Positions 1-64,000 of a DNA stretch of 64,000 bases are shown here, piece by piece. A program made the position numbers and the translations under genes. Under the pieces are notes generated by a model, which was not told the DNA's origin, made no database searches, and was given only the letters and a program-made list of their open reading frames with translations. Source of the DNA: a bacterium (GTDB taxonomy: Bacteria > Krumholzibacteriota > Krumholzibacteriia > Krumholzibacteriales > Krumholzibacteriaceae); assembly GCA_020350885.1 (NCBI GenBank), contig CP070727.1, positions 757,007 through 821,006 of the forward strand, in the 5' to 3' direction. Numbering within the stretch: position 1 is the first letter of the stretch; every line of letters begins with the position of its first letter.

Positions 1-3000
1 GGCTGTCGTCTCGCTGTTTGCCATCGAGTAAGTTCCGGCCAATTGCCCTGTTTGAAAGCTTTGTACGACAAATGACGTATCCGTAAATGACGCAAGATCC
101 ATCTTCTGGTTGAATGTGGCCTGCACATTCTCATCCCGGCTAACGTTCAGGCTGTTAACGACCGGATCGGTCGAGACGAGCGCCGGCGCCGGAACCGTGG
201 TTCTGTAATACACGGTATTCGGTTCATTGAAGTAGTTCGCACAGGCAATCTCCAGGTCGCCGTCTCCGTCGACATCCCCCAAGGTGATGCCAATGGTCAT
301 ATATGTGACACTCGTGCCCCATGTCGGATTCGTCGCGATTGACCCTCCTTCGTTGAAATAGATAACATTCGCTTCACCAAAGTTCCCGCAGACGAGATCG
401 AGATCGCCATCCCCGTCAATATCTCCCCAGACTATGTCTTGAGTATTCAAATTCGGCGTCGAAGTCCATGCAGCGGAAGACGTCAATGTGCCTGCATCGT
501 TTCGGTAGATGCCGTTCGGTTGATTATAGTTCCCGCAGGCGAGGTCGATGTCGCCGTCACCGTCGTAGTCGCCCCAGGCGACGCTGCCGGTGGGCAGCTC
601 TTCGACCGAGCTCCAGACGGGATCGGTTGTCAGTGTTCCGTCATCGTTCCGGTAGAGTGTGTTCGCGCCGTTCCAGTTGCCGCATGCAAGGTCCAGGTCA
701 CCGTCACCATCGTAGTCACCCCAGGCAACGCTCTCGGTATAATAGGTGGATGTCGAGTTCCAGACAGGCTCGGTGGTCAAGAGTCCACCGTCATTGCGAT
801 AGATTGTATTTGTTGTATCGCCGCCGAAATTCGCAGAGTTCCCGCATACGAGGTCGAGATCTCCGTCTCCGTCGTAATCCCCCCAGGCAATATCCCGCGT
901 ATCGTTGGCCGGTGTCGAGCTCCAGATGGGATTCGAAGTGAGTACCCCGTTGTCATTCCTGTATATTGTATTTGACTTCCCACCGTTTCCGCATGCGAGG
1001 TCGAGGTCGCCGTCACCGTCGCAGTCACCCCACGCGATGCATAACGTGGAATCCGCCATAGTCGCAGTCCATACCGGATCCTTCGTCAAATAGCCGCCGT
1101 CATTTCGATAGACCTCACTCGGTTCATCAATATATCCGAAGGCGAGATCCAGGTCTCCGTCGTTATCGTAATCCCCCCAAGCTGAAGAGTAAGCCCGTGC
1201 GGTAGTATTCGACAGCCAGTACGGCCATCTATAGAGGGAATCCCCGTTGTCGATTGCCCCGACGGTGAATCGCCAGACGTAGGGCTCATCGAGGGGAGTT
1301 TCGAGAGCCGACTCGATGTCGGTTGTAACAACGGCTTCAATTATCTCGCCCGCATGAAAGAGAGAGTCCGGATTGAAGACAGCGGTCGAATCGTTATCCG
1401 TCATCGAGTATATACCTGTGAGGTGGCCGCTCTGGTAACTGTTCACTATAAACGTGGTGTCCACAATGGTCGATGAAGCCATTGCCTCGTTGAATGTCGC
1501 CTCTACATTTGCATCCCGGAGAACATCGTTGGCGTTCGAAACGGGATCGGTCGAGATGAGCTCCGGCTCGGACACTATGACGTTGTAATACACAGTATTC
1601 GGTTGATATTCGAAGTTCCCGCAGGCGAGCTCCAGATCCCCGTCACCGTCCAGATCACCCCAGGCAACGCCGCGTGTATAATAGGTGGAATCGGAGAGCC
1701 AGGCCGCACTCGTCTCGAGCGTTCCTCCAAGATTACGATAGACCGTATTCGACTGGCCATTGTTCCCACATGCAAGGTCCAGATCCCCATCCCCATCGTA
1801 ATCGCCCCATGCGATGCTATAGGTAGTGCGACCAGATAGTGGAGCCCATACAGCGGTAGATGTCAAAACTCCTGCGTCGTTACGGAATATGGCGCTTCCC
1901 CATTCGGTCCCGAAGGCGAGGTCGAGATCACCATCCCCATCATAATCCCCCCAGGCGACACTGGTCGTGTAAGCCGATGTCAGAGGGCTCCAGACAGGGT
2001 CGGTCGTCAAGGTTCCGCCGTCGTTCCGATAGAGTGTGTTCAGATCGGAGTAGTAGTTTGCGCACGCAAGGTCGAGATCGCCGTCGTTGTCGTAATCCCC
2101 CCAGGCAACACCTGTCGTATTATTGCTTGGTGTCGAGCTCCAGACGGGATCGGCAGTCAGTATTCCATCGTCATTGCGATAGAGTGTGTTCGCCTGGGCG
2201 AAGTTCCCACAGACGAGGTCGAGGTCGCCGTCCCCGTCGTAGTCCCCCCATGCGACACCGTACGTTGTATTAGCTGAATTGGAGCTCCATGCGGGACTCG
2301 TCGTTAGAGTTCCGCTATCGTTTCGGTGTATCATATTCGGATCGTTTTGGTTGCCACAGGCGAGATCGAGGTCGCCATCCCCGTCGTAGTCTCCCCAGGC
2401 GATACCTCGAGTAACGGTAGAATATACAGTTGAATTCCATACCGGATCACCGGTGAGGATTCCCCCATCATTACGGTAGAGTGTAGTCGATCCCGTGCCC
2501 CCTCCCACCGCATTCCCACAGGCGAGGTCAAGATCGCCATCGTTGTCGTAATCCCCCAACGCCACGCAGCACGTCGCATTGAGCGTCGTCGATATCCAAG
2601 ACGGCCCATGATAGAGAGAGTCGCCGACGTCTGCCGTCTCGACAGTGAAGCACCAGACGTACGGCGTCTGGAGGGGTGTTCCCCCCGCCGATGTGATGTC
2701 GGTTGTTAATATAGCTTCCATCATCTCACCGGGAAAAAGGATAGAATCCGGATCGAACGTTGCAGTCATACCGTCTTTCGACAGGGAGTAATATCCGACG
2801 TTCTTCCCCGACAGGAAACTGTAGATAATAAAAGTGGTATCATTGATTGTCCCTTTGCTCATGAGGGTGTCGAAGGTTGCCGAAATACTTGTGGTATCAT
2901 CAACGTTGATTTGATTGTTTTGAGGATTGGTCGAGGTAACCTCAGCGGAGTGGATGGCGCCGTATACCATGCACAGCGATATGGCCGTCAATAACAAAAC

Positions 3001-3015
3001 TAGCAATTTATTCAT
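1..3015 (-). CDS. Secreted FG-GAP repeat protein: Ig-like(Big_5)-[7x FG-GAP]-Ig-like-[7x FG-GAP]-Ig-like; runs off the window start (partial)
   Basis: Hand translation from ATG 3015: MNKLLVLLLTAISLCMVYG signal peptide, then 14 W/L-GD-x-D-x-DGD-L-D-L-x-C-G-N motifs in two blocks of 7 separated by STDP-x-x-N..ATF Ig-like units. No in-frame stop in the segments I translated. Absent from the ORF track, consistent with no stop inside the window. Confidence 0.85.
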   Translation of the reverse strand, partial: MNKLLVLLLTAISLCMVYGAIHSAEVTSTNPQNNQINVDDTTSISATFDTLMSKGTINDTTFIIYSFLSGKNVGYYSLSKDGMTATFDPDSILFPGEMMEAILTTDITSAGGTPLQTPYVWCFTVETADVGDSLYHGPSWISTTLNATCCVALGDYDNDGDLDLACGNAVGGGTGSTTLYRNDGGILTGDPVWNSTVYSTVTRGIAWGDYDGDGDLDLACGNQNDPNMIHRNDSGTLTTSPAWSSNSANTTYGVAWGDYDGDGDLDLVCGNFAQANTLYRNDDGILTADPVWSSTPSNNTTGVAWGDYDNDGDLDLACANYYSDLNTLYRNDGGTLTTDPVWSPLTSAYTTSVAWGDYDGDGDLDLAFGTEWGSAIFRNDAGVLTSTAVWAPLSGRTTYSIAWGDYDGDGDLDLACGNNGQSNTVYRNLGGTLETSAAWLSDSTYYTRGVAWGDLDGDGDLELACGNFEYQPNTVYYNVIVSEPELISTDPVSNANDVLRDANVEATFNEAMASSTIVDTTFIVNSYQSGHLTGIYSMTDNDSTAVFNPDSLFHAGEIIEAVVTTDIESALETPLDEPYVWRFTVGAIDNGDSLYRWPYWLSNTTARAYSSAWGDYDNDGDLDLAFGYIDEPSEVYRNDGGYLTKDPVWTATMADSTLCIAWGDCDGDGDLDLACGNGGKSNTIYRNDNGVLTSNPIWSSTPANDTRDIAWGDYDGDGDLDLVCGNSANFGGDTTNTIYRNDGGLLTTEPVWNSTSTYYTESVAWGDYDGDGDLDLACGNWNGANTLYRNDDGTLTTDPVWSSVEELPTGSVAWGDYDGDGDIDLACGNYNQPNGIYRNDAGTLTSSAAWTSTPNLNTQDIVWGDIDGDGDLDLVCGNFGEANVIYFNEGGSIATNPTWGTSVTYMTIGITLGDVDGDGDLEIACANYFNEPNTVYYRTTVPAPALVSTDPVVNSLNVSRDENVQATFNQKMDLASFTDTSFVVQSFQTGQLAGTYSMANSETTA

Positions 3016-3180
3016 AACACACCCCCAAACGAACCGACGCAAAGTCCGTACGAATACATATCGATTGAATTTCCTAAGTTAACGAGCTGTTTCCAAGTTT
3101 AGCAGAAACTGGTGGAATAGTCAATTGCAGCGACTGTCTAAGCCAGCGTGGCTGGTGGCTTTGGGGACTGCTATACGCTA

Positions 3181-3807
3181 CTACCCCCGCCAGAGATATC
3201 TATGATTGCAGCACTCGTGCCCCTGCATGAGGGTCTTGTCACGGACCATGGTTATCTTGTCGTTGAATGAATTTGCCCAGGCGTAATCCCCCCAGCAGAC
3301 CGCGGCGTATCCGATATGACCGGCCTCGGCATGGAGGAAGGTGTCGGCCCAGATACACTCGGTCACCTTGAGTTCGAAGACCGTGTCCGTGTCCTCTACG
3401 ATCTCCTTCGTCAGCACATTCTCGTATCCGGCCCGGAATTGTTTCACGTATGCTTCGAAGCTGTTATCGGAAGATCGATCAGCTTGGCTCTTGCCGAATA
3501 CCGTCATCTTCTCGGCCGTTATCCTCTTGAGAAATTCTATCGTTCGTTCTCTCCCCCACTCCTTCTCCAGCTCCTTCGCAAGGTCTACGAATTCCCGGTA
3601 CCGGTTCGCGTAGAACTGGCGGTACGTGAGTTTCCTGCCGAATTCCTTGTCAAAATTGTGTAAAGCCTCCTGAACCTCTTGTTCTTCGTCGGATAGAGAC
3701 AATGCAAACAAGTGCCTGGTTCCAACGAAGGTCAGTGCACAAGCCGGAGCCACCCGAGTCAGGAAGAACCGGCGGCCAGGGTCGAAAGCACTCCTTTTCT
3801 TCATCAT
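3181..3807 (-). CDS. L-2-amino-thiazoline-4-carboxylic acid hydrolase-like (V4R-type) protein with Tat-like signal
   Basis: GRRFFL twin-arginine motif; VTECIWA, CWGD, RDKTLMQGHECCNHRY motifs; SD GAAGGAGG before ATG 3807/3804. Confidence 0.7.
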   Translation of the reverse strand: MMKKRSAFDPGRRFFLTRVAPACALTFVGTRHLFALSLSDEEQEVQEALHNFDKEFGRKLTYRQFYANRYREFVDLAKELEKEWGRERTIEFLKRITAEKMTVFGKSQADRSSDNSFEAYVKQFRAGYENVLTKEIVEDTDTVFELKVTECIWADTFLHAEAGHIGYAAVCWGDYAWANSFNDKITMVRDKTLMQGHECCNHRYLWRG

Positions 3808-3872
3808 GTCCTCCTTCTGCAAGCCTTTATTGTCCATCCTGTGGATCGTATATCCATTATACCAATAAATAC

Positions 3873-3949
3873 TGGTGGGCGAAGCAGGACTTGAACCTGC
3901 GACCTCCTGCTTGTAAGGCAGGCGCTCTGACCAACTGAGCTATTCGCCC
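3873..3949 (-). tRNA. tRNA-Val(UAC), CCA encoded
   Basis: Reverse complement GGGCGAATAGCTCAGTTGGTCAGAGCGCCTGCCTTACAAGCAGGAGGTCGCAGGTTCAAGTCCTGCTTCGCCCACCA gives a full cloverleaf with anticodon TAC. Confidence 0.97.
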
Positions 3950-3952
3950 ACC

Positions 3953-4108
3953 CTAGAATAGTGCGAGAGGTATGAGAATGCAGTAGCCGAGGACGAGGAG
4001 CGCAGGGGCCAGAGAGATCGAGTTCTTTGCCAAGAAGATATAGCCGACCACTATCGAGACCAGGCCGATGATCAGCAAGATGTTCCTGGCTTTCCGCACG
4101 AAATGCAT
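3953..4108 (-). CDS. Small two-TM membrane protein (51 aa), DUF3098-like; below the ORF-track cutoff
   Basis: MHFVRKARNILLIIGLVSIVVGYIFLAKNSISLAPALLVLGYCILIPLALF*; GAGGAGG upstream; fills the larE-tRNA gap. Confidence 0.65.
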   Translation of the reverse strand: MHFVRKARNILLIIGLVSIVVGYIFLAKNSISLAPALLVLGYCILIPLALF

Positions 4109-4167
4109 GTTTTATTCATCCTCCTCAAGACGTTTTACCGATATCTATCAAAGATAGTTCCAGTCTA

Positions 4168-4992
4168 TCACAAGTCAAGCTCTTCGTTCAAGCTGCCCGA
4201 GCGGAATCCCTCCAGATCGATCGTCACATACTTGAATCCCAGTCCCTTGATGTGCTCGACGAGGTCCCGGCGGATCGGCTCGTCGACGATCCGCCTGATC
4301 TCATCGTGAGCTACCTCTATGCGGGCGATTGCCCCGTGGTGGCGCAGACGGCACTGATGGAAACCGAGTGAGCAGAGGTAATCCTCCGCTTTCCGTATCT
4401 GCTGGATCTTATCCGGAGTAATCGGCTGGTTGTACGGCACCCGCGAGGCGAAGCAAGCCATGGAGAGCTTGTCCCAGGTCGTGAGCCCGCGTTCCTTCGA
4501 GAGTGCGCGGACATCTTCCTTCGTGATCCCCGCCTTGATGAGGGGACTTTTCACCCCGAGCTCCTTGACGGCCTTCATGCCCGGACGATGGTCCTTCGTA
4601 TCATCCATGTTCGATGCCTCGAATACGCAATCGAGATTCCGTTCCTTTGCTATCCCGAGCAGCACCGAGAAGAGGTCCCTCTTGCAGTGATAGCAACGGT
4701 CCGGTGGGTTGTGCTTGAAATGTTTCTTCTTCATCTCATCGATTTCCACCACCACCTGCTCGACGTTAAAGACACTAGCAATCTCCTGTGCCTCCTCGAT
4801 CTCTTTCGAAGGAAAAAGCGGTCCCGTGATCGTCACCGCCAGGACATTCTCACCAAGAACCTCCCTGGTCACATCAAGCAGAAATGTCGAATCGACACCG
4901 CCGGAGAAAGCGACGAGGGCGCCATTACAGCGGGAGATGATCTCCTTGAGTTGTTCCAATTTACGCCGAAGTCCATTGTTGAGCTCTGCCAT
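4168..4992 (-). CDS. larE: LarE-family PP-loop ATP-dependent sulfur transferase (TIGR00268-like)
   Basis: AFSGGVDS PP-loop, RCYHCK, DHRPG, ACFASRVPY, C-terminal GFRSGSLNE. Confidence 0.85.
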   Translation of the reverse strand: MAELNNGLRRKLEQLKEIISRCNGALVAFSGGVDSTFLLDVTREVLGENVLAVTITGPLFPSKEIEEAQEIASVFNVEQVVVEIDEMKKKHFKHNPPDRCYHCKRDLFSVLLGIAKERNLDCVFEASNMDDTKDHRPGMKAVKELGVKSPLIKAGITKEDVRALSKERGLTTWDKLSMACFASRVPYNQPITPDKIQQIRKAEDYLCSLGFHQCRLRHHGAIARIEVAHDEIRRIVDEPIRRDLVEHIKGLGFKYVTIDLEGFRSGSLNEELDL

Positions 4993-5057
4993 CCGCCAAA
5001 CCCCTGTGTTCGAAGTAGTGTTGTAGTAATCAGGTTACAAGAGGATGCCCGGGAAGG

Positions 5058-6125
5058 TTACTCCGCCGTGATCTCCTTCGTCTCCTGTACCTTCTCTACG
5101 CACCTATCCATCGGTTTCGACGGGCGCCTACCGGCCCGTATGCTTTCCTTCGCCCGTACGTGATCGCTCAGGGTTCGGCTGAAGTAGTGCCGGCCGGTCC
5201 CGTCGGCGACAAAATAGAGATCCCTACAGCCCTCAAGGGGCTGCACGGCGGCCGAGAGTGCCGCACGCCCGGGACTGCAGATCGGCCCCGGTGGGAGCCC
5301 CCGAACCCGGTACGTGTTGTACGGGGACTTGACCCTGAGATCCTTGTACCAGAGCTTGCGGCGGATACCGCCCTTGGCGAAGGCGACCGTCGGATCCGCC
5401 TCGAGCCGCCAGCCTTTTCGCAGTCTGTTATGGTACACGGCAGAGATCCTCCGCATCTCTGAGTCGTAGACAGCCTCGGCCTGGATTATCGAAGCGAGTG
5501 TAACTGCCTCGTTCATCGAGAATCCCACCGAATCGGCGAGCGCACACATGCTGTCAGTGAAGATCTCTTTGAAACGATGGACGATCCGTTCGACAACTTC
5601 GAATGTCTCAAGCGGCCAGTTGAATAGATACGTATCCGGGTAGAGATACCCTTCGAGGGACGGCGCCCCCGCAAAACCGAAGTCCCGGATCACCGCCGAA
5701 TCGAATACCATCTGCATGAAGACCGTCGAATCGATCTCGATCTCATCCTGGAGAAGGCCGGCAATCTCATTCGCCATGTACCCTTCGGGGATCACGACAC
5801 GGGCGTACTCGATCTCCCCCTGGATAAGCTTGTGTAGGATGTGGGCGACGCTCTCCCCCTCCCTGAATAGGTAGCGCCCCGCCTTGATATCCTTTTCTCT
5901 TCCTGAGAAATACGCCGCCCAGCGGAAGAGCTTGGGGTGGTTGAGGAGCCCCTCGGCGACGAGGATGTCCTTGACCTGGCGCAGTGACGCCCCCGGTGGA
6001 ATCTTCACAACGACGCGGCACGACGCATCGGTACCTTCCTCGCGATAGTACATATACCCAAAATGTACGAGGGCTATGATTATGAGCGACAGTACTATAG
6101 CCAGAATTGGGGTGGCCCGCTGCAT
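5058..6125 (-). CDS. mltG: Endolytic murein transglycosylase MltG (YceG)
   Basis: N-terminal TM; LEGYLYPDTY, TLASIIQAE, LEADPT, SPYNTY, GLPPGPICSPG. Confidence 0.93.
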   Translation of the reverse strand: MQRATPILAIVLSLIIIALVHFGYMYYREEGTDASCRVVVKIPPGASLRQVKDILVAEGLLNHPKLFRWAAYFSGREKDIKAGRYLFREGESVAHILHKLIQGEIEYARVVIPEGYMANEIAGLLQDEIEIDSTVFMQMVFDSAVIRDFGFAGAPSLEGYLYPDTYLFNWPLETFEVVERIVHRFKEIFTDSMCALADSVGFSMNEAVTLASIIQAEAVYDSEMRRISAVYHNRLRKGWRLEADPTVAFAKGGIRRKLWYKDLRVKSPYNTYRVRGLPPGPICSPGRAALSAAVQPLEGCRDLYFVADGTGRHYFSRTLSDHVRAKESIRAGRRPSKPMDRCVEKVQETKEITAE

Positions 6126-6547
6126 CAGGAATCCCTCTCATCCAGATAACCCTGGAGAAGCAACACCGCGGCGATTCGATCGATATCACCCTTCTCCCGT
6201 ACCCCCCCGCTCCGTTGCATTAATCGTTCCGCCTCGCGGCTTGTCATCCGCTCATCCCGTAGCGCCACCTCGATGTCGAGCTCGGTGCGGATCTCCTCTG
6301 CGAGGCGTCGGGAACGCTCCGTGCCCTCGATCTCCCCACCCGACATAGAGAGCGGCATCCCGACCACGACCAGCCCAACACCGTAGCGCCCGACGACCGA
6401 TCGCAGGTGATCGAGGAGCGTGATACCCCCTCCGGATACAAAGGTCTCAAGCCCCTGGGCGGTAACTCCCAAGGGGTCGCTCACCGCTATTCCCGTTCGC
6501 TTCGTTCCGGGATCGATCCCCAGTATGCGCGCCCCTGGCTCCTCCAT
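6125..6547 (-). CDS. ruvX: YqgF/RuvX nuclease (pre-16S rRNA processing / putative Holliday junction resolvase)
   Basis: ILGIDPGTKRTGIAVSD, VVGMP, DERMTS, IDRIAAVLLLQGYL. Confidence 0.92.
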   Translation of the reverse strand: MEEPGARILGIDPGTKRTGIAVSDPLGVTAQGLETFVSGGGITLLDHLRSVVGRYGVGLVVVGMPLSMSGGEIEGTERSRRLAEEIRTELDIEVALRDERMTSREAERLMQRSGGVREKGDIDRIAAVLLLQGYLDERDS

Positions 6548-6564
6548 CCCGATATGCTACACCT

Positions 6565-8838
6565 TCAGACCGTTCGCTTCAAGACAAGGATGGTGAGATC
6601 GTCGCGTGCACTACCGGGCTTGCTGAAGACATTGATGGTCTCGACGATGGAATCTTTTATGTCTTCGGCACTTCTACCGCTGAGCGAGGAAAGGAGCCCG
6701 TGCAGCCGCTCCTCGCCGTAGAGCTCACCCGAGACGCCCTCGGCCTCGGTAACCCCATCCGTTGTAACAACCAGCGTATCACCGGGTTTGAGCTTCAGCC
6801 TCTGCTCCTCGTAGGCGAAATCGGGGAGCACGCCGAGAATCAGACCGCTGTAGTCGAGCACTTCGACCTTACCGCCGTTCCGAACGAGGACGGGGAAGAA
6901 GTGGCCGGCATTCGTATACAGAAATTCGTGCCGGTGGAGGTTGAGGCATCCGTAGAAGAGGGTGGCGAAACGGTCGGGCGCTGTTGTCTCGCACATGACA
7001 TCGTTCAGGGTGCTTACCACCTCGACCGTATCGTTTATATGATCCATCGTCGACCGAAGGCTCGCTTGGAGAGTAGCCATGAGTAGCGATGCCGGCACCC
7101 CCTTGCCGGAGACATCGGCGACCGCAACGGCGAGATGTGGATCCCGGTGAATGAAGTCATAGTAATCCCCGCCCACCTGCTTGCTCGCCATGCTCAACGC
7201 AGAGACCTCGTAGTCGTCAAGCTTCGGCGGGGACGAGGGAAGCAAGTTGAGCTGGATCGAGCGGGCGAGCGTAAGTTCCTCTTCCATTACGCGCTTCTCC
7301 AGGACCTCCTCGAGCATATCGATTCTCGAGAAGGAGGCGGCGATCTGTGAAGCCAGCATCGAAAGAAGCGCCTGTTCTTCTGTCGAGTACCGGTTCACGT
7401 GCTTGCGCCTGCCCAAGAGCAGCATGGCGGCACAACGGTCCTCCCGTACAACCGGAACGATCATATCGAAGCGTGCGAGCTCCCTGACCACACCGGGTAA
7501 TGTCTCGACAGCTTCATCGATCGCCTTTCTGGAAGGCCTCGGAAAGATACGCCTCCTTACGTTACCGTCGAGAAAATCCATTGCCTCCATGAAATCGAGC
7601 CGGGAGATCGGTTCGCCGACCTGCGCCAGGACGTTTACAACCTTCTCGGCGTAGATGTCCTCATCACGGCTGGCGAGCAGCTCCTCTTCCATCGTCAGCT
7701 CCACCCGCTCGGCGACGAATATATCCGTGAGCTCCTTTTTTACCACTTCCTTGATCTCATTTATCTCGATCATCGACAGGAGTTTTCCGCTCAGGTTCGT
7801 GATTCTCACCCGGGGGCTTCGTTCCACCCGCACGAGCATCCGCTCCGACCACTCCTCTATCCGCCCCAGAATCGGTTGAAAGATAACAATGAATAGGATG
7901 ATGAATCCTGTCTCCAATATCTCCACCCGGAGCCCCGAAAACTGCTGGAAAAATCCGGTTATCTGCTTGATCGTCAGCAGATATACGGTTGTAAAGATCG
8001 CAACGGCAGCCACATACAGGATTCCCTTTCGAGCGATGAGACGGAGATCGAGAAACTGGTGGCGCACGATCGAGTACGCGATCGCCCCTCCCCCCAGGAT
8101 GAGGGAAGCGTTGATGAAGCCTATCGACACGTTCCGGGGAAACTCCATGCCGGCGAAGATCGGGAAAACCCTGGCCAACGAGTATGTAAGGATGCAGAGC
8201 CCCAGGCCGGTCATTACAACACCCATTTGTCTCCGTATCCTCGGTGCCAGATCCCCCCGAAGCGAGCGGCCGATCAGTACCATCGAGAAAACAGCGTAAG
8301 CGATGTTAACCAACGAGAAGAGCTGAGAATGCGCCCTGAAAAGGAGGTCCATGAGGACACCGAATGATTTCGAGAATGCCGTGAGAAATGTAGCAGCGAA
8401 ACCGCTCTGGTCTCCCAGATCGGAAAGCGGCTTGAACATTCTAACCGGGTCGACGCGCTCCAGAAGGAAAACAAGCATAATCAGATGGAAGAGGTGGGGA
8501 AAGAAGAGGATAAAGGCGAACCTCCGTATATAACGCCAGAGCCGGTGCCGGTTCGGATAGACGAGAGCGAAGAGGACAAGCGAGGGGAAAAAGAATTCCC
8601 AGATATAATCGAAAGTAGCTACCAGACCCTGGAAAAGGTAGGTCCCTTCCTTGAGTGTCTGTTCGAGGAGCACACCGAGCGCGCCGAGCAGCGGACCGAA
8701 GCCTGCGAAGAGCAGTACGAGAGCGGTAGACCAGTTGACGATACTACGCATGGAATGGCGCAGTATTGTCACCGCAAGAAAGAATATGATGATACCACAG
8801 ACAAGGTAAAAGGATGCAAGATATGACAACGTTGCCAT
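6565..8838 (-). CDS. Multi-TM sensor + GAF-like domain + SpoIIE/PP2C (RsbU-type) phosphatase
   Basis: About 9 hydrophobic helices at the N-terminus; VGGDYYDF, ADVSGKG, YTNAGH, TTDGVTE, DDLT PP2C motifs. Confidence 0.88.
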   Translation of the reverse strand: MATLSYLASFYLVCGIIIFFLAVTILRHSMRSIVNWSTALVLLFAGFGPLLGALGVLLEQTLKEGTYLFQGLVATFDYIWEFFFPSLVLFALVYPNRHRLWRYIRRFAFILFFPHLFHLIMLVFLLERVDPVRMFKPLSDLGDQSGFAATFLTAFSKSFGVLMDLLFRAHSQLFSLVNIAYAVFSMVLIGRSLRGDLAPRIRRQMGVVMTGLGLCILTYSLARVFPIFAGMEFPRNVSIGFINASLILGGGAIAYSIVRHQFLDLRLIARKGILYVAAVAIFTTVYLLTIKQITGFFQQFSGLRVEILETGFIILFIVIFQPILGRIEEWSERMLVRVERSPRVRITNLSGKLLSMIEINEIKEVVKKELTDIFVAERVELTMEEELLASRDEDIYAEKVVNVLAQVGEPISRLDFMEAMDFLDGNVRRRIFPRPSRKAIDEAVETLPGVVRELARFDMIVPVVREDRCAAMLLLGRRKHVNRYSTEEQALLSMLASQIAASFSRIDMLEEVLEKRVMEEELTLARSIQLNLLPSSPPKLDDYEVSALSMASKQVGGDYYDFIHRDPHLAVAVADVSGKGVPASLLMATLQASLRSTMDHINDTVEVVSTLNDVMCETTAPDRFATLFYGCLNLHRHEFLYTNAGHFFPVLVRNGGKVEVLDYSGLILGVLPDFAYEEQRLKLKPGDTLVVTTDGVTEAEGVSGELYGEERLHGLLSSLSGRSAEDIKDSIVETINVFSKPGSARDDLTILVLKRTV

Positions 8839-8990
8839 GCGGTCTCCTTACGAGATCCTCTACCTACATTTACTTACCAAATAAGCAACCGGTGCGGCCC
8901 CCGCCGACTACATATCATAGTACACACCGCTGTTGCAGAATGTTTCCATGGAGATATGAGAAAAAAGAGCGGATAAATTAGCTGATAGCC

Positions 8991-9419
8991 TCAGTTCCCG
9001 TTTTTGGAAAGCATCTTTTCGAGTTTTACCTTCATTCCGCCATCGGGGAGCATCTCGAAAATAAGGGCGTCCATCATACGTTTCATGATGAAGATACCTC
9101 GTCCCCGCTGCTTGTGGATGTTGGTAGGATCAGGGATATGCTTTAGGTAATCCTTGAAATCGAATCCCTCACCATGATCCTGGATCTCCACCACCAACCT
9201 GTCCGGCTGCATCGAAAAGATCACGTGTACGTTTTCTTCGGGACAACACTTGTTACCGTGTTCGAGAGCATTCGTGCAGGCCTCGATCACGGATATGGCA
9301 ATCTCGTTTGCCGCCTCGTGCTGGAAACCCATACCATCGATGATTTCGTTGCAGACTAAGTCTACGAGATTGAGATACTTGTACTCGCTCGGAAATGCGA
9401 CCAGAATATCCGCCGACAT
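8991..9419 (-). CDS. RsbW/SpoIIAB-like anti-sigma factor Ser kinase (HATPase_c_2)
   Basis: EACTNALEHG N-box, DHGEGFD, RGRGIFIM. Confidence 0.85.
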   Translation of the reverse strand: MSADILVAFPSEYKYLNLVDLVCNEIIDGMGFQHEAANEIAISVIEACTNALEHGNKCCPEENVHVIFSMQPDRLVVEIQDHGEGFDFKDYLKHIPDPTNIHKQRGRGIFIMKRMMDALIFEMLPDGGMKVKLEKMLSKNGN

Positions 9420-9458
9420 GATAGTAACTTCGCCCTCCTCCCTTGGTACGGTTCTCAG

Positions 9459-9803
9459 CTATTCTCTGAAGAAGCTCTCAACCGCTTCGGCCTCGTCATC
9501 GAAACATTCGAAGATCAGGTTCAATTTTGTCACATAGAGGATGCTCTGCAATCTATCGGAAACGTTGAGGAGCTTGAGATCCCCCCCATTCCGTCTCATC
9601 GTAGTATATCCGGTCATGAGTATTCCCACACCCGTTGAGTTGATCCAGTTCACACCGCCGAGGTTCACGATGATCTTCTTGCTGCCTCCGTCGATGATGC
9701 CATGGAGCAAATCCCGGATGTTATCGGCGTCGGGACCGCCCATGAGCTTACCGTGAAGATCGAGGATCACAATCCCTTCTCGTTCACGTTGCTGAACCCG
9801 CAC
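9459..9803 (-). CDS. STAS anti-sigma factor antagonist (RsbV/SpoIIAA-like)
   Basis: GTG start at 9803 with GGAG upstream; NLGGVNWINSTGVG containing the phosphorylatable Ser. Confidence 0.88.
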   Translation of the reverse strand: MRVQQREREGIVILDLHGKLMGGPDADNIRDLLHGIIDGGSKKIIVNLGGVNWINSTGVGILMTGYTTMRRNGGDLKLLNVSDRLQSILYVTKLNLIFECFDDEAEAVESFFRE

Positions 9804-10782
9804 CTCTGTTCTCCGTACGCAGCAACTCGATAACCGATTCGAAGTCGGCGGGCAGTGACGCAGTGAAGGTGAGCTCATCGCCCGTTACAGGGTGCACGAA
9901 CGATAATTCCCCCGCATGGAGGGCCTGCCGCTCTATGAGCTTCAGGGCCTTACCGGCAATCTCGACTTCATGTTTCGAGAGCGAACCCTTCCGTAACTTC
10001 CGCCCGCCATATACCGGATCACCCAGCACCGGGTGCCCCGTATGGGAGAGGTGAACACGTATCTGGTGTGTCCGCCCCGTCCATAATTTTAACCTAATAT
10101 ACTGGAACGGACTGAAGGTGTCTAGCACATAGTAAGTGGTTGCCGCATCCCGCCCTTTATCCACAACGACCGCCATCTTCTTGCGGTTGCCGGGGGATCT
10201 GCCGACCGGGAGCTCTATTGTATCGGTCGTAGCAGGCATCTCGCCCCAGACGAGCGCCAGGTAGATCCGCCGCACACGCCGATCCATCAGCTGGCGGCTC
10301 AAAGAGATGTGTACCTCATCACTCTTTGCAACGACGAGCAGCCCAGACGTACCCCGATCGAGACGGTGAACGATACCGGGTCTCATGACACCGCCGATCC
10401 CGGAAAGGTTCGTACAGTGAGCGAGGAGGGCATGGACGAGGGTGCCGTGCTCGTGCCCCGGGGCCGGATGGACGACCATCCCCGGTTCCTTGTTCACAAC
10501 GAGGAGGTGCTCGTCCTCGAAGCGGACATCGAGTGGGATCGCCTCGGGTGTCACTTCGAGCGGGCGGGGTGGGCTGAAGGTGAGCTCGATCTGCTCCCCC
10601 TCATGAACCTTGTGTGCGGATTTGGCCACCGGCGAGCCGTCCACGAGCACATCGCCAGCACGGATCGCCTTTTGGATCCTCGAACGGGAGAGCTCCGGGA
10701 TCTGAGCGCTCAGAAAAACATCGAGGCGCTCCCCGCCATCCTCTTCATCGACGAGATAGCGGAAGTAGCGCCTATCGTTCAA
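9784..10782 (-). CDS. rluD: S4-domain RluA/RluD-family 23S rRNA pseudouridine synthase
   Basis: RLDVFL S4 domain, VNKEPGMVVHP, HRLDRGTSG catalytic Asp, TGRTHQIRVH. Confidence 0.9.
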   Translation of the reverse strand: MNDRRYFRYLVDEEDGGERLDVFLSAQIPELSRSRIQKAIRAGDVLVDGSPVAKSAHKVHEGEQIELTFSPPRPLEVTPEAIPLDVRFEDEHLLVVNKEPGMVVHPAPGHEHGTLVHALLAHCTNLSGIGGVMRPGIVHRLDRGTSGLLVVAKSDEVHISLSRQLMDRRVRRIYLALVWGEMPATTDTIELPVGRSPGNRKKMAVVVDKGRDAATTYYVLDTFSPFQYIRLKLWTGRTHQIRVHLSHTGHPVLGDPVYGGRKLRKGSLSKHEVEIAGKALKLIERQALHAGELSFVHPVTGDELTFTASLPADFESVIELLRTENRGAGSAT

Positions 10783-11290
10783 CGGAGTTCCCCCGAGATG
10801 CGGCGGTGGTTTCCTCTTCCGAAGTCCGAGTTGCGGGTTCCTCCGGCTCCGTATGCCGGACGAAACCGAGTATCAAAAGGAAGGCACCGATCGTCACGGC
10901 CATATCGGCTACATTGTATGTAGGCCAGCGGAGATTGCCGATACCCATATCGATGAAATCGAGTACCTCGCCGGTGGCAATACGGTCGATGAGATTGCCG
11001 AATGCACCACCGAGGATGAGGCCAAGGTAGACCCGCTTGCGCACGGGGGCGTAACGCATACGGTACGCAAAATAGACGAGAGCGACGATCGCTATGATCG
11101 TCACAGTCAGAAGCAAGGGTTTGGCACCCGAGAGCAGCCCCATAATGGCACCGGTGTTCCTGCTCAGGGATATGCGCAGCACACCATCCAGAACATCGGT
11201 CCCACCGCTGTGCTTGTAGATTTCCCAGATTATACGTTTGGAGGCCTGATCAAGAATGACAACCAGTGCGGCGACTGAGAAGTAGAGCAC
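10772..11290 (-). CDS. lspA: Lipoprotein signal peptidase II
   Basis: NTGA, GGAFGNLIDR, VLDFID, YNVAD; 4 TM. Confidence 0.93.
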   Translation of the reverse strand: MLYFSVAALVVILDQASKRIIWEIYKHSGGTDVLDGVLRISLSRNTGAIMGLLSGAKPLLLTVTIIAIVALVYFAYRMRYAPVRKRVYLGLILGGAFGNLIDRIATGEVLDFIDMGIGNLRWPTYNVADMAVTIGAFLLILGFVRHTEPEEPATRTSEEETTAASRGNSVER

Positions 11291-11296
11291 CGATCA

Positions 11297-11698
11297 TTAT
11301 CTCCTCTGCTTTTCGTGCTTGCTCTTGCAGGCGATGCAGAACTTTGCACCCGGTACGACTTCGAGCCGCTTGAGTGAGATCAAACAGCCGCATTCCATGC
11401 ACTTCCCGTACTCGCCACGCTCGATCCGCTCGAGTGCCTCATCGAGGGAACGGAGGTAGTGACCCTCCTGGCTGGCATAGTAGAAGTTCTTCTCCTTCTC
11501 CATGTAGTCGGTGCCGAGATCAGCAAGGTGGTTCGAGTATGAATGTTTCGAGCCCTCTGAATCATTGCTCGCCTCGTTGATCGATTCCTCGATCCTTCCG
11601 AGCTGCTTGAGAATCCGCTCACGCTCGGCGAGTATCTTCTTTTTGAAATGCTCGACTTCCCTCTTTGTCAGCTTTGTCTTTTTCTTCTTGGTTGCCAT
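11297..11698 (-). CDS. dksA: TraR/DksA-family C4 zinc-finger regulator
   Basis: Coiled coil with HLADLGTD tip; CxxC..RL..P..CxxC. Confidence 0.8.
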   Translation of the reverse strand: MATKKKKTKLTKREVEHFKKKILAERERILKQLGRIEESINEASNDSEGSKHSYSNHLADLGTDYMEKEKNFYYASQEGHYLRSLDEALERIERGEYGKCMECGCLISLKRLEVVPGAKFCIACKSKHEKQRR

Positions 11699-11729
11699 CG
11701 TTGTTCTCCTTAGATACGAGAGACGGAGT

Positions 11730-14700
11730 TTATAACCGTCTCATAGCAAGTTCAACCTTGAACTCGTTCAACATGAAGGTGGTCTTGAACTGCCAGTCTC
11801 GTTCACCTTCCTCGAGCCTCTCTGCCAGGATCTCGGAGCGGATATGCTCACCGTACTCCTCGAAGACCTCCGTAAGCTCGCTTGGTGCACTATAGCATAA
11901 CTCGATCCGGTCACTGACTTCAAGTCCTGACTCCTTACGGAAGTTTTGAATACGGTTTACGAGGTCGCGGGCCACCCCCTCACGGACAAGCTCGGGGGTG
12001 AGGCGTGTGTCCACAATAACTGTCAGACTGCCTTCCACCTCGGCCGCGAAACCTTCCGCCGTTACTTGCAGGATTTGTACCTCTTCCTTCGTTATAACCT
12101 CTTTTTTGCCATCAATTTCAATCTCGACTTCACCGGAGTCGATGAGTTTCCTTTGTTGAACGCCACCAAGCGATTCGAGTGCCATCGCCGCCTGCTTCAT
12201 CGTCTTGCCCAGGCGCTTGCCAAGGACCGAGTATTCGGGTTTAACGCTGTAACTTATTAATTTTGAAGTGTCTTCTAGAAACGCGATCTTCTTCACGTTG
12301 AGCTCGTCGGCCACGAGTGCCGCCAATTCCTCCCTTTTCAGCCATGCAAGATCGCCCTGGTAGCTATTATGAACCAGCATCTCGGCCACCGGTGTGCGAA
12401 CCTTGATTCCGACCTTGTTCCGCACCGCCCTGCCGAGGGTTACCGCTCGAAGCACCCCCTGCATGTTGCGCTCGAGATCCGTATCTATAAGTTTTTCATT
12501 TACAATAGGATACCGTTCGAGATGGACGCTGTTGGCCTCTGTTCCCACCGATCCAGCGCTCCTGCCCCGACCCTCCTTTTCGTCCCGACGAGCACCGGCC
12601 TCGCCGACACCCGCTCTATCGACACTCCCCGGACTCTCCCCCCGCAGATTCAGATATACCGCCTCACTGAGGAATGGGACGAAGGGAGCAGCCAGCAGGG
12701 CCATGCCCGTAAGGACATGGCGGAATGTTTCATAGGCTGCAAGCTTATCCCCGCTCATCTCGTTCTTCCAGAAACGGCGGCGCGAGCGGCGCAGGTACCA
12801 GTTACTGACCTCGTCGATCACGAAGCCCTGAATGGACCGGGCGGCCCGTGTAAGCTCGTATTGTTCCATCGAATCCGTAACCTCACGCACTACCGAGTTC
12901 AGCCGGGAGAGGATCCAGCGATCGATCAGGTTCGTCGTATCGAGCTTCCCCGTGGGTGTGAAGTCATCGATTTCTGCGTAGAGGGCAAAAAAGTTATAGA
13001 GATTTCGAAGCGTGCCGAGGAACTTGTTGGCTGTATCCTTCAGGGCGGACATATCGAAGCGCTTGGAGAGCCACGGCGCACCGCCGGTCATTAGGTACCA
13101 GCGTATTGCATCTGCACCCTCGGTCTTGAGCACATCGATCGCAAGGACCGCATTCCCCCGGCTCTTGCTCATCTTCTGCCCCTCCGCATCGAGAACCATT
13201 CCGTGCGGGAGACAACGCTTGTAGGGGTTCTGCTTCGTGAGGAACGCACCGATCACGAGCAGCGAATAGAACCAGCCGCGGGACTGTTCGACGCCCTCGC
13301 TGATGAAGTCGGCCGGATACTGTTCACGGAAGAGATCCATGTTTTCGTGCGGGTAATGGTACTGGGCGAACGGCATCGAGCCCGAGTCGAACCAGCAATC
13401 GATCACCTCGGGGACCCGGTTCATCTTCCCGCCGCACTCGGGGCATCCCACATCGAGCTCGTCGATAAAAGGCTTGTGCAGGTCGAACTCATCGCCGAAC
13501 GGCTCGGCGATGGAGCGAAGCTCCTCGACGCTTCCGATGCAGTACTTCTCCCCGCAAGATTCACATATCCAGATGTTGAGGGGCGTGCCCCAGTAACGCT
13601 CACGGCTCAGGGCCCAATCGACGTTTCCCTCGAGCCACCGCGTGAACCTGTTCTCCCCGATCTCGGGAGGGTGCCATTCTATCTTCGAGTTGGCCTCGAG
13701 GAGTAGATCCTTGAACGCCGTCGTCTTGATGTACCACGACCGCCTCGCGTAGTAGACGAGCGGAGACTTGCATCGCCAGCAGAAGGGATAGGCGTGCTCG
13801 TACAAACCGGAACGATAGAGGATCCCGCGCTCTTCGAGATCCTCGATGATCTCCGGATCGGCGTCTTTGATGAAGCGCCCCGCCCATTTCGTGACCTCGC
13901 CGGTGAAACGCCCTCGCTCGTCGACCGGTTGGACGAACGGAAGCCCCTCCCTGAGGCCCGCCTGATAGTCGTCCTCGCCGAACGCCGGCGCCATGTGCAC
14001 GATCCCGGTCCCCTCGATCAACGTGACGAAGTCGGCGCCGATGACGCGGAAACCACCCTCCGCATCCTTGAAATAGGGAAAACACGGTTCATAGCGCTTG
14101 CCGACGAGCTCTCGACCCTTGATACGTTCGAGAACCTCACGTTCGCCGTCGAGGACATGCAGGAGCGCCTCTGCCAGGATCAGTACCTCATCGTTGTGCC
14201 GTACGCGAACGTAGTCGAAATCGGGACCGACCGCCAGGGCGACATTCGAAAGCAGTGTCCACGGCGTTGTGGTCCAGACGAGAAAGAAGGCATCCTCATC
14301 CACGACCTTGAGCTTTATGGTGACCGATGGATCCTTGATATCCTGATAACCCTGAGAAACCTCGTGACTCGAGAGGGCCGTGCCGCACCGGGGGCAGTAC
14401 GGCACGATCTTGTGTCCCTCGAAGAGCATATCCTGATCCCAGAACTGTTGCAGAATCCACCAGACGGACTCGATATACTCGTTCGTGCAGGTAACGTATG
14501 GGTCGTCCAGATCGAGCCAGAAGCCGTGCCTTCGTGTAAACTCGTGCCACTCGTCGAGGTACCTGAATACGCTCTTGCGGCACTCCGCGTTGAACCGGGC
14601 AATGCCGAACTTCTCGATCTGGTCCTTGCCGTCGAGGCCGAGCTGCTCCTCGACCTCGATCTCCACGGGAAGCCCGTGCGTATCCCATCCGGCTTTCCGT

Positions 14701-14978
14701 ACCACTCGGCAGCCCTGCATCGTCATGTAACGGTTCACGAGGTCCTTGATCGTGCGGGAGAGGGCGTGGTGCACGCCGGGTCTCCCATTGGCCGTCGGCG
14801 GCCCCTCGTAAAAGACGAACGAATTCTCGTGGGGCCGCTCCTCGACGCTGCGGCGGAAGATTCCGTGCCTTTCCCAGTAGCCCAGGACCGCCTCCTCGGT
14901 CTCCAGGGCACGCTGCTGGGGCGGCAGAACCTGATAGCGCTTGCCGTTACTGGTCTTATGTGTTTCGTTCTCAGCCAT
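11730..14978 (-). CDS. ileS: Isoleucyl-tRNA synthetase, type 2, with GVHH in place of HIGH
   Basis: EGPPTANG, GWDTHGLPVE, WTTTPWTL, GTGIVHMAPAFGEDD, DWALSRERYWGTP, KMSKS; no C-terminal Zn finger. Confidence 0.98.
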   Translation of the reverse strand: MAENETHKTSNGKRYQVLPPQQRALETEEAVLGYWERHGIFRRSVEERPHENSFVFYEGPPTANGRPGVHHALSRTIKDLVNRYMTMQGCRVVRKAGWDTHGLPVEIEVEEQLGLDGKDQIEKFGIARFNAECRKSVFRYLDEWHEFTRRHGFWLDLDDPYVTCTNEYIESVWWILQQFWDQDMLFEGHKIVPYCPRCGTALSSHEVSQGYQDIKDPSVTIKLKVVDEDAFFLVWTTTPWTLLSNVALAVGPDFDYVRVRHNDEVLILAEALLHVLDGEREVLERIKGRELVGKRYEPCFPYFKDAEGGFRVIGADFVTLIEGTGIVHMAPAFGEDDYQAGLREGLPFVQPVDERGRFTGEVTKWAGRFIKDADPEIIEDLEERGILYRSGLYEHAYPFCWRCKSPLVYYARRSWYIKTTAFKDLLLEANSKIEWHPPEIGENRFTRWLEGNVDWALSRERYWGTPLNIWICESCGEKYCIGSVEELRSIAEPFGDEFDLHKPFIDELDVGCPECGGKMNRVPEVIDCWFDSGSMPFAQYHYPHENMDLFREQYPADFISEGVEQSRGWFYSLLVIGAFLTKQNPYKRCLPHGMVLDAEGQKMSKSRGNAVLAIDVLKTEGADAIRWYLMTGGAPWLSKRFDMSALKDTANKFLGTLRNLYNFFALYAEIDDFTPTGKLDTTNLIDRWILSRLNSVVREVTDSMEQYELTRAARSIQGFVIDEVSNWYLRRSRRRFWKNEMSGDKLAAYETFRHVLTGMALLAAPFVPFLSEAVYLNLRGESPGSVDRAGVGEAGARRDEKEGRGRSAGSVGTEANSVHLERYPIVNEKLIDTDLERNMQGVLRAVTLGRAVRNKVGIKVRTPVAEMLVHNSYQGDLAWLKREELAALVADELNVKKIAFLEDTSKLISYSVKPEYSVLGKRLGKTMKQAAMALESLGGVQQRKLIDSGEVEIEIDGKKEVITKEEVQILQVTAEGFAAEVEGSLTVIVDTRLTPELVREGVARDLVNRIQNFRKESGLEVSDRIELCYSAPSELTEVFEEYGEHIRSEILAERLEEGERDWQFKTTFMLNEFKVELAMRRL

Positions 14979-15149
14979 CTTTCGGTTCCATTATTATGTA
15001 TTGATCTTCATAACTATCAATATAATATAGAGTTGCCAAAATCGGGCTTCCCCGATTACTCGTCCGCGCTTGCCCCGGACATATGGACGTGGATCGTCGT
15101 GGTTCGGGAACTTACTTTTATAATGAAATATAAGGCCGATGTCAAGGGT

Positions 15150-15974
15150 CTATGCCTTTTTTAGAAACTCCATCACCAGCTTGCAGAGTTTCGCCTCCCC
15201 CTTCCTGGCGACGGCGATGATCTCGGCGATATTGATCGGTTCGAGGCAGTCCGGCAATGCCTTGTCTGTCACAACCGATATCCCGAGCACCTTCATCCCA
15301 CCGTGGACGGCGGCGAGGTTCTCGGGGACCATCGACATGCCGACGACATCGGCTCCGATGCGGCGAAGAAAGCGGTACTCAGCGGCAGTCTCGAGGTTGG
15401 GCCCGGCGACGGAGACGAGAACGGCGCGCTTCACCGGGATCCTCGCATCGAGGGCCACATTTTCGAATAGTTTGATATACTTTCGATTATAGGGCTCGCT
15501 CATATCGGGAAAACGGGGACCGAGCCGCTCGTCGTTTGGACCGATCAACGGATTATCCCCCATGAAATTGATGTGATCCGTGATGACCACGAGGTCGCCG
15601 AGATCGAGATGCGGATTCATCCCACCGACGGCCGAGGTGAGGATCAGTGAGCGTGCACCGAGTGAGCGCATCACGCGCACGGGGAAGGTCACCTGCTGCA
15701 TCGTGTAACCCTCGTAGTAGTGAACCCGCCCCTCCATGGCGATAACCCTCTTTTTCGAAAGGGTGCCGACGATGAGATTACCGGCATGGAGACCGGCCAC
15801 CGTAGAGACGGGGAAGTTCGGTATCTCCTCGTACGGGATCGCCGCTTCGATCTTGATCTTCTTGGCCAAACCGCCCAAGCCGCTCCCCAGCACGATCCCG
15901 AACGCCGGCTTGACCTTGATCCGTTTCCTGACAAATGAAGTACTCTCCCTGATCCTCTCGTAAAGATCGTTCAC
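15150..15974 (-). CDS. punA: Purine-nucleoside phosphorylase (trimeric type)
   Basis: GIVLGSGLG, GRVHYYEG, GPNLETAAE, VGMSMVPE; likely GTG start at 15974 after AAGGGGG. Confidence 0.9.
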   Translation of the reverse strand: MNDLYERIRESTSFVRKRIKVKPAFGIVLGSGLGGLAKKIKIEAAIPYEEIPNFPVSTVAGLHAGNLIVGTLSKKRVIAMEGRVHYYEGYTMQQVTFPVRVMRSLGARSLILTSAVGGMNPHLDLGDLVVITDHINFMGDNPLIGPNDERLGPRFPDMSEPYNRKYIKLFENVALDARIPVKRAVLVSVAGPNLETAAEYRFLRRIGADVVGMSMVPENLAAVHGGMKVLGISVVTDKALPDCLEPINIAEIIAVARKGEAKLCKLVMEFLKKA

Positions 15975-16147
15975 AATCGCCCCCTTATTCGTTCCGATTA
16001 CAACTTTCGTGTAGAGCGGTACCACCGCCGACAGCGTTCATTTGTTATAGAGCAGATCCACGGGCTGCGCCCCTATACATGACACACATGATATACCCAT
16101 GAACGGATAGCCAAATTTATAATTCAAAATGGAGAGGCGGGCAACTG

Positions 16148-16441
16148 TTAATCCTCAGCTATCTCTTCGAGAGTCTGCCGTATCGATTGTGGTGCCGAGA
16201 CGATTTTACAACGGGAGCGTTCACCCGATTCGATCACGATCTCTCGCTTGGTCACGGAGAACTGCTTTGCCAGGAATGCAATGAGCCGCTTGTTTGCTTT
16301 GCCTTTTACAGCAGGGGCAGCAATCCTAACGCGAAGCTCCCCGGCTGCGTTCCAGCCGAGGAGCTCGTCTCGGGGTGCTGAGGGTTGGACATGCACGCGG
16401 AATCCAACCCTGTCATTTTGTCTACTATTGATCTCCCTCAT
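16148..16441 (-). CDS. DUF167 (YggU/UPF0235) protein
   Basis: VHVQP.A, RIAAPAVKGKAN..LI.FLA, IESGERSR.K. Confidence 0.85.
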   Translation of the reverse strand: MREINSRQNDRVGFRVHVQPSAPRDELLGWNAAGELRVRIAAPAVKGKANKRLIAFLAKQFSVTKREIVIESGERSRCKIVSAPQSIRQTLEEIAED

Positions 16442-16513
16442 CCACCCACTGACCTACTGCGATATCTATCGTATTCCGGAGTGGGGACGAACCAGGACTC
16501 TCATACCGTCACC

Positions 16514-18244
16514 CTACTCCTCGTTCCGGCTGAAGTTCGTGAGGTTCTTCCTGAGCTCTTCTAACGACCAGTCTGCGCCGTTCTCCTGTTCGGGCTGCGG
16601 TTGACCCTGAGATGCCGGCTCCCGCGGGGCCTGTCCTTCGGCCTGCGGCCTGGCCTGTCCTTCGGCCTGCGGCCTGGCCTGTGCTTCGGCCTGCGGCTTG
16701 GCCTGTGCTTCGGCCTGCGGCTTGGCCTGTGCTTCGGCCTGCGGCTTGGCCTGTGCTTCGGCCTGCGGCTTGGCCTGTGCTTCGGCCTGCGGTGGTGCCT
16801 GCACCGCCTGCGGCGGCATCTGCACTTCTACCTGGGGGGGAACCTGCTTATTCTGGGGTACCTGTGGCCCGGTAGCCTGTTCCGGTGTGGGTGCAGCCTG
16901 TGGAGCTACCTGCGCCGCCGTCTGTGACTGTCCTCTGTCGGTGCCCGGAATCTCAGTCAGGTTCGAAAGGGCTATCTCGACCTCTTTGTCACTCGGATCG
17001 CTCCCGATTGGTGCCTCCCGTTTTACCTCCCTGGGCACTTCGTATTCATTCCAATCAGGCTTCTCCTCATGGACATTGTAGTCTTTCCACGAATCCTTAG
17101 GCATCTCGGCCTCAGGGACCGTATCGACCTGCTGCTCCTGCATCTCGGGCGTAGGGTACGGTTGCGGTCCGGATTGGGCCGTGGTCGTGATACGACCCTG
17201 CGGTTCTACCGTCCCCTGATCGGCAAGCATGTTGCCCGGGCTCGTCTCAGGCTCGGGATACATGTTTACTTCCACGTTATGTGCAACGTTGTCGTGAACT
17301 TGATCCCCGGTCCAGTTCCCGGCTTCGCCCCTCGGGATTCCGGGACCCTGTTCCATCTGTTGAACAGTAGTGGATTCCCGTGCTGCGTCCGGCGTGTGCA
17401 TAAAATCATCGACAGCACCGATGGGCTGCGTGTCCAGATGAGGCATGGATATCTGTGTGTCACCCTGCCCCTCTGAAGGAGCCGCCGGGGACTCATCGGT
17501 ACCCATCTGGCCGGTCGATTCGCTCTTCGGAGCGGGCTCTATCGTATCTTCAGGGCGTGAGGCCTTCTCCTCGGGAGCGCCTGAAGCCTTGCGACCGGGT
17601 CCCGGCATCTGCGGGCGGGGTTCATCCTCGCGTCTACGCTCATCACCCCAGGTCACCTTGTCCGTGGGATCCGTGGGCCCGTGCGCGAATTCCTCCGTGA
17701 TCTTCTCACGGCTCATTCGCGGTGTCTGCGACTGTTTCGTTGCATCCTCTTCGACCTTCTTGCCTATTTCCTCGATTTCCCTATCTACATGAGCGAAATC
17801 CTCCTCGAATCCTTCGAGCACTTTCCGGTGGCTTTCGATGAGGGTCTTGAGCCGCGTGAGATAGTTGTCTTTCTGTTTCTTGAGATCTAGGATCTCACGG
17901 CGAAGCTGCACCGTATGGGCCCTGATGACCTCGGCGGCCTTCTGCGCCTCCATCTCCGACTCACGGACGATCAGACTTGCCTCACGGCGGGCGTTCTCAC
18001 GCGCTTCTGCGGTCATCTTCTCGGCAGTGAGCAAGGTATTACGAAGATTCGACTCGATTTCTTTGTAATCCTTGAGCTGCCCTTCGAGCTCGACGATCCT
18101 CTCACGCAGCCGCTTGTTGTCGGAGAGCACCACCTCATATTCCTCCGCAACCGTGTTCAGGAACGCATAGACCTCGTCGTTGTCCAGGCCGCGCATCGTC
18201 TTCCGGAATTCCTGCTTTCGAATATCGAGAGGTGTTATCCTCAT
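16514..18244 (-). CDS. divIVA: DivIVA-domain protein with a long Pro/Gln/Glu-rich disordered C-terminal tail
   Basis: MRITPLDIRKQEFRKTMRGLDNDEVYAFL N-terminus and coiled coil; SD GGAGG before ATG 18244; neighbours yggT and DUF167. Confidence 0.85.
   Translation of the reverse strand: MRITPLDIRKQEFRKTMRGLDNDEVYAFLNTVAEEYEVVLSDNKRLRERIVELEGQLKDYKEIESNLRNTLLTAEKMTAEARENARREASLIVRESEMEAQKAAEVIRAHTVQLRREILDLKKQKDNYLTRLKTLIESHRKVLEGFEEDFAHVDREIEEIGKKVEEDATKQSQTPRMSREKITEEFAHGPTDPTDKVTWGDERRREDEPRPQMPGPGRKASGAPEEKASRPEDTIEPAPKSESTGQMGTDESPAAPSEGQGDTQISMPHLDTQPIGAVDDFMHTPDAARESTTVQQMEQGPGIPRGEAGNWTGDQVHDNVAHNVEVNMYPEPETSPGNMLADQGTVEPQGRITTTAQSGPQPYPTPEMQEQQVDTVPEAEMPKDSWKDYNVHEEKPDWNEYEVPREVKREAPIGSDPSDKEVEIALSNLTEIPGTDRGQSQTAAQVAPQAAPTPEQATGPQVPQNKQVPPQVEVQMPPQAVQAPPQAEAQAKPQAEAQAKPQAEAQAKPQAEAQAKPQAEAQARPQAEGQARPQAEGQAPREPASQGQPQPEQENGADWSLEELRKNLTNFSRNEE
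16628..16795 (-). repeat. 7 x 24-bp coding tandem repeat (PQAE[AG]QA[KRP]) in the divIVA tail
   Basis: Unit ggcctgtgcttcggcctgcggctt repeated head to tail with few substitutions. Confidence 0.95.
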
Positions 18245-18305
18245 CGTCCTGCCTCCTATTTTCCACCAAGGTGGAAAGCCCAACGCCCCTTTACCCCGGG
18301 TCCCT

Positions 18306-18566
18306 TTACCGGTAAACCCGCTTTATAGCAAAGGCAATCAACTGAAAAACGGCAATCAGGATAATCGATGCTGGATCAATCCGCCACGCCGGCAGTATCC
18401 GGCGAAGTGGGGTGAGAACCGGTTTGAATATCCTGTCGAGAGTCCGGTAGAGCTTACTCCGGTCTCCCGCCGCCACCTCGAGAAACATATAGATCAAAAT
18501 GACAACTGTCGAGACATTGATAAAAGCAAGTATCAGACCAATCGGATCAGAGATAAAATAATCCAT
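18306..18566 (-). CDS. yggT: YggT-family membrane protein
   Basis: L.RTLDRIFKPVLTPLRRILP..RIDPASIIL; position between yggS and divIVA. Confidence 0.8.
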   Translation of the reverse strand: MDYFISDPIGLILAFINVSTVVILIYMFLEVAAGDRSKLYRTLDRIFKPVLTPLRRILPAWRIDPASIILIAVFQLIAFAIKRVYR

Positions 18567-18722
18567 AATCTTATTTTTTTCAAGAGATTATGATGGTTTT
18601 TTTCATTGTGCTGCCAGGTGCCCGCCCCCGTAAGAATCCTGTTGACCACATTTTTACCAACCAACGCCCTCTCCCAGATTGACATTCTTTCCGGGTACCA
18701 TGTACCCAATAAGCTACATGCC

Positions 18723-19427
18723 TCAGCCAACGCCCCGCTCCCCAAAGAGCACACGCCCCAAGCGCACCATCGTGGAACCCTCGGCGATGGCGATCTCGAA
18801 GTCATCTGTCATCCCCATTGAGAGGTGCTGGATGGAATTATAGTCCGTGCTCTTGTTCTCGATCTCCTCCTTGCACCGGCGCAGGGTCTCGAATGCCTTC
18901 GCCACGACCGCCGTATCCGCCACCCACGGTCCGACTGTCATGAGACCCTTCAGGGTGAGGCCCCTCTTGAGAATGATCTGATCGCTGACCTCTACTATCT
19001 CCTCGGGTGCAAAGCCGTATTTCGAGGTTTCGCCGCTCGTATTCACCTCGAGAAGGATCTTTGTCGCAACCCCCCGCTCCATACCCACTACACTCAGCTT
19101 TTCGGCGAGCTTCAGGGAGTCGACCGAATGGATCAACTCGAAGCGGCCGACGGCCTTGTTGACCTTGTTCGTCTGCAGATGTCCCACGAGGTGCCAGCGG
19201 CAGGGCACACCGACCTCCGTGGATTTCGCAAGGAACTCCTGGATCCGGTTCTCACCGATATCCTCGATCCCCGCTTCGACGGCTGCCGTGACCACTTCGG
19301 GGCCGAAGGTCTTGGTTACCCCCACGATCGTGATTTCCGACTCCGACCTACCTGCCTTATGTGCCGCTTCGCTGATACGCTCACGCACACGTTCGAGGTT
19401 GTCCCGTATAATTATCGATCTTTTCAT
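18723..19427 (-). CDS. yggS: YggS/PLPBP pyridoxal-phosphate homeostasis protein
   Basis: IVGVTKT, GENRIQE, HLVGHLQTNK, LSMGMTDDFE.AI.EGSTMVRLG; start uncertain (19427-19466). Confidence 0.93.
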   Translation of the reverse strand: MKRSIIIRDNLERVRERISEAAHKAGRSESEITIVGVTKTFGPEVVTAAVEAGIEDIGENRIQEFLAKSTEVGVPCRWHLVGHLQTNKVNKAVGRFELIHSVDSLKLAEKLSVVGMERGVATKILLEVNTSGETSKYGFAPEEIVEVSDQIILKRGLTLKGLMTVGPWVADTAVVAKAFETLRRCKEEIENKSTDYNSIQHLSMGMTDDFEIAIAEGSTMVRLGRVLFGERGVG

Positions 19428-19614
19428 GAAATCCAGCAATCCAACCATACACAAGCTCAAGTACAAGTAGGGTAATCGGATCGCATCCAGCCTTCACTAT
19501 CTACTTCAACCCAATTTACATCCTAGCGCTTGCCTATATGGAATGCAATCCCATTCGGCAAGATTCCTACCAGCCATCCCGAAAGTATTCATGGAAGATA
19601 CTCTGATCGGAGAT

Positions 19615-21816
19615 TCAGGGTGCCGCTTGTCCCGTGGCCTTTCGAAGATCGTTCATGAATGTCTCTGGAACCTTCACATTCAACCGCTTCGCAGCTTCGA
19701 CATGCCGCCACGCCCCCTGATAATCCCCGATTGAGTAATACGTGCGGGCGAGGTTTAATTGGATATCGGGATTGTGTGGATGCGCTCCCGCAGCGCTGTT
19801 GAAGATACCGAGCGCCTCTTCGAACCTGCCCTGTCGGCACAGGATCACACCGAGATTGTTCATCAACGCAACATCCCTGTTTCCGTTTCGGTACACCTCG
19901 TAGAATAGGGTCCACGATTCATCGATCCTACCCTCGCCGTAGAGCTGGGTGCCCAGCTCCGTGATATAACTACTTAGATCGTATCCCAGATCTCGTGCCT
20001 TGCGGTACAACGTGATAGTATTCCCGATCTGGCCCTTCCATGCGTAAATACTAGCAAGCGGTTCAAAGCACATAATGTAAGTCGAATCCAGACGTACTAT
20101 CTCTGATAGTTCCTTCTCGGCCAGATCCAATTTTCCCATCTTCCATAATAACACGCCGAGATTGTTTCTTGCCTCGGTGTAGTCGGGATCACGGTCTATC
20201 ACCCTGCGGTATAGTGCGACCGCTTCGGAATTCCGCCCGAGACCTGCATAGGTCGTCGCCAGGTTATAGGTATACCTGATATTCCCGGGATCCGCCTCCG
20301 AAGCAGCCCGTGTGTATGCGTTCATCCGCTGTGTATCCCCCCGCTGTTTGAAGTAAAATCCCAGCGAGCTGTATCCATACCCCCGCGCGTAATCACTCCA
20401 GAAACCGTTATCGACAAGATCGATGAAACGGGTCCTGGATCTCTCCTCATCTGCATTCAACATGATCCATGGCACTGTATGGACAACGATGACTGCAAAA
20501 ACGAAGACGGACAGGATATTCGGTACTCGTGCGTACCGCTCGAGGAGAATAAGTACGGTAAGGAGCGCAAGCGGAATCGCCATCGCCGAGAAGAGATCCC
20601 AGTCCCTGCTGACACCGATATTCTTGTTGAGGAGGAGAAACTCCAGTACATAGAAGATCGTCACCGTCTTGAGGAAGACGAGAGTGTTCTTGTTTATACT
20701 GTCCCGCGGTTCCTTACCGCGAGATCCTGACCGGGTCACACTCCCCCGTGAAGTTTTCGAGCGCATCAGTCCCGTGAATATGAATACGGCAACCGGACAG
20801 ACCAGTACGAGTTCGTTGAACGAATCGAAGAGCGTTTTCAGGGAGAACAGCGGATAGGCAATGCGGTTGCGCTGCGGCCCCGGAAACAACGGCACGAACT
20901 TCTCGTAGAAGAAACCGCCCGCCGCCCGCAAGTGCTGCAATGTCCAGAGGGCACCGAGACCGATAACGATCGCCAGAAGGACGTACGTGTAGTATTTCTT
21001 GGAGGGAATCGCTCCATACTTTCTCACCAAGAAGATCACGATGAGACCCGGCAGCAAGGCGACAGCGGAAGGATGCAGGAGTATTGCGACCGTAAATGCG
21101 GCTACAGCCATCACAGCGGATGTGCCGCTTTTCGAGTATTTGATTCCGATGAAGATGAACGCCATGACACTTGCAGCAAACGGTGGATACGGCTCGACAT
21201 ATCCGAAAAAGAGGAGCATAGTCCCCGTAGAAAGGAGCGCAAGCAGGATGAGTGTAGTTCGATCGGTATCTTTTGTAATAAGGCGCACTGTCTTATGTGC
21301 GAACACCAGGAAGACGAGACCGGACAGAACGCTTATGGCCGCTGCAACGTTGATCGGTGAGATCGAAAAGGACTGCGGAGAGCTGTTCAACAACATGAAC
21401 AGGCCCCGGTAGAGCCAGGAGGTTACGGGTTCATTGAAGATAACGTCTCTTTGCATATGATCCGCCCATACGTAGCCATCACCGAGAAAATGTGTTTCGC
21501 TTCTCAGGAGCCAGAAGAGGGTGGTGGCCGCTACACCGGTAATACATATTCCAAATATCTTTCCTTCTCTTGTTCGTCGAAGAGCATTCGGAACCTTGAT
21601 CCTGCCGGCGACGCGTACGAGCACGGAACGAAAACCGGGCAGCAGAACGAGAAGAGCGAATACAAGGATAATAGCTACGGCGGGGATGGCGATATATCGC
21701 CACTGATCGAGCCCCCAGAGCTTGGGATCCTCCCTCAACAATGGAATGAGGTGTAATAACAAGAAGATGGTATAAATTATGAGAAGTGGTGCTGGTGTGC
21801 GCTGCTGTTCTTTCAT
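19615..21816 (-). CDS. Polytopic membrane protein with C-terminal TPRs (possible GT-C-like glycosyltransferase)
   Basis: About 12 TM segments; loop motif THFLGDGY; TPRs (YNLATTY, ARNNLGVLL, MNNLGVIL); start placed after the upstream terminator. Confidence 0.7.
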   Translation of the reverse strand: MKEQQRTPAPLLIIYTIFLLLHLIPLLREDPKLWGLDQWRYIAIPAVAIILVFALLVLLPGFRSVLVRVAGRIKVPNALRRTREGKIFGICITGVAATTLFWLLRSETHFLGDGYVWADHMQRDVIFNEPVTSWLYRGLFMLLNSSPQSFSISPINVAAAISVLSGLVFLVFAHKTVRLITKDTDRTTLILLALLSTGTMLLFFGYVEPYPPFAASVMAFIFIGIKYSKSGTSAVMAVAAFTVAILLHPSAVALLPGLIVIFLVRKYGAIPSKKYYTYVLLAIVIGLGALWTLQHLRAAGGFFYEKFVPLFPGPQRNRIAYPLFSLKTLFDSFNELVLVCPVAVFIFTGLMRSKTSRGSVTRSGSRGKEPRDSINKNTLVFLKTVTIFYVLEFLLLNKNIGVSRDWDLFSAMAIPLALLTVLILLERYARVPNILSVFVFAVIVVHTVPWIMLNADEERSRTRFIDLVDNGFWSDYARGYGYSSLGFYFKQRGDTQRMNAYTRAASEADPGNIRYTYNLATTYAGLGRNSEAVALYRRVIDRDPDYTEARNNLGVLLWKMGKLDLAEKELSEIVRLDSTYIMCFEPLASIYAWKGQIGNTITLYRKARDLGYDLSSYITELGTQLYGEGRIDESWTLFYEVYRNGNRDVALMNNLGVILCRQGRFEEALGIFNSAAGAHPHNPDIQLNLARTYYSIGDYQGAWRHVEAAKRLNVKVPETFMNDLRKATGQAAP

Positions 21817-21837
21817 TTCGACTGTCGCTCTCTCCAC

Positions 21838-21870
21838 TAAAAGGGGCGGCCCGTTAATCGAGCCGCCCCT
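21838..21870 (-). terminator. Rho-independent terminator after the S8 protease gene
   Basis: Minus strand AGGGGCGGC-loop-GCCGCCCCT followed by TTTAG. Confidence 0.75.
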
Positions 21871-21925
21871 CATTCTAACATGTATAATGCTTCCTGGAAA
21901 GCACTACACATAAAGGCATCGAGCT

Positions 21926-24900
21926 CTACCTGAGCAGCACCATCTTCTTCATGACCGACTTTGTCCCCTGCGTCAGCCTGTAGAAGTAGACACCGGATGT
22001 ATTACCCGCTGCATTCCACTCGATCTCGTGCGTATCGGCTGGTAGCACGTTATTCACCAGGATTGCGACGCGCTGGCCGGCCACGTTGAAGATCTCGAGC
22101 GTCGCAAGTCCCTCCCGCTCCAGTGTGAACCGGATTATTGTCACCGGATTGAACGGGTTAGGGTAGTTCTGGTGCAGCGTGAACTGCGCGGGCACTTCCG
22201 GCTCCTTGTCGGCGATGTCGGGACCGCTGGAGCTACCTCCACCGGTCAAACCGCGGAATTCGATTTCGTCGATGTAGACGTCATCGTAGTTGCCGCTTGC
22301 GTCGCACATGAAGCGCAACTGGGCGTTTGTCGGGTAGTTGTACGTGCCCTTGGGGATCGTGACGACCTTGTTGTAGAACACGTTGTTGTCGAAGTCGATG
22401 CTTCGTGCATACGATGCCACGGTGTGCCAGGTTGAGCCGTCGTAGTACTGGACCCAGAAATCCTCACTGGAATTGTCCATACTCACGGCCATGAACCAGA
22501 ACTCCACCTCGAGATCTGCGTAGCCCGACACGTTGTAACCGACAGTGTGGTAGAAGGACGAGGCGACGCCGCTGTTGTCCTGGATGTCCAGTGCGGCATT
22601 TCCCTGATGAGCATATGTGCCTCCGGTGTACCGGCTGCAGTCGCCGCCGCCGTCGGTGTAGCTTCCCCAACCGCTTTCGAAGTCGTCATACGTGATGACT
22701 TCCCAGCCGCCCGTTGCGGTCACCGTGATGTAGTCGGTCTTTACCTCATCGTCCGAACCGTAGGCGTTCGTCACGGTCAATGTGACGGTGTACGTACCGA
22801 CTGACGTATACTCGTACGACGGATTCTGTGCAGTCGAGGTGCCGACGCCGTCTCCAAAATCCCATAACCAGGATGTCGGTGCACCCGTTGACTGATCAGT
22901 GAAATTGACCGTCAGGGGAACGACTCCGGATGTCGGATTTCCAACGAACGCGGCAACCGGCGGTTGTGGACCCAGTTCGGTGACGCTGATGTCATCGAAG
23001 GCGAAGCCGTCGGTCGTGATCCCGTAGTTGTCGTACTGCTGGAACTTGACCACGAATGTACTGGTAAGGCTCAATCCTGCAGATGCGGCAAGCGCATCGA
23101 GATCGAGATTGAACTCTACCCACGTGTTGTTTGTGTAGCTCGCCCCCGGCAGATCGAGTACTTTCGTAAAGCTCGAGCCGCCGTTGTCGGAGAAGTAGAC
23201 ACCGTCCTGTGTATGCGTCTCGTCACCGAACTCCTTCCACCAGAAATCGAGATCGACGTCGCCCTTGCCGGCGAGGTTCAGGAGCAGCCAGGCTTCGTTC
23301 TGGCTGTACGAGCCTCCGTTCGTGTGGTCGTCCATCACGAGGTGATAGGTACCGGAATGAGGCGTATTCGTCGAGAGGATCCGAATCCTCCCCTCCGTTC
23401 CGACCACCGTCTGCCAGTAATCGTCCAGGGCGCCCGATTCGAATCCCGTGCTGTACGGTAGATTTGCATAGCCGGTGCCCGGTTCCGTCACGGTGATGTA
23501 GTCCGTCTTGATCTCGTCATCGGAGCCGCCGGGGCCCGTCACGGTCAGGGTCACCGTGTAGGTTCCGACCGCCGTGTACTCGTACGACGGATTCTGTGCC
23601 GTCGAGGTGCCGACGCCGTCGCCGAAATCCCATGCCCACGTATCGATGCTTCCCGTCGACTGATCGGTGAAGTTCACCGTCAGCGGGACATCGCCACTCG
23701 TCGGATTGCCGACGAATGCAGCAACGGGCGGGGCCGGCGGATTGACGGTGATATAGTTCGTCTTGACCTCGTCATCGGAGCCACCGGGGCCCGTCACGGT
23801 CAGGGTGACCGTATAGGTCCCCGTCGCCGTGTACTGGTACGACGGATTCTGATCGGTCGAGGTACCAACGCCGTCTCCGAAATCCCACGACCATGTATTA
23901 ATTGCACCGGTCGACTGATCGGTGAAGTTCACCGTCAGCGGTACCTCGCCGCTCGTCGGATTACCGACGAACGCAGCAACCGGGGGCGTCGGCGTGACCT
24001 CGGTGACACTGATGTCGTCGAAGGCGAAACCGTCGGTGGTCACTGCATAGTTGTCGTACTGCTGGAACTTGATGACGAAGGTGCCGGTCAGGCTCAATCC
24101 GGCCGATGAGGCGAGGGCGTCCACGTCCAGAACGAAATTGTTCCAGACGTTGTTGGTGTAGCTTGCGCCGGGGAGATCGAGCACCTTCGTAAAGCTCGAG
24201 CCGCCGTTGTCGGAGAAGTAAACGCCGTCCTGGGTGTGTGTCTCATCGCCGAATTCCTTCCACCAGAAATCGAGCTCCACGTCGCTTGCGCCTGCGAGAT
24301 CCAGGTGCAGCCACGCTTCGCACTGGCTGTAGTTGCCGCCGTTGACAGCATCGTCCATCACCATATGGTAGGACCCGGAATGAGGCATGTTCGCAGTCGA
24401 GATCTGGATTCGTCCCTCATTGGTCACATTGGTGGTCCAGTACTGATCCAGGCTCCCCGATTCGAATCCAGTGCTGTACGGCAGATCGGCGTAGCCGCTG
24501 CCCGGTTCCGTCACGGTGATGTAGTTGACCTTGACCTCATCATCCGAGCCGTACGCATTCGACACCGTCAGTGTCACGGTATAGGTGCCGGGCGTTGTGT
24601 ATGTATGGCTCGGATGCTGTGCACTGGATGAGCCTGTATCACCGAAATCCCAGCTCCACGATGTGGGGCCGCCTGTCGACTGGTCGGTAAAGTCGACGAT
24701 CAGCGGCGCTTCGCCGCTTGTCGGCGAGCCGACGAATGCAGCCGTCGGCGGTGTCGGACCGCCTCCGCCCACCGCCGCCTCGGCGTCGACCATACCGTAG
24801 CCGCTGTAGCGGTCCCAGCCGGAGCCGGACTCGACGTTCACGATGTCGATGGCAGTCGTGCAGATCTGGTTGCGGATCTGCGACGCTGTCCAGGTCGGAT

Positions 24901-26317
24901 TCTGCGACTTGATCAGACCGCAGACACCCGCCACGTACGGCGTGGCGCAGGAGGTGCCATTGAAGAACGGCTCATAGTCACCGGACCGGTACCCGCCGCT
25001 GCCGACGATATCGGTCGTCGGGAGGATCGTCGGACCGAGGATATCGACCGCACCCGCGGCATCCTGGCTGTTGGGGCCGTAGTTCGAGCCCCACCAGCGC
25101 TCGCCGTCGCAGGTGTAGCCGTTCGGATCGGGGTTGACACCGGGATTGCACTCGGAGGAGTTGCTGCTGCTGCGCTTGCGGTCGCCGCAGGGAGAGGCCG
25201 CGCCCACGCCGATCACATACGTATGGTTGGCCGGATAGCTGATGTAAGAATAGTTGTCATTGCTCGTCGCCGCCAGGATAACACAACCGGCGTTGTAGGC
25301 ATAGGTGATCGCCGCGTCCGTCGCGGGATCGTAACCGGGATCGACATACGCCCCAAGGCTGATGCTGATGATGTCAGCACCGTTATCGGCCGCATAATAG
25401 AGCGCGTTCTCGATCGCCGAGAAGTACATCGAGCCTGCGCTGTTAGCAACCTTGAGCGGCATAACCCTGCAGTTGGGCGCTGAACCGCAGGCGCCCAGGC
25501 CGTTGTTCACATTGGCCGTTGCTACACCGGCACAACAGGTGCCGTGACCGGCTGCTGCCGAGTTATCATCCGGATTGCTGTCGCCATCACCGAAGTCGTA
25601 GCCGCTGACCAGCGTCAGATCGGGGTGGTCGATATCGACGCCCGTATCGATGATGGCGATGATGATGCTCGAGCTGCCGAATCCCTGGCTCGCATCCCAG
25701 GCAGCCTGGGCATTCGCGTCGAAACCGGGGGTGCCGACCGTGGTGGGAAGCGTATGGTCGTACGTTCCCCCCCAATCCACATCGGGAAGCTGGGCCGTGT
25801 TGTTATGCCCCCAGTGATCAGGATAGAGAGGATCACTCGGTACGACCGCGGGGAAAGCAACCCAGTCGGGCTTGGCGTACTCGACATTGGGATCCGCCAT
25901 GTATCGATCCACGATATCAGGAATATTGGATCCACTCGGCACCTCGACCATGAACCAGCGGTCGATGCCGAGTCTCACGGCCTCTTCCTTGTTCTTGAGC
26001 TCGATGTACGGACGGTAGATCTTGAGCGCTCCGACTGCACGGCTTACAGCATCCACCGAAGGTATACCGGTCTGCGCGCCGGACAGCATCGCCCCTCTCC
26101 CAGGGGCAACCTGTAACTGGGGATTCTCGAGACTGTGCTCTGTGAACTTGACCAAAATGCGGTCCGGTGCGTAAGGAAGCACCGTCTCTCCAGCCGTAAC
26201 GAAACCCTTCTGAACCGGTGAGAACTCACGCGGTGTCATAGGCTCCGCAGCAACGCAGAGAAGAGGTATGAGTATCAAAAGTAGGCTAATAGAAGAGACA
26301 AGCGATATTTTCTTCAT
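21926..26317 (-). CDS. Secreted S8 subtilase with 4 PKD domains, two related YxxLPYSTGFESG domains, a third beta-sandwich domain and a FlgD/Por-type C-terminal domain
   Basis: Triad motifs IDTG, HGTCCAG, GTSCATP; four P.AAFVG.PTSG..PL.V.FTDQSTG....W.WDFGD units; LHQNYPNPFNP tail. Confidence 0.92.
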   Translation of the reverse strand: MKKISLVSSISLLLILIPLLCVAAEPMTPREFSPVQKGFVTAGETVLPYAPDRILVKFTEHSLENPQLQVAPGRGAMLSGAQTGIPSVDAVSRAVGALKIYRPYIELKNKEEAVRLGIDRWFMVEVPSGSNIPDIVDRYMADPNVEYAKPDWVAFPAVVPSDPLYPDHWGHNNTAQLPDVDWGGTYDHTLPTTVGTPGFDANAQAAWDASQGFGSSSIIIAIIDTGVDIDHPDLTLVSGYDFGDGDSNPDDNSAAAGHGTCCAGVATANVNNGLGACGSAPNCRVMPLKVANSAGSMYFSAIENALYYAADNGADIISISLGAYVDPGYDPATDAAITYAYNAGCVILAATSNDNYSYISYPANHTYVIGVGAASPCGDRKRSSSNSSECNPGVNPDPNGYTCDGERWWGSNYGPNSQDAAGAVDILGPTILPTTDIVGSGGYRSGDYEPFFNGTSCATPYVAGVCGLIKSQNPTWTASQIRNQICTTAIDIVNVESGSGWDRYSGYGMVDAEAAVGGGGPTPPTAAFVGSPTSGEAPLIVDFTDQSTGGPTSWSWDFGDTGSSSAQHPSHTYTTPGTYTVTLTVSNAYGSDDEVKVNYITVTEPGSGYADLPYSTGFESGSLDQYWTTNVTNEGRIQISTANMPHSGSYHMVMDDAVNGGNYSQCEAWLHLDLAGASDVELDFWWKEFGDETHTQDGVYFSDNGGSSFTKVLDLPGASYTNNVWNNFVLDVDALASSAGLSLTGTFVIKFQQYDNYAVTTDGFAFDDISVTEVTPTPPVAAFVGNPTSGEVPLTVNFTDQSTGAINTWSWDFGDGVGTSTDQNPSYQYTATGTYTVTLTVTGPGGSDDEVKTNYITVNPPAPPVAAFVGNPTSGDVPLTVNFTDQSTGSIDTWAWDFGDGVGTSTAQNPSYEYTAVGTYTVTLTVTGPGGSDDEIKTDYITVTEPGTGYANLPYSTGFESGALDDYWQTVVGTEGRIRILSTNTPHSGTYHLVMDDHTNGGSYSQNEAWLLLNLAGKGDVDLDFWWKEFGDETHTQDGVYFSDNGGSSFTKVLDLPGASYTNNTWVEFNLDLDALAASAGLSLTSTFVVKFQQYDNYGITTDGFAFDDISVTELGPQPPVAAFVGNPTSGVVPLTVNFTDQSTGAPTSWLWDFGDGVGTSTAQNPSYEYTSVGTYTVTLTVTNAYGSDDEVKTDYITVTATGGWEVITYDDFESGWGSYTDGGGDCSRYTGGTYAHQGNAALDIQDNSGVASSFYHTVGYNVSGYADLEVEFWFMAVSMDNSSEDFWVQYYDGSTWHTVASYARSIDFDNNVFYNKVVTIPKGTYNYPTNAQLRFMCDASGNYDDVYIDEIEFRGLTGGGSSSGPDIADKEPEVPAQFTLHQNYPNPFNPVTIIRFTLEREGLATLEIFNVAGQRVAILVNNVLPADTHEIEWNAAGNTSGVYFYRLTQGTKSVMKKMVLLR

Positions 26318-26808
26318 GGTCACTCCTTACCGTTTTATCGCCGTAACCCGTGCCTGTAACTGTCACAGCTCTGACTCACTCGGGTGTTCGGCAGGTGAAA
26401 TGCTGAACCATCCATGCGGTTCTACACAATTGTAAACGGTCGGTTTATTCCTCCTTTCGTTTGTGACTGAAAACCCCTATTGTCTCAAAAATTCACCCCC
26501 CACCCCCCATCCCTAAAAACATACAGGCTCGCTGTCATCCGTGCAGATACACGAATCCAACACACACGCGCCGTCCCTATTAGTGCATATACAAGGATAC
26601 TAGCCCGCCCGTTATCCGGTCGGGAAAAGGTGTGGCCCTTATTTAGTGCATGAATGCCCGCTTCAGTTCTTACCAGATCTTACCAGAGACTTGTAAGATC
26701 CCGTACCCCATCCCTACGTCTTGAACTGGATATAATATTGTACCCCATCCCCGGATCTACTTCAAGATCGTATTTCCCGCCTGCCCCGAGATGAAATACG
26801 GAGCAGCC

Positions 26809-28305
26809 CTAAGCCTTATCCGGAAACAGCTCCCGGAGCATTGCCTTCTCCGGGGCCTTCGTGGCCAGGCTCACGACAACGAGCGCCAGCACCGAGACGA
26901 TCAGCGCAGGATAGATGAGCGGGATGCCGAATGGATCGCCCTCGGGGACCAAGTGCGCGGGGAGGAGGTAAGTGAGCACCTTGAGCACAACGCATACGAC
27001 GGCACCGCTTATAATGCTGGCAAGCCCGCCCGCCTTCGTGGCCCGTTTCCAGGCGAGGGCTGCAATGAGCGCCGGTGTAATCGAGACACCGTAGATCGTA
27101 TAGGCGAAGTATGCCATGTTGAGGACGGACTTGAGCTGGGTTGCGAGGAAGAACGCCACCACACCGAGCACCACAACCCAGAGTCGCTGGAAGACGACCA
27201 TTTTCTTCTGGTCGGCACCGGGATTGATGAAACGCTGGTAGATATCGCGCATGATGTTGGTTGTCGGTGAGAGGAGGTAATTCATACCGGTCGAGAGCAC
27301 AACGACCACGGCGGCCGCCAGGAGCAGCACACCCACCGGGAGCGGCACAAGGTTCTTCGCCGCAAGTAGTACGAGCTTTCCACCCTCCTTCGGCACATCG
27401 GGATTGATAAGAAGCCGCCCGTCAGCGCCCGTCATCCCCACGAGCTTCACCATGGCAAAGACTGCGATCGCAACGACGACCGTCTCCACGACAACCGTAC
27501 CGATCGTCCAGAAAATCACCGAGATTTTCGCATCACGAGGTGTCCTCGCGCTGTAGAACTTCTGGTACATGCTCTGCACACCCATGAGTAGCAGGAAGGT
27601 CGCAAGGAAATACCCAATCACCTTCAGTGTCGGGTGAGCGCCGAACGCCTGGTTCACGGCATGAAAGTGGCCCTCCGGAAGGGCCGCCATCGCCCCTTCC
27701 CAACCGCCCGCCTTGAGGTAGATGAAGGGAAGCGATACGATACAGGCGAGGATGATGATGATCCCGTTCGGCAGGTCAGTGTAGGCCACGGCCACCATCC
27801 CGGCGAGCGCCGTAAAAAGGATAACGAAGCACGCCGCCAGAAGCGTGCCGAGCTCGGCAGAGATCGCCCCCTCGGTAATGACATTCAGAATGAATCCTCC
27901 CGCAACGAACTGGTAGCTCACGATGGCAACGAAGCTTATGATGAGGGCGATGGCACCGGCGATCCTGGCCACCTTGCCGTAGCGTACCTCCATGATGTCG
28001 CCGATCGTGTACTGTCCGAAGGTGCGGATCTTGCCCGCCAGGAAGTAGATCAGTATGATCCCCACCCAGGCGCCCGCTGCAAGCCAGAGGGCCGAGAATC
28101 CGGCCTGGTAGCTGAATTCGGCGCCGGCGATGAAGGTTCCCGAGCCGATCCACGTGCAGATAAGCGTGAAGACCATGACCCAGACGCTCAGGCTGCGCCC
28201 GGCTACCATGAAGTCCTCCTGGTCCTTTACCTTCCTGGCACGGTAGAAGTTGAAGCCCATGAGCACCAGGAGATAGGCGAGGATAACGTAGAGGTAAACG
28301 TTCAT
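26809..28305 (-). CDS. Sodium:solute symporter (SSS) family
   Basis: FMVAGRSL, TWIGSG, YTIGDIMEVRYG, GMVAVAYTD; about 13 TM. Confidence 0.92.
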   Translation of the reverse strand: MNVYLYVILAYLLVLMGFNFYRARKVKDQEDFMVAGRSLSVWVMVFTLICTWIGSGTFIAGAEFSYQAGFSALWLAAGAWVGIILIYFLAGKIRTFGQYTIGDIMEVRYGKVARIAGAIALIISFVAIVSYQFVAGGFILNVITEGAISAELGTLLAACFVILFTALAGMVAVAYTDLPNGIIIILACIVSLPFIYLKAGGWEGAMAALPEGHFHAVNQAFGAHPTLKVIGYFLATFLLLMGVQSMYQKFYSARTPRDAKISVIFWTIGTVVVETVVVAIAVFAMVKLVGMTGADGRLLINPDVPKEGGKLVLLAAKNLVPLPVGVLLLAAAVVVVLSTGMNYLLSPTTNIMRDIYQRFINPGADQKKMVVFQRLWVVVLGVVAFFLATQLKSVLNMAYFAYTIYGVSITPALIAALAWKRATKAGGLASIISGAVVCVVLKVLTYLLPAHLVPEGDPFGIPLIYPALIVSVLALVVVSLATKAPEKAMLRELFPDKA

Positions 28306-28396
28306 CGAACGGCTCCTTTCGGCCTGATCGTAACGACTATTACATTAGCAAAGCTGCTCGTTCCTCAAGTGATAGCTAGCAAACGCCTGTCCGGCG

Positions 28397-28978
28397 TTAT
28401 TCTCCTTTTCGTTTCCAGAAATTCTTCAAATAGACAGAATACGTGCCGCCGGGAAACGCTAATTCAAAAACTTCTTCGAACTCGTCGTCATCTCGAATGG
28501 TATAGGTCATTCTCGCTCGCAATCCCGGCGGTGCATTCTCGCTGCTCTCTGAAACAAAAACAAATACCTTGTTATCGGTAGACAGGCTGTCGAGGGTAAA
28601 TCGATTTACAAACCCCTCGATATTGAACTGCCGCATAACAATTATATCCCGGTTCGAATCGTAGCTGTAGAAGGTCCAGTCCTCGTGCACCTCACCCTCG
28701 GGATTTTTCTCCTGCGGCTCGAACTTAGAAATGTTTCTGAAATAGAGGTACCTGCCGTCCATGATATATTCGTACGTCCGCTCGCCCTTTCCTATACCGG
28801 GCCTACCGGTCTCGTGCCCGACCCATGTGCCCACGAAGTAATCGAACGGTTGCCATACCGACTTTTCAGCGGTCTGTGACCATATTAAGACGGGGAAAAG
28901 AATAATGAATGTAATGATCAAATGCTTACATACCTTGCACACAATCTTAACCTGCCTCGTGATTGGTACATATTGCAC
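28397..28978 (-). CDS. Exported beta-barrel protein (nitrobindin/FABP-like or DUF1579-like)
   Basis: Signal-like hydrophobic stretch, F.YFVGTW.G, alternating beta-strand pattern; start uncertain. Confidence 0.55.
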   Translation of the reverse strand: MQYVPITRQVKIVCKVCKHLIITFIILFPVLIWSQTAEKSVWQPFDYFVGTWVGHETGRPGIGKGERTYEYIMDGRYLYFRNISKFEPQEKNPEGEVHEDWTFYSYDSNRDIIVMRQFNIEGFVNRFTLDSLSTDNKVFVFVSESSENAPPGLRARMTYTIRDDDEFEEVFELAFPGGTYSVYLKNFWKRKGE

Positions 28979-29020
28979 ATGTTTATATTCCGATTCACCA
29001 TGTTACATCGGCAGCTACCA

Positions 29021-30205
29021 CTACACATGAACCCGCACCAGCTCCATCTGCTCCTCGCCGTGGACGTCGACCTCGCCGTTAAGCGTGATGAAGCAGTCTA
29101 TCTCGCTGCGGACCGCCATCTCGCCCTCGAAGTAGATCCCTGGCTCGATAGAGAAACAGATCCCCGGCACGAGACGGCGCTCGTCCTTCGTCTCGAAGTT
29201 GTCCATATGGACACCGTTCCCGTGAAGCTCCTCTCCGATCGAGTGGCCCGTGCGGTGAACGAACTGTTCGCCATAACCGGCCTCCCTGACGACGTTGCGG
29301 CATGCATCGTCGACCTCCCAGCCGTAGCAGGGCTCGCCATCGGCGAATCGCTTGCGTATGAAGTTCAGGGCAGCTATACGGGCGTCCCGTGCGACGTGGA
29401 ATATCTCTTGATATTTCTCGGGAGGGTCGTCGCCAACGTAACCGCACCATGTGATGTCGTAGTAGATCGAGCCCGGTTCCTTGAGCTTGCCCCAGAGATC
29501 GATCAGCACCATATCACCTCTCTTGAACTCGTAGGAGCCCTCCTCTGTAGGTTCGAAGTGGGGATTTGCCGGGTGGTCGTTGATGCCGACGATCGGAACA
29601 TCTCCGCCGGGATCGATTCCCTCCGCGTCGAGACGCTCGAGGATAAACTTCATGAGCTCGTACTCGGTCAGCTTCTTGCCCCCGCTGATCTCCTTGCCGA
29701 TCTCGGCGAAGGCCTCGTTCTTGATGTGCTGGATAATATCTCCCGCCTTGAGATGGCTCTCGTAACCCTTCTGGTCTATCACGGCTTCGAACTGTTGGAC
29801 GAGATCCGCCGAGGAGACGATCTCGGGTCCGAAGCTCCGTATGAGATCGATCGTGCCCCCGTCGATGATCGAGGTGTAGGGGATGTTGTTGAGCGGCGAG
29901 TACTGCATAGCGATCTTTTTCGCCCCGCCGACGATCTTCTTCAGTGATGCGTGAAGATCCACCCATGCACTGTACGACATCTTGTCTCCGGGCAGGGAAT
30001 CGAGCTTCGTCTTCTCGACGTTGTGCACGAGGCGGACCGGCTTTCCTTCAGCAGGGATGAAATAGAACCACCGGCGCGAGGTCATCTTGTTGAAATCCAT
30101 ATCGAGAATACGGTAGGCCAGACGGTCGCGGTTGTGAAAGTCACAGAGCAGCCACCCGTCGATGCTCATTTCCTTGATTGCTGTCTGTATCTTCTTTACA
30201 TCCAT
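29021..30205 (-). CDS. M24-family Xaa-Pro peptidase
   Basis: NPHFEP, LIDLWG, YYDITW, HRTGHSIG, FSIEPGIY, VRSEID metal ligands. Confidence 0.9.
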   Translation of the reverse strand: MDVKKIQTAIKEMSIDGWLLCDFHNRDRLAYRILDMDFNKMTSRRWFYFIPAEGKPVRLVHNVEKTKLDSLPGDKMSYSAWVDLHASLKKIVGGAKKIAMQYSPLNNIPYTSIIDGGTIDLIRSFGPEIVSSADLVQQFEAVIDQKGYESHLKAGDIIQHIKNEAFAEIGKEISGGKKLTEYELMKFILERLDAEGIDPGGDVPIVGINDHPANPHFEPTEEGSYEFKRGDMVLIDLWGKLKEPGSIYYDITWCGYVGDDPPEKYQEIFHVARDARIAALNFIRKRFADGEPCYGWEVDDACRNVVREAGYGEQFVHRTGHSIGEELHGNGVHMDNFETKDERRLVPGICFSIEPGIYFEGEMAVRSEIDCFITLNGEVDVHGEEQMELVRVHV

Positions 30206-30404
30206 CGGAATTCCTCCATGGTAATGTGATTGGTGATCGAATGCCCAACGCTAGCACGGCCGTAAACGGGATGTCAAGAAATGGGTTGCGGGCATCCACA
30301 GCCTACGGGGGCCGGAAAATGATGCGGAAAAAATGCTACCGATGTGAGAAGATGAAGACCGACTGTGTAGCGTTGCATCACAGAGAGAACAGTAAACGGA
30401 TGAT

Positions 30405-31340
30405 ATGACGAATTCGGATCTCAACGATCTCGTCCGGCTTCTCGCCTGCCCTGATTGCGGTGGTGACCCGCTTTTTTCGGACGGGGAGCTACGGTGTTCC
30501 GGATGTAGCCGGTCTTACGAAGTGAAGGACGGCATTCCCCTCCTCTACCCGAAGGGAATGAACCGGGAGCATCTCGCCGAGGAAGAAAAGCTCGGCGGGA
30601 TCATGCAGCAGACGGAGATCGAACCGGGCACGGAGTTCTCCGAGGAGCAGTGGAAGCGGTCCAAGGACGAGTTCTGGGGCCAGGTTCGGGAACGGCTCGG
30701 CGGATCCGGGCTCAAGATCATACTCAATGTCGGATGCGGAATCGATACCCGGGCGCTCGAGCTCCAGGAGATGGGACACACACTCGTAAGCTTTGATCTT
30801 GTCTATAGCCTGCTCGAATCCCTCAAGACCGGGCACGGGGCGAAGCACTGCACTGCCGGCGATCTTCTGCACCTGCCGTTCAAATCCGGCTCCTTCGACT
30901 GTCTCTGCTGCATCGACCTCATTCATCACGAGATCGAACATACACCTGAGATTCTAGCGACGTTTGAAAGGGTCCTCAAACCCGGCGGCCTGCTCTTTCT
31001 CGAGGATATCAACGCCTGGGGGCTCTTCCAGTTCTACAAATCGATCCTCCTGCCAAGACCGGTCCATCGAACACTCAGATCGCTCTACCATGTGCTGAAA
31101 GGTTCCCCGTACCGGCCTGCAGACTACGAGTTCCCGACGAGTGTCTTCAAAACGATGCGACTTCTCGAGCGGGTCGGTTTTGCAGAGATCGATGCCGTTC
31201 CCCAAAGGGCTTATCCGAATATTGGTGGCATCGGATACAGGATCTATGAGGTTCTCTCACGTGTACAGCACATCAAACGCTACCACAATTACCATTACAT
31301 GATCGTCGCGGTTGCACCCAAAACCGCTATGCAGCGCTGA
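30405..31340 (+). CDS. Trm112-like Zn-ribbon fused to a class I SAM methyltransferase
   Basis: LACPDC..CSGC..YEVKDGIPLL; LNVGCG, GDLLHLPF..GSFD, LKPGG. Confidence 0.85.
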   Translation: MTNSDLNDLVRLLACPDCGGDPLFSDGELRCSGCSRSYEVKDGIPLLYPKGMNREHLAEEEKLGGIMQQTEIEPGTEFSEEQWKRSKDEFWGQVRERLGGSGLKIILNVGCGIDTRALELQEMGHTLVSFDLVYSLLESLKTGHGAKHCTAGDLLHLPFKSGSFDCLCCIDLIHHEIEHTPEILATFERVLKPGGLLFLEDINAWGLFQFYKSILLPRPVHRTLRSLYHVLKGSPYRPADYEFPTSVFKTMRLLERVGFAEIDAVPQRAYPNIGGIGYRIYEVLSRVQHIKRYHNYHYMIVAVAPKTAMQR

Positions 31341-31410
31341 GCGGTCGTTCGATTCCTTCACCCGAGGCTGAGTGTACTTTTTAAATGGAAATGCCCTCGA
31401 TTCGAAGATC

Positions 31411-34400
31411 TTACCGCAGGAGTATCAGCTTCCGCGTCTCGCTGAAGTCGGCGCTCTTCATCCTGCAGAAATAAATGCCGCTCGAAAGCATGCGGCCCTC
31501 GTCGTTCAGGCCGTTCCAGACGGCGGTGTAGGTTCCGGGCTCGTGAATCCCCCGCCTGAGGATGCGCACGAGTCGGCCGGCGATGTCGTAGATACGAAGG
31601 CTCACGGGGCCGGATCTGCCGACCGAATAGGTGATCCGTGTCGAAGGATTGAAGGGATTCGGGTAGTTCTGGTGAAGCCGGAATGGGTAGCTCGGCGTTG
31701 GTCCGGACCTTTCAATCCCCGTCACCACACGTGACGAGAGGATAAAACCGTAGTTCTTCGTTTGATAACCACCGAGGTTGTAGTCGTACTCGGGATTGAG
31801 CTGGAGCGCGAATACGTCACGGCGTCCGTCGAGATCGTCCGGGGCCGGATCGAACGTATACTCCATCGCTGTTCCCGTGGCCACATTGATGACGCCCGTC
31901 ACACCGGGGCCGATCGTGGAGGTCGTATCGGAGCCGTCATAGTATTTCAGACTCTTACGCCCGTAATCCATGACCTCGATGAGGGCGGGATTCATGCTGT
32001 TCTCGATCCGGTGTACGATATTCCGTGTAGCGCCCAGCCGGTTCTCGACACGGTAATCGACGGCAAGTCCCCCGGCGACCGGATAAAACGACTTCACGAA
32101 TATGAAGTCGCCGCTCACGAAGCTGAAGCGTACGGAATCGTCCAAAACGGTCGTCGTGAGCTCGTCATTCAACAGGTTCACGATCTCCATACCACCGAAG
32201 GTGAAGAATTCATTGAAACACTTCTTTCTGATTCCGTAGCTCCGCTGCCACGGCTGGGCCGCCTGATACTGGTACGGTGCGTTCCACGCGTAGTCGACGG
32301 TGTAGTGGTAGTCGTCGTTGTAGGTGCCTCCGGTATAGTGATCCCGCCACCCGATGTAGTAGAGTCCCCACATGAAGAGCTCGTTCCCGACGAGCTCCTC
32401 CCCCCGGCCGAGATCGAACCAGTAGAGGAGCCGGCCGCCGTACGGGCTGAAGACAAAGAGGTTCTCCGGTGTGACGAGGATGACATCCTGGATAGAGTCG
32501 CCGTTTGCATCCTGCATCAGGATCTGCGGATCTACGACCGGTGAGGCCGCATACTCGGCCGCCAGGCACGATGCCTCGATCGTCTCGAGCTTGTGGTAAT
32601 CCTGGCAGTAGAAATCGCCGCAGTTGATGCAACCGAACTCGAACTGGTGCGCGGCATAGTTACGTAGTGCATGATCGATGAGCCTGATGCCGGGCAGACT
32701 CCCGTTCGCTGCGGCCTGTGCGGCCTGCACACGGTTGCGCCACCCATCGTAGAAATCACGGTAAAAAGCCAGAAGGGGGGAGTTCTCGTTGAAGTCGAAC
32801 CAATCCTCGTAGCCGGCATCCTGCGACGGACCCACCATCCAGTTCGCCTGCCCGTCGACGATCGGTGAGAGCATCTCGGTGGGGTGGCGTGTCTCCAGGT
32901 ATTCGCTGAAGGTCGTGAGCTTCACCCAGCTGAGACCCTCGAGGACGTCGAGGACGTGATCGAGGTTGTCCCAGTCCGGCTGGGGATCCTCCCCGTGCTC
33001 GTAGTCCCAGAGCCCTGTCGCTTCGGCATCCTGGCAGTAGCAGACGACATAGTCGCGGTAGGTATCCTCCGAATGCAGCCACGAGAGGTAATCGACGAGA
33101 TCGTCCGTGTAGCCGGAGTCGATCGCCCCGTCGAGAAGCCAGATCATTGCCCCGTCATCATTGAATATAACGAGCTCTTTGATTCCCAGGTTCGTCTTTC
33201 GTACCGCAAACTCCGGCATCGTCGTGCCGCTGTCGTAGAGGATATGGGTCTCGACCCAGGTCGCAGTGTAACCGTTATCGGCAATGAGGGGGACGAGCTG
33301 CTGCTTCCAGCACCGTTCCGCGTTCCAGAAGCTCACGGGAGTCGTTGAGACCGAACGCTCGATCACCGTACGCTGCACGTCGATCTGCACGTTGTTGTCC
33401 CACATATGTGTTGAGTACGGGATGTTCTGGGAGTAGGTGCTCCCAACGATCTCGAACTGACCGTCAGCGGCACCCGCACGGAGCATATCTATCGTCGAGG
33501 GATTGTGCCTGAAGTCGTACCAGAGCAGATCGTGCAGCAGCGAGCCCGAGAAGTGGAGCATGAATTTCGATCCGGGGTGCTCTCTGAGCACCTTCACCAG
33601 CCCATTGAAACAGACATCGTTCGCCGTATCACCCTGAAGGTTCAGTGTCTGATTGGCATGAAAGAGGAGAACCACGTTGAGCTTGCCGGGATCGGCGGTT
33701 CTATCGACTGTGATATCCCCCACCGCCCGATCGGCGGCGAGCCCGGCGAGGTCGATCCCGCCCAGCCTGTAGCGGTAATTCCCATTCGGTACTAATACAC
33801 CAAGAGAATCGCTTCCGTCCCAGAGGACACTCCGGTAGCCCGGATCGAGGAGCGATGCCGTGAGCAGCCGTTTGACGAGGGCTCCGCCCGATGTGCGTAT
33901 TTCGCAATCGACGTACACCGGCTCGGAAAGCCTGAAGGAGATCCTCGTGACATCGTCCTCTGAATCTCCATCCGGCGAGATGAGCGCCGGTGAAGCGAAG
34001 TTTTCGAAAATGACGGGTGCTACATCGTCTGCCAGGATATCGAAATTGTACTCTCCCGAACCAGGGGATCTCGTCGTATTGATCCGGTCCGAGGCAGTGA
34101 TGTGATACAGAACCGTCCGGCCGGCGATAGCGAACGATGCCGGGATCTCGGCATACCATTCGTTCTCGAGGCCTTCAAGGAACGGTGCATCATACTGATC
34201 GCCGCTACCGAACGCCCGGTAGTTGAGTTTGGCCTCGTAAACCTCCTCGTCATCGGTGATCGTCGCCGTAACGATGACCGGCCGGTTCGCCGGCTGATCC
34301 ACGACACCCCCGTGGACGATCACGGGGGGAATAAAATCGAGATCGACCGTGAAGATGGACGAATCGGCATGGGCCGCTCCGGAAGTATTTGCCACCGCTA

Positions 34401-35664
34401 TCCTCAGCTCGTGCTCGTCTTCCTCGAGGGAATCGACGAGGGTATAGCGCACCTCCTTTTCAACCGCATCGTAGTGCGACGGCCCCTGGGCGACGAGTGC
34501 ATCATCGATGTATAGCTTTATCTCGTCGAGGTCGAGCGGCGTGCTCTCGGAATGGGCGATCGATGCCGAGACCGTGGGACGGGAGGTGCCGATCACCGAG
34601 CCCTCCATCGGGCTCAGGTAGTACACGAGAGGATCACGGATGAAGAGGTACGAGTTGTAGTTATCGTTGGGATTGACGTCGGGATTCAGGGGATCGCTCA
34701 ACCAGATGTGGCCGTCTTGGACGAACTTGTACTCCTGATAGCTTTGCGGCAGCTTTTTGTCGATCGTCCAGATGCTGTCGCCGTCCGCATCCGACATCGG
34801 ATCGATTGCGGTGTCTATCACACCACCCGAGGGGTTGCACCAGCCGTTGAAGTCGCCGGCGAGGTTTACCGTCGATGCATCCGGCGCATAGAACCTGAAG
34901 CGCACGACGACCGAATCCGCCCCGGCGCCGATCGGGTCGGGTACGCCGTTTCCGTCCTCGTCGTAGCCAATGAGAACGGGATTGTCGAGGCTTAAGAGAT
35001 CGCTATCCTGATCGGCACCGAGCTCGTCACCGCTCCCCGCCCCGAGGGGTGTCGATGGGTCGAACTTGTCGGGGGCCCACCCGAGCCCGGCCGCAACCCT
35101 TATCCATCCGTTCACCTCGGTACCGATAACACTCCATGGGATGGTGATCTCCCAGCCGCCGATGCCGTTACTGTTGTGCCAGCCCTCACGAGAGGCGTTC
35201 TGCGAACCCGATATATGCACGGTACTTCCATCCCCCTGGATCTGCCGTACATCCGCACCGATCCCCGCCTCCATATCGCACACGGCGTGTACGAAGTCGG
35301 GATCCCATCCCTCACCCTGCGTACTGAAGCCGGGATAATAGTCGTTCTGCTCTACGCCGGTCGCTCGGGTGCTCGAGTCGATATAGATGAGGAAGACGTT
35401 ATTCACCGAGCTGTAGCCCTCGACACCGACGTAAAGGTTCGAGAGGTCCCAGCTCACATAGAGGTTCACGAGATCATTGTTCGGCCCCCAGGGTACATCG
35501 GTGTTAGAGGCCCTGAGCTCGAAGACGGGATTCCATTCACCGATGGAGAAATCACCGTCGACGACGATCGCACAATCCGCCGCCGCCGGAATGATGACAG
35601 TGATCGTCGCAGGAACGATGAGCGTGATCAGTGCTGTAACGAGGAGTGTCCGCTGCAGAGCCAT
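31411..35664 (-). CDS. Secreted multidomain GH57-family alpha-glucan enzyme (CBM9/DOMON-like, CBM48, Ig, internal FlgD-Ig, GH57, C-terminal FlgD/Por tail)
   Basis: F.FYAPDA.TV.LAGDFNGW (CBM48); FHANQ, FWNAERCW, CQDAE, AHQFEFG match the GH57 conserved regions; LHQNYPNPFNP tail. Confidence 0.78.
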   Translation of the reverse strand: MALQRTLLVTALITLIVPATITVIIPAAADCAIVVDGDFSIGEWNPVFELRASNTDVPWGPNNDLVNLYVSWDLSNLYVGVEGYSSVNNVFLIYIDSSTRATGVEQNDYYPGFSTQGEGWDPDFVHAVCDMEAGIGADVRQIQGDGSTVHISGSQNASREGWHNSNGIGGWEITIPWSVIGTEVNGWIRVAAGLGWAPDKFDPSTPLGAGSGDELGADQDSDLLSLDNPVLIGYDEDGNGVPDPIGAGADSVVVRFRFYAPDASTVNLAGDFNGWCNPSGGVIDTAIDPMSDADGDSIWTIDKKLPQSYQEYKFVQDGHIWLSDPLNPDVNPNDNYNSYLFIRDPLVYYLSPMEGSVIGTSRPTVSASIAHSESTPLDLDEIKLYIDDALVAQGPSHYDAVEKEVRYTLVDSLEEDEHELRIAVANTSGAAHADSSIFTVDLDFIPPVIVHGGVVDQPANRPVIVTATITDDEEVYEAKLNYRAFGSGDQYDAPFLEGLENEWYAEIPASFAIAGRTVLYHITASDRINTTRSPGSGEYNFDILADDVAPVIFENFASPALISPDGDSEDDVTRISFRLSEPVYVDCEIRTSGGALVKRLLTASLLDPGYRSVLWDGSDSLGVLVPNGNYRYRLGGIDLAGLAADRAVGDITVDRTADPGKLNVVLLFHANQTLNLQGDTANDVCFNGLVKVLREHPGSKFMLHFSGSLLHDLLWYDFRHNPSTIDMLRAGAADGQFEIVGSTYSQNIPYSTHMWDNNVQIDVQRTVIERSVSTTPVSFWNAERCWKQQLVPLIADNGYTATWVETHILYDSGTTMPEFAVRKTNLGIKELVIFNDDGAMIWLLDGAIDSGYTDDLVDYLSWLHSEDTYRDYVVCYCQDAEATGLWDYEHGEDPQPDWDNLDHVLDVLEGLSWVKLTTFSEYLETRHPTEMLSPIVDGQANWMVGPSQDAGYEDWFDFNENSPLLAFYRDFYDGWRNRVQAAQAAANGSLPGIRLIDHALRNYAAHQFEFGCINCGDFYCQDYHKLETIEASCLAAEYAASPVVDPQILMQDANGDSIQDVILVTPENLFVFSPYGGRLLYWFDLGRGEELVGNELFMWGLYYIGWRDHYTGGTYNDDYHYTVDYAWNAPYQYQAAQPWQRSYGIRKKCFNEFFTFGGMEIVNLLNDELTTTVLDDSVRFSFVSGDFIFVKSFYPVAGGLAVDYRVENRLGATRNIVHRIENSMNPALIEVMDYGRKSLKYYDGSDTTSTIGPGVTGVINVATGTAMEYTFDPAPDDLDGRRDVFALQLNPEYDYNLGGYQTKNYGFILSSRVVTGIERSGPTPSYPFRLHQNYPNPFNPSTRITYSVGRSGPVSLRIYDIAGRLVRILRRGIHEPGTYTAVWNGLNDEGRMLSSGIYFCRMKSADFSETRKLILLR

Positions 35665-35768
35665 TGCCCGATGTCAGACCTTTCGAAGAGATGCAATGAC
35701 GTGCCTTCTTTGCCGACCCGTCACGCGGGGATGAGGTCGATTAAATCAACAATATAATATAATGGATA

Positions 35769-35777
35769 ATTATAACA
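35769..35777 (-). promoter_or_regulatory. Extended -10 element TGTTATAAT upstream of the GH57 gene
   Basis: Exact TGnTATAAT about 105 nt before the start codon. Confidence 0.6.
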
Positions 35778-35911
35778 CTTCGGACGCCGGAATCCAAATA
35801 ATAGAATAGTTTACCAGGAAATCGTCATGTGCGGGGGTAGGCCGGCGCCTCCAGAGGCGAACCTGTCACACGGTAAGAGAGTCCAGTTCAAAGCAGCTAC
35901 CGGCAGGGGGC

Positions 35912-36553
35912 TTACCTGAACGCATACCCGATCATGAACGACAGCGCGCTGTTCTTGAGATCGAGATCCACGTAAGGTGTTTCGTCGGGAATATTCACTA
36001 GTCCCCATTCATAACGGGCCTCGAGAACTATGCTCCCCATTCCCGTTTCGACGTCCACCCCGCCTCCGAGGATGACCCCGATATCGGTCGACTTGACATA
36101 GGGATCGAGATTGATGTCATAGATCCGCCCCTCATACTCGTAATCGGCGTTGTTGTAGAGCATGATCGCAAATGCGGGACCGGCGAAGATGTTCGGCACT
36201 ACCCGCCAGGAAAGCGGCAGGTGGAATCGTACAAGGATCGGCACCTCAAGATAGGCGAGCCGGATCCTGACATCCCGGTTTCCAGCGAAGAAGATCGGAT
36301 GGCGCCCCTCCGAACCCTTCATCGTAAAATACACCTCGTCCTGCATCGATAGAAAATCGGTGAACCGGTAGCCGATGAAACCTCCTACGATAAGGCCTTT
36401 TCGCGAACCGGCCCCCTCCGAGTCGTCTCCATAGGCATCAGCCAGATTCAGGCCCGCCTTGAGGCCGGCCGTCCAAGAACCTCCGTGCGCATTGGAGCAG
36501 GTGAGCGAGCAGGCCAACAGAACAACTATGACAATCGGGTACCTGGAACTCAT
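35912..36553 (-). CDS. PorT/OmpA-like outer-membrane beta-barrel protein
   Basis: Signal peptide; GLKAGLNLA, YLEVPILVR, NIFAGP, C-terminal IGYAF; SD GGGGAGG before ATG 36553. Confidence 0.8.
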   Translation of the reverse strand: MSSRYPIVIVVLLACSLTCSNAHGGSWTAGLKAGLNLADAYGDDSEGAGSRKGLIVGGFIGYRFTDFLSMQDEVYFTMKGSEGRHPIFFAGNRDVRIRLAYLEVPILVRFHLPLSWRVVPNIFAGPAFAIMLYNNADYEYEGRIYDINLDPYVKSTDIGVILGGGVDVETGMGSIVLEARYEWGLVNIPDETPYVDLDLKNSALSFMIGYAFR

Positions 36554-36760
36554 ATCAACCTCCCCTAGTTGATCCGAGCTTATCACGCCGGCATAGGCTA
36601 TGCAACCCGAAGCTCGAATAGCCATTGCACTCTTTCCGCATTACTTTTATATTCATAATGGAGTTGGGCTCGTGTCCCTGGGGACCCCATGAAAAGTAAA
36701 TCGATAGTAAATCTTGTGCCATGCACTGCATGGTGAAATCAATCCAAAGGGGGCTCTGTC

Positions 36761-38611
36761 ATGAGACGCTGCCATCTCTCGATCGGTTTCCTCCTTCTGC
36801 TCATCACCATCGCAACGATCTCCGGCTGCCGTCTTCCGTTCTGTCCCGGGAGCGAGAATCCCTATGTAGTAATCGACAGCCCCCCGTACCGGCCCGGCCT
36901 TCCAACCTTTTCGAGAATCATTGTCTTCAAATGGCACGCCAGTCCCGGGCACGCTATATGCGCCACACGCTATCTGCTCACCGCCCTGATCGATTCAAAC
37001 GGTGTATACAATCCCGAGTTCGATATCATAGGCGATCTCAACGCCAATCCGTGGCGGTACGAGGATACATGGTCGCCGTGGATGCCCTACAGTACAAAAT
37101 GGGGCACCGGTTGCAAGGCTTGCGTCGAGGCTCCGGAGGTCGGCAAGGTCTACCTCTTCGCCGTGCAGGCGAAGGATATCTGCGGGCGGGTAACACAGCA
37201 ATTCGAGCTGGCACGGGATGCATTCATCTTCATGGTGTCTCCCTATACGTATCCTTAGCTGACGCTCCGTGACCCGACACTCGGCATATACAGATTCCTC
37301 GGTACCGATCCGTTTCCGATCCGGACCGACTTCCCGGCTGATTTCGGACTCCATTTCAGCTGGTCCGCCAGCGCCGATCAGTACGGGGGAGAGATCGTGG
37401 GCTATCGCTACGGATGGGATATCGTCAATCCGGACGAGCCCGAGGATTGGGATGTTCCCATCCATCCGGGAAACCTGTCCGCCCCCGAGATATCATACAG
37501 CATGGGTGTCCACACATTCTGGATCGAGGCCGTCGATCACGCTAACAACTCGACGATAGGCCGTATCGAGATCACGTTCGTCCCGTTTTCGATGGAGAGG
37601 AACCTCCTGTGGGTGGACGACTTCTACTCGATCGATCAACCGATCCCCGATAGAAGCCACCCGCCCGAGTACGAGCACGATGCTTTCTGGATGGATATCT
37701 GCGGAAGGGCGGCGGGATGGACGGTGGGAGATCTGTACGACTGCATCGAGCACAACCTCGAGCCGCCCGACTTGGAGCTCATCGGAAGCTACAAGAACAT
37801 CATCTGGACCTTCTCATCGCACACGAATTGCTGCTGGCAGATCGTCCGGTTCACACCGGAAGACCAGGTCGGCACACAACACCAGCCCACCGTCAATTAT
37901 CTGCCCGCCTTCCTCGAGAAGGGAGGTCACCTCTGGACGCTCGGCCGTTCGGAGAGGGCCGGCGGGCTCGCGGCAGTGCTCCATCCCGAAGATCAGCTCT
38001 TTCCCGTATCCCTCGATTACCGGCAGACGGGGGAGCCGTGCGATGTCGATCCCGACTACATACATTCGATGGCGTACGAGGATTACTGTGTGACGATGCT
38101 CGACAAGATCAAAGCCGTACTTAGAGAAGACGCCGATATGCCCAATAGAAAAGTAAGCTTTTACGATGCCATGACCTTTGCGGAGAGGGATGCAATCGAT
38201 CCGGTAACCGCGGAACTGACCGGCCTGCCGGAACGGCTCGATCTGTGGGAAGAGGTACTATGCGAACACTGCTACTTCTCTCCGAATAATCCGTACGGAC
38301 CGGGCGGCTTCACCTATGTCGAGATCTACGATCCACAATACCGGATGGAGACAAAGTTTCTGAACTCCCAGGACTGCTTCCATCCGCTCTACCGGATGCG
38401 CTCGCGATCCACGTTATCGGCGGTCGACAACACGGCGATCGCACTCTGCCTGACGAAATACGAGGATGTGGTCCCCCAGGTGACCGCCGGGATTGCAGTG
38501 CCTGCACGGAGCTTCCACTTCGGATTCCCGCTCTGGTTCTTCGACCGGACCCAGGTGGATGCGGTAGTGGACGTGGTCTTCGACGAATGGCAGATACGGG
38601 CCGTCAGGTAG
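36761..38611 (+). pseudogene. Putative lipoprotein (FN3-like repeats + alpha/beta domain) interrupted by one in-frame TAG at 37256-37258
   Basis: Track ORFs 36761-37258 and 37397-38611 share one frame; the gap reads open as YP*LTLRDPTLGIYRFLG...GEIVGYRYGWD; lipobox ISGC. Confidence 0.75.
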
Positions 38612-38714
38612 CGTTTTGAGCCGTCGATCCGATCGCAGGCATCCTGATCGACAAAGATACCGATATTTATGAAACGGAGATGTGTGGACGGATGAGCACA
38701 GCCGGGACCGGCTC

Positions 38715-39434
38715 TCAGTCGGCGTTCACCTTGAACCAGCCGTTCGGTGAGAGGGCCTCCTCTTCGAGTCCCTTGTATCCTTTGATATTCCAGAGATAGA
38801 TGGAGTCGGGTTCGAGGATGGTTGCGAGTGAATCGGGCACGACCCATGTACTGTCCTCGATCCGCTCCGCCCAGTAGATTTGTGTGAGATCAGCGGTGAA
38901 GATCTCAATGGAGTAGTACTCGTTCTCCCGCCGGGGATGCCAGCTGAACTGCTCGGGTACACGTTCTATTTCACCGAGTGGCGCCTCGAGTGTGATGCCG
39001 TACTCGACTACGGGCTCTCCACGCATCGGGCCGAATCCCGGTCCGAATCCGGGCGAAATACCCGACCTTTCGACTGCGAGGAATATGAGAATAACCGCCG
39101 CCGCAGCCGCAATTGGGGCCAGCCAATTGAAACTCAAACGTGTTACGGGAGCCTGCCGGCTCTCCTTTTTCCGTACCGCGACCGTAGGGAGAATGCGTTC
39201 CTTGAGGGCCCGTTCGAGCTTGAAGCAGGCCTCGGACCAGTTCGCTTCCTCGGCGAGCTCCCGGTCGGAACCGATCCGCTGAAACCGCCGGATGCGCTTG
39301 ACCTCGAGCCGGCACAGCAGGCATGAATCGAGATGCTGCTCGAGCCGATCAGCCGTGTCGTCTTCTGCACATCCACAGGCATACGCGGTCAGGATCTCGA
39401 GACCAGGATGCTCCGTGAAGTTATCCCTATCCAT
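38715..39434 (-). CDS. Membrane anti-sigma factor: ZAS (HxxxCxxC), TM, extracytoplasmic Ig/FN3-like domain
   Basis: HLDSCLLC; TM WLAPIAAAAAVILIFLAV; ATG 39434 overlaps the sigma stop by 8 nt. Confidence 0.82.
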   Translation of the reverse strand: MDRDNFTEHPGLEILTAYACGCAEDDTADRLEQHLDSCLLCRLEVKRIRRFQRIGSDRELAEEANWSEACFKLERALKERILPTVAVRKKESRQAPVTRLSFNWLAPIAAAAAVILIFLAVERSGISPGFGPGFGPMRGEPVVEYGITLEAPLGEIERVPEQFSWHPRRENEYYSIEIFTADLTQIYWAERIEDSTWVVPDSLATILEPDSIYLWNIKGYKGLEEEALSPNGWFKVNAD

Positions 39435-40014
39435 TTCCAAACCCCTCGTGTTCAATGAGCCGCTTGAACTTTCTTCTGGCGTTCTGCAGGAGGGTGCGTG
39501 CCCCCGTAATATTCTCACAACCCAGTATCTTTGTAATCTCATTCACCGTCATTCCATCCCTGTAGTGGAGGATGAATACCTCCAGCTCATCACCAGGTAT
39601 GAACTCCCTCGCGGAGGCCAGAATGCGTTCGAGATCGCCGACCAGGCCGAGCTCCCTGTCAAACTGATTATCGACCGGGTCGGGCACTCCGTCTGCATCC
39701 ACCGAGAGCAATCGCCGCCGCCACTGTTCTCGCTTCTTCGCAAGCTCGCTGAGACAGTGGTTGCTGGTGACCCGGTATGCCCAGGTCGAAAACATCGAGA
39801 GACCGGAGAACTTGGCGATGTTCCTGAATATCTTGATGAATATCTCCTGGGTGAGATCAACGGCCTCCTCCTCATCGTGCGTATAATTGTAACACCAGAG
39901 ATAAATCCGCTTACTGTATCGCCTGAACAACTCCGTGCAGGCTTCCTCAGAGGCGCTCTCTGCGATGATACCCGAAAGCTCCTCGTCGCTTGCACACCGT
40001 ATCTCTGTGTTCAC
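39427..40014 (-). CDS. ECF sigma-70 factor
   Basis: Region 2 DLTQEIFIKIF..FSTWAYRV..NHC; region 4 HTH. Confidence 0.93.
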   Translation of the reverse strand: MNTEIRCASDEELSGIIAESASEEACTELFRRYSKRIYLWCYNYTHDEEEAVDLTQEIFIKIFRNIAKFSGLSMFSTWAYRVTSNHCLSELAKKREQWRRRLLSVDADGVPDPVDNQFDRELGLVGDLERILASAREFIPGDELEVFILHYRDGMTVNEITKILGCENITGARTLLQNARRKFKRLIEHEGFGNG

Positions 40015-40079
40015 CCCTTAGACACTCCCCAGGGAAGAAATGACATAATATTTCTCCCATTATTTTTCGAGCTGAGAGA

Positions 40080-43000
40080 TTAGTCTAACTCCTGTGAATC
40101 GTATATGATATTCCCATCACCAACCAGTACAAAGGTGGCCCAGAAAGCAGTTCGCCCCGAATCCCTCCACCCGAGTGCCTCGAGCTGGGTATCCCTGAGT
40201 GCCGAGGCGGCGGCGTTTCCCTCGCGGAGCCGGCGATAGAAGGAGAGCATGAACCGTCCCGTATACCGGTCGGGGACATCCATCTGCGTGGCGAGCACAC
40301 CGTGCGCTCCGGCATAGAGGAACGCCTGGGTGAGACCTGTAATCCCTTCCCCATAGGCCAACACGCCACCGGCCGACTTGCATCCTGATAGAACTACAAG
40401 AGATGCATTGAGCCTGAGCCCTGCCACCTCGTGCCACTGGAACAGTCCGTCCTCGGTAGCTATTTCAACCATATCCACCGAGCCGTCGCGAGTAGCACGC
40501 TCCTCCCTGCGCATCCGTGCATCATCACCGGATCTTCCCGGCAGGATCCCGAACTCACTTTCAGGATTCAAGACGATGAAGGAACGTCTTACATCCTCGT
40601 TATCAACATAGATATGGGAAGCGATGTGAATAATCTCGGCGTTCCCGATGGGGCTCTCTTTGAATGAGCGCTCACCGGCACCGGTACCGGTCAGAATGAA
40701 GGAAGAGGGGAAAAGGCGTGCAACGGACCGTGCCTCCTCCGATGCATGGGGGAGCAGTTCAATCGGAATGTCCGTGAATGGGTAAACACGCTTGCGTTTC
40801 AAGGTACCCGTGTTGCCGGCTCCCTCGGCACCGAGAGCGATAATATCGTAGTCCAAATGCTTCCCGCCCTCACTTCGTGAGGCGAACCGACGTCTGAGGT
40901 ATGATAGGGACCGTAGCGAGGGAGTGTAATAGATCCGGTGCCGTTCGACCAGATAGCCTTCGTCACTGCGGAGCAGGGAGAAGGGAAGGCGGTTGAGCAA
41001 TCCGTCAGGCACGATAACGAGCGTTTCTCCGTCTAGATCCCCCTCCACGGGGCCCAGCAGCAGTTCATAGAGCTCCCGCTCGGCCGCGTGGAGAACTCCC
41101 GCCGGCAGGGAGTACGAGGGACGGGATAGCCGTTTTCCGGTTTCGACCGCCTCCTCGTGGGTCTGCCTGAGCAGCTGAAGAAACCGTCCCACGCGCTCCT
41201 CGATCTCTTTCCGTGGCGGGAGTGGATGAATCGAGAAGATACCTCCCCGAACGCTGAAGAGGTATGAACCCTCCCGCCCGAGGAAGTACGACAGCATCCG
41301 CTCGGATTCACGGAGACTGGCAACGAGCCCATCGAGCTCATCACCGGCAGGATAGAGCGCCGCCGTGTATGCCTCGTTCTGAGCTGCCATACGAACACGG
41401 AGCCCGACGAACTCCCGCTCGAGAGCAGTGACCTGATCCAACAGTTCACGGCGCTTCTCTCCCGAGATCGAACCGTCCTGGAGCCTTCCCTGTAGGAACG
41501 TGAGCTTGGCGATGAGATCCCGTTCCTCACCCACGAGCTCGCCGGCACCACCCCGTTCGATTCTATGCAGGGCCTCCCGCATGAGTGCAGCCAGTATCTG
41601 TGCCCGGGCGCGCTCGGTATACGTGAAAGCCCGGCGTACCGCCCCCCGATCCTCACCCGTTTCGAGGATGAGGGATACCATGAGCTCGTAGGGAACGATC
41701 GCTGGCCGCAGCATGTGGCGCTGGAGCTCGTCGAGCCCCACGCTCCGTCTGAGCGATTCAACACTCACTATCGCACGTTCGAGCATGGAGGCAGCCTCTC
41801 CGTAATCCCCACGTCTGTAGTACAGCTCTGCCAGCCTCACCAGAGATTTCCAGACCAGTTCCTGCAACCCGTTCTCGTCAGCGATAGCCAGCGCATCTCC
41901 GGTCGAGGCGAGTGCTTCATCGATCGATATATCGGTATTACCATAGAGATAGAGTGAACGTGCCTGGATATGCGCCTCCCCCTTGTCAGCCAACAGCCCG
42001 ATTGATCCCTCCAGCATCGCGCGGGCCCGAGCGGATTCCCCGCGCTGGATGTAAACGGAGGCAAGGTTGTTGGTTGCCCAGATCAGGTCAGAGCGATCCT
42101 GGGTTCCGCTCAGCACATCGAGGGTTCGCCGATAGAAGGCCTCGGCGAGATCAGGCCTTCCGGCGGCCAGATAAACCGAACCCATGCCGCTCGTGACGCG
42201 AAAGAGGAGATCACGTTCGTTGCGATCCGTGGCGATGGAAAAGGCACGCTCGTAATGCTTCATCGACTCCGTGTAGTTACCGAGATAGAAGTAAACCGAA
42301 CCGATGCTGAAATGAACGGCGCCAACACCGACACTGTCCCCCAGTTCCTCGTAGATCGCCATCGCACGATGCTCATGGGCAAGGGCCTCCCGGTAGCGGC
42401 CCTGGAGATCGTAGACCATACCGATCGAATTGAGACACCAGGCTACACCCTTGCGGTCACCTAGCTTCTCCCTGACCTCGTAAGCCTGCCGGTAGAACCG
42501 TTCGGCTTCGGAGAAGTTACCCAGGTTGTGGTTCGCCAAAGCGAGACCGCCCAATGTCCAGCTCAGACCGTAGAGGCTTCCCATCTCCTCGTAGACAACG
42601 CGACACCGCTCGTAATGGTCTATCGCTTTGGAATAGTCACCGAGCATCGTGAGATTGTAGCCGAGCCGAAGGCGCGCACCGAGCGCCCCCCAGCGGTTCC
42701 CCCCGTCCGTGTGACGTTCCAGCGACTCTGTGAAGAGATCGAGCGCCTCTTGCCGCTCACCCTCCGCCTCCGCTATCGCACCGAGCCCATAGAAGACATA
42801 ACCGAGGAGCCAGCCCGACCGACACGACACCGCAAGCTCGCGTGACTCCTCTAAGTGTTCCTTCGCCGTAGCAAGGTTGCCCATCCGCGTTTCGGCCTGC
42901 CCCAGGTTGTTGAGGATCGCTGCGGTCCTTTCCACGGTGCCGAGAACGCGTTCCTCGACGAGGGCCCCGCGGTACAGCTCGGCCGCTTCCCCGATCCGCT

Positions 43001-43835
43001 GCTGCTTCTCGCGGATTCGCCCCAGGCCATTCAGGCAATAGCTCCGAACCTGCCGGTGACCACCTTTCTCGGCCCGGCCGAGTGCTTCCCGGTACAGACT
43101 GTCAGCGGCTACCAGATCGTCCGTCAGGTTTTGCGCCTCGGCCCGAAACGCCGCCAGCTCGGCATCCATGCGAAGGAGGAAGTGTAATGCCTTTTGCAAT
43201 ACAGGAGTACGGTCGTCCGGCTTGTCCGCCCTCTCTACTACCCTGGCGGAGAGTAACTCGATACATTTCCCCGCATCGGTTACGGCACGAAATGCGGCGT
43301 CTGGATTACGGGCTCCGAGGAAGCTCTGCGCCTCGCGCCTTCTGAGCACAGCCGCTGAAAGTGTATCGCCCGCGCCAAGCGCAAGCAGCGCCGCCTCACC
43401 GTACGCATCGCCGGCAGCCGCAAAGTCCCGTGCGATGTGGTGCTTCAATGCGCCCGTGTAGAGCTGCAGCATATCACAGTGCGGTTCGGTTTGACCCTCC
43501 GCACAATCCTCAAGAAACGCGATTGCACTATCACTCCGGCAGGATCGCAATTCCGCTTCGACGAGCCCCTCGGCTATTTCGATCCGGCAGGGATCTTCCA
43601 TGACGAATCGCTCGAAGAAGAGCAGTGCTGCAACGTTATCACCGGCATCGAGTAAAAGCGCTCCTTCGCCTGCTCTCTGGAGGCGTTCCTCGATACCATC
43701 CGAACGCTCGGATCCGCCGTATCCGGGGTGAATGTTACGATTCTGGTATGTTCTTCTGGAAAATCCGGAAAAGGGCACGGATAGTATTAAGACGAGAATG
43801 AATAAAGACCGGGCAGTGGATGTCAAACGTTTCAT
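40080..43835 (-). CDS. TPR-CHAT caspase-like protease with N-terminal signal/anchor
   Basis: MKR+LFILVLILSVPF N-terminus; more than 10 TPRs; IVPDGLLNRLPF, IHIASH (His 40614-40616), LSGC (Cys 40380-40382), FWATFVLVGD. Confidence 0.93.
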   Translation of the reverse strand: MKRLTSTARSLFILVLILSVPFSGFSRRTYQNRNIHPGYGGSERSDGIEERLQRAGEGALLLDAGDNVAALLFFERFVMEDPCRIEIAEGLVEAELRSCRSDSAIAFLEDCAEGQTEPHCDMLQLYTGALKHHIARDFAAAGDAYGEAALLALGAGDTLSAAVLRRREAQSFLGARNPDAAFRAVTDAGKCIELLSARVVERADKPDDRTPVLQKALHFLLRMDAELAAFRAEAQNLTDDLVAADSLYREALGRAEKGGHRQVRSYCLNGLGRIREKQQRIGEAAELYRGALVEERVLGTVERTAAILNNLGQAETRMGNLATAKEHLEESRELAVSCRSGWLLGYVFYGLGAIAEAEGERQEALDLFTESLERHTDGGNRWGALGARLRLGYNLTMLGDYSKAIDHYERCRVVYEEMGSLYGLSWTLGGLALANHNLGNFSEAERFYRQAYEVREKLGDRKGVAWCLNSIGMVYDLQGRYREALAHEHRAMAIYEELGDSVGVGAVHFSIGSVYFYLGNYTESMKHYERAFSIATDRNERDLLFRVTSGMGSVYLAAGRPDLAEAFYRRTLDVLSGTQDRSDLIWATNNLASVYIQRGESARARAMLEGSIGLLADKGEAHIQARSLYLYGNTDISIDEALASTGDALAIADENGLQELVWKSLVRLAELYYRRGDYGEAASMLERAIVSVESLRRSVGLDELQRHMLRPAIVPYELMVSLILETGEDRGAVRRAFTYTERARAQILAALMREALHRIERGGAGELVGEERDLIAKLTFLQGRLQDGSISGEKRRELLDQVTALEREFVGLRVRMAAQNEAYTAALYPAGDELDGLVASLRESERMLSYFLGREGSYLFSVRGGIFSIHPLPPRKEIEERVGRFLQLLRQTHEEAVETGKRLSRPSYSLPAGVLHAAERELYELLLGPVEGDLDGETLVIVPDGLLNRLPFSLLRSDEGYLVERHRIYYTPSLRSLSYLRRRFASRSEGGKHLDYDIIALGAEGAGNTGTLKRKRVYPFTDIPIELLPHASEEARSVARLFPSSFILTGTGAGERSFKESPIGNAEIIHIASHIYVDNEDVRRSFIVLNPESEFGILPGRSGDDARMRREERATRDGSVDMVEIATEDGLFQWHEVAGLRLNASLVVLSGCKSAGGVLAYGEGITGLTQAFLYAGAHGVLATQMDVPDRYTGRFMLSFYRRLREGNAAASALRDTQLEALGWRDSGRTAFWATFVLVGDGNIIYDSQELD

Positions 43836-43864
43836 TCCCTCTCACTTTGACCAAGTCCGTTACC

Positions 43865-43873
43865 ATTATAGCA
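43865..43873 (-). promoter_or_regulatory. Extended -10 element TGCTATAAT upstream of the CHAT-sigma-anti-sigma operon
   Basis: Exact TGnTATAAT about 30 nt before ATG 43835. Confidence 0.65.
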
Positions 43874-43924
43874 TAAAACCATTGATTCGAGAATAAAAGC
43901 CGAATGGATAGAATTCCCTATCGA

Positions 43925-44923
43925 TTATCCCCCCTCCCCCGCCGGCATCGATCGCCAGAGCTTCCAGATATCGTCCAAGAGTATCCGTTTCAGTCGAAGC
44001 ATCTCGTCCTTGGAGCCACTGCGCATGATCCCCGCAGCAGCACCCACATGGCCGTCGCCGATATTGAGCGAGCGCATGATCTCTCCGATGTCCTTGCCGT
44101 GCCTGCGCCCGGTCATTCTCATCGAGAGCGACATGGATACAGCGAAGTCGTTCGTTTTTCTTCCTCCGCGAAAGATTGCGTTCAGCGTAAGGACTCCCAA
44201 GGCACCGGGGTGCAGGAGGTATGCGAGATTCTTCACAACGCGAGGGCGGCGCTTGTGGTGCGTGAAGTCGAGGATGATGAGCTCATGGTCTGTGTCTTTC
44301 TCGATGAACGAGACAGACTTGCGAATAAAATCGAGCATGCGCTGCTCCTCTACGCGGTACCGTTCGAGATTCGCTGCAACCTCGGGATCCTCGAGCACCG
44401 ACGGCAGCGGCAGATCCCGCACGAGCCCGGTGAGCTTGTACAGGTACTTCGTTTGATCCCGTGGCGTGGCGAAGTAGGCCTTGAGACTCATATCGACCAG
44501 TTTCCCCGGCGTCTCCGTCCGCCATTCTTCGACGGATCGATAATCAAAGGAATCGATGGTGTCGGCCTCGGCAACGGCCTCCGGGAAATGGGCGGGAAGA
44601 TCTTCCCCGCGCTCGGTAAGGTACTCGAATACAACCCGCGCACATGAAGGTTTCCCGTCGAACCGCCCGGGGATCGAATCGGGATCGATCCCTCTCAAAC
44701 GAAGCGACTCAAGATTGCCGGGATGATGGTCGAACCAGAGCCCGCACTCGAGCGGATAGGGAAGATCACAGACGATATCACGCGAATCGATCGAGATCTC
44801 GGTTTTGTCGATCGCATTTGGTCCGGTGAAGACGATCCGTTCGCATCCAAAGACGTACGAGCAGAGCGCCGCCGATACGATTCCATCGAAGTCACCGTGT
44901 GTTATGATGCGCTCGTAGCTCAT
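43925..44923 (-). CDS. DHH-family phosphoesterase (exopolyphosphatase/nanoRNase-like)
   Basis: THGDFDG, CDLP, WFDHH, GDGH..AAG motifs. Confidence 0.75.
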   Translation of the reverse strand: MSYERIITHGDFDGIVSAALCSYVFGCERIVFTGPNAIDKTEISIDSRDIVCDLPYPLECGLWFDHHPGNLESLRLRGIDPDSIPGRFDGKPSCARVVFEYLTERGEDLPAHFPEAVAEADTIDSFDYRSVEEWRTETPGKLVDMSLKAYFATPRDQTKYLYKLTGLVRDLPLPSVLEDPEVAANLERYRVEEQRMLDFIRKSVSFIEKDTDHELIILDFTHHKRRPRVVKNLAYLLHPGALGVLTLNAIFRGGRKTNDFAVSMSLSMRMTGRRHGKDIGEIMRSLNIGDGHVGAAAGIMRSGSKDEMLRLKRILLDDIWKLWRSMPAGEGG

Positions 44924-45001
44924 GCGATTCCATGTATCCGCGTCCGTGGTATTCGGCCCCTACAGACGGGGCTTACAGCAGCATTGCAAACATCCGAACC
45001 A

Positions 45002-45613
45002 TTACGCCCCGTCTTCCCCGCCGCCCTGGAGATTTTCCCTGATGTAGCGGCAGTAGATCGCGCCGGCCGGATTGTGGGCAAGGACCCGGTCCTTTGCGAT
45101 CAATGTGGTTACGGGAGCTTGGGAGATCATGGTGAAAACGGCATCGTGCCCGACACAGAGACCGCAGATGATGTTGAATTCGGTGCCGGCCTCGTTGAAA
45201 AGGTGGGCGGCACCGGCGGGATTACACATCACTTCATCCTCCCGCTCGGGCCTGATCCGTTCCAGTTCGAAATCGCTCTTCGGTATGCCGCTCACCTTGC
45301 AGCAGACCGAGCAGAGATCGAAGTGCCGGGAGAGGATCTCCCCAATTATCCTTGCCTCCTCCACGAGTCCGATACAGAAGACAAGGCCGAGTTTTAAAAA
45401 TCCCATCTCCCTGGCGAAAAGGATGATTTCACCGATCCGCGGCTCTTTACGGTAATACCTTCCCTAGATCGCCGTTGCCGCCCGGTGTAATCCGGCCAGA
45501 CACTCGTTACCGTAAAGCCCCCTGTCGAACGCCGCCGTTCCGAAACAATCCTTCCCGTCGTAACAGCCGAGATGCTCGCACGATGCGCAGCTTGGTTTCG
45601 GAGTTCGTTTCAT
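45002..45613 (-). pseudogene. DUF1847 metal-binding protein with one in-frame TAG at 45464-45466
   Basis: Hand translation from ATG 45613: MKRTPKPSCASCEHLGCYDGKDC...AATAI*GRYYRKEPRIGEIILFAREMG, in frame with the track ORF carrying CIGL, VCCKV, CNP, GLCVGHD, KDRVLAHNP. Confidence 0.8.
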
Positions 45614-46030
45614 CGTCTCGAACGTCTCCTTCGGGATTCGTCGTGAAAATCAAGGTTGTGCTTGCCCGCCACCGGCACACACCGCAGACCATACCAGATC
45701 GGAGACTGTTCAAAAAGATGTAAAACCGACGATGTTATAAGCCAGAATGCTTCCGTTTACTAAGGAAGTGAAGTTATCGGCGCGGCTGGATACCATGTGA
45801 GAAAAAAGGTTGCCATTGCGGGGGCGCCGAAAAGAAAAGGAGGGGGGCGACAAGAGGTATTGACGCCTCCCTCGACACGCAAGCAACTGAAACGGTACGG
45901 GGGAAAGTGAACACGTCTGCTGCACTTACCCCCGCAATCCGCTTCGCTCACCTAACGTTACCGGAGTAGAATCATTTGCGAGAGGCGCTGAGCTCGGGTG
46001 TTACGAGCCGGCAGAAGTAAACGCCTGATC

Positions 46031-46747
46031 CTACGGGGCGTCTCGAATCGTCGGCGCCGTTCTAGGCAACCTCTCGTCTTTCAGCCTGCACCTCCTTAAC
46101 CAGAAGTGTCCTGACCCGTTGCCCCTTAATGTAACCGTACTCGTGCCGACACTGCCCCGGTTCCCCTTCAACATGAAAATCGGCTCCTGCCGGCCTGCCA
46201 AGGCAGAGCCGACAATCTGCCCCTCACTCTCCAAGCCGGCAGGATGCACAAGCGCATTCAACTCAGGATCAATCCACGGTGCGAGCACCCGCATGAAAGA
46301 CCTCGAAACGGCATCCACGCGGGCATCGAGAGCCTCGATTCTGCTACGATCAATCTCCCATGCTTCACCACGAAGGACGGGCTCAAGGATCACCGGGATC
46401 GCCCGCTCCGCTCCTTGACGCTTCCCCGCCAGCCCCCGCATAGCCGCCAAGGCGTATGCACTGTCAAGATTCTTTCTGTCATACTCCTCGACGAGCCCGT
46501 AGAGCACGGGGCCGAGCTTGCCGTGATCCCTATTCGAGCTACCCCGGGCTCCGTATACCGATGCCGTAAGGATCAAGATACCGATAATGATGGAGACCAC
46601 GAGAGCAACCGTGAGCCCGATCCTTCGAGTCCAGCTATCCCTGTCATCGCTTGAGATGGAAATGCTTCTTGAAGATGTTCGTGTTCCGTTCCTGTGTCCC
46701 GAATGATTTCTATGCGAATTGAGTGAGGATCCCATCTGTATCTCCAA
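46031..46747 (-). pseudogene. Probable truncated secreted protein (S8 pro-domain-like N-terminus, no catalytic domain)
   Basis: Signal/TM then KLGPVL..VILEP..ID...IEALDARVDAVSRSFMRVLAP; the remainder has no recognisable motifs. Confidence 0.4.
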
Positions 46748-46997
46748 ATTGCATCTGTTGGCGACGTATATCGATCCACCCTTTTACTCCTGCGGATGAA
46801 GAATCATGGTAGGTGGGTCGGGCAGGAGCTGGCCGGTTTTTCTCTGGCCCCTCATGAACCGATATTTATTGCATATTAATAATAATTGTAAACTAAGAAT
46901 TGCGCAACAGCATATTTACAAGAAAAAGGTAATTCAAGCTATTTTAAGTTGTTACAGCGAAACGAGACGCACGGGATTCGCGGGTCCGATACGGCGA

Positions 46998-48203
46998 TCA
47001 CTCTTCATGATGCGGTCCCCGCCGGACCGCATCATGCCCGAACCGCTCGACGATCTCATCGACGGCGCGTTCGACACGTTCCCACTTTTCATCCTCCTGC
47101 GACTGCCCTTCGAAGAGTGTCATCTGAGACTGTGAACCGGCGGATTCGAGATTCGAGACACCCACACCGATGAGGCGAACCTTCGATCCGAGCTGATACG
47201 CCCGGAGGAGCTTCATCGCCTCCTTGAATATGACATCACTCATCTGGGTGGGATGCTCGAGCGTGGCACTCCGGGTATACTGCTTGAAATCGGCATGCTT
47301 GATCTTGATCGTCACCGTCTTTCCCCTGAAGCCCTGTTTCCTGAGTCTCCTGCCGACACGCTCGGATTGTGTACCGAGGTACCGTTTGAGAACCGTTTTG
47401 CTGTCCGTATCCTCCTCGAGTGTCTGCTCGGTACTTATCGATTTCGGCTCCGTATACGGTACGACCGGGGAGCGGTCTTCGCACCGGGCTATACCGAGAA
47501 GCCACGAGCCGAACTTCCCGAAACGCTCCACGAGCCATTCCTCTCTGTGCCGTTCGATATCGCCGACATAATGAATACCGATACGAGTGAGCTGCTCCAT
47601 ACCCTTCACGCCGATTCCCGGTACCTTCTCGACCGGGAGCCGTTCCAGAAAATCATGCACCTCAGCCGGGGGAATCACCGTAAGACCGTCCGGCTTCTCC
47701 ATATCCGAGGCGATCTTCGCCAGGTACTTGCAGATCGAGACACCAATCGAGCAGGTGAGCGAGGTCCGCTCCCGTATCCGTGCCTTGATCTTCGCCGCCG
47801 TCCGCCGGGGATCGCCGAAGAGCTTGCCGGTGCCCGTGAGATCGATAAAGGCCTCGTCCACGGAGACCTGCTCTACGAGGGGAGAAAACTCCTGCAGGCA
47901 ATGCATGACGATACGGGAGACCTCCCGATAGCGCCGCATGCGCACCGGTAGAAAGATCCCTCCCGGACAGAGTCGCTTCGCCCTGAATATCGGCATCGCA
48001 GAGTGCACGCCGAAGGCACGAGCCTCGTAGCTGGCCGCGGAGACTACCCCCCGCCGCTCGCCCCCACCCACGATCACGGGCTTTCCGGCCAGCTCCGGAT
48101 TATCGAGGATCTCGATGGACGCATAGAAGGCATCCATGTCGATATGTGCGATAACACGGTGATCGGAACTCCAATTATTACTCGGCATAGAAGCATCCAT
48201 CAT
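46998..48203 (-). CDS. dinB: DNA polymerase IV
   Basis: HIDMDAFYASIE, ASYEAR.FGVHSAM, SVDEAF, AKIASD..KPDG; start between 48188 and 48203. Confidence 0.95.
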   Translation of the reverse strand: MMDASMPSNNWSSDHRVIAHIDMDAFYASIEILDNPELAGKPVIVGGGERRGVVSAASYEARAFGVHSAMPIFRAKRLCPGGIFLPVRMRRYREVSRIVMHCLQEFSPLVEQVSVDEAFIDLTGTGKLFGDPRRTAAKIKARIRERTSLTCSIGVSICKYLAKIASDMEKPDGLTVIPPAEVHDFLERLPVEKVPGIGVKGMEQLTRIGIHYVGDIERHREEWLVERFGKFGSWLLGIARCEDRSPVVPYTEPKSISTEQTLEEDTDSKTVLKRYLGTQSERVGRRLRKQGFRGKTVTIKIKHADFKQYTRSATLEHPTQMSDVIFKEAMKLLRAYQLGSKVRLIGVGVSNLESAGSQSQMTLFEGQSQEDEKWERVERAVDEIVERFGHDAVRRGPHHEE

Positions 48204-48351
48204 ACTATTCCCTGGATAGTATATACAAAGTCGTTGGTGGATGGAAGAACGCTGCGCTACAGGAGGATCCGTATCTTCCGTGTCATGATCCCGTCAGCCG
48301 TGCTACCCCGGAGGACCACCATCTCGCCGGTGATCGATTCTGTTGTAGACG

Positions 48352-50196
48352 CTATCGGAGGACCGCCATCTTCCGCGAGATCGTCTTCACCCCGGCCCTG
48401 AGACGGTAGAAGTAGACACCGGAGCTCACCTGCACACCGCCAGCATCCCGACCGTCCCATGTGACTTCATAGTGCCCCGGCTCCTGGTCTTTATCGACCA
48501 GGCCGATCAACCGCCGCCCGGAGACATCGAAGATCTCGAGAACAACCCTTCCTGCCTCGGGGAGATGATAGCTGAGCGTCGTCACCGGGTTGAATGGATT
48601 CGGATAGTTCTGGTAGAGCGTGAGCGGCAGCCTGGGCTGCTCGGGTGTATCGGAAACCGGGAAGTTATCGACCGAGTATCCGGAGTCGGGACAGGAGATG
48701 TAACGGCTGGTATCCGGAGGATCGGTCACCGCCTGTATGTAATAGACCGACCAGTAGATACCCGCCTCCGTCGAATCACCCATGGTGGGTAGCGGCACGG
48801 TGTACTCGGGTTGCCGGACGGCCGGCACCAGCTCGATGAGATCCCAGCCAGGGGGCGGATCGGTCCTTCGATAGATCTCGTAGCCGGTGACCGCCCCGTT
48901 CGTCCTGTCGAGATATGCCTTTGAGAATGTCATCGATACCCATCCGCCGGTATCGTCGGGCATGTCGGTGATGGAGAGGATGCACGGTGTATAGTTAAAG
49001 AGCGTCTTTTCCGCACGGTTGTTGTCCTCGAAGCATTCCGGCACCTGTTCCAGGTCGTCTGCGTAGACCTTGACATACTGGTTCCAGTCCCGCACGGGCG
49101 GCATGATAAAGTTCGAGTGGACATGAAGCGTCTCCCCGGCGGCAAGGCCACCGCAGTGTATCGTATCCATGATCTCCTCGACCATTCCTTCGCCGGTATT
49201 CCAATTGAAGCGTACCGATGTACGGAAGGGACCTGCCTGGTATTGCCCTGCATTAACGATATCGAAGTCGACGTCGTACGGCGTGCAAGCTTCGTAGATC
49301 CCGTCCGGTTCCACGACGAGATTGCGAGCCCTGAGATCAGGGCAGTAATTTAAGGTCGCTACCGACGGGCAGTTGTGAGGCCACCCTTCGAAATCCCTGA
49401 TGTTATCGGCTCTGAGGGAATAGCTCCCGATCTCCTGCGAGAGCTCGGAGCCGAGATCGACCAGCACCGTCTGGCTGTCGGCAAGCATCGTGACACCGGT
49501 CACGGGAATGGTGCTCTCGGGGTTCCAGGTTTCATAGACACTGTAATGTGAGGGATCCTCCGCCGATGCCTCATCCACCTTGAAGGTGAAGCGTGCCTGT
49601 ATCTGCATCGGAGTCTGAACGACGACCTCCTCGATGTACGGGGTGCAGTGCCCGTACCCTTCGCAGAGGATGGCCGTTGTGCCGTATATCTCGAAGAGCT
49701 CGTGATTCGGATAGTAGGTGCCGCGCAGGTGGCCGCTCCGTGGATCGGGGCCGATCACGATCGGATAATCTATTATATCGCCTCCTCCCCAGCCACACGG
49801 TGCGAGTGTGATGCAGTTGAAGGCGCAGATGAAGTTGTAGCCGTCGGTGAATCCATCGAGCGGCGGCCAGAAGGCGATCGCATGACCCTGCAAAGGATCC
49901 CCGATCCAGATGACCTTACGGTTGGGATAATATGCATCGACAACGATAAATAATGCATGGCTCGGATCGGTCGGCGTCTGGAGCTGGTACTCGACTGCCG
50001 TCACGAAGTGGTTCGCATCGCACAGGTATATATAGGCCGGGAAGAACGTAAACGGCTCCGGCTGTAAAATGGAATGTTCACTGCACCCGGGTGCGCTGAA
50101 ATAGACGCCCATCGTAGGGATTGCGTGAGTGCCGGACGGCACCAAAATAGAGACAGTAATCGTCAGAATTATGGTAGCTAAGAGCCCGCGTTTCAT
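48352..50196 (-). CDS. Secreted Ig-like/CARDB multidomain protein with FlgD/Por-type C-terminal domain
   Basis: Signal peptide; PDL....V.N.G...AG.F..S, ECFEDNN CARDB motifs; LYQNYPNPFNP...SSGVYFYRL tail. Confidence 0.8.
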   Translation of the reverse strand: MKRGLLATIILTITVSILVPSGTHAIPTMGVYFSAPGCSEHSILQPEPFTFFPAYIYLCDANHFVTAVEYQLQTPTDPSHALFIVVDAYYPNRKVIWIGDPLQGHAIAFWPPLDGFTDGYNFICAFNCITLAPCGWGGGDIIDYPIVIGPDPRSGHLRGTYYPNHELFEIYGTTAILCEGYGHCTPYIEEVVVQTPMQIQARFTFKVDEASAEDPSHYSVYETWNPESTIPVTGVTMLADSQTVLVDLGSELSQEIGSYSLRADNIRDFEGWPHNCPSVATLNYCPDLRARNLVVEPDGIYEACTPYDVDFDIVNAGQYQAGPFRTSVRFNWNTGEGMVEEIMDTIHCGGLAAGETLHVHSNFIMPPVRDWNQYVKVYADDLEQVPECFEDNNRAEKTLFNYTPCILSITDMPDDTGGWVSMTFSKAYLDRTNGAVTGYEIYRRTDPPPGWDLIELVPAVRQPEYTVPLPTMGDSTEAGIYWSVYYIQAVTDPPDTSRYISCPDSGYSVDNFPVSDTPEQPRLPLTLYQNYPNPFNPVTTLSYHLPEAGRVVLEIFDVSGRRLIGLVDKDQEPGHYEVTWDGRDAGGVQVSSGVYFYRLRAGVKTISRKMAVLR

Positions 50197-50238
50197 CTCT
50201 CATCCCACCCTAGTAATCTTTGAATGGATTCATTTAAT

Positions 50239-50247
50239 ATTATAACA
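50239..50247 (-). promoter_or_regulatory. Extended -10 element TGTTATAAT
   Basis: Exact TGnTATAAT about 40 nt before ATG 50196. Confidence 0.6.
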
Positions 50248-50339
50248 AAAACAGCAATGGGTTTCCAGTGAATGTGAGTGCTAAATGGCTGAGTGAAATA
50301 CTACTTAATTCTACGCGACCACTCTTGACACTCTCTTGT

Positions 50340-51842
50340 CTATGCACTCCGCTCCTCGATCTGTCTCAGGAGTCCCTTGAAGATGAAACGGTGAAACGGA
50401 AGAAAGAAGTACCAGTATGCATGTCCGAAGATATTCGTTGTATGGTAGTAGGCCGTCACGGCCAGCCGTCGATCCGTGCCCCCGTCCTGAATCGTAAATT
50501 CCAGCCATGCCTTCCCCGGGAGCTTCATCTCGGCCCTGAGGAGGAGCCGTTCGTCAGGCCTGAGATCCTCCACACGCCAGAAATCGACTACATCGTTGAC
50601 CTTGAGGCCGGAGACGACACGCCTGCCGCGAGAGGTCCCGACACCGAGCAGGATCCGGTCGAAGTTGCCCCGCAGCCGCCACATCCAGTTACCGTGAAAC
50701 CAGCCTTCCTTTCCGCCGATCCGGCAGATCGAGCGGAACAGCGAGGAGGCCAGCTTCTTCGTCTCGAGTGCGTAGCGGGCGATATGTCCGGGTTCCTCGT
50801 CGAGCTCGTGAAGCTTCATCGCAAGCTCGTGCGCTGGGGGATATGCGTCGGACCACCGGGTATGCACCCGGTCCTGCTCCTCACGGCTCAGGGCGCGAAT
50901 GATCGACTCCCTGTACCCTACCGTCGTAAACGGGAGATACCGCTTGATCGAGTCGTCCTGGCACACAACGTCGTTCCTGAGACCGGCGAAGAGGCACATG
51001 ACGATGGGGCCGGGAACGGGTGTGAGGAGGCTGACCAGATACGAGTAGAAGTGAATGTTGGAGAAGAAGATGGGTACGAAGAACCGGTGTTTCTGGAGAA
51101 CCTGTGTGGCGATCCGTATCATCTCCTCGTAGGTCAAGATCTCCTCGCCCCCGATATCGAAGGTCTTCCCCGCCGTCTCGGAGTTCTCCAGTACTCCGAC
51201 GAGGTACTTGATCACATCCCGCACCGATATCGGCTGGCACCTGTTACGGGCCCATGCCGGTACCGGATAGCCGGGGAGCCGGAGGACGAGGTGTTTGAGT
51301 ATCTCGTAGGATGCGCTTCCCGAGCCGATGATGGCCGCCGCACGAAGAATCGTGACGGCCGCACTCCCCCGCTTCAGTTCCTCCGCAACCTCGATCCGGC
51401 TTCTGAGATGTTCGGAGAGCCGGGCCCGCACATCCCCCAGCCCCCCCAGGTAGATAATCCGTCCGAGCCCCACCTCATCTGCCACTATCCGGAAGTTTTG
51501 CGCCGCCTGCCGGTCGGCCGCAGCGAATTCCTCGGGTCCGAGGAGCATGGAATGTATCAGGTAATAGGCAACATCGACCCCCTCGAGGACCGGCCGCAGC
51601 CCATCTACATCGAGGGCATCGGCAACCGCCACCTCCACCCCGGGCCAGTCCTCCTCGTAATGAGGCGCAGTACTCCGCACCATGACCCTGACGCGGTACC
51701 CGCGTGCGATGAGCTCCGGTACAAGCCGGCCGCCGATATAGCCCCCCGCACCTGTGACGAGGACACGACCGACCGACAGATCTGGATGTGAAGGGAGATC
51801 GTGACAGAGAAGGCCTGTATCCTCCCAGGGCTTTACATCCAA
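50340..51842 (-). CDS. Atypical SDR oxidoreductase fused to DUF2867 (YbjT-like)
   Basis: VTGAGGYIG, YYLIHSM, IYLGGLG; IGGKEGW, VVDFWRVE, LRAEMKLPG.AWLEF. Confidence 0.88.
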   Translation of the reverse strand: MDVKPWEDTGLLCHDLPSHPDLSVGRVLVTGAGGYIGGRLVPELIARGYRVRVMVRSTAPHYEEDWPGVEVAVADALDVDGLRPVLEGVDVAYYLIHSMLLGPEEFAAADRQAAQNFRIVADEVGLGRIIYLGGLGDVRARLSEHLRSRIEVAEELKRGSAAVTILRAAAIIGSGSASYEILKHLVLRLPGYPVPAWARNRCQPISVRDVIKYLVGVLENSETAGKTFDIGGEEILTYEEMIRIATQVLQKHRFFVPIFFSNIHFYSYLVSLLTPVPGPIVMCLFAGLRNDVVCQDDSIKRYLPFTTVGYRESIIRALSREEQDRVHTRWSDAYPPAHELAMKLHELDEEPGHIARYALETKKLASSLFRSICRIGGKEGWFHGNWMWRLRGNFDRILLGVGTSRGRRVVSGLKVNDVVDFWRVEDLRPDERLLLRAEMKLPGKAWLEFTIQDGGTDRRLAVTAYYHTTNIFGHAYWYFFLPFHRFIFKGLLRQIEERSA

Positions 51843-51868
51843 TGCCCCTCCTTTCCACCGAGAACAAA

Positions 51869-52006
51869 CATGCAGAACTCCCAGCCCGAATCACCGGGAT
51901 ACCATTGTAGCATCCATGCAAAACTCCCATCCCGAATCATTGAGGTACCATTGTAGCACCCATGCAGATCTTACAGACCGAGTCATCGAGGTAGCATTGT
52001 AGCATC
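51869..52006. repeat. Three tandem imperfect 46-bp direct repeats in a divergent intergenic region
   Basis: Units start at 51869, 51915 and 51961 (catgca...ccga.tca..g.g.ta.cattgtagca.c). Confidence 0.9.
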
Positions 52007-52146
52007 AAAGGAGTGTAATTGAAAAGGATAGGGGCATAACCGATTGACGCCTTCGATCCCCTTTGATACAATCCGAATCATCGAACGGCACAGCTCGATT
52101 GTATGCTCCCGGCACATTGCACGTGTCCTCCACAAACGGGATTCTC

Positions 52147-54480
52147 ATGATCGGTAAGACCGTTTCACATTACACAATCCTCGAAGAACTCGGCCGCGGA
52201 GGCATGGGAGTTGTGTACAGGGCCGAGGATGTCAAGCTTCAGCGCACCGTTGCCCTCAAGTTTCTCCCCCCCGAACTCACGAGCGATCCAGAGGCGAAAG
52301 AACGCTTCATCAACGAAGCCAGGACCGCCTCCGCACTCGACCATCCCAATATCTGCACGGTCCACGAGATCGACGAGACGGACGACGGCCAGATCTTCAT
52401 CTGTATGGCCCACTACGATGGCGAACCGCTCAGGAACAGGATCGACCGGGGACCTGCAGGTCTCAACGAGGCATTCCATATTGCAGAGCAGATCGCCGAA
52501 GGTCTCTCCCGTGCGCACGAGCGGGGAATCGTTCACCGGGATATCAAGCCGGCCAATATCATCGTGACGGATCGGGACGAGGTCAAGATCGTCGATTTCG
52601 GCCTAGCGAAGCTCGCCGGAAAGACGAAGCTCACAAAAGAGGGTACAACGCTCGGCACGGTCGAGTACATGTCACCGGAGCAGGCGAGGGGTCGAGAGGC
52701 CGACCACAGAACGGACATCTGGTCCCTCGGCGTCATACTCTACGAGCTGCTTACCGGGAGGCCGCCGTTTAAGGGGGAGTATGAGCAGGCGATAATGTAT
52801 GCGATCATAAACGAGGAACCCGAGCCGATCACCGCCCAACGCGCCGGCATTCCCCTCGAGCTGGACAGGATATGCGCCAAGGCACTTGTCAAAAATCCCG
52901 ACGAACGTTACCAGCATATAAGCGATCTCCTGGTCGACCTGCGGGCGGTACATAAGCAGATAGAAAGCGGCACGACCGCGCAGCCGGCCATTGTGACAGC
53001 GCCGGGGAGGAACAAGTGGCTCAAGCCGGTCACCGCAGCCGCCATTGCCGTCGTCGCATTCGTCCTGGTTTACTTCTACGTCTTGGCAGACCGCAGTGAA
53101 GCGATCGATTCGATCGCCGTCCTTCCGCTCGAGAACATCTCCCGGGATCCCGCTCAGGAGTACTTCGCCGATGGAATGACGGAAGCGCTCATAGCGGATC
53201 TCGCCAAGATAGGCGCACTGCGTGTGATATCACGTACCTCGATCATGCGGTACAAGGAGACCGATCTCGCGCTTCCCGAGATCGCAAAGAAGCTAGATGT
53301 CGATGCGATCATCGAGGGTTCAGTACTGCTGGCGGAAGGTCGTGTGCGCATAACCGCACAGCTCATAGAGGCGGCGAACGACCGCCACCTCTGGGCCGAC
53401 AGCTACGAGCGTGATCTACAGGATGTCCTTGCGCTCCAGCGTGATATCGCAAAAGCGATCGCCCGCGAAGTAAAGGCCAAGCTCACACCCGCTGAGGAGG
53501 CCACATTCGAACGTGCCGGCACTGTCGACCCTCAAGCGCACGAATTATACCTGAAGGGACGTTATCACTGGAACAAGAGGACCGAGGAGGATCTTCGCAG
53601 GAGCATCGAGTACTTTCAGAAAGCCATCGAGAAAGAGCCCGGTTACGCCCGGGCCTACGTTGGACTGGCCGAGACATACGCGGTAATCGCCGACTGGGGA
53701 TTCTCGCCTCCGAGTGAGATGTATCCGAAGGCGAAGGAGACGGCAGAGACGGCGCTCGAAATCGACCCCAACCTCGCCGAGGCACTCACTACAGTTGCCG
53801 CCGTCGAACACCTCTATTACTACAACCATGAAAAGTCGGAGGAAATATACCGTCGTGCCATCGAATTGAATCCGAACTATGCAACTGCCCACCAATGGTA
53901 TGCAGAGTTCCTCTATCATATGGGGCGTTTCGACGAGGCGATCTCGGAGATCAACCGGGCCCTCATGCTCGATCCCCTGTCACTCATAGCTAACGCAGTG
54001 AAAGCTGCGATATATTATTACTCCCGGAACTACGATGAGGCGATCAGGCTATGCAAGGAGAACCTGGAACTCGACAGCAGTTTTTATCTATTCCTCCAAC
54101 TGCTCATGCTGAGCTATCTCGAGAAGGAGATGTACAATGAAGCATACGAGATTACAAAAAAAATGATTATACTTTCGGGCGCCGATGTATCTCTCATAGA
54201 CGAATTCGAAAGAGCATATCGTACCGGTGGGTATGATGGAACTCTGAGATGGCAAATACAAACATATTCCAGAATCCTCAGGCAACCCTACAACGAATCG
54301 TACTACGTCGCCCTGGCATATGCGAGACTGGGATATGCTGATAGCGTCTTTGTATGGCTCGAAAAGACCCTAGAAAACAGTTCCCTCTACATAATGGAAA
54401 TTACCATTGATCCTGCTTTAGATCCCCTACGATCCGATCCGCGATACAACAGGCTGCTGAAAAAGATCAAACTGGATTAG
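52147..54480 (+). CDS. Hanks-type Ser/Thr kinase with TM, TolB_N-like domain and TPRs
   Basis: LGRGGMGVVY, VALK, HRDIKPAN, DFGLA, YMSPEQ; TM; SIAVLPLEN...EYFADGMTE; likely ATG 52147. Confidence 0.93.
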   Translation: MIGKTVSHYTILEELGRGGMGVVYRAEDVKLQRTVALKFLPPELTSDPEAKERFINEARTASALDHPNICTVHEIDETDDGQIFICMAHYDGEPLRNRIDRGPAGLNEAFHIAEQIAEGLSRAHERGIVHRDIKPANIIVTDRDEVKIVDFGLAKLAGKTKLTKEGTTLGTVEYMSPEQARGREADHRTDIWSLGVILYELLTGRPPFKGEYEQAIMYAIINEEPEPITAQRAGIPLELDRICAKALVKNPDERYQHISDLLVDLRAVHKQIESGTTAQPAIVTAPGRNKWLKPVTAAAIAVVAFVLVYFYVLADRSEAIDSIAVLPLENISRDPAQEYFADGMTEALIADLAKIGALRVISRTSIMRYKETDLALPEIAKKLDVDAIIEGSVLLAEGRVRITAQLIEAANDRHLWADSYERDLQDVLALQRDIAKAIAREVKAKLTPAEEATFERAGTVDPQAHELYLKGRYHWNKRTEEDLRRSIEYFQKAIEKEPGYARAYVGLAETYAVIADWGFSPPSEMYPKAKETAETALEIDPNLAEALTTVAAVEHLYYYNHEKSEEIYRRAIELNPNYATAHQWYAEFLYHMGRFDEAISEINRALMLDPLSLIANAVKAAIYYYSRNYDEAIRLCKENLELDSSFYLFLQLLMLSYLEKEMYNEAYEITKKMIILSGADVSLIDEFERAYRTGGYDGTLRWQIQTYSRILRQPYNESYYVALAYARLGYADSVFVWLEKTLENSSLYIMEITIDPALDPLRSDPRYNRLLKKIKLD

Positions 54481-54674
54481 TAGAAAGGCAGTTTCATTCG
54501 GACATCTTCAAATAATCCGGAGAGAAATCCGGCGAGTAGCCGAACCATGACAGATTGCAAAATTTTCGATAGGATCGATCGAGGGCGATCCGGTTGTGTC
54601 AAGCGTGCTCTTTAAATAGTGAGTATCATCGCTATCCGGTCTGCCGGAACCATATATAAAGTGAAGTGGCTATT

Positions 54675-56303
54675 CTATGGCGAAGCCGGGGATTTCAACA
54701 GCTCCTGCTTGATGCGCTTCTTAGACAATTCCAGAATCCTCAAGATATCTTCATGCCTCGTAGACGGTGCATTGTTGTAATCCATCAGCGTGTGCGCGAA
54801 TCCATGATCAGGAATGATTTCATCTATAACGAATCTTACCGTTTGCATTGCAGTGTTGTGGTGATTGTATTCACCAGCTTTCTCTATCGAGGAGTGCTTC
54901 AGTGCGCAGAACAGGCTCCATGTATTGTTCTCAAGGTCATCAGCACATTCTCTATCATCTTCTTTATGCCAATGACTCGGATCAGCAAGAAGCTTCTCGG
55001 TCATTTCTATAATCTCAAGATCCATCTTCGTTGCCGGAGGGCAATACCACCAGTAAATCGCAAAGCTTAATTCACCGTCCTGAACGGACATATACTCCCA
55101 CAGGAAATAACCCAATGAGGATTTCATATAAATATCTTCGGTCTCCCTGTGATGAACGATTTCATATTCTATCTTTGTGGTCTTTCCGTTCGGATATGTC
55201 AAAGTGCCTGTTACGTTCTTGCCACGTACCAACGAGAATATAGCTTCTATGCTCAATCCATGCTCCAGGAGTTCTCGGTGAACATCCATTGATATTTCAA
55301 AACCTTTAAGGTATTCACTTGTACCCACCAGCTTGTCATCAAGCTGTTTCAGCGTGAATGGAATGTAATCATCGGGTAACTCATCTTGGGGTGTGCTTTG
55401 TGCCGGCGCCCTCGGCGCATTCTCATCGACCTTCCGCTCCCGATGGAGGTGTAGCACGCATTCATCGCCCTCGTACGAGAAATCGATCTTCCAACCAGCA
55501 TTCGTGGCACGATCCCTCCACCTGAACTCGAAAAGCCTGCGGTAGTCTTCGAACGAGATCTGCTGCTTGAGATGGCCGGTATTCTTGTAGAGCAGGAAGT
55601 ACATAGGTATGAACCGGACCACAGCTTCCTCGTCTTCCAGCCGCTCGAGTGTTAGGATATTCCCGCGGAGATTCGCCTGTTCCCAACACAGATACAACAC
55701 GAACGCACGCTCAGGGCTGACAAACGGCACCCACGCACGCGCAGCCAGTGCATAGCCAGCGCCGTCCCGGAACCAGTCGAGCGCGACATCGCGATCCTTC
55801 TCTGCTGCCAGCGCGTTGTACAACCAAACATCTCGAGACACAGCGATTTCTGCTCTCATCCAGGCTTTCGTATCATCCGGAAGGTCCGGGAACTCCGAAA
55901 CCGGCACCGGCCCGAGCTGATCCATGCGCAGAGCAATGGCCTCAAAGTGCTGAAAAAACCACTCGTCGCCCTCAACGAGGAACGAGAAGGAATAGTCCAC
56001 CGTGTGCTCTCCGAACGTGAGCGGCAGTAAAAAGTGCAACTGATCGCCTACTCGGAATGCAGCCGGCTCTACAGTCCACTCCTCCCAATCGGCCTGTTCC
56101 CTCATGAGCTCGAGGAAACCGAGCACCGACTTGCGCAGTTCCTCACGATAGGGCCGGACTCGCTCGCTTGGAAACGGACGGGTCTTCAGCAGGTTCACGA
56201 ACTCCTGCCAAACAGCGACATCTGCTTGCGAATCCGTGTTACTTCCAATACCTATCCCTACGCTAGCGAACAGAATAGCGGTAGCCAGGACTATAATCTT
56301 CAT
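54675..56303 (-). CDS. Secreted hypothetical protein, apparently two fused modules
   Basis: Signal peptide; Pro/Ala linker near residue 290; C-terminal WSLFCAL..HTLMDYNN module. Confidence 0.7.
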   Translation of the reverse strand: MKIIVLATAILFASVGIGIGSNTDSQADVAVWQEFVNLLKTRPFPSERVRPYREELRKSVLGFLELMREQADWEEWTVEPAAFRVGDQLHFLLPLTFGEHTVDYSFSFLVEGDEWFFQHFEAIALRMDQLGPVPVSEFPDLPDDTKAWMRAEIAVSRDVWLYNALAAEKDRDVALDWFRDGAGYALAARAWVPFVSPERAFVLYLCWEQANLRGNILTLERLEDEEAVVRFIPMYFLLYKNTGHLKQQISFEDYRRLFEFRWRDRATNAGWKIDFSYEGDECVLHLHRERKVDENAPRAPAQSTPQDELPDDYIPFTLKQLDDKLVGTSEYLKGFEISMDVHRELLEHGLSIEAIFSLVRGKNVTGTLTYPNGKTTKIEYEIVHHRETEDIYMKSSLGYFLWEYMSVQDGELSFAIYWWYCPPATKMDLEIIEMTEKLLADPSHWHKEDDRECADDLENNTWSLFCALKHSSIEKAGEYNHHNTAMQTVRFVIDEIIPDHGFAHTLMDYNNAPSTRHEDILRILELSKKRIKQELLKSPASP

Positions 56304-56338
56304 TCCTTTCCCTCACCTTGTGTCTCTCCAGCAAAGAC

Positions 56339-56415
56339 GGCTAACGGCGCAGCTCACCTTCCTCTGTTGAGCTCAGCGGAACAGCGATCATGTACCGTGA
56401 CTTGTCAGGTTATTT
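56339..56415 (-). mobile_element. Degenerate attC-like site 1 (77 nt)
   Basis: Minus strand AAATAAC (overlaps a TAA stop) ... GGTGAGC TGCGCC GTTAGCC. Confidence 0.5.
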
Positions 56416-57515
56416 TTCGAACAATGCTCTATACACAGCTGATGTTTATATTTTCTCGGCAACCAAGATATGACCGGCTTCATTCCAATGTCCATCTGAT
56501 GTATATTCAAATCTAATCCCTTCGGATTCATGCTTCATTATAAAACTCGGTTGCATATCAATTTCCTCATATCCATTGTTAACCGCAACCTCGAAAATAT
56601 ATTTGCGTATTAGGTCAAAATAGGAACCATTGGCTTTCTTCAGCGTTGTCGGGTTATATATGTGGAGCCTCATTCCATCCATAACAAACAGTATCTTGTC
56701 ATTTTCTAAGCCCGTCTGAAGTGGCAGTGCATAAATAAAAGTATCGACAACTCTTTTTGAGTCTGAAATTCGCTCTTCATCGAAATCGGCACATGTGTTA
56801 CCGACGAATATTTCTTCGACCTTACCTGCATCGTTTTCAAATGCATTTTCAATCGACTGCCAATTCAACTGCAGATTTAGAGCTGTATAACGGACTATCG
56901 CTGATTGCCTGAACAAACGCTTAACTAATGTTGGCTGATAGTCTATTCTGATAAGCTCCAAACGGTCAGATGCATCTGAAAAATAGTGGAAGCCCGGCTC
57001 GTTCTTGTATTTCGTCAAACTTTCATCAAAATCATTGCCAACTAGAATACAAGTGCTCTGGCATTGAACTCGCTCGTGGCATAATTGGCATATGCCAAAT
57101 AATTTGATAAAGGGCTTCCAGATGCCCCAAAGCTATAGACCCTACCATTGCCGGCACTTTCTTGTGACAGGATGCCGTGCATCGAATTTTTATATTCTAC
57201 TTGAGCTGCTTCAACATAGCTATCTCCGATTATTGCTAGCAAGGGGGAATCGTCCTCTGGATCATAATTTTGATCATTCAAGAATCCATAATTATTTATA
57301 TGTCTTTTAGTGACAATAGAGAAATCATATCCGCGAGACCAAGTAACATCTCTATTTTCTTTAAATCGTACTACTGGATTTGCTGAGTTTACAGGTAACG
57401 TCATCAAGCTATCCCGTACCGGTAATATCCGGAAAATCACTTCAAGGAGAATAATCGACAAGAAGATTCCACATAGAACTGATATCAACGGAAACAATAT
57501 TCTCTTCAGCTTCAT
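56410..57515 (-). pseudogene. SGNH/GDSL (AlgJ/AlgX-like) acyltransferase/hydrolase, frameshifted near 57045 and with a premature TAA at 56446-56448
   Basis: Block I GDS and FGASG in the first ORF; ILVGNDFDES and DGHWN in the second frame; frame continues TSAVYRALFEK to TAA 56410-56412. Confidence 0.8.
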
Positions 57516-57545
57516 TCTTTAACCACGAATATGTTTATTTCCGTA

Positions 57546-57641
57546 GCCCAACGCTTCGCGCATCAGTTGCAGGGCGGCGCTACAATACCTGTCTATACTT
57601 CGGAAAGATGCGACGCACTACCAGCCGCATAGGTGTTAGAC
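57546..57641 (-). mobile_element. Degenerate attC-like site 2 (96 nt)
   Basis: Minus strand GTCTAAC ACCTATGCGGCTGGTAGTGCGTCGC ... GCGCCGCCCTGCAACTGATGCGCGAAGC GTTGGGC with imperfect inverted arms. Confidence 0.6.
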
Positions 57642-57663
57642 AACTTGTAATAAAGACCTAAAA

Positions 57664-57951
57664 TTATAGGGTCTCTAGAAAATCCTTCCAGGGAGTCGCA
57701 AGAAGCGTCTCAGTCATTGAATGCCCAACAGATCTGATTATCACTGCGGCCTTCTCGACCTGTTTTGGATCATCCGATTCAACAATATCAACAACATCAA
57801 AGCGTCCCATTGTCGAATAACTATCCTTCCACTTTACCCCCGGGCATTCTTTCTTTATCTTCTCTGAAACAGCTTTTGCCAATTCTTTGAAGCCTCTGGG
57901 ATCTGCCAACGCCTCGGGAGAAACTCTGCTGAGAATGATGTACCTAGACAT
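57664..57951 (-). CDS. GYD-domain protein
   Basis: Y..MGRFDVVDIVESDD, TETLLA; SD AGGAGG. Confidence 0.85.
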   Translation of the reverse strand: MSRYIILSRVSPEALADPRGFKELAKAVSEKIKKECPGVKWKDSYSTMGRFDVVDIVESDDPKQVEKAAVIIRSVGHSMTETLLATPWKDFLETL

Positions 57952-57999
57952 ACTTCACCTCCTAGGTATTACAACTAACAAACTTCTTACTATCTAGTT

Positions 58000-58100
58000 G
58001 CCAGACGATCTTTACTTCAGTTGCTGACCGTGCCTGGCGCAACGCATGCCTTGTTACCAGCGTGACGGATCGGGCCGTGCGCTTCAGCATACTGTTATCA
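58000..58100 (-). mobile_element. Degenerate attC-like site 3 (101 nt)
   Basis: Minus strand TGATAAC AGTAT GCTGAAGC GCACGGCC ... GGTCAGCAACTGAAGTAAAGATC GTCTGGC; 3' end aligns with site 2; R' box is mutated. Confidence 0.5.
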
Positions 58101-58130
58101 TGCATCGCGGCCTAGTTTGTTCCTTTTAAT

Positions 58131-59084
58131 TTACTCCTTAATCTTCCCCCAACTAATACTCTCTATCCCAATAACCCCGCATCCCTCAGATAAAGCGCCA
58201 ATCAATGAACACGCTGCACCAGCTGGATGATTTCCCTCTATACAGGGAGAATCGGGGAGAAGTCCTAAATCGTAACCATCGATGTCACAGAAACTCGGAT
58301 CAACAGCAATATTCCCGTTCAGCCCAGGTTGATCGCTCAAGCAACCACCCCAATCACCACCGGTATTGCCAAAAACATCGCAGCACATTAGAAGCGCTTC
58401 GCTGCTGTCATCGCAACTGACTCCCCAATCATCATTAAACACGATAATTGAGTTCTGAATCACCGCAGTACTATTGCTTGTCAGCCGAATTCCCTCTGCA
58501 CCATTTCTTACTATGGTGCATCCGATTATTGTGATATCAGAGTAGGCTCCACACGCAACGCCCTTAGCGATGATCCACGAATTGTACGCGATGATGCAAT
58601 CACGGATTGTCGGGCTTGAAGGTGCAGTTCCTGTAAGTCCTACCCCGATGCCATCACCCGCATTTACAACAATGTTACATCTTTGTATTACGGGAGCTGC
58701 ACCGTCTTCACAAAATATATCTGCTGCTTTACCCCTCTCATCAAATACCCCATGCGTTATAGTAACACCCTCGATCCTGGTTGTATTGTCCACACCAGTG
58801 CACAAGATACCCCCTCTTTGTTCTTGGGCATCGATAATCACACATTGTGGATCTCCGGTTTCACTTCGAAGGCACGCACCTGATGTCATTAAGATATTAT
58901 GTTCGTAATACGTTCCGCAGGCTACCAATACTGTATCGCCGGTTGTAACATTATCCAGTGCACCCTGAATCGTAATGAAATCCTGCGGCACGCGTATAGT
59001 GTCGGAAAAGGAATTCGAATGGAATAGAACATGAATTGAAAATAGCGTGAGAATAATGCAAATTGTTTTTTGCTGCACCATCAT
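58131..59084 (-). CDS. Secreted right-handed parallel beta-helix protein ending in SWGKIK
   Basis: RVPQDFITIQGALD..GDTVLVACGTYYE; repeated I.NC.I..N..G; DPSFCD..L.PDSPCI. Confidence 0.85.
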   Translation of the reverse strand: MMVQQKTICIILTLFSIHVLFHSNSFSDTIRVPQDFITIQGALDNVTTGDTVLVACGTYYEHNILMTSGACLRSETGDPQCVIIDAQEQRGGILCTGVDNTTRIEGVTITHGVFDERGKAADIFCEDGAAPVIQRCNIVVNAGDGIGVGLTGTAPSSPTIRDCIIAYNSWIIAKGVACGAYSDITIIGCTIVRNGAEGIRLTSNSTAVIQNSIIVFNDDWGVSCDDSSEALLMCCDVFGNTGGDWGGCLSDQPGLNGNIAVDPSFCDIDGYDLGLLPDSPCIEGNHPAGAACSLIGALSEGCGVIGIESISWGKIKE

Positions 59085-59448
59085 CTGTACTCTTTCTTAT
59101 TGAGCAAGCTCACCGTATATAGGTTACATAAAATCCTGCCTTGGACACCGCTATATTTTTATTCTAATTAAAATTCTGGTGATGGTCAACCGCCTATACA
59201 ACTGGCTGTAGCAATAACACATATGTAATTATGTTTGTGAATATTCGGTCAAACGGGCAGCCTCTGTAAAAGAGTCATCCAGCCGCTTCATTTTCATTAT
59301 ATAAAGCCCGGATGGCAGTCTGAACCTCACCGAATACAATGTTAACGACACTGGTTTAAATAATATCAATGAAATGCAGTCGATTATCCGCTGACGACGA
59401 GCGTATTGATACCTACTTAGTTTCGTAGGTGAAAATTTTTAAAAATTA

Positions 59449-59468
59449 TTATGAAACTAGTTTCATAA
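59449..59468. promoter_or_regulatory. Perfect 20-bp palindrome TTATGAAACTAGTTTCATAA, candidate MarR operator
   Basis: Self-complementary; 35-45 nt upstream of the MarR-GNAT gene. Confidence 0.6.
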
Positions 59469-59502
59469 ATCCTCGTAGTAATCGGATAGGCGCCTAACCC
59501 GG

Positions 59503-60462
59503 GTGGTAAGTATGGATCTTATAAAGCGCTTGGGACCGATGGCACTTGGGAGCCGCCTGAAGCGTCTCACTATCCGAATGAACAAAGACATCTCACGCCT
59601 CTACCGGGAGCTTGGGATAGAGTTCGAAGCACGCTGGTTCCCGGTCGCATATCTCTTAAGGCAGCAGTCTCCACTATCAATTTCCGAGATTGCTGATGAG
59701 CTCAACTACAGTCACACTGCGATCAAGAACTTCACCAACGAGATGCTCCAGAAGGGTCTTCTCGAATCCAACCGGGACCCTTCCGATAGACGCAGGCGAC
59801 TCCTGCAACTTTCCAGGATGGGGCGACATGCCGTGGACCGAATGGTCCCCGTGTGGCGAGAAGTACGCGCCGTAGCAGGCAACCTGGTTGAATCCTCAGA
59901 ACCCAACCTGCTCGCCTCTATCGAGGGCATCGAGCAACAACTTGATCAGAAGGAGATGTACCCCAGGATTCGTGAACGCCTGAGACCGCGGCTTCTCGAG
60001 GCAATCGAGATACTGGACTACCGTCCGGCATACAAGAAGTATTTCTGGTCTCTCAACTATGAGTGGTTGAAGAAATACTTCCGTGTGGAGCGTGCCGACG
60101 AAAAGCCGCTTTCGGATCCCAAGGGGCAGATCATCAACAGGGGAGGTGTTGTACTCTATGCTAGACTTGACGGCCAGGTGGTCGGGACTGCGGCACTCGT
60201 GCGCCACGAAGATAACGTATTCGAGCTCACGAAGATGGCGGTTACCGCGACCGCCCGCCGGCGAATGGTCGGTACAAAGCTTACTCTGGCAATCATCGAG
60301 CGGGCAAAATCATGTGGCGCAGAGCGCTTGTTTCTCGAAACGCACCCAAAGCTCAAACCGGCACAGAGATTATACGAAAAAATCGGCTTTGAGAGGATTG
60401 ATGAAAGCCCCATCCCACCGGTTTTCGATCGGCGCAGGATTATCATGAAAATCGAACTTTGA
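59503..60462 (+). CDS. Bifunctional MarR wHTH-GNAT acetyltransferase
   Basis: ALGSRLKRL, SISEIA..L.YSHTA, DRRRRLLQLS; LNYEW, ELTKMAV; start 59503 or 59512. Confidence 0.9.
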   Translation: MVSMDLIKRLGPMALGSRLKRLTIRMNKDISRLYRELGIEFEARWFPVAYLLRQQSPLSISEIADELNYSHTAIKNFTNEMLQKGLLESNRDPSDRRRRLLQLSRMGRHAVDRMVPVWREVRAVAGNLVESSEPNLLASIEGIEQQLDQKEMYPRIRERLRPRLLEAIEILDYRPAYKKYFWSLNYEWLKKYFRVERADEKPLSDPKGQIINRGGVVLYARLDGQVVGTAALVRHEDNVFELTKMAVTATARRRMVGTKLTLAIIERAKSCGAERLFLETHPKLKPAQRLYEKIGFERIDESPIPPVFDRRRIIMKIEL

Positions 60463-60493
60463 TCCGGATCGCTGTCCAAAAGGGGGTGTCGTT

Positions 60494-61963
60494 GTGAAAA
60501 CACGATTGATTCTCGCTACCTTATTAGCTTCCTTCACCGTTATAGGCTTAAACGGTTTCCTCACCAAACCGGTTTTTGGTGAAAAGGATTTACAGGAAAA
60601 AATCGATGAAATCGCCGAGGCCGAGGCAAAGTACGACCTCTTCTCGGGATCCGTGCTCGTTGCGAAGAATGGGGAGACTATCTATGCCAAGGGATTCGGG
60701 TATGCAAACAAAGAGTACCGTATCCCGAATTCACCCGAAACACAGTTCAATATCAGCTCTGTCCAGAAGACATTCATCGCAATGATGATCATGCAGCTCT
60801 ACCAGGAAGGTAAACTCGACCTGGCAGATCCCCTGGCGAAGTATTTTCCCGATTGTCCTTATAGCACTGCCGGCAAGATAGAGATCAAACACCTGCTCAA
60901 CCATACATCCGGTCTCGGCGGTTACAGAGATAACGAAGAATACCAGGCACAATCAGAAAACTACACATGCATCGACGACGTCCTTCCCCTTGTCTATAAG
61001 CAGGAGCCCGCTTTTGCCCCGGGTGAACGGTTCAGATATTCCAATGCCGGTGTGCTCTTTCTCAAGGCCATCATCGAAAGAATCGAAGGGAAAAAATTGA
61101 AGCAGGTTCTCGATGAACGGATTCTGCAGCCACTGGGGATGGACCTCACAACATTTTTTCGCGGTGGGGAGCTTCTCCCTCACCGTGCAACGGCGTATTC
61201 GCTCGCAGAAGACGGTGAAACCTACCTCCGTGTCCTATCAGAGCCGTCAGCCTATGCTGGAGGCGGTATCTATACGACCGCTTTTGATCTGCTCAAGTTC
61301 GACCAGGCGCTGTACGGAGAAGAGCTACTCAGCGAGAAGAACAAGAAGATCATGTTCACACCTGTCGAAGCGAGCCCGCATTATGCGTACGGCTGGGTCG
61401 TCGTCCCGTTCGGGGGTACGACGGTTATCTATCACGGTGGGAGCTCGGGAGGTTTCAATTCCGAATTCAGACGGTATCCGGAGATCGGCTATACCGTGAT
61501 CGTGCTGTCCAATTACGAGGGCGCCGCATTCGAACTGGCAAACAAGATCGATCGTATGCTTCTGGGATTACCGTACTCGCTGGCGACCGAATCCGATTTA
61601 TACTACCAGCGGGGCATATATTTCCAGAGACGCGATAACTACCACAAAGCGATTGAATTCCTTGAAAAAAACACAGCCCGAGCCGAGCCGCACCTGCCTT
61701 CGCTCTACCAGTCGGCACGCTCCCGTATCATGGGTGAGTTTGACCAGGAGAAGGCTATCGAGCAACTAGACCTGTATATCAAGCTTGCCGATGAGTCGAC
61801 GCGGCCATCCGCCGCGGCTGCCTGGTGGCGCAAAGGAGTCGCGTACGAGCAACTCGGGACGTTACAGAAAGCGATCGAGTGCCATAAAAAATGCCTAGAG
61901 CTGGATCCGGGCTTCGAGGATGCAATAGAAGCGCTCAAGCGACTCGAGACCGAGGAACAGTGA
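60494..61963 (+). CDS. Serine hydrolase (class C beta-lactamase/PBP-like) with C-terminal TPR
   Basis: FSGSVLVA, SxxK (SVQK), LLNHTSG, YSN, HGG; TPR tail. Confidence 0.88.
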   Translation: MKTRLILATLLASFTVIGLNGFLTKPVFGEKDLQEKIDEIAEAEAKYDLFSGSVLVAKNGETIYAKGFGYANKEYRIPNSPETQFNISSVQKTFIAMMIMQLYQEGKLDLADPLAKYFPDCPYSTAGKIEIKHLLNHTSGLGGYRDNEEYQAQSENYTCIDDVLPLVYKQEPAFAPGERFRYSNAGVLFLKAIIERIEGKKLKQVLDERILQPLGMDLTTFFRGGELLPHRATAYSLAEDGETYLRVLSEPSAYAGGGIYTTAFDLLKFDQALYGEELLSEKNKKIMFTPVEASPHYAYGWVVVPFGGTTVIYHGGSSGGFNSEFRRYPEIGYTVIVLSNYEGAAFELANKIDRMLLGLPYSLATESDLYYQRGIYFQRRDNYHKAIEFLEKNTARAEPHLPSLYQSARSRIMGEFDQEKAIEQLDLYIKLADESTRPSAAAAWWRKGVAYEQLGTLQKAIECHKKCLELDPGFEDAIEALKRLETEEQ

Positions 61964-62019
61964 TTGGTGGTGGCAGTGGTCACACTCCGGCGCCCATCAA
62001 CCGGGCTTCATGGATAAGA

Positions 62020-62047
62020 TAGTAGCGGCGGGAATCGAACGCGCGTC
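62020..62047 (-). other. tmRNA/tRNA 3'-end-like remnant (possible att-site scar)
   Basis: Minus strand GACGCGCGTTCGATTCCCGCCGCTACTA: T-loop TTCGATT in a stem one substitution from perfect. Confidence 0.45.
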
Positions 62048-62090
62048 AACAAGTACTTTCACAACAAGCTACTTTCGATGCCGGTTTGAT

Positions 62091-62792
62091 TCATGGGAAC
62101 TCGAGAGATGCGGCATCGGATGAACCGATCTCGTCACCCTGCTCGAGGGCGACGACGCGCCAGATCAGCTTGGCTGGTAATTGGGCTGGAAACATTGATC
62201 GGCCAACAATCAGTGCGGTTTCGTTTGTCGGCTCGAGGCGGACGATTTCGTTGAGGTTCCTGTCATAGAAACGCACCTGGTACGCGTCGGCGCCGGCCAT
62301 CGGCGTCCATTCCAGACGGACGCCTTCTCCGGATATCCTCTGTGGTGTACTCAACGTGAGTGGTTGCGAAACTTCGGCTTGCGACGGGCCCCGCAGCACG
62401 GTCTTATCGGGCGTCCACGGGTGCCACCATAACACGCCGTATACGCCGGCTGCGATGATCACCAATAGTGCGGCAACCCACGCCGGACGTAAGTAGAACG
62501 TTTTCATGATTCGCGGTAAAAAATCCTTCCAGGCATGATCCTTTGTGCCGGCTGCATCCCGGACCTCCTCCCGTAGCACTCCGATCTCCGACGCCAGGAA
62601 TGCCGTGAGGCGGGCATCGGCTTCATCCGGATCCGAACCGGCGGTGATTTCCTCATTCAAGAACCCCTGATAAGACGCCAGAATGGCGCTGCAGCGCGGA
62701 CACGCTTCTACGTGACGGCGCGTGGAATCGTCGGCCGGAAGCTCGAGCACTTCCGAAATTCGCTTGACCTCGATACAATCCTTACTCATCAC
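62091..62792 (-). CDS. Membrane anti-sigma factor (ZAS-TM-Ig-like), paralog of 38715-39434
   Basis: HVEACPRC; TM WVAALLVIIAAGVYGVLWW; overlaps the sigma stop. Confidence 0.82.
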   Translation of the reverse strand: MMSKDCIEVKRISEVLELPADDSTRRHVEACPRCSAILASYQGFLNEEITAGSDPDEADARLTAFLASEIGVLREEVRDAAGTKDHAWKDFLPRIMKTFYLRPAWVAALLVIIAAGVYGVLWWHPWTPDKTVLRGPSQAEVSQPLTLSTPQRISGEGVRLEWTPMAGADAYQVRFYDRNLNEIVRLEPTNETALIVGRSMFPAQLPAKLIWRVVALEQGDEIGSSDAASLEFP

Positions 62793-63381
62793 CAGACTCC
62801 TTCAATGCGTTCCTGAGTTTTCTCCGCGCTTTCTGTAATAATCCCCGCGCCCCCGAAGCGGATTCGATTCCGAGAACCCAGGTGATCTCGTCAATCGGCA
62901 TGCGTTCGAAACATCGCAACCAGATTGCTCTCTGCTCTTCCGGTTCCAATGTCGTGCGTATCAGCGTATATATCCGCTCTTCGTATTCGCGTTCCTCCAG
63001 CCGCCTGACGGGATCGGGATTCGGTGCCTGGACAGTGTCGAAGTCGGCCTCGCCTTCCTCGAAAAGGGATACACGGTGCATCTCATTCAAGCAGCGGTTT
63101 CGTGCGATCGCGAACAGCCACGTTGAAAATTTAGACTTGCCGCCGAATGAATCGAGCGCTCTCCAAGCGCGCAGCAATACCTCCTGACTCATGTCGAGGG
63201 CCCGTTCGTGGTCCCTGACATAACGATAGCACCACAGGTATACCGCTCTCTGATAGCGGCCGAGCAGTTCCGCACCGGCCGCCCGGCCTGCTTCGGATTC
63301 AACCAACGACTGTACGATCCGAGCCAGCGCTTCGTCGGTCAAATCCGGGTGCCCTCTGTTTCTATCGGACATATTCATCAA
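62782..63381 (-). CDS. ECF sigma-70 factor, same subgroup as 39427-40014
   Basis: YLWCY, DMSQEV, FSTWLF.IARNRC, GARGLLQKARRK. Confidence 0.93.
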   Translation of the reverse strand: MMNMSDRNRGHPDLTDEALARIVQSLVESEAGRAAGAELLGRYQRAVYLWCYRYVRDHERALDMSQEVLLRAWRALDSFGGKSKFSTWLFAIARNRCLNEMHRVSLFEEGEADFDTVQAPNPDPVRRLEEREYEERIYTLIRTTLEPEEQRAIWLRCFERMPIDEITWVLGIESASGARGLLQKARRKLRNALKESGDE

Positions 63382-63388
63382 AGAAGAA

Positions 63389-64000
63389 TCACGCAGCCGG
63401 GACAGTTTTTTTCATTTTTTTATGTCGAAGCCAAAACGCGAAACCCACAAACACCACCACGGCTCCCACTCCTGCCAGCCATAACGGATTATAATTGCTT
63501 GCCTCGGCGACTTCCAGCTCGACACTTATGTTGCCGTCTCCCACCGCCACGAAACCCGCCCAGTAAAACGGATGACGGGTTTTGCGCCGGGACCGGATAG
63601 CGATCTGCGCTTCCCGAAGCGCCGCCGCCGCTGGCCGGCCCGCATCCAGCGATTGATAAAATATCTTCATCAGGTCCGATGTCACCAGATCGTCCACCGG
63701 CCACAAGGTCGCCACCGTCACGGGAACTCCTGCACTTAGAAAGGCAGAGGTCAATCCACTCAAGCCTTCTCCGACACTCAACCGCCCCAATGCGGATTCG
63801 CAGCCGGACAGCACCACCATCTTTGCACGTATCCGGCTGCCGGCAATATCATTCGCACGAATGTAAGGATCGAGCTGGATGTCGGACGGACCAAGTTCAT
63901 CTCGTTCCGGTGCCGATCTCGAATCGCCGTCATCGACCCTCATAATATCCGTTCGTGCCCTCTGGCCCGATTGCGCCGGAGGCTCTCCCAGGAGGATGCC
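63389..64000 (-). CDS. C-terminal part of a CHAT protease with a C-terminal TM anchor (5' end outside the window)
   Basis: Frame open to 64000; VVLSGCES, GEGLSGL..AFL.AG, TLWPVDD, HPFYWAGFV.VGD; then WLAGVGAVVVFVGFAFWL-RHKKMKK. Confidence 0.9.
   Translation of the reverse strand, partial: GILLGEPPAQSGQRARTDIMRVDDGDSRSAPERDELGPSDIQLDPYIRANDIAGSRIRAKMVVLSGCESALGRLSVGEGLSGLTSAFLSAGVPVTVATLWPVDDLVTSDLMKIFYQSLDAGRPAAAALREAQIAIRSRRKTRHPFYWAGFVAVGDGNISVELEVAEASNYNPLWLAGVGAVVVFVGFAFWLRHKKMKKTVPAA

Follow-up and report, generated by a model that had tools for sequence, protein, structure and literature searches.

What is the role of a short arginine motif that lies just outside the membrane in two predicted anti-sigma factors, each encoded next to a TPR-CHAT protease? 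We discuss this question for a window of 64,000 nucleotides, the whole stretch of Krumholzibacteriota DNA analysed here (contig CP070727.1), for which a preliminary description had read the motif as a predicted cleavage site with Arg-Gly as the scissile bond. Substrates of bacterial CHAT proteases are known for very few systems, and DdvA, so far the only TPR-CHAT anti-sigma factor to be characterised, has a cleavage step and a cleavage site that are both still hypothetical.

Two three-gene modules in the window

On the whole, the window contains two compact three-gene modules, both on the minus strand and both with the motif-bearing gene last. Their features are listed below, where the residue numbering of the two anti-sigma factors follows the gene starts used by homologues.

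40080..43835 (-): TPR-CHAT protease 1, 1251 aa, CHAT (E 4.8e-55) and TPR families; signal-like N-terminus 43746-43835, His1074 at 40614-40616, Cys1152 at 40380-40382
39427..40014 (-): ECF sigma factor 1, 195 aa, Sigma70_r2 E 7.5e-16, TIGR02937 sigma70-ECF 80.7 bits
38715..39434 (-): predicted anti-sigma factor 1, 239 aa (homologue alignment, AF2 model); TM helix 39072-39125, disordered tether 38997-39071, FN3-like ectodomain 38718-38996
39018..39029 (-): motif P-M-R-G of anti-sigma factor 1 (P136-G139), context GPMRGEP, invariant Arg R138 at 39021-39023, pLDDT<50
63389..64000 (-): TPR-CHAT protease 2, C-terminal part, the N-terminus lying beyond the window end; CHAT E 1.7e-34, module CHAT HMM 5.6e-54; catalytic Cys in SGCES 63794-63808, C-terminal TM anchor and basic tail 63419-63490
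62782..63381 (-): ECF sigma factor 2, 199 aa, Sigma70_r2 E 1.1e-18, TIGR02937 86.8 bits
62091..62792 (-): predicted anti-sigma factor 2, 232 aa from ATG 62789 (alignment, AF2 model, FN3 Foldseek matches); HVEACPRC 62691-62714, TM 62427-62486, tether 62358-62426, FN3-like ectodomain 62094-62357
62388..62399 (-): motif V-L-R-G of anti-sigma factor 2 (V131-G134), context TVLRGPS, invariant Arg R133 at 62391-62393, pLDDT<50

Both sigma factors score above the NCBIfam TIGR02937 cut-off of 42.9 bits, and CHAT protease 2 also shows a weak Pfam match to Peptidase_C50 (24.2 bits, under the cut-off). The end of the sigma gene overlaps the start of the anti-sigma gene by 8 nt in both modules (39427-39434 and 62782-62789), which suggests translational coupling of the two proteins. 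The coordinates and translations of the motifs given in the preliminary description are exact: on the minus strand, M-R-G at 39018-39026 is M137-R138-G139 of anti-sigma factor 1, and L-R-G at 62388-62396 is L132-R133-G134 of anti-sigma factor 2.

The neighbours of the modules in the window are ordinary genes, including those for an OMP beta-barrel, GH57, a Y-family polymerase, a Ser/Thr kinase and a beta-lactamase-family protein. Further genes outside the modules encode a 1417-aa GH57 protein (31411-35664), a 614-aa protein (48352-50196), a Ser/Thr kinase with TPRs (52063-54480) and a Y-family (DinB-type) polymerase (46998-48203), and the first two of these have a FlgD_ig C-terminal domain in common. 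The beta-lactamase-family gene, with C-terminal TPRs, adjoins module 2 (60494-61963, +); a second gene of this type lies near the module of locus L018 (845-2212), and the proximity may be a coincidence. A PADLOC scan of the module proteins found no cas match and no defence-system match beyond generic TPR, so that a known defence system is ruled out for the module.

An anti-sigma family with a predicted FN3 ectodomain

The two window anti-sigma factors show no BLASTP similarity to each other (E=1.2). Their profiles do match, with an hhalign probability of 97.7% and E 1.4e-12, and the alignment places PMRG onto VLRG. An exhaustive profile search identifies 406 cluster representatives at E<=1e-30, nearly all of 210-260 aa and full length, and the family was found only in candidate phyla of the FCB group. 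An annotation is thereby gained for at least 406 clusters at 50% identity that are now labelled 'hypothetical', and a signalling module is defined that characterises little-known candidate phyla; no description of the family or of its motif was found in the searchable literature.

Among 178 representatives, each standing for one 50%-identity cluster, the zinc-finger signature HxxxCxxC has its His in 169 and each of its two Cys in all 178, while the upstream ligand column holds C (140) or H (37). The corresponding stretches in the window are HLDSCLLC in anti-sigma factor 1 and HVEACPRC in anti-sigma factor 2. With the Pfam profile zf-HC2 (PF13490), anti-sigma factor 1 reaches 10.6 bits against a gathering threshold of 22.2 and anti-sigma factor 2 has no match, and 14 of 26 family members match weakly with a best E of 9.8e-5; anti-sigma factor 1 has in addition a weak match to the anti-sigma model NF052375. 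Judged by their ligand pattern, these small proteins are of the zinc-binding anti-sigma type, yet they fall below the Pfam threshold.

Following the cytoplasmic part, a single TM helix, a tether and an FN3 domain are predicted, which corresponds to an N-in/C-out single-pass topology. The AF2 model of anti-sigma factor 2 (25-sequence alignment) has the TM helix at residues 102-121, pLDDT<50 at 122-140 and a beta-sandwich of pLDDT about 90 from residue ~145. In the model of anti-sigma factor 1 (9 sequences), the low-confidence residues 108-135 and 137-142, with residue 136 between them, span the tether as well as part of the modelled TM helix, and the sandwich is formed by residues 147-236. Searched against the PDB with Foldseek, the ectodomain retrieves fibronectin type III domains only, by which the earlier wording 'Ig-like' is roughly right. 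In both window proteins the motif lies 12-17 residues past the TM helix and 8-11 residues ahead of the folded ectodomain; the preliminary description had placed it about 10-15 residues past the TM in a flexible linker, in good agreement with this distance and with pLDDT<50.

The ectodomain part of the profile also matches giant proteins of 1800-3800 aa in which the same FN3-like unit is repeated 16-33 times in tandem (P0048, P0069, P0076, P0088, P0130 and P0180). A relationship to DUF928, as suggested in the preliminary description, is not supported: the window proteins have no Pfam DUF928 match at E<=1, nor do 26 family members at E<=10, and in the searchable literature DUF928 is mentioned in a single, unrelated paper.

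An invariant arginine in a drifting linker

That the two linkers share the motif, as first noticed from the window alone, holds across the whole family. In the alignment of full-length sequences the Arg is invariant in 178 of 178 representatives, and it is one of only five invariant columns, the others being the two zinc Cys, a Phe and the Trp of the FN3 domain. The subfamily of anti-sigma factor 1 has GPMRG or NPLRG in 8 of 9 members and PIVRG in the ninth, and that of anti-sigma factor 2 (25 members) has [VA]LR[GS] with the L and R conserved at >=90%.

Counted over the 178 representatives, position -2 is mostly Val (V103, P20, I14, A14) and position -1 mostly Leu (L132, M19, V14, Y5, E3, F2, P2, with Trp also seen), so that L, M or V stands at -1 in 165. 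Position 0 is R178 and never Lys. Position +1 is small or polar (G135, S14, N8, E7, D6, Q4, T2) and never Pro, despite Pro being common 2-4 positions from the Arg. Around this island, the linker columns -10..-3 and +2..+10 hold only 0.6-1.1 bits and are nearly random, and position -3 is P, I, G or T. An anchor-free count finds [LMV]R[GS] in 139 of the 178 linkers, against 13.0 +/- 3.3 expected and a maximum of 27 in 1000 composition-preserving shuffles, which rules out chance or an alignment artefact. This confirms that the motif core is V-[L/M]-R-[G/S], with the Arg as its fixed point, far beyond chance; the motif is kept in every family member recovered.

The spacing from the Arg to the FN3 domain is constrained to 11-20 residues. 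In one locus (L027, 2512-3273, -), a tandem HSPDV-type repeat of about 30 residues (…HHSPAHHSPDVHSPDVHSPDVHSPTDHSPAGGSLVLRG) lies between the TM helix and the motif, and the motif is kept; the distance from the TM helix to the Arg is therefore not strictly fixed, unlike that from the Arg to the FN3 domain.

Linkage to TPR-CHAT protease genes

To view the gene context outside the window, family loci were gathered by contig and locus homology searches together with an unbiased DNA pattern on the zinc-finger motif, and were scored with family and CHAT HMMs. This gives 43 external loci from Krumholzibacteriota, Eisenbacteria, Latescibacterota, Fibrobacteraceae, UBP1 and unclassified MAGs, of which 38 are informative and five are cut by contig or block ends. 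Another 14 matches of the pattern scan, considered as CHAT-less controls, were rejected as chance matches in high-GC DNA that are not anti-sigma genes.

The ECF sigma gene stands immediately upstream of the anti-sigma gene, overlapping it by 8 nt, in both window modules and in all loci, and a TPR-CHAT gene adjoins the pair in 34 of the 38 informative loci as well as in both window modules. Two gene orders are found. In 28 loci, including L001-L020 and others, the CHAT gene lies directly upstream (CHAT-sigma-anti-sigma) as in the window, while in six (L025, L034, L035, L036, L041 and L059) it lies directly downstream (sigma-anti-sigma-CHAT). Two more loci (L049 and L051) end inside a homologous signal-peptide-plus-TPR ORF directly downstream of the pair. 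In all 36 CHAT-neighboured modules (34 external, two in the window) the protease and the anti-sigma factor are separate genes. Since the linkage is kept while the gene order changes, selection on the linkage is argued, and this near-obligate linkage in two orders supports a functional tie of the sigma/anti-sigma pair to CHAT.

The remaining two loci lack a CHAT gene. One is an intact orphan pair in a Krumholzibacteriia MAG (L044, 4689-5887), with no CHAT within -5.2/+2.1 kb; it keeps PVLRG, and the motif can therefore persist without an adjacent CHAT. Other family loci from the same class do have adjacent CHAT genes, and we regard this orphan as weak evidence against the tie. Upstream of it are two large secreted proteins with T9SS-like C-termini, and downstream are small unrelated ORFs, which may belong to a mobile element. 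The other CHAT-less locus (L052, 3-2108, -) has an anti-sigma frame that breaks inside the FN3 domain and continues into an out-of-frame ORF, with the motif kept, and is probably a pseudogene or an assembly error. A comparison of motif conservation with and without a CHAT neighbour, as envisaged in the preliminary description, is thus almost empty and cannot discriminate, because nearly every member has a CHAT neighbour; both CHAT-less loci, one with an intact and one with a frameshifted gene, keep the motif.

Paralogous modules with the same motif occur within one genome, two of them within 25 kb here and at least four (L022, L039, L048 and L052) in the Eisenbacteria MAG MFD05942.bin.1.32. 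It follows that the motif cannot set partner specificity or prevent cross-talk between modules. Tricorn-like, PDZ or S41 peptidase genes lie downstream of two modules (L018 12727-16084, and the contig of P0033) and may be regulon members or alternative proteases.

The proteases themselves look catalytically intact and are predicted to reside in the compartment of the anti-sigma ectodomain. Among 26 module CHAT domains, the His (HxASH) is present in all and the Cys (LSGC) in 25, and nearly all full-length module CHATs have a basic-then-hydrophobic, signal-like N-terminus. Most of them (L002-L058) also have a TM helix and an Arg/Lys cluster right after the CHAT domain, an anchor that is present in window CHAT 2 and absent in window CHAT 1 and its relatives L001, L005 and L006. 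With a C-terminal TM helix and basic tail, the CHAT domain would sit at the outer face of the inner membrane. This predicts a periplasmic location for the module CHATs, with the catalytic domain at the membrane surface where the motif sits. An autoprocessing motif in the protease is ruled out, for no [LMV]R[GS] is positionally conserved in the CHAT domains. The motif is the hallmark of a large unannotated anti-sigma family tied to predicted periplasmic TPR-CHAT proteases.

Related signalling systems

The closest known system is DdvA of Myxococcus xanthus. Its chain 8rot_B (991 residues, E 4.6e-5) is also the sole PDB entry with sequence similarity to the window CHAT domain. In the DdvA-DdvS pair, DdvA is an anti-sigma factor with the arrangement ZAS-TM-linker-TPR-CHAT, for which self-cleavage of the juxtamembrane linker in trans, and then cleavage by RseP, has been proposed and not demonstrated (PMC11506125; PDB 8rot/8rw5). 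By analogy, the modules here look like a split DdvA. Common to both are a zinc-finger anti-sigma domain, a single TM, a flexible periplasmic linker, an ECF sigma partner and a TPR-CHAT with a His-Cys dyad, the linker, the sigma partner and the location being predicted in our case. However, the protease here is encoded by a gene of its own and bears a predicted signal peptide and usually a membrane anchor, whereas DdvA is one polypeptide acting in trans within a dimer, and the anti-sigma factor here, unlike DdvA, has an FN3 ectodomain. DdvA controls a CBASS/CRISPR island, while no defence genes are seen at the modules here. No conserved cleavage motif is reported for DdvA, and reports of DdvA-like proteins are confined to Myxococcota and a single Comamonas (PMC11506125). 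A degenerate DNA pattern aimed at the DdvA locus retrieved Chloroflexia CHAT genes only.

The second system for comparison is Craspase (type III-E), in which the TPR-CHAT protein Csx29 cleaves Csx30 in a flexible loop and frees an ECF-type sigma factor (PMC10028731). Like this Craspase/Csx30/RpoE (CASP-sigma) pathway, the modules combine a TPR-CHAT protease with a sigma inhibitor that has a flexible segment, where cleavage is proposed in our case. Craspase is cytoplasmic, activated by RNA via Cas7-11, free of TM helices and directed to non-conserved sites, in contrast to the invariant Arg motif here. An association with Cas7-11/gRAMP, a CRISPR array or Csx30/Csx31 partners is not seen here; the module proteins have no cas or defence matches and the neighbours are unrelated, housekeeping-type genes.

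As in the RseA/DegS/RseP and RsiW/PrsW/RasP systems, we have here a single-pass anti-sigma factor with a predicted cytoplasmic sigma-binding domain, whose ectodomain would be lost by site-1 cleavage before site-2 cleavage. The site-1 candidate, however, is a caspase-like cysteine protease of the same putative operon, whereas the RseA and RsiW systems use a serine or metalloprotease encoded elsewhere. Separase (Peptidase C50) has a similar helical-repeat plus caspase-like architecture and cuts after Arg in an unstructured motif. Unlike in separase, the ExxR-type acidic P4 is missing here, and a separase-like ExxR context is ruled out by the lack of an acidic residue at -3. As for the sigma factors, a review notes that the ECF54 group has CHAT genes nearby (PMC8999054); the window sigma factors are unlikely to belong to it, because ECF54 is described as actinobacterial and said to lack an anti-sigma factor. 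CHAT does not come up in the main text of the ECF reclassification paper.

Proposed cleavage at the motif and its alternatives

The best-supported mechanism, to which we give slightly less than an even chance, has the cognate periplasmic CHAT protease make the site-1 cut at the motif, with the Arg as the P1 residue, and intramembrane proteolysis and release of the sigma factor follow. We infer all of its steps, namely the signal, the cutting by CHAT at the motif, the bond cut and the site-2 step. A signal perceived through the TPR array, the FN3 ectodomain or both would switch the protease on or bring it into place, and the TPR-CHAT would then cut the tether at the motif, with Arg as P1 and the small residue as P1'. 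After this cut the FN3 domain would be lost and a stub of about 12-17 residues left behind, on which a site-2 (RseP-type) protease could act inside the membrane to free the ECF sigma factor. Because the candidate substrate is small and separable, has just one invariant candidate for P1 and is encoded beside its cognate protease, CHAT-driven regulated intramembrane proteolysis becomes directly testable by one cleavage assay and one point mutant.

We extend this reading, somewhat more tentatively still, to arrays of parallel three-gene switches in FCB-group bacteria, covering Krumholzibacteriota, Eisenbacteria, Latescibacterota and Fibrobacterota. Each anchored periplasmic CHAT would be the dedicated site-1 protease of its own FN3 anti-sigma factor, cutting after the one invariant Arg, and the partner specificity would come from FN3-TPR exosites instead of the cleavage site. 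If true, no earlier CHAT signalling pathway outside the cytoplasm would have had a defined and conserved substrate motif.

Several points weigh against the reading of CHAT cutting after Arg. The preliminary description had argued that several clan CD proteases cut after Arg; this holds for separase, but Craspases, the characterised TPR-CHAT proteases closest in architecture, have their cuts at L|D, M|K and A|S (PMC11106740; PMC11506125), where exosites matter and the local sequence counts for little, so that the clan CD analogy alone does not decide. Such non-conserved sites, dependent on an exosite rather than on P1, count against a CHAT/Arg pair. A further point is the orphan pair L044, which keeps PVLRG with no adjacent CHAT, and another is the presence of the same motif in paralogous modules, which could equally serve a shared non-CHAT factor.

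Among the alternatives, the motif might be a docking or pseudosubstrate element that binds TPR-CHAT uncut, for example to keep the protease inactive or to tether the pair, with signalling through release or a conformational change. TPR domains do bind short linear peptides, securin holds separase as a pseudosubstrate, and the gene linkage and shared compartment would fit equally. Nevertheless we consider docking unlikely, given that a dyad so conserved (His 26/26, Cys 25/26) implies that some substrate is really cleaved, that the anti-sigma factor is the only other conserved extracytoplasmic component of the module, and that a +1 position which never holds Pro is typical of a scissile bond.

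It is likewise improbable that another, shared protease of the envelope (trypsin-like/HtrA, S41/Tricorn-type or other) cuts or recognises the motif while CHAT acts elsewhere in the pathway. The identity of the motif across the paralogous modules of one genome, its retention in the orphan pair L044 and the Tricorn/S41 genes near two modules are all in line with such a protease. It would, however, not explain why CHAT is linked so tightly and almost universally in either of two gene orders, and consistent linkage is not seen for any other protease.

A purely structural role, in which the motif would touch the membrane surface, the FN3 domain or a dimer interface, might account for the constrained spacing of 11-20 residues between the Arg and the FN3 domain. 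This seems very unlikely to us, as AF2 gives neither structure nor contact for the motif segment in either paralogue, a conserved island of four residues in freely drifting, length-variable linkers is typical of a recognition motif, and the repeat of about 30 residues in L027 separates TM helix and motif with the motif still kept.

Returning to cleavage by CHAT, the pattern on the substrate side favours P1 = Arg, i.e. R|[G/S]. The Arg is invariant and never replaced by Lys, position -1 is variable and takes even Pro and Glu (VPR, LER), and position +1 is small or polar and never Pro in spite of frequent Pro nearby; besides, VLERG-type variants keep R-G adjacent and separate L from R. A Craspase-like cut one residue earlier, [L/M]|R, could appeal to the Leu, Met or Ala at P1 of Craspase, to L, M or V at -1 in 165 of 178 and to the preference of RseP for a hydrophobic new C-terminus, as on DegS-cut RseA, but it is scarcely to be expected, with conservation weaker at -1 than at the Arg and with Pro, Glu, Tyr and Trp among the residues there, with L-R split in the VLERG-type variants where R-G is kept, and with Craspase sites that vary among orthologues, unlike the invariant Arg here.

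Follow-up and report, generated by a model that had tools for sequence, protein, structure and literature searches.

Two diverged triads of a TPR-CHAT protease, an ECF sigma factor and a zinc anti-sigma factor as possible unfused relatives of DdvA/DdvS

At the end of the window (the whole stretch of 64,000 nucleotides that was analysed) a gene for a CHAT-domain protease is followed on the minus strand by genes for an ECF sigma factor and a single-pass anti-sigma factor, and a set of the same composition is found elsewhere in the window. This raises two questions: how the two sets are related, and what a caspase-like protease may do next to a sigma–anti-sigma pair. The set at the end of the window (copy 2, 62091–64000) has the following features.

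63389–64000, minus strand: TPR-CHAT protease gene of copy 2, 3' part (final 203 codons and stop; the 5' part lies beyond the window)
63794–63817, minus strand: VVLSGCES, motif with the catalytic Cys of the copy-2 CHAT, a residue shared by all aligned CHAT domains
63428–63484, minus strand: C-terminal hydrophobic helix of the copy-2 CHAT, LWLAGVGAVVVFVGFAFWL
63407–63427, minus strand: RHKKMKK, basic tail of the copy-2 CHAT, directly after the hydrophobic helix
62782–63381, minus strand: copy-2 ECF sigma, 199 aa from TTG; the real start may be 1–3 codons later
62091–62792, minus strand: copy-2 anti-sigma, 232–233 aa, with predicted zinc anti-sigma domain, TM helix, linker and FN3 ectodomain
62691–62780, minus strand: probable zinc ligands of the copy-2 anti-sigma, a Cys in DCIEV and then H-x3-C-x2-C (HVEACPRC), CHCC type
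62424–62480, minus strand: TM helix of the copy-2 anti-sigma, WVAALLVIIAAGVYGVLWW (model helix 103–120), with R, K and R ahead of it
62388–62399, minus strand: V-L-R-G in the juxtamembrane linker of the copy-2 anti-sigma, separated from the helix by about 9 residues on the outer side
62094–62370, minus strand: FN3-like ectodomain of the copy-2 anti-sigma, about residues 141–232 (AF2, pLDDT 84–95)

The corresponding features of copy 1 (38715–43835) are as follows.

40080–43835, minus strand: copy-1 TPR-CHAT protease, 1251 aa; CHAT with E = 5e-55 (4.8e-55), many TPR families
43758–43835, minus strand: signal-like N-terminus of the copy-1 CHAT, MKRLTSTARSLFILVLILSVPFSGFS
40614–40634, minus strand: IIHIASH, His motif of the copy-1 CHAT
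40374–40397, minus strand: VVLSGCKS, Cys motif of the copy-1 CHAT
39427–40014, minus strand: copy-1 ECF sigma, 195 aa
38715–39434, minus strand: copy-1 anti-sigma, 239 aa from the ATG at 39434, with an FN3-like ectodomain
39072–39125, minus strand: TM helix of the copy-1 anti-sigma
39018–39029, minus strand: PMRG of the copy-1 anti-sigma

An HMM scan of the whole 64 kb finds the CHAT, this kind of sigma and the anti-sigma exactly twice each. Both copies have the order CHAT, sigma, anti-sigma on the same strand and are separated by 18.3 kb. The sigmas are 35% identical (E = 2e-35) and both carry YLWCY and GAR-x-LLQ-x-ARRK, while the CHAT C-termini are 46% identical across 115 residues (E = 1e-26). 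BLASTP gives no match between the two anti-sigmas. A profile of 17 copy-2 anti-sigma homologues is aligned to copy 1 by hhalign over 191 columns (95.3% probability, E = 2e-8), and hmmsearch with the copy-2 anti-sigma profile finds copy 1 at 1e-9. Because of these profile–profile and hmmsearch matches, the common layout of the anti-sigmas reflects homology and not chance. The preliminary description had read the end of the window as a second, diverged copy of the module, with shared sigma signatures and with anti-sigmas that keep a common layout despite low identity; on each of these points our results agree with it. The two triads are old, diverged paralogues. All three parts have diverged together, and the copies are therefore probably insulated from one another.

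The two sigmas (199 and 195 aa) have the features of ECF (group IV) factors. Sigma70_r2 is recognized with E = 1e-18 and 67.3 bits in copy 2 and with E = 7.5e-16 and 58.1 bits in copy 1 (cut-off 24), and the TIGR02937 sigma70-ECF model scores 86.8 and 80.7 bits, respectively (cut-off 42.9). Sigma70_r4_2 on its own stays below its cut-off of 25.7 in both (17–18 bits). In a PDB search they resemble RpoE, SigW and AlgU. An exact database search with the copy-2 sigma, made with three alternative starts, returns no entry. The genes are tightly packed: in copy 2 the sigma starts 7–16 nt after the CHAT stop, and the anti-sigma gene overlaps the sigma stop by 8–11 nt.

The anti-sigmas, present in the database as P0083 (copy 2) and as the identical 239 aa protein P0253 (copy 1), can be divided into four parts. 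Along the copy-2 protein HVEACPRC, one hydrophobic helix and VLRG follow each other in this order. Residues C5, H26, C30 and C33 are invariant in the 17 copy-2 homologues; in the copy-1 relatives a His near residue 9 replaces the Cys, and copy 1 itself carries this conserved His (in EHPGLEIL) together with HLDSCLLC. The predicted zinc ligands are CHCC in copy 2 and probably HHCC in copy 1. A model of the copy-2 protein contains helices at residues 8–15, 22–29 and 31–47 with a pLDDT of around 85. The H-x3-C-x2-C motif, a fourth ligand upstream of it, N-terminal helices and an adjoining sigma gene are those of the ZAS class I description, and the N-terminus is predicted to be a cytoplasmic zinc-binding anti-sigma domain. 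Neither anti-sigma has a match in Pfam; copy 2 has none in NCBIfam, where copy 1 reaches only 28.1 bits with NF052375 (cut-off 100). A word search retrieves 25 homologues of the copy-2 anti-sigma and an exhaustive search 413 clusters, which sets the family size to at least 413 clusters at 50% identity (E ≤ 1e-30). The family is thus one of several hundred clusters without annotation.

Outside the membrane helix, a single short segment of the linker is conserved. Among 167 representatives, V-L-R-G has Val in 64%, Leu in 83%, Arg in 95% and Gly in 77%, and flanking linker positions reach at most 35%. This segment has a pLDDT below 50 and aligns to PMRG of copy 1; it is a candidate site for cleavage or recognition. 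The FN3-like ectodomain follows. Its top 30 PDB matches in Foldseek (all E ≤ 1e-3) are mostly fibronectin type III domains, with target-normalized TM-scores of up to 0.73.

The AF2 model of the copy-1 CHAT domain (pTM 0.81) has a caspase-like fold, for which Foldseek ranks DdvA, Csx29, separase, SAVED-CHAT and gingipain R; the top match is DdvA (8rot_A, E = 2.7e-10, 19% identity). Single full-length CHAT queries against PDB sequences matched TPR proteins only, and a profile of the CHAT domain alone reached DdvA (8rot_B, best at E = 1.6e-8), followed by separase (1e-4) and Csx29 (0.25). Separase and gingipain R belong to clan CD and cleave after Arg (PMC11506125). The copy-2 fragment matches Pfam CHAT with E = 2e-34 over profile positions 176–289 of 289. 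Judged from its orthologues it begins in the window at GILLGEPP, directly past the His motif; it carries the Cys, with the His position just past the window end, and copy 1 carries both. Alignments of 15 and of 45 CHAT domains both show an invariant catalytic Cys, which corresponds to C907 of DdvA, and the H-x-A-x-H motif and the Cys are together invariant across 15 CHATs, including those of loci L084 and L086. All CHATs examined keep the His/Cys dyad, which means that selection maintains catalysis.

The N-terminal ∼730 residues of the copy-2 CHAT, where a signal peptide, TPRs and the catalytic His are expected, lie outside the window. The L084 orthologue (970 aa) has the N-terminus MRPVELRAIWRRLPIVVCAAAIVTAGTLPAPA, EVIHVAAH and VVLSGCES, and ends in WLRRKKLKK. 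The closest orthologue, P0084 (76% identity), is known from gene calls alone, and its syntenic contig contains a 928 aa TPR+CHAT gene. Full-length copy-2 CHAT orthologues are generally ∼930–970 aa long (928–970), with a signal-like N-terminus, TPRs, His/Cys and a C-terminal helix with basic tail. By extension from these proteins, the copy-2 CHAT is inferred to start with a signal-like N-terminus and to contain TPRs and the catalytic His. At least eight full-length CHATs begin with a signal-like N-terminus, and 15 of 17 related CHATs carry a C-terminal hydrophobic helix followed by an Arg/Lys tail. Some lineages can do without the helix (window copy 1, L104 and L005). Positive charges at both ends are consistent with an in–out–in topology for the copy-2-type CHATs. 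The TPR-CHAT body is predicted to be periplasmic, unattached in copy 1 and held at the inner membrane in copy 2, with export predicted from hydrophobicity and charge only. Helix and RHKKMKK tail (63407–63484) would then form a membrane anchor, or possibly a sorting signal. The tail does not fit a PEP-CTERM, GlyGly-CTERM, MYXO-CTERM or LPXTG-type signal as the curated models describe it, the signature motif being absent before the helix. The idea of a membrane-anchored CHAT outside the cytoplasm had been put forward with the signal peptide, TPRs and catalytic His as its touchstone. It is supported here: the signal-like N-terminus, TPRs and His are present in full-length orthologues (L084 and the P0084 contig), nearly all relatives keep the helix and Arg/Lys tail, and DdvA provides a precedent (PMC11506125).

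The triad recurs widely. An anti-sigma-anchored metagenome scan, for which the 17-sequence alignment was too diverse and a ten-sequence subset was used, shows CHAT, sigma and anti-sigma, in this order, at 13 of the 13 loci with enough upstream DNA, down to 32% identity. When genome loci are anchored on the sigma, four of the five closest, those with usable upstream DNA (L003–L006, from Krumholzibacteriota, Eisenbacteria and uncultured sources), have a CHAT directly upstream on the same strand; L007, with a close sigma (49% identity), has no CHAT within 2.2 kb upstream. For all 75 generic ECF loci (≤36% sigma identity) the surrounding 10 kb lack a CHAT. Among copy-1-type loci with sufficient upstream sequence the triad is present in three cases out of three, counting L102, whose upstream 1174 aa gene has no Pfam record and was regarded as a CHAT because its C-terminus resembles that of copy 1. 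More than 20 independent loci, drawn from several candidate phyla and flanked by otherwise unrelated genes, show the order; in all of the 20 or more the TPR-CHAT has its own gene upstream, and the CHAT–sigma gap is 7–65 nt. The claim that this is a recurring, diversified family thus stands.

So does the co-divergence that had been proposed as a check. CHAT, sigma and anti-sigma cluster congruently into two old lineages, each matching one window copy (Mantel r 0.92–0.94 across 16 triads). Each copy-1 protein has its nearest relatives in L102, L104 and L103, and each copy-2 protein in L084 and L086. The copy-1 sigma is 64–66% identical to those of L102 and L104, and orthologues of the copy-1 anti-sigma are present in L102–L104; the copy-2 sigma is 72–74% and the copy-2 CHAT C-terminus 67–72% identical to their counterparts in L084 and L086. 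This co-divergence is confounded by shared phylogeny, because any linked genes would correlate.

Around the triads, the neighbours are housekeeping or envelope genes that differ between loci. No conserved regulon was found next to the triads, no other conserved protease occurs in the neighbourhoods of the triad loci examined, and the 64 kb window contains no site-2 protease gene. Another exported protease of the same genome, a T9SS subtilase, is encoded at 21926–26323. Upstream of 11 CHAT genes there is no common two-block ECF-type promoter motif; a TGcTATAAT extended −10 element of housekeeping type is present upstream in copy 1 and L104 only. PADLOC returns TPR matches only and no link to defence systems, and no cas-like genes are found among 20 larger neighbouring ORFs scanned against Pfam.

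In classical regulated intramembrane proteolysis, RseA is processed by DegS and RseP and RsiW by PrsW and RasP, and removal of the ectodomain precedes the site-2 cut. DegS is a PDZ serine protease and PrsW a membrane metalloprotease, and both are encoded elsewhere than in the anti-sigma operon. The anti-sigmas of the triads are likewise single-pass proteins with an ectodomain that would have to be shed outside the membrane before a site-2 protease acts. In the triads, by contrast, the site-1 role is proposed for a cysteine protease of caspase fold that carries a TPR sensor and shares an operon with the anti-sigma.

The closest precedent is DdvA, an M. xanthus anti-sigma in which a three-helix bundle binds zinc through CHCC ligands and a TPR-CHAT lies in the periplasm (PMC11506125; PDB entries 8ROT and 8RW5). 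Its CHAT is proposed to cut its own linker as site-1 protease ahead of RseP, but this cleavage is unproven, as dyad mutants behave like the wild type under the conditions tested (PMC11506125). DdvA/DdvS and the triads share an ECF sigma with a single-pass anti-sigma that has a cytoplasmic CHCC zinc domain and, next to the membrane, a flexible linker; a TPR-CHAT that has the His/Cys dyad and is periplasmic in DdvA and predicted to be so here; and the same proposed mechanism of a CHAT acting as site-1 protease on the linker, followed by RseP. The DdvA CHAT is also the best PDB match of these CHATs both by sequence and by fold. The sigmas show no detectable closeness to DdvS. In contrast to DdvA, the TPR-CHAT is here a protein in its own right, which has a signal-like N-terminus and, in copy 2, is also provided with a C-terminal anchor; the anti-sigma ends in a small FN3 domain and not in a TPR-CHAT of ∼900 residues; and the linker has the conserved V-L-R-G. 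DdvA-like fusions are reported only from Myxococcota and one Comamonas (PMC11506125), whereas the hosts here are Krumholzibacteriota- or Eisenbacteria-like, and each genome has two or more paralogous copies. A strict assignment to the DdvA family is rejected, since the anti-sigmas (232–239 aa) are not fused. PADLOC and the scanned ORFs show no CBASS or CRISPR island nearby, and control of an adjacent defence island of this type, as in DdvA, is not supported by the triad neighbours.

Two other systems are more distant. In Craspase the TPR-CHAT protein Csx29 cleaves Csx30, which relieves inhibition of an ECF-like sigma (PMC10028731). The triads resemble it in having a TPR-CHAT that would cleave the inhibitor of an ECF-type sigma, and in fold (Foldseek E = 1e-9). 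Craspase, however, works in the cytoplasm under RNA guidance and in a complex with Cas7-11, its Csx30 is a soluble protein and neither a zinc nor a transmembrane anti-sigma, and the sequence similarity to Csx29 is marginal (profile E = 0.25). A Craspase-like CRISPR module was rejected, with no cas genes among the scanned ORFs and signal-like N-termini on the CHATs. For the actinobacterial ECF54 group, CHAT, subtilase and carboxypeptidase genes are reported in the neighbourhood (PMC8999054, PMC7826278), and control by a neighbouring CHAT-type protease is similarly suggested from gene context. ECF54 is described as lacking an anti-sigma and is actinobacterial, while a zinc anti-sigma is always present in the triads, which come from FCB-related candidate phyla; because of this anti-sigma the fit to the published ECF54 description is poor.

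Taken together, we give an even chance to the reading that each copy is a three-gene envelope-to-transcription switch, an unfused relative of DdvA/DdvS in which the CHAT would likely be the site-1 protease. Translation of the single-pass anti-sigma is coupled to that of the ECF sigma. The TPR array would sense an envelope or external signal, probably a protein or peptide, and thereby activate the CHAT domain. The CHAT would then sever the linker of the anti-sigma at V-L-R-G or beside it, with the bond after the Arg as the simplest choice, and so remove the FN3 domain. An RseP-type site-2 protease would subsequently cleave the anti-sigma within the membrane, and cytoplasmic proteases would degrade the zinc domain and release the sigma. 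The choice of Arg is a guess, because CHAT specificities vary, Csx29 cutting after Met or Leu. A bolder version is somewhat less probable than not: that a free-standing periplasmic TPR caspase-fold protease serves as dedicated site-1 protease in trans, and cuts after the Arg of V-L-R-G, that each genome has several mutually insulated paralogous sets of protease, sigma and anti-sigma, and that the triads are the first examples of a large family without annotation.

The switch need not involve cleavage of the anti-sigma by the CHAT. The TPR-CHAT may instead be a sensor or co-receptor that binds the FN3 domain or V-L-R-G and gates another site-1 protease, as RseB does for RseA, or that signals by conformation while its proteolysis is aimed at itself or at other envelope proteins. 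Strict linkage and co-divergence demand that the proteins interact but not that one cuts the other. Protein binding is the classic role of both TPR and FN3 modules, a motif conserved within a disordered linker can serve docking, and the DdvA dyad mutants have no phenotype under the conditions tested. The invariant His/Cys dyad of all CHATs examined argues against it. So do the linker, in which the most conserved residue is an Arg followed by Gly, a typical scissile site of Arg-specific clan CD enzymes, and a neighbourhood that lacks any other conserved protease. We consider this sensor role unlikely.

Alternatively, the CHAT may be the output. The sigma pair would then answer a different cue, for example thiol or oxidative stress felt by the zinc domain, and drive its own operon, with an exported protease as product of the first gene that would serve nutrition, antagonism or quality control of the envelope. 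Autoregulation of operons that contain the targets is common among ECF sigmas, and conserved neighbours may be either regulators or targets (PMC7826278), zinc anti-sigma domains can act as redox sensors (PMC11506125), and the genome encodes other exported proteases such as the T9SS subtilase at 21926–26323. On the other hand, the CHAT lies upstream of the sigma with a gap of 7–65 nt and no shared ECF-type promoter, and copy 1 and L104 have TGcTATAAT instead. The anti-sigma ectodomain and the CHAT diverge into matching lineages, which is unexpected if the CHAT substrates are unrelated, the C-terminal tether would put the copy-2 CHAT in the membrane of the anti-sigma, and the fused architecture of DdvA favours a regulatory role. 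A CHAT that serves as output is quite unlikely in our view.

It is very improbable that the C-terminal helix and basic tail are a sorting signal, removed by a sortase-, exosortase- or rhombosortase-like enzyme, that would deliver the CHAT to the surface or outer membrane, away from the anti-sigma. Such signals generally take the form of a helix and then a basic cluster at the very C-terminus, copy 1, L104 and L005 manage without the helix, and NCBIfam models for GPS-CTERM, MYXO-CTERM and the LPXTG anchor part match the tails weakly. These matches cover the generic helix-and-tail part alone, with no signature motif, and all are below cut-off except those of the LPXTG anchor model to the L097 and L103 tails (18.5 and 16.4 bits; cut-off 15.9). 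Moreover, the CHAT alignment shows no conserved motif directly N-terminal to the helix, and five to eight more residues follow the basic cluster. Chance or mere synteny without functional connection, for which L007 with its close sigma and no upstream CHAT might speak, can be given almost no credence given the order in more than 20 independent loci of several candidate phyla and 0 of 75 control ECF loci.

The idea of a CHAT protease in transmembrane sigma control is less new than it first seemed, because DdvA/DdvS is already known. Few types of protease that free ECF sigmas across a membrane are known, and DdvA is the one described case of a periplasmic caspase-like TPR-CHAT; its signal is unknown, and self-cleavage within a fused dimer is hard to demonstrate. 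In the triads enzyme and substrate are separate, and the question of whether a CHAT acts as site-1 protease therefore becomes testable with two purified proteins. The split version is widespread in uncultured lineages (Krumholzibacteriota, Eisenbacteria and relatives), points to V-L-R-G as a short conserved candidate site and offers natural paralogue pairs in which to study how specificity is kept separate. It also provides a functional lead for several hundred clusters of anti-sigmas that are without annotation. If true, the proposed mechanism would give the first direct proof that caspase-like cleavage initiates transmembrane sigma-factor signalling, which is still hypothetical for DdvA.

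The copy-2 triad consists of three tightly packed genes in the final 1.9 kb of the window, on the minus strand, and copy 1, at 38715–43835, is arranged and oriented likewise. The features are as follows.

63389 to beyond 64000, minus strand: 3' end of the copy-2 CHAT gene (203 codons; Pfam CHAT, E 2e-34)
62782–63381, minus strand: copy-2 ECF sigma gene (Sigma70_r2, E 1e-18; TIGR02937, 86.8 bits versus a cut-off of 42.9)
62091–62792, minus strand: copy-2 anti-sigma ORF (232–233 aa), overlapping the sigma stop codon
within 38715–43835, minus strand: copy-1 TPR-CHAT (1251 aa; CHAT, E 5e-55; signal-like start MKRLTSTARSLFILVLILSVPFSGFS)
within 38715–43835, minus strand: copy-1 ECF sigma (195 aa)
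within 38715–43835, minus strand: copy-1 anti-sigma (239 aa; HLDSCLLC, one helix, PMRG)

The copy-2 CHAT fragment contains the catalytic-Cys motif VVLSGCES and terminates with a hydrophobic helix of 19 residues and then RHKKMKK; the copy-1 TPR-CHAT is without a C-terminal helix. The copy-2 sigma gene begins 7–16 nt downstream of the CHAT gene. The copy-2 anti-sigma carries HVEACPRC, one hydrophobic helix and then VLRG, and it matches no Pfam or NCBIfam model. Purpose-built HMMs run over the 64 kb detect each component, CHAT, sigma of this kind and anti-sigma of this kind, twice and no more.

The two sigmas are 35% identical (E 2e-35) and both contain the YLWCY and GAR-x-LLQ-x-ARRK motifs pointed out in the preliminary description, while the CHAT C-termini are 46% identical. 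BLASTP finds no match between the two anti-sigmas, but a profile of 17 copy-2 homologues aligns with copy 1 over 191 columns (95.3% probability, E 2e-8), from the zinc motif through to the end of the ectodomain. Taken together, these comparisons confirm the presence of a second, diverged copy of the triad and identify the common anti-sigma layout, noted earlier despite its low identity, as distant homology.

Conservation of the triad was assessed from three independent anchors: the CHAT fragment, the sigma and the anti-sigma. The CHAT fragment retrieves 82 protein matches, mainly metagenomic fragments, the top one being named Candidatus Krumholzibacteria. The majority of the closest matches end in a helix and a basic tail, and two longer contigs carry CHAT, sigma and an unannotated ORF of ∼230 aa in that order. 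The sigma scan, with one genome per species, returned 80 loci, of which only five (from Krumholzibacteriota, Eisenbacteria and an uncultured bacterium) are 44–50% identical, the remainder being at most 36% identical. In four of these five, and in none of the 75 others, a CHAT HMM detects a same-strand CHAT immediately upstream. The sole exception to the linkage is L007, a 2.6 kb contig of Eisenbacteria Bin_233 that terminates inside its sigma gene (2243–2572, 49% identical to copy 2); the 2.2 kb upstream contain only membrane-protein ORFs and no CHAT. Using the anti-sigma as the anchor, 17 metagenome loci are found (32–69% identity). The order CHAT, sigma, anti-sigma is present in all 13 that have enough upstream DNA, the contigs of the other four being cut within or just before the sigma gene.

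The copy-1 anti-sigma has eight database homologues. Four copy-1-type contigs were looked up, one of which (L105) is cut off upstream; in the other three (L102, L103 and L104) a gene of ∼1174–1190 aa precedes the sigma and anti-sigma genes. This gene is marked as TPR-CHAT by Pfam in L103 and L104, and in L102, where it is without a Pfam record, its C-terminus is 67% identical to that of the copy-1 CHAT. The L104 contig shares synteny with the window: the 332-aa gene immediately preceding the copy-1 CHAT (43925–44923, minus strand), which starts MSYERIITHGDFDGIVSAAL and has no Pfam match, is 73% identical to its positional equivalent in L104, a conservation beyond that of any part of the triad. 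The genes around the triads otherwise vary between loci. The conserved unit is the triad itself, a recurring family rather than a chance cluster, as had been proposed.

Several neighbours in the window deserve mention. A sodium:solute symporter (26809–28305, minus strand) and an M24 peptidase (29021–30205, minus strand) lie ∼9 kb from copy 1, while in L102 the same pair directly follows the copy-1-type triad, which suggests rearrangement or insertion in between. Type IX secretion sorting domains occur at the C-termini of two exported proteins of very large size, an S8 subtilase that has four PKD domains (21926–26323, minus strand) and a glycoside hydrolase of the GH57 type that bears carbohydrate-binding modules (31411–35664, minus strand), from which we conclude that the host is a diderm belonging to the FCB-related lineages. 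Also encoded are a Ser/Thr protein kinase whose C-terminal part carries TPRs (52063–54480, plus strand) and a 757-aa SpoIIE/PP2C-type phosphatase (6565–8838, minus strand), and a kinase-TPR gene adjoins the triad of the related locus L001. Convergent to the copy-2 anti-sigma is a class C-type β-lactamase/PBP-like gene whose product has a signal-like start and, C-terminally, a TPR (60494–61963, plus strand), next to a MarR–GNAT fusion gene (59503–60462).

In the 17 copy-2 anti-sigma homologues Cys5, His26, Cys30 and Cys33 are invariant and make up a CHCC zinc site; in the copy-1 relatives a His near residue 9 replaces the first Cys. The AlphaFold model of the copy-2 anti-sigma (mean pLDDT 72) has four parts.

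N-terminal part: confident helical bundle
Residues 103–120: helix, the transmembrane segment
Residues 121–140: segment with pLDDT below 50
Residues 141–232: confident seven-strand sandwich

Foldseek matches the sandwich to fibronectin type III (FN3) domains, with 30 hits at E ≤ 1e-3. The FN3-like ectodomain is also found, as 10–18 tandem repeats, in very long proteins of the representative search, P0157 (2182 aa) and P0240 (932 aa), and it is therefore a common extracellular module that is not specific to anti-sigmas. At E ≤ 1e-30 an exhaustive profile search reaches 413 clusters, built at 50% identity, and at E ≤ 1e-10 it reaches 1479. Nearly all of the 413 are 210–250 aa long and matched end to end, and none of the homologues found has a functional name or a Pfam domain. 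In 167 representatives the linker is variable except for Val (64%), Leu (83%), Arg (95%) and Gly (77%) of a V-L-R-G motif ∼9 residues outside the membrane. The copy-1 PMRG aligns onto this motif (hhalign), and the copy-1 orthologues carry PMRG or IVRG.

The part of the copy-2 CHAT beyond the window was read from orthologues. The contig of P0084, an anti-sigma homologue that is 76% identical, is syntenic with the window, retains the β-lactamase-TPR and MarR–GNAT neighbours and carries a 928-aa TPR and CHAT gene. The related locus L084 (anti-sigma 70%, sigma 74% and CHAT C-terminus 67% identical to copy 2) encodes a 970-aa CHAT that starts MRPVELRAIWRRLPIVVCAAAIVTAGTLPAPA-TPQ, has TPRs, reads EVIHVAAHIEVNDERPWRSGILLGEPP at the His motif (the window fragment starts at GILLGEPP), contains VVLSGCES and ends in ...VVFWLRRKKLKKSFPVA. 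Of the features sought upstream, the TPRs and the catalytic His are thus present in this orthologue, together with a signal-like N-terminus, and comparable signal-like N-termini occur in at least eight full-length relatives. All 15 CHAT domains aligned retain both the H-x-A-x-H motif and the Cys without variation. A C-terminal helix with an Arg/Lys tail is present in 15 of 17 related CHATs; it is absent from copy 1, L104 and L005 yet kept in the copy-1-type L103, and is hence an optional tether.

Positive charges precede the N-terminal hydrophobic stretch and follow the C-terminal helix. They fit a single topology in which both ends would be cytoplasmic and the TPR-CHAT body outside, so that the membrane-anchored, extracytoplasmic CHAT of the preliminary description is upheld at the level of sequence. 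The L094 locus (metagenome contig Ga0105092_10001687) holds a complete triad and, immediately after its anti-sigma gene, a second full TPR-CHAT gene (5717–8575; 953 aa), so that CHAT genes stand at both ends. The extra CHAT starts with a signal-like segment, keeps the His/Cys dyad intact with the same H-x-A-x-H motif, and has a C-terminal helix. As DdvA of Myxococcus xanthus works as a dimer, the two CHAT paralogues of L094 might pair.

When 16 triads are compared pairwise, the identities of their three proteins are correlated (Mantel, r 0.92–0.94, p ∼2e-4), which is weak evidence for co-divergence because shared phylogeny alone would yield a correlation. More telling are the nearest relatives. 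All three copy-1 proteins are closest to L102 and L104 and then L103, in near-identical order, and all three copy-2 proteins to L084 and L086; for each protein the distance between the copies exceeds that to the respective foreign orthologues. The three proteins thus cluster congruently, from which it follows that the whole module was duplicated long ago, and the nearest-relative comparison reveals no exchange of parts between the two lineages. Identity to the nearest orthologues is lowest for the anti-sigma and highest for the sigma, which are accordingly the fastest- and the slowest-diverging of the three.

The closest known system is DdvA/DdvS, in which the anti-sigma DdvA crosses the membrane once. 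Its cytoplasmic part is a three-helix bundle that binds zinc through a CHCC site, and a long flexible linker joins it to a TPR-CHAT in the periplasm, which spans ∼900 residues and contains a His/Cys dyad (PMC11506125). In the DdvA dimer the active site of each protomer is turned towards the linker of its partner, and the site-1 step proposed is that the CHAT cuts the linker in response to a signal; RseP-dependent degradation was shown for DdvA lacking TPR-CHAT, and cleavage by its CHAT was not observed (PMC11506125). Such fusions are reported only from Myxococcota and one Comamonas (PMC11506125). DdvA (8rot_B) is the top PDB match of our CHAT profile (E 1.6e-8; separase 1e-4, Csx29 0.25), with the His and Cys aligning with His862 and Cys907. 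It is also the top Foldseek match (E 2.7e-10) of the copy-1 CHAT model (pTM 0.81), followed by Craspase Csx29, separase, SAVED-CHAT and gingipain R. The sigma resembles generic ECFs of the RpoE/SigW/AlgU type, and DdvS, the partner of DdvA, is absent from its PDB matches. More distant precedents are Craspase, whose TPR-CHAT, the cytoplasmic Csx29, lifts the inhibition of an ECF-like sigma by cleaving Csx30 (PMC10028731), and the actinobacterial group ECF54, with CHAT, subtilase and carboxypeptidase genes in its neighbourhoods (PMC8999054; PMC7826278), which is without an anti-sigma, whereas the present triads carry one.

Domain make-up, conservation of the gene order, the intact dyad, a conserved linker motif within a low-confidence segment and the specific similarity to the DdvA CHAT are observed or directly predicted. 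We regard the triad as a split DdvA-like module in which, unlike in DdvA, sensor-protease and anti-sigma are separate proteins. It is very probable that the triad is a conserved module for signalling and that its CHAT lies outside the cytoplasm; that the CHAT is the site-1 protease of the neighbouring anti-sigma we rate at even odds. In such a scheme the TPR-CHAT would be exported and meet the anti-sigma at the periplasmic face of the inner membrane, the TPRs would do the sensing, and the linker would be cut at or near V-L-R-G; given the precedent of separase and gingipain R, the plainest guess is a cut after the Arg. A site-2 protease would act next, and the two copies may be insulated from each other.

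The main rivals are that the CHAT binds the anti-sigma and does not cut it, or that it is an output of the sigma. Regarding the latter, no ECF-type promoter common to the regions upstream of the CHAT genes was found. The string TGcTATAAT, a housekeeping-like extended −10 element, lies ∼30 nt before the copy-1 CHAT start (43865–43873, minus strand) and recurs before the CHAT gene of L104, which suggests that the copy-1-type operon is transcribed constitutively and not from an ECF promoter. A third rival, processing of the C-terminal helix as a sorting signal, is a minor alternative, since sorting-signal models give only weak, generic matches to this segment and no signature motif; it would likewise put the CHAT domain outside the cytoplasm.

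DdvA already offers a precedent for the components and for the general idea, so the kind of system is not new. New are the unfused three-gene architecture, the large, unannotated family of FN3-bearing anti-sigmas, the conserved V-L-R-G, the optional C-terminal tether, and the occurrence in Krumholzibacteriota- and Eisenbacteria-like bacteria, with paralogous copies in one genome. Its practical value is that the hypothetical caspase-type site-1 step becomes testable, because enzyme and substrate can be purified separately.
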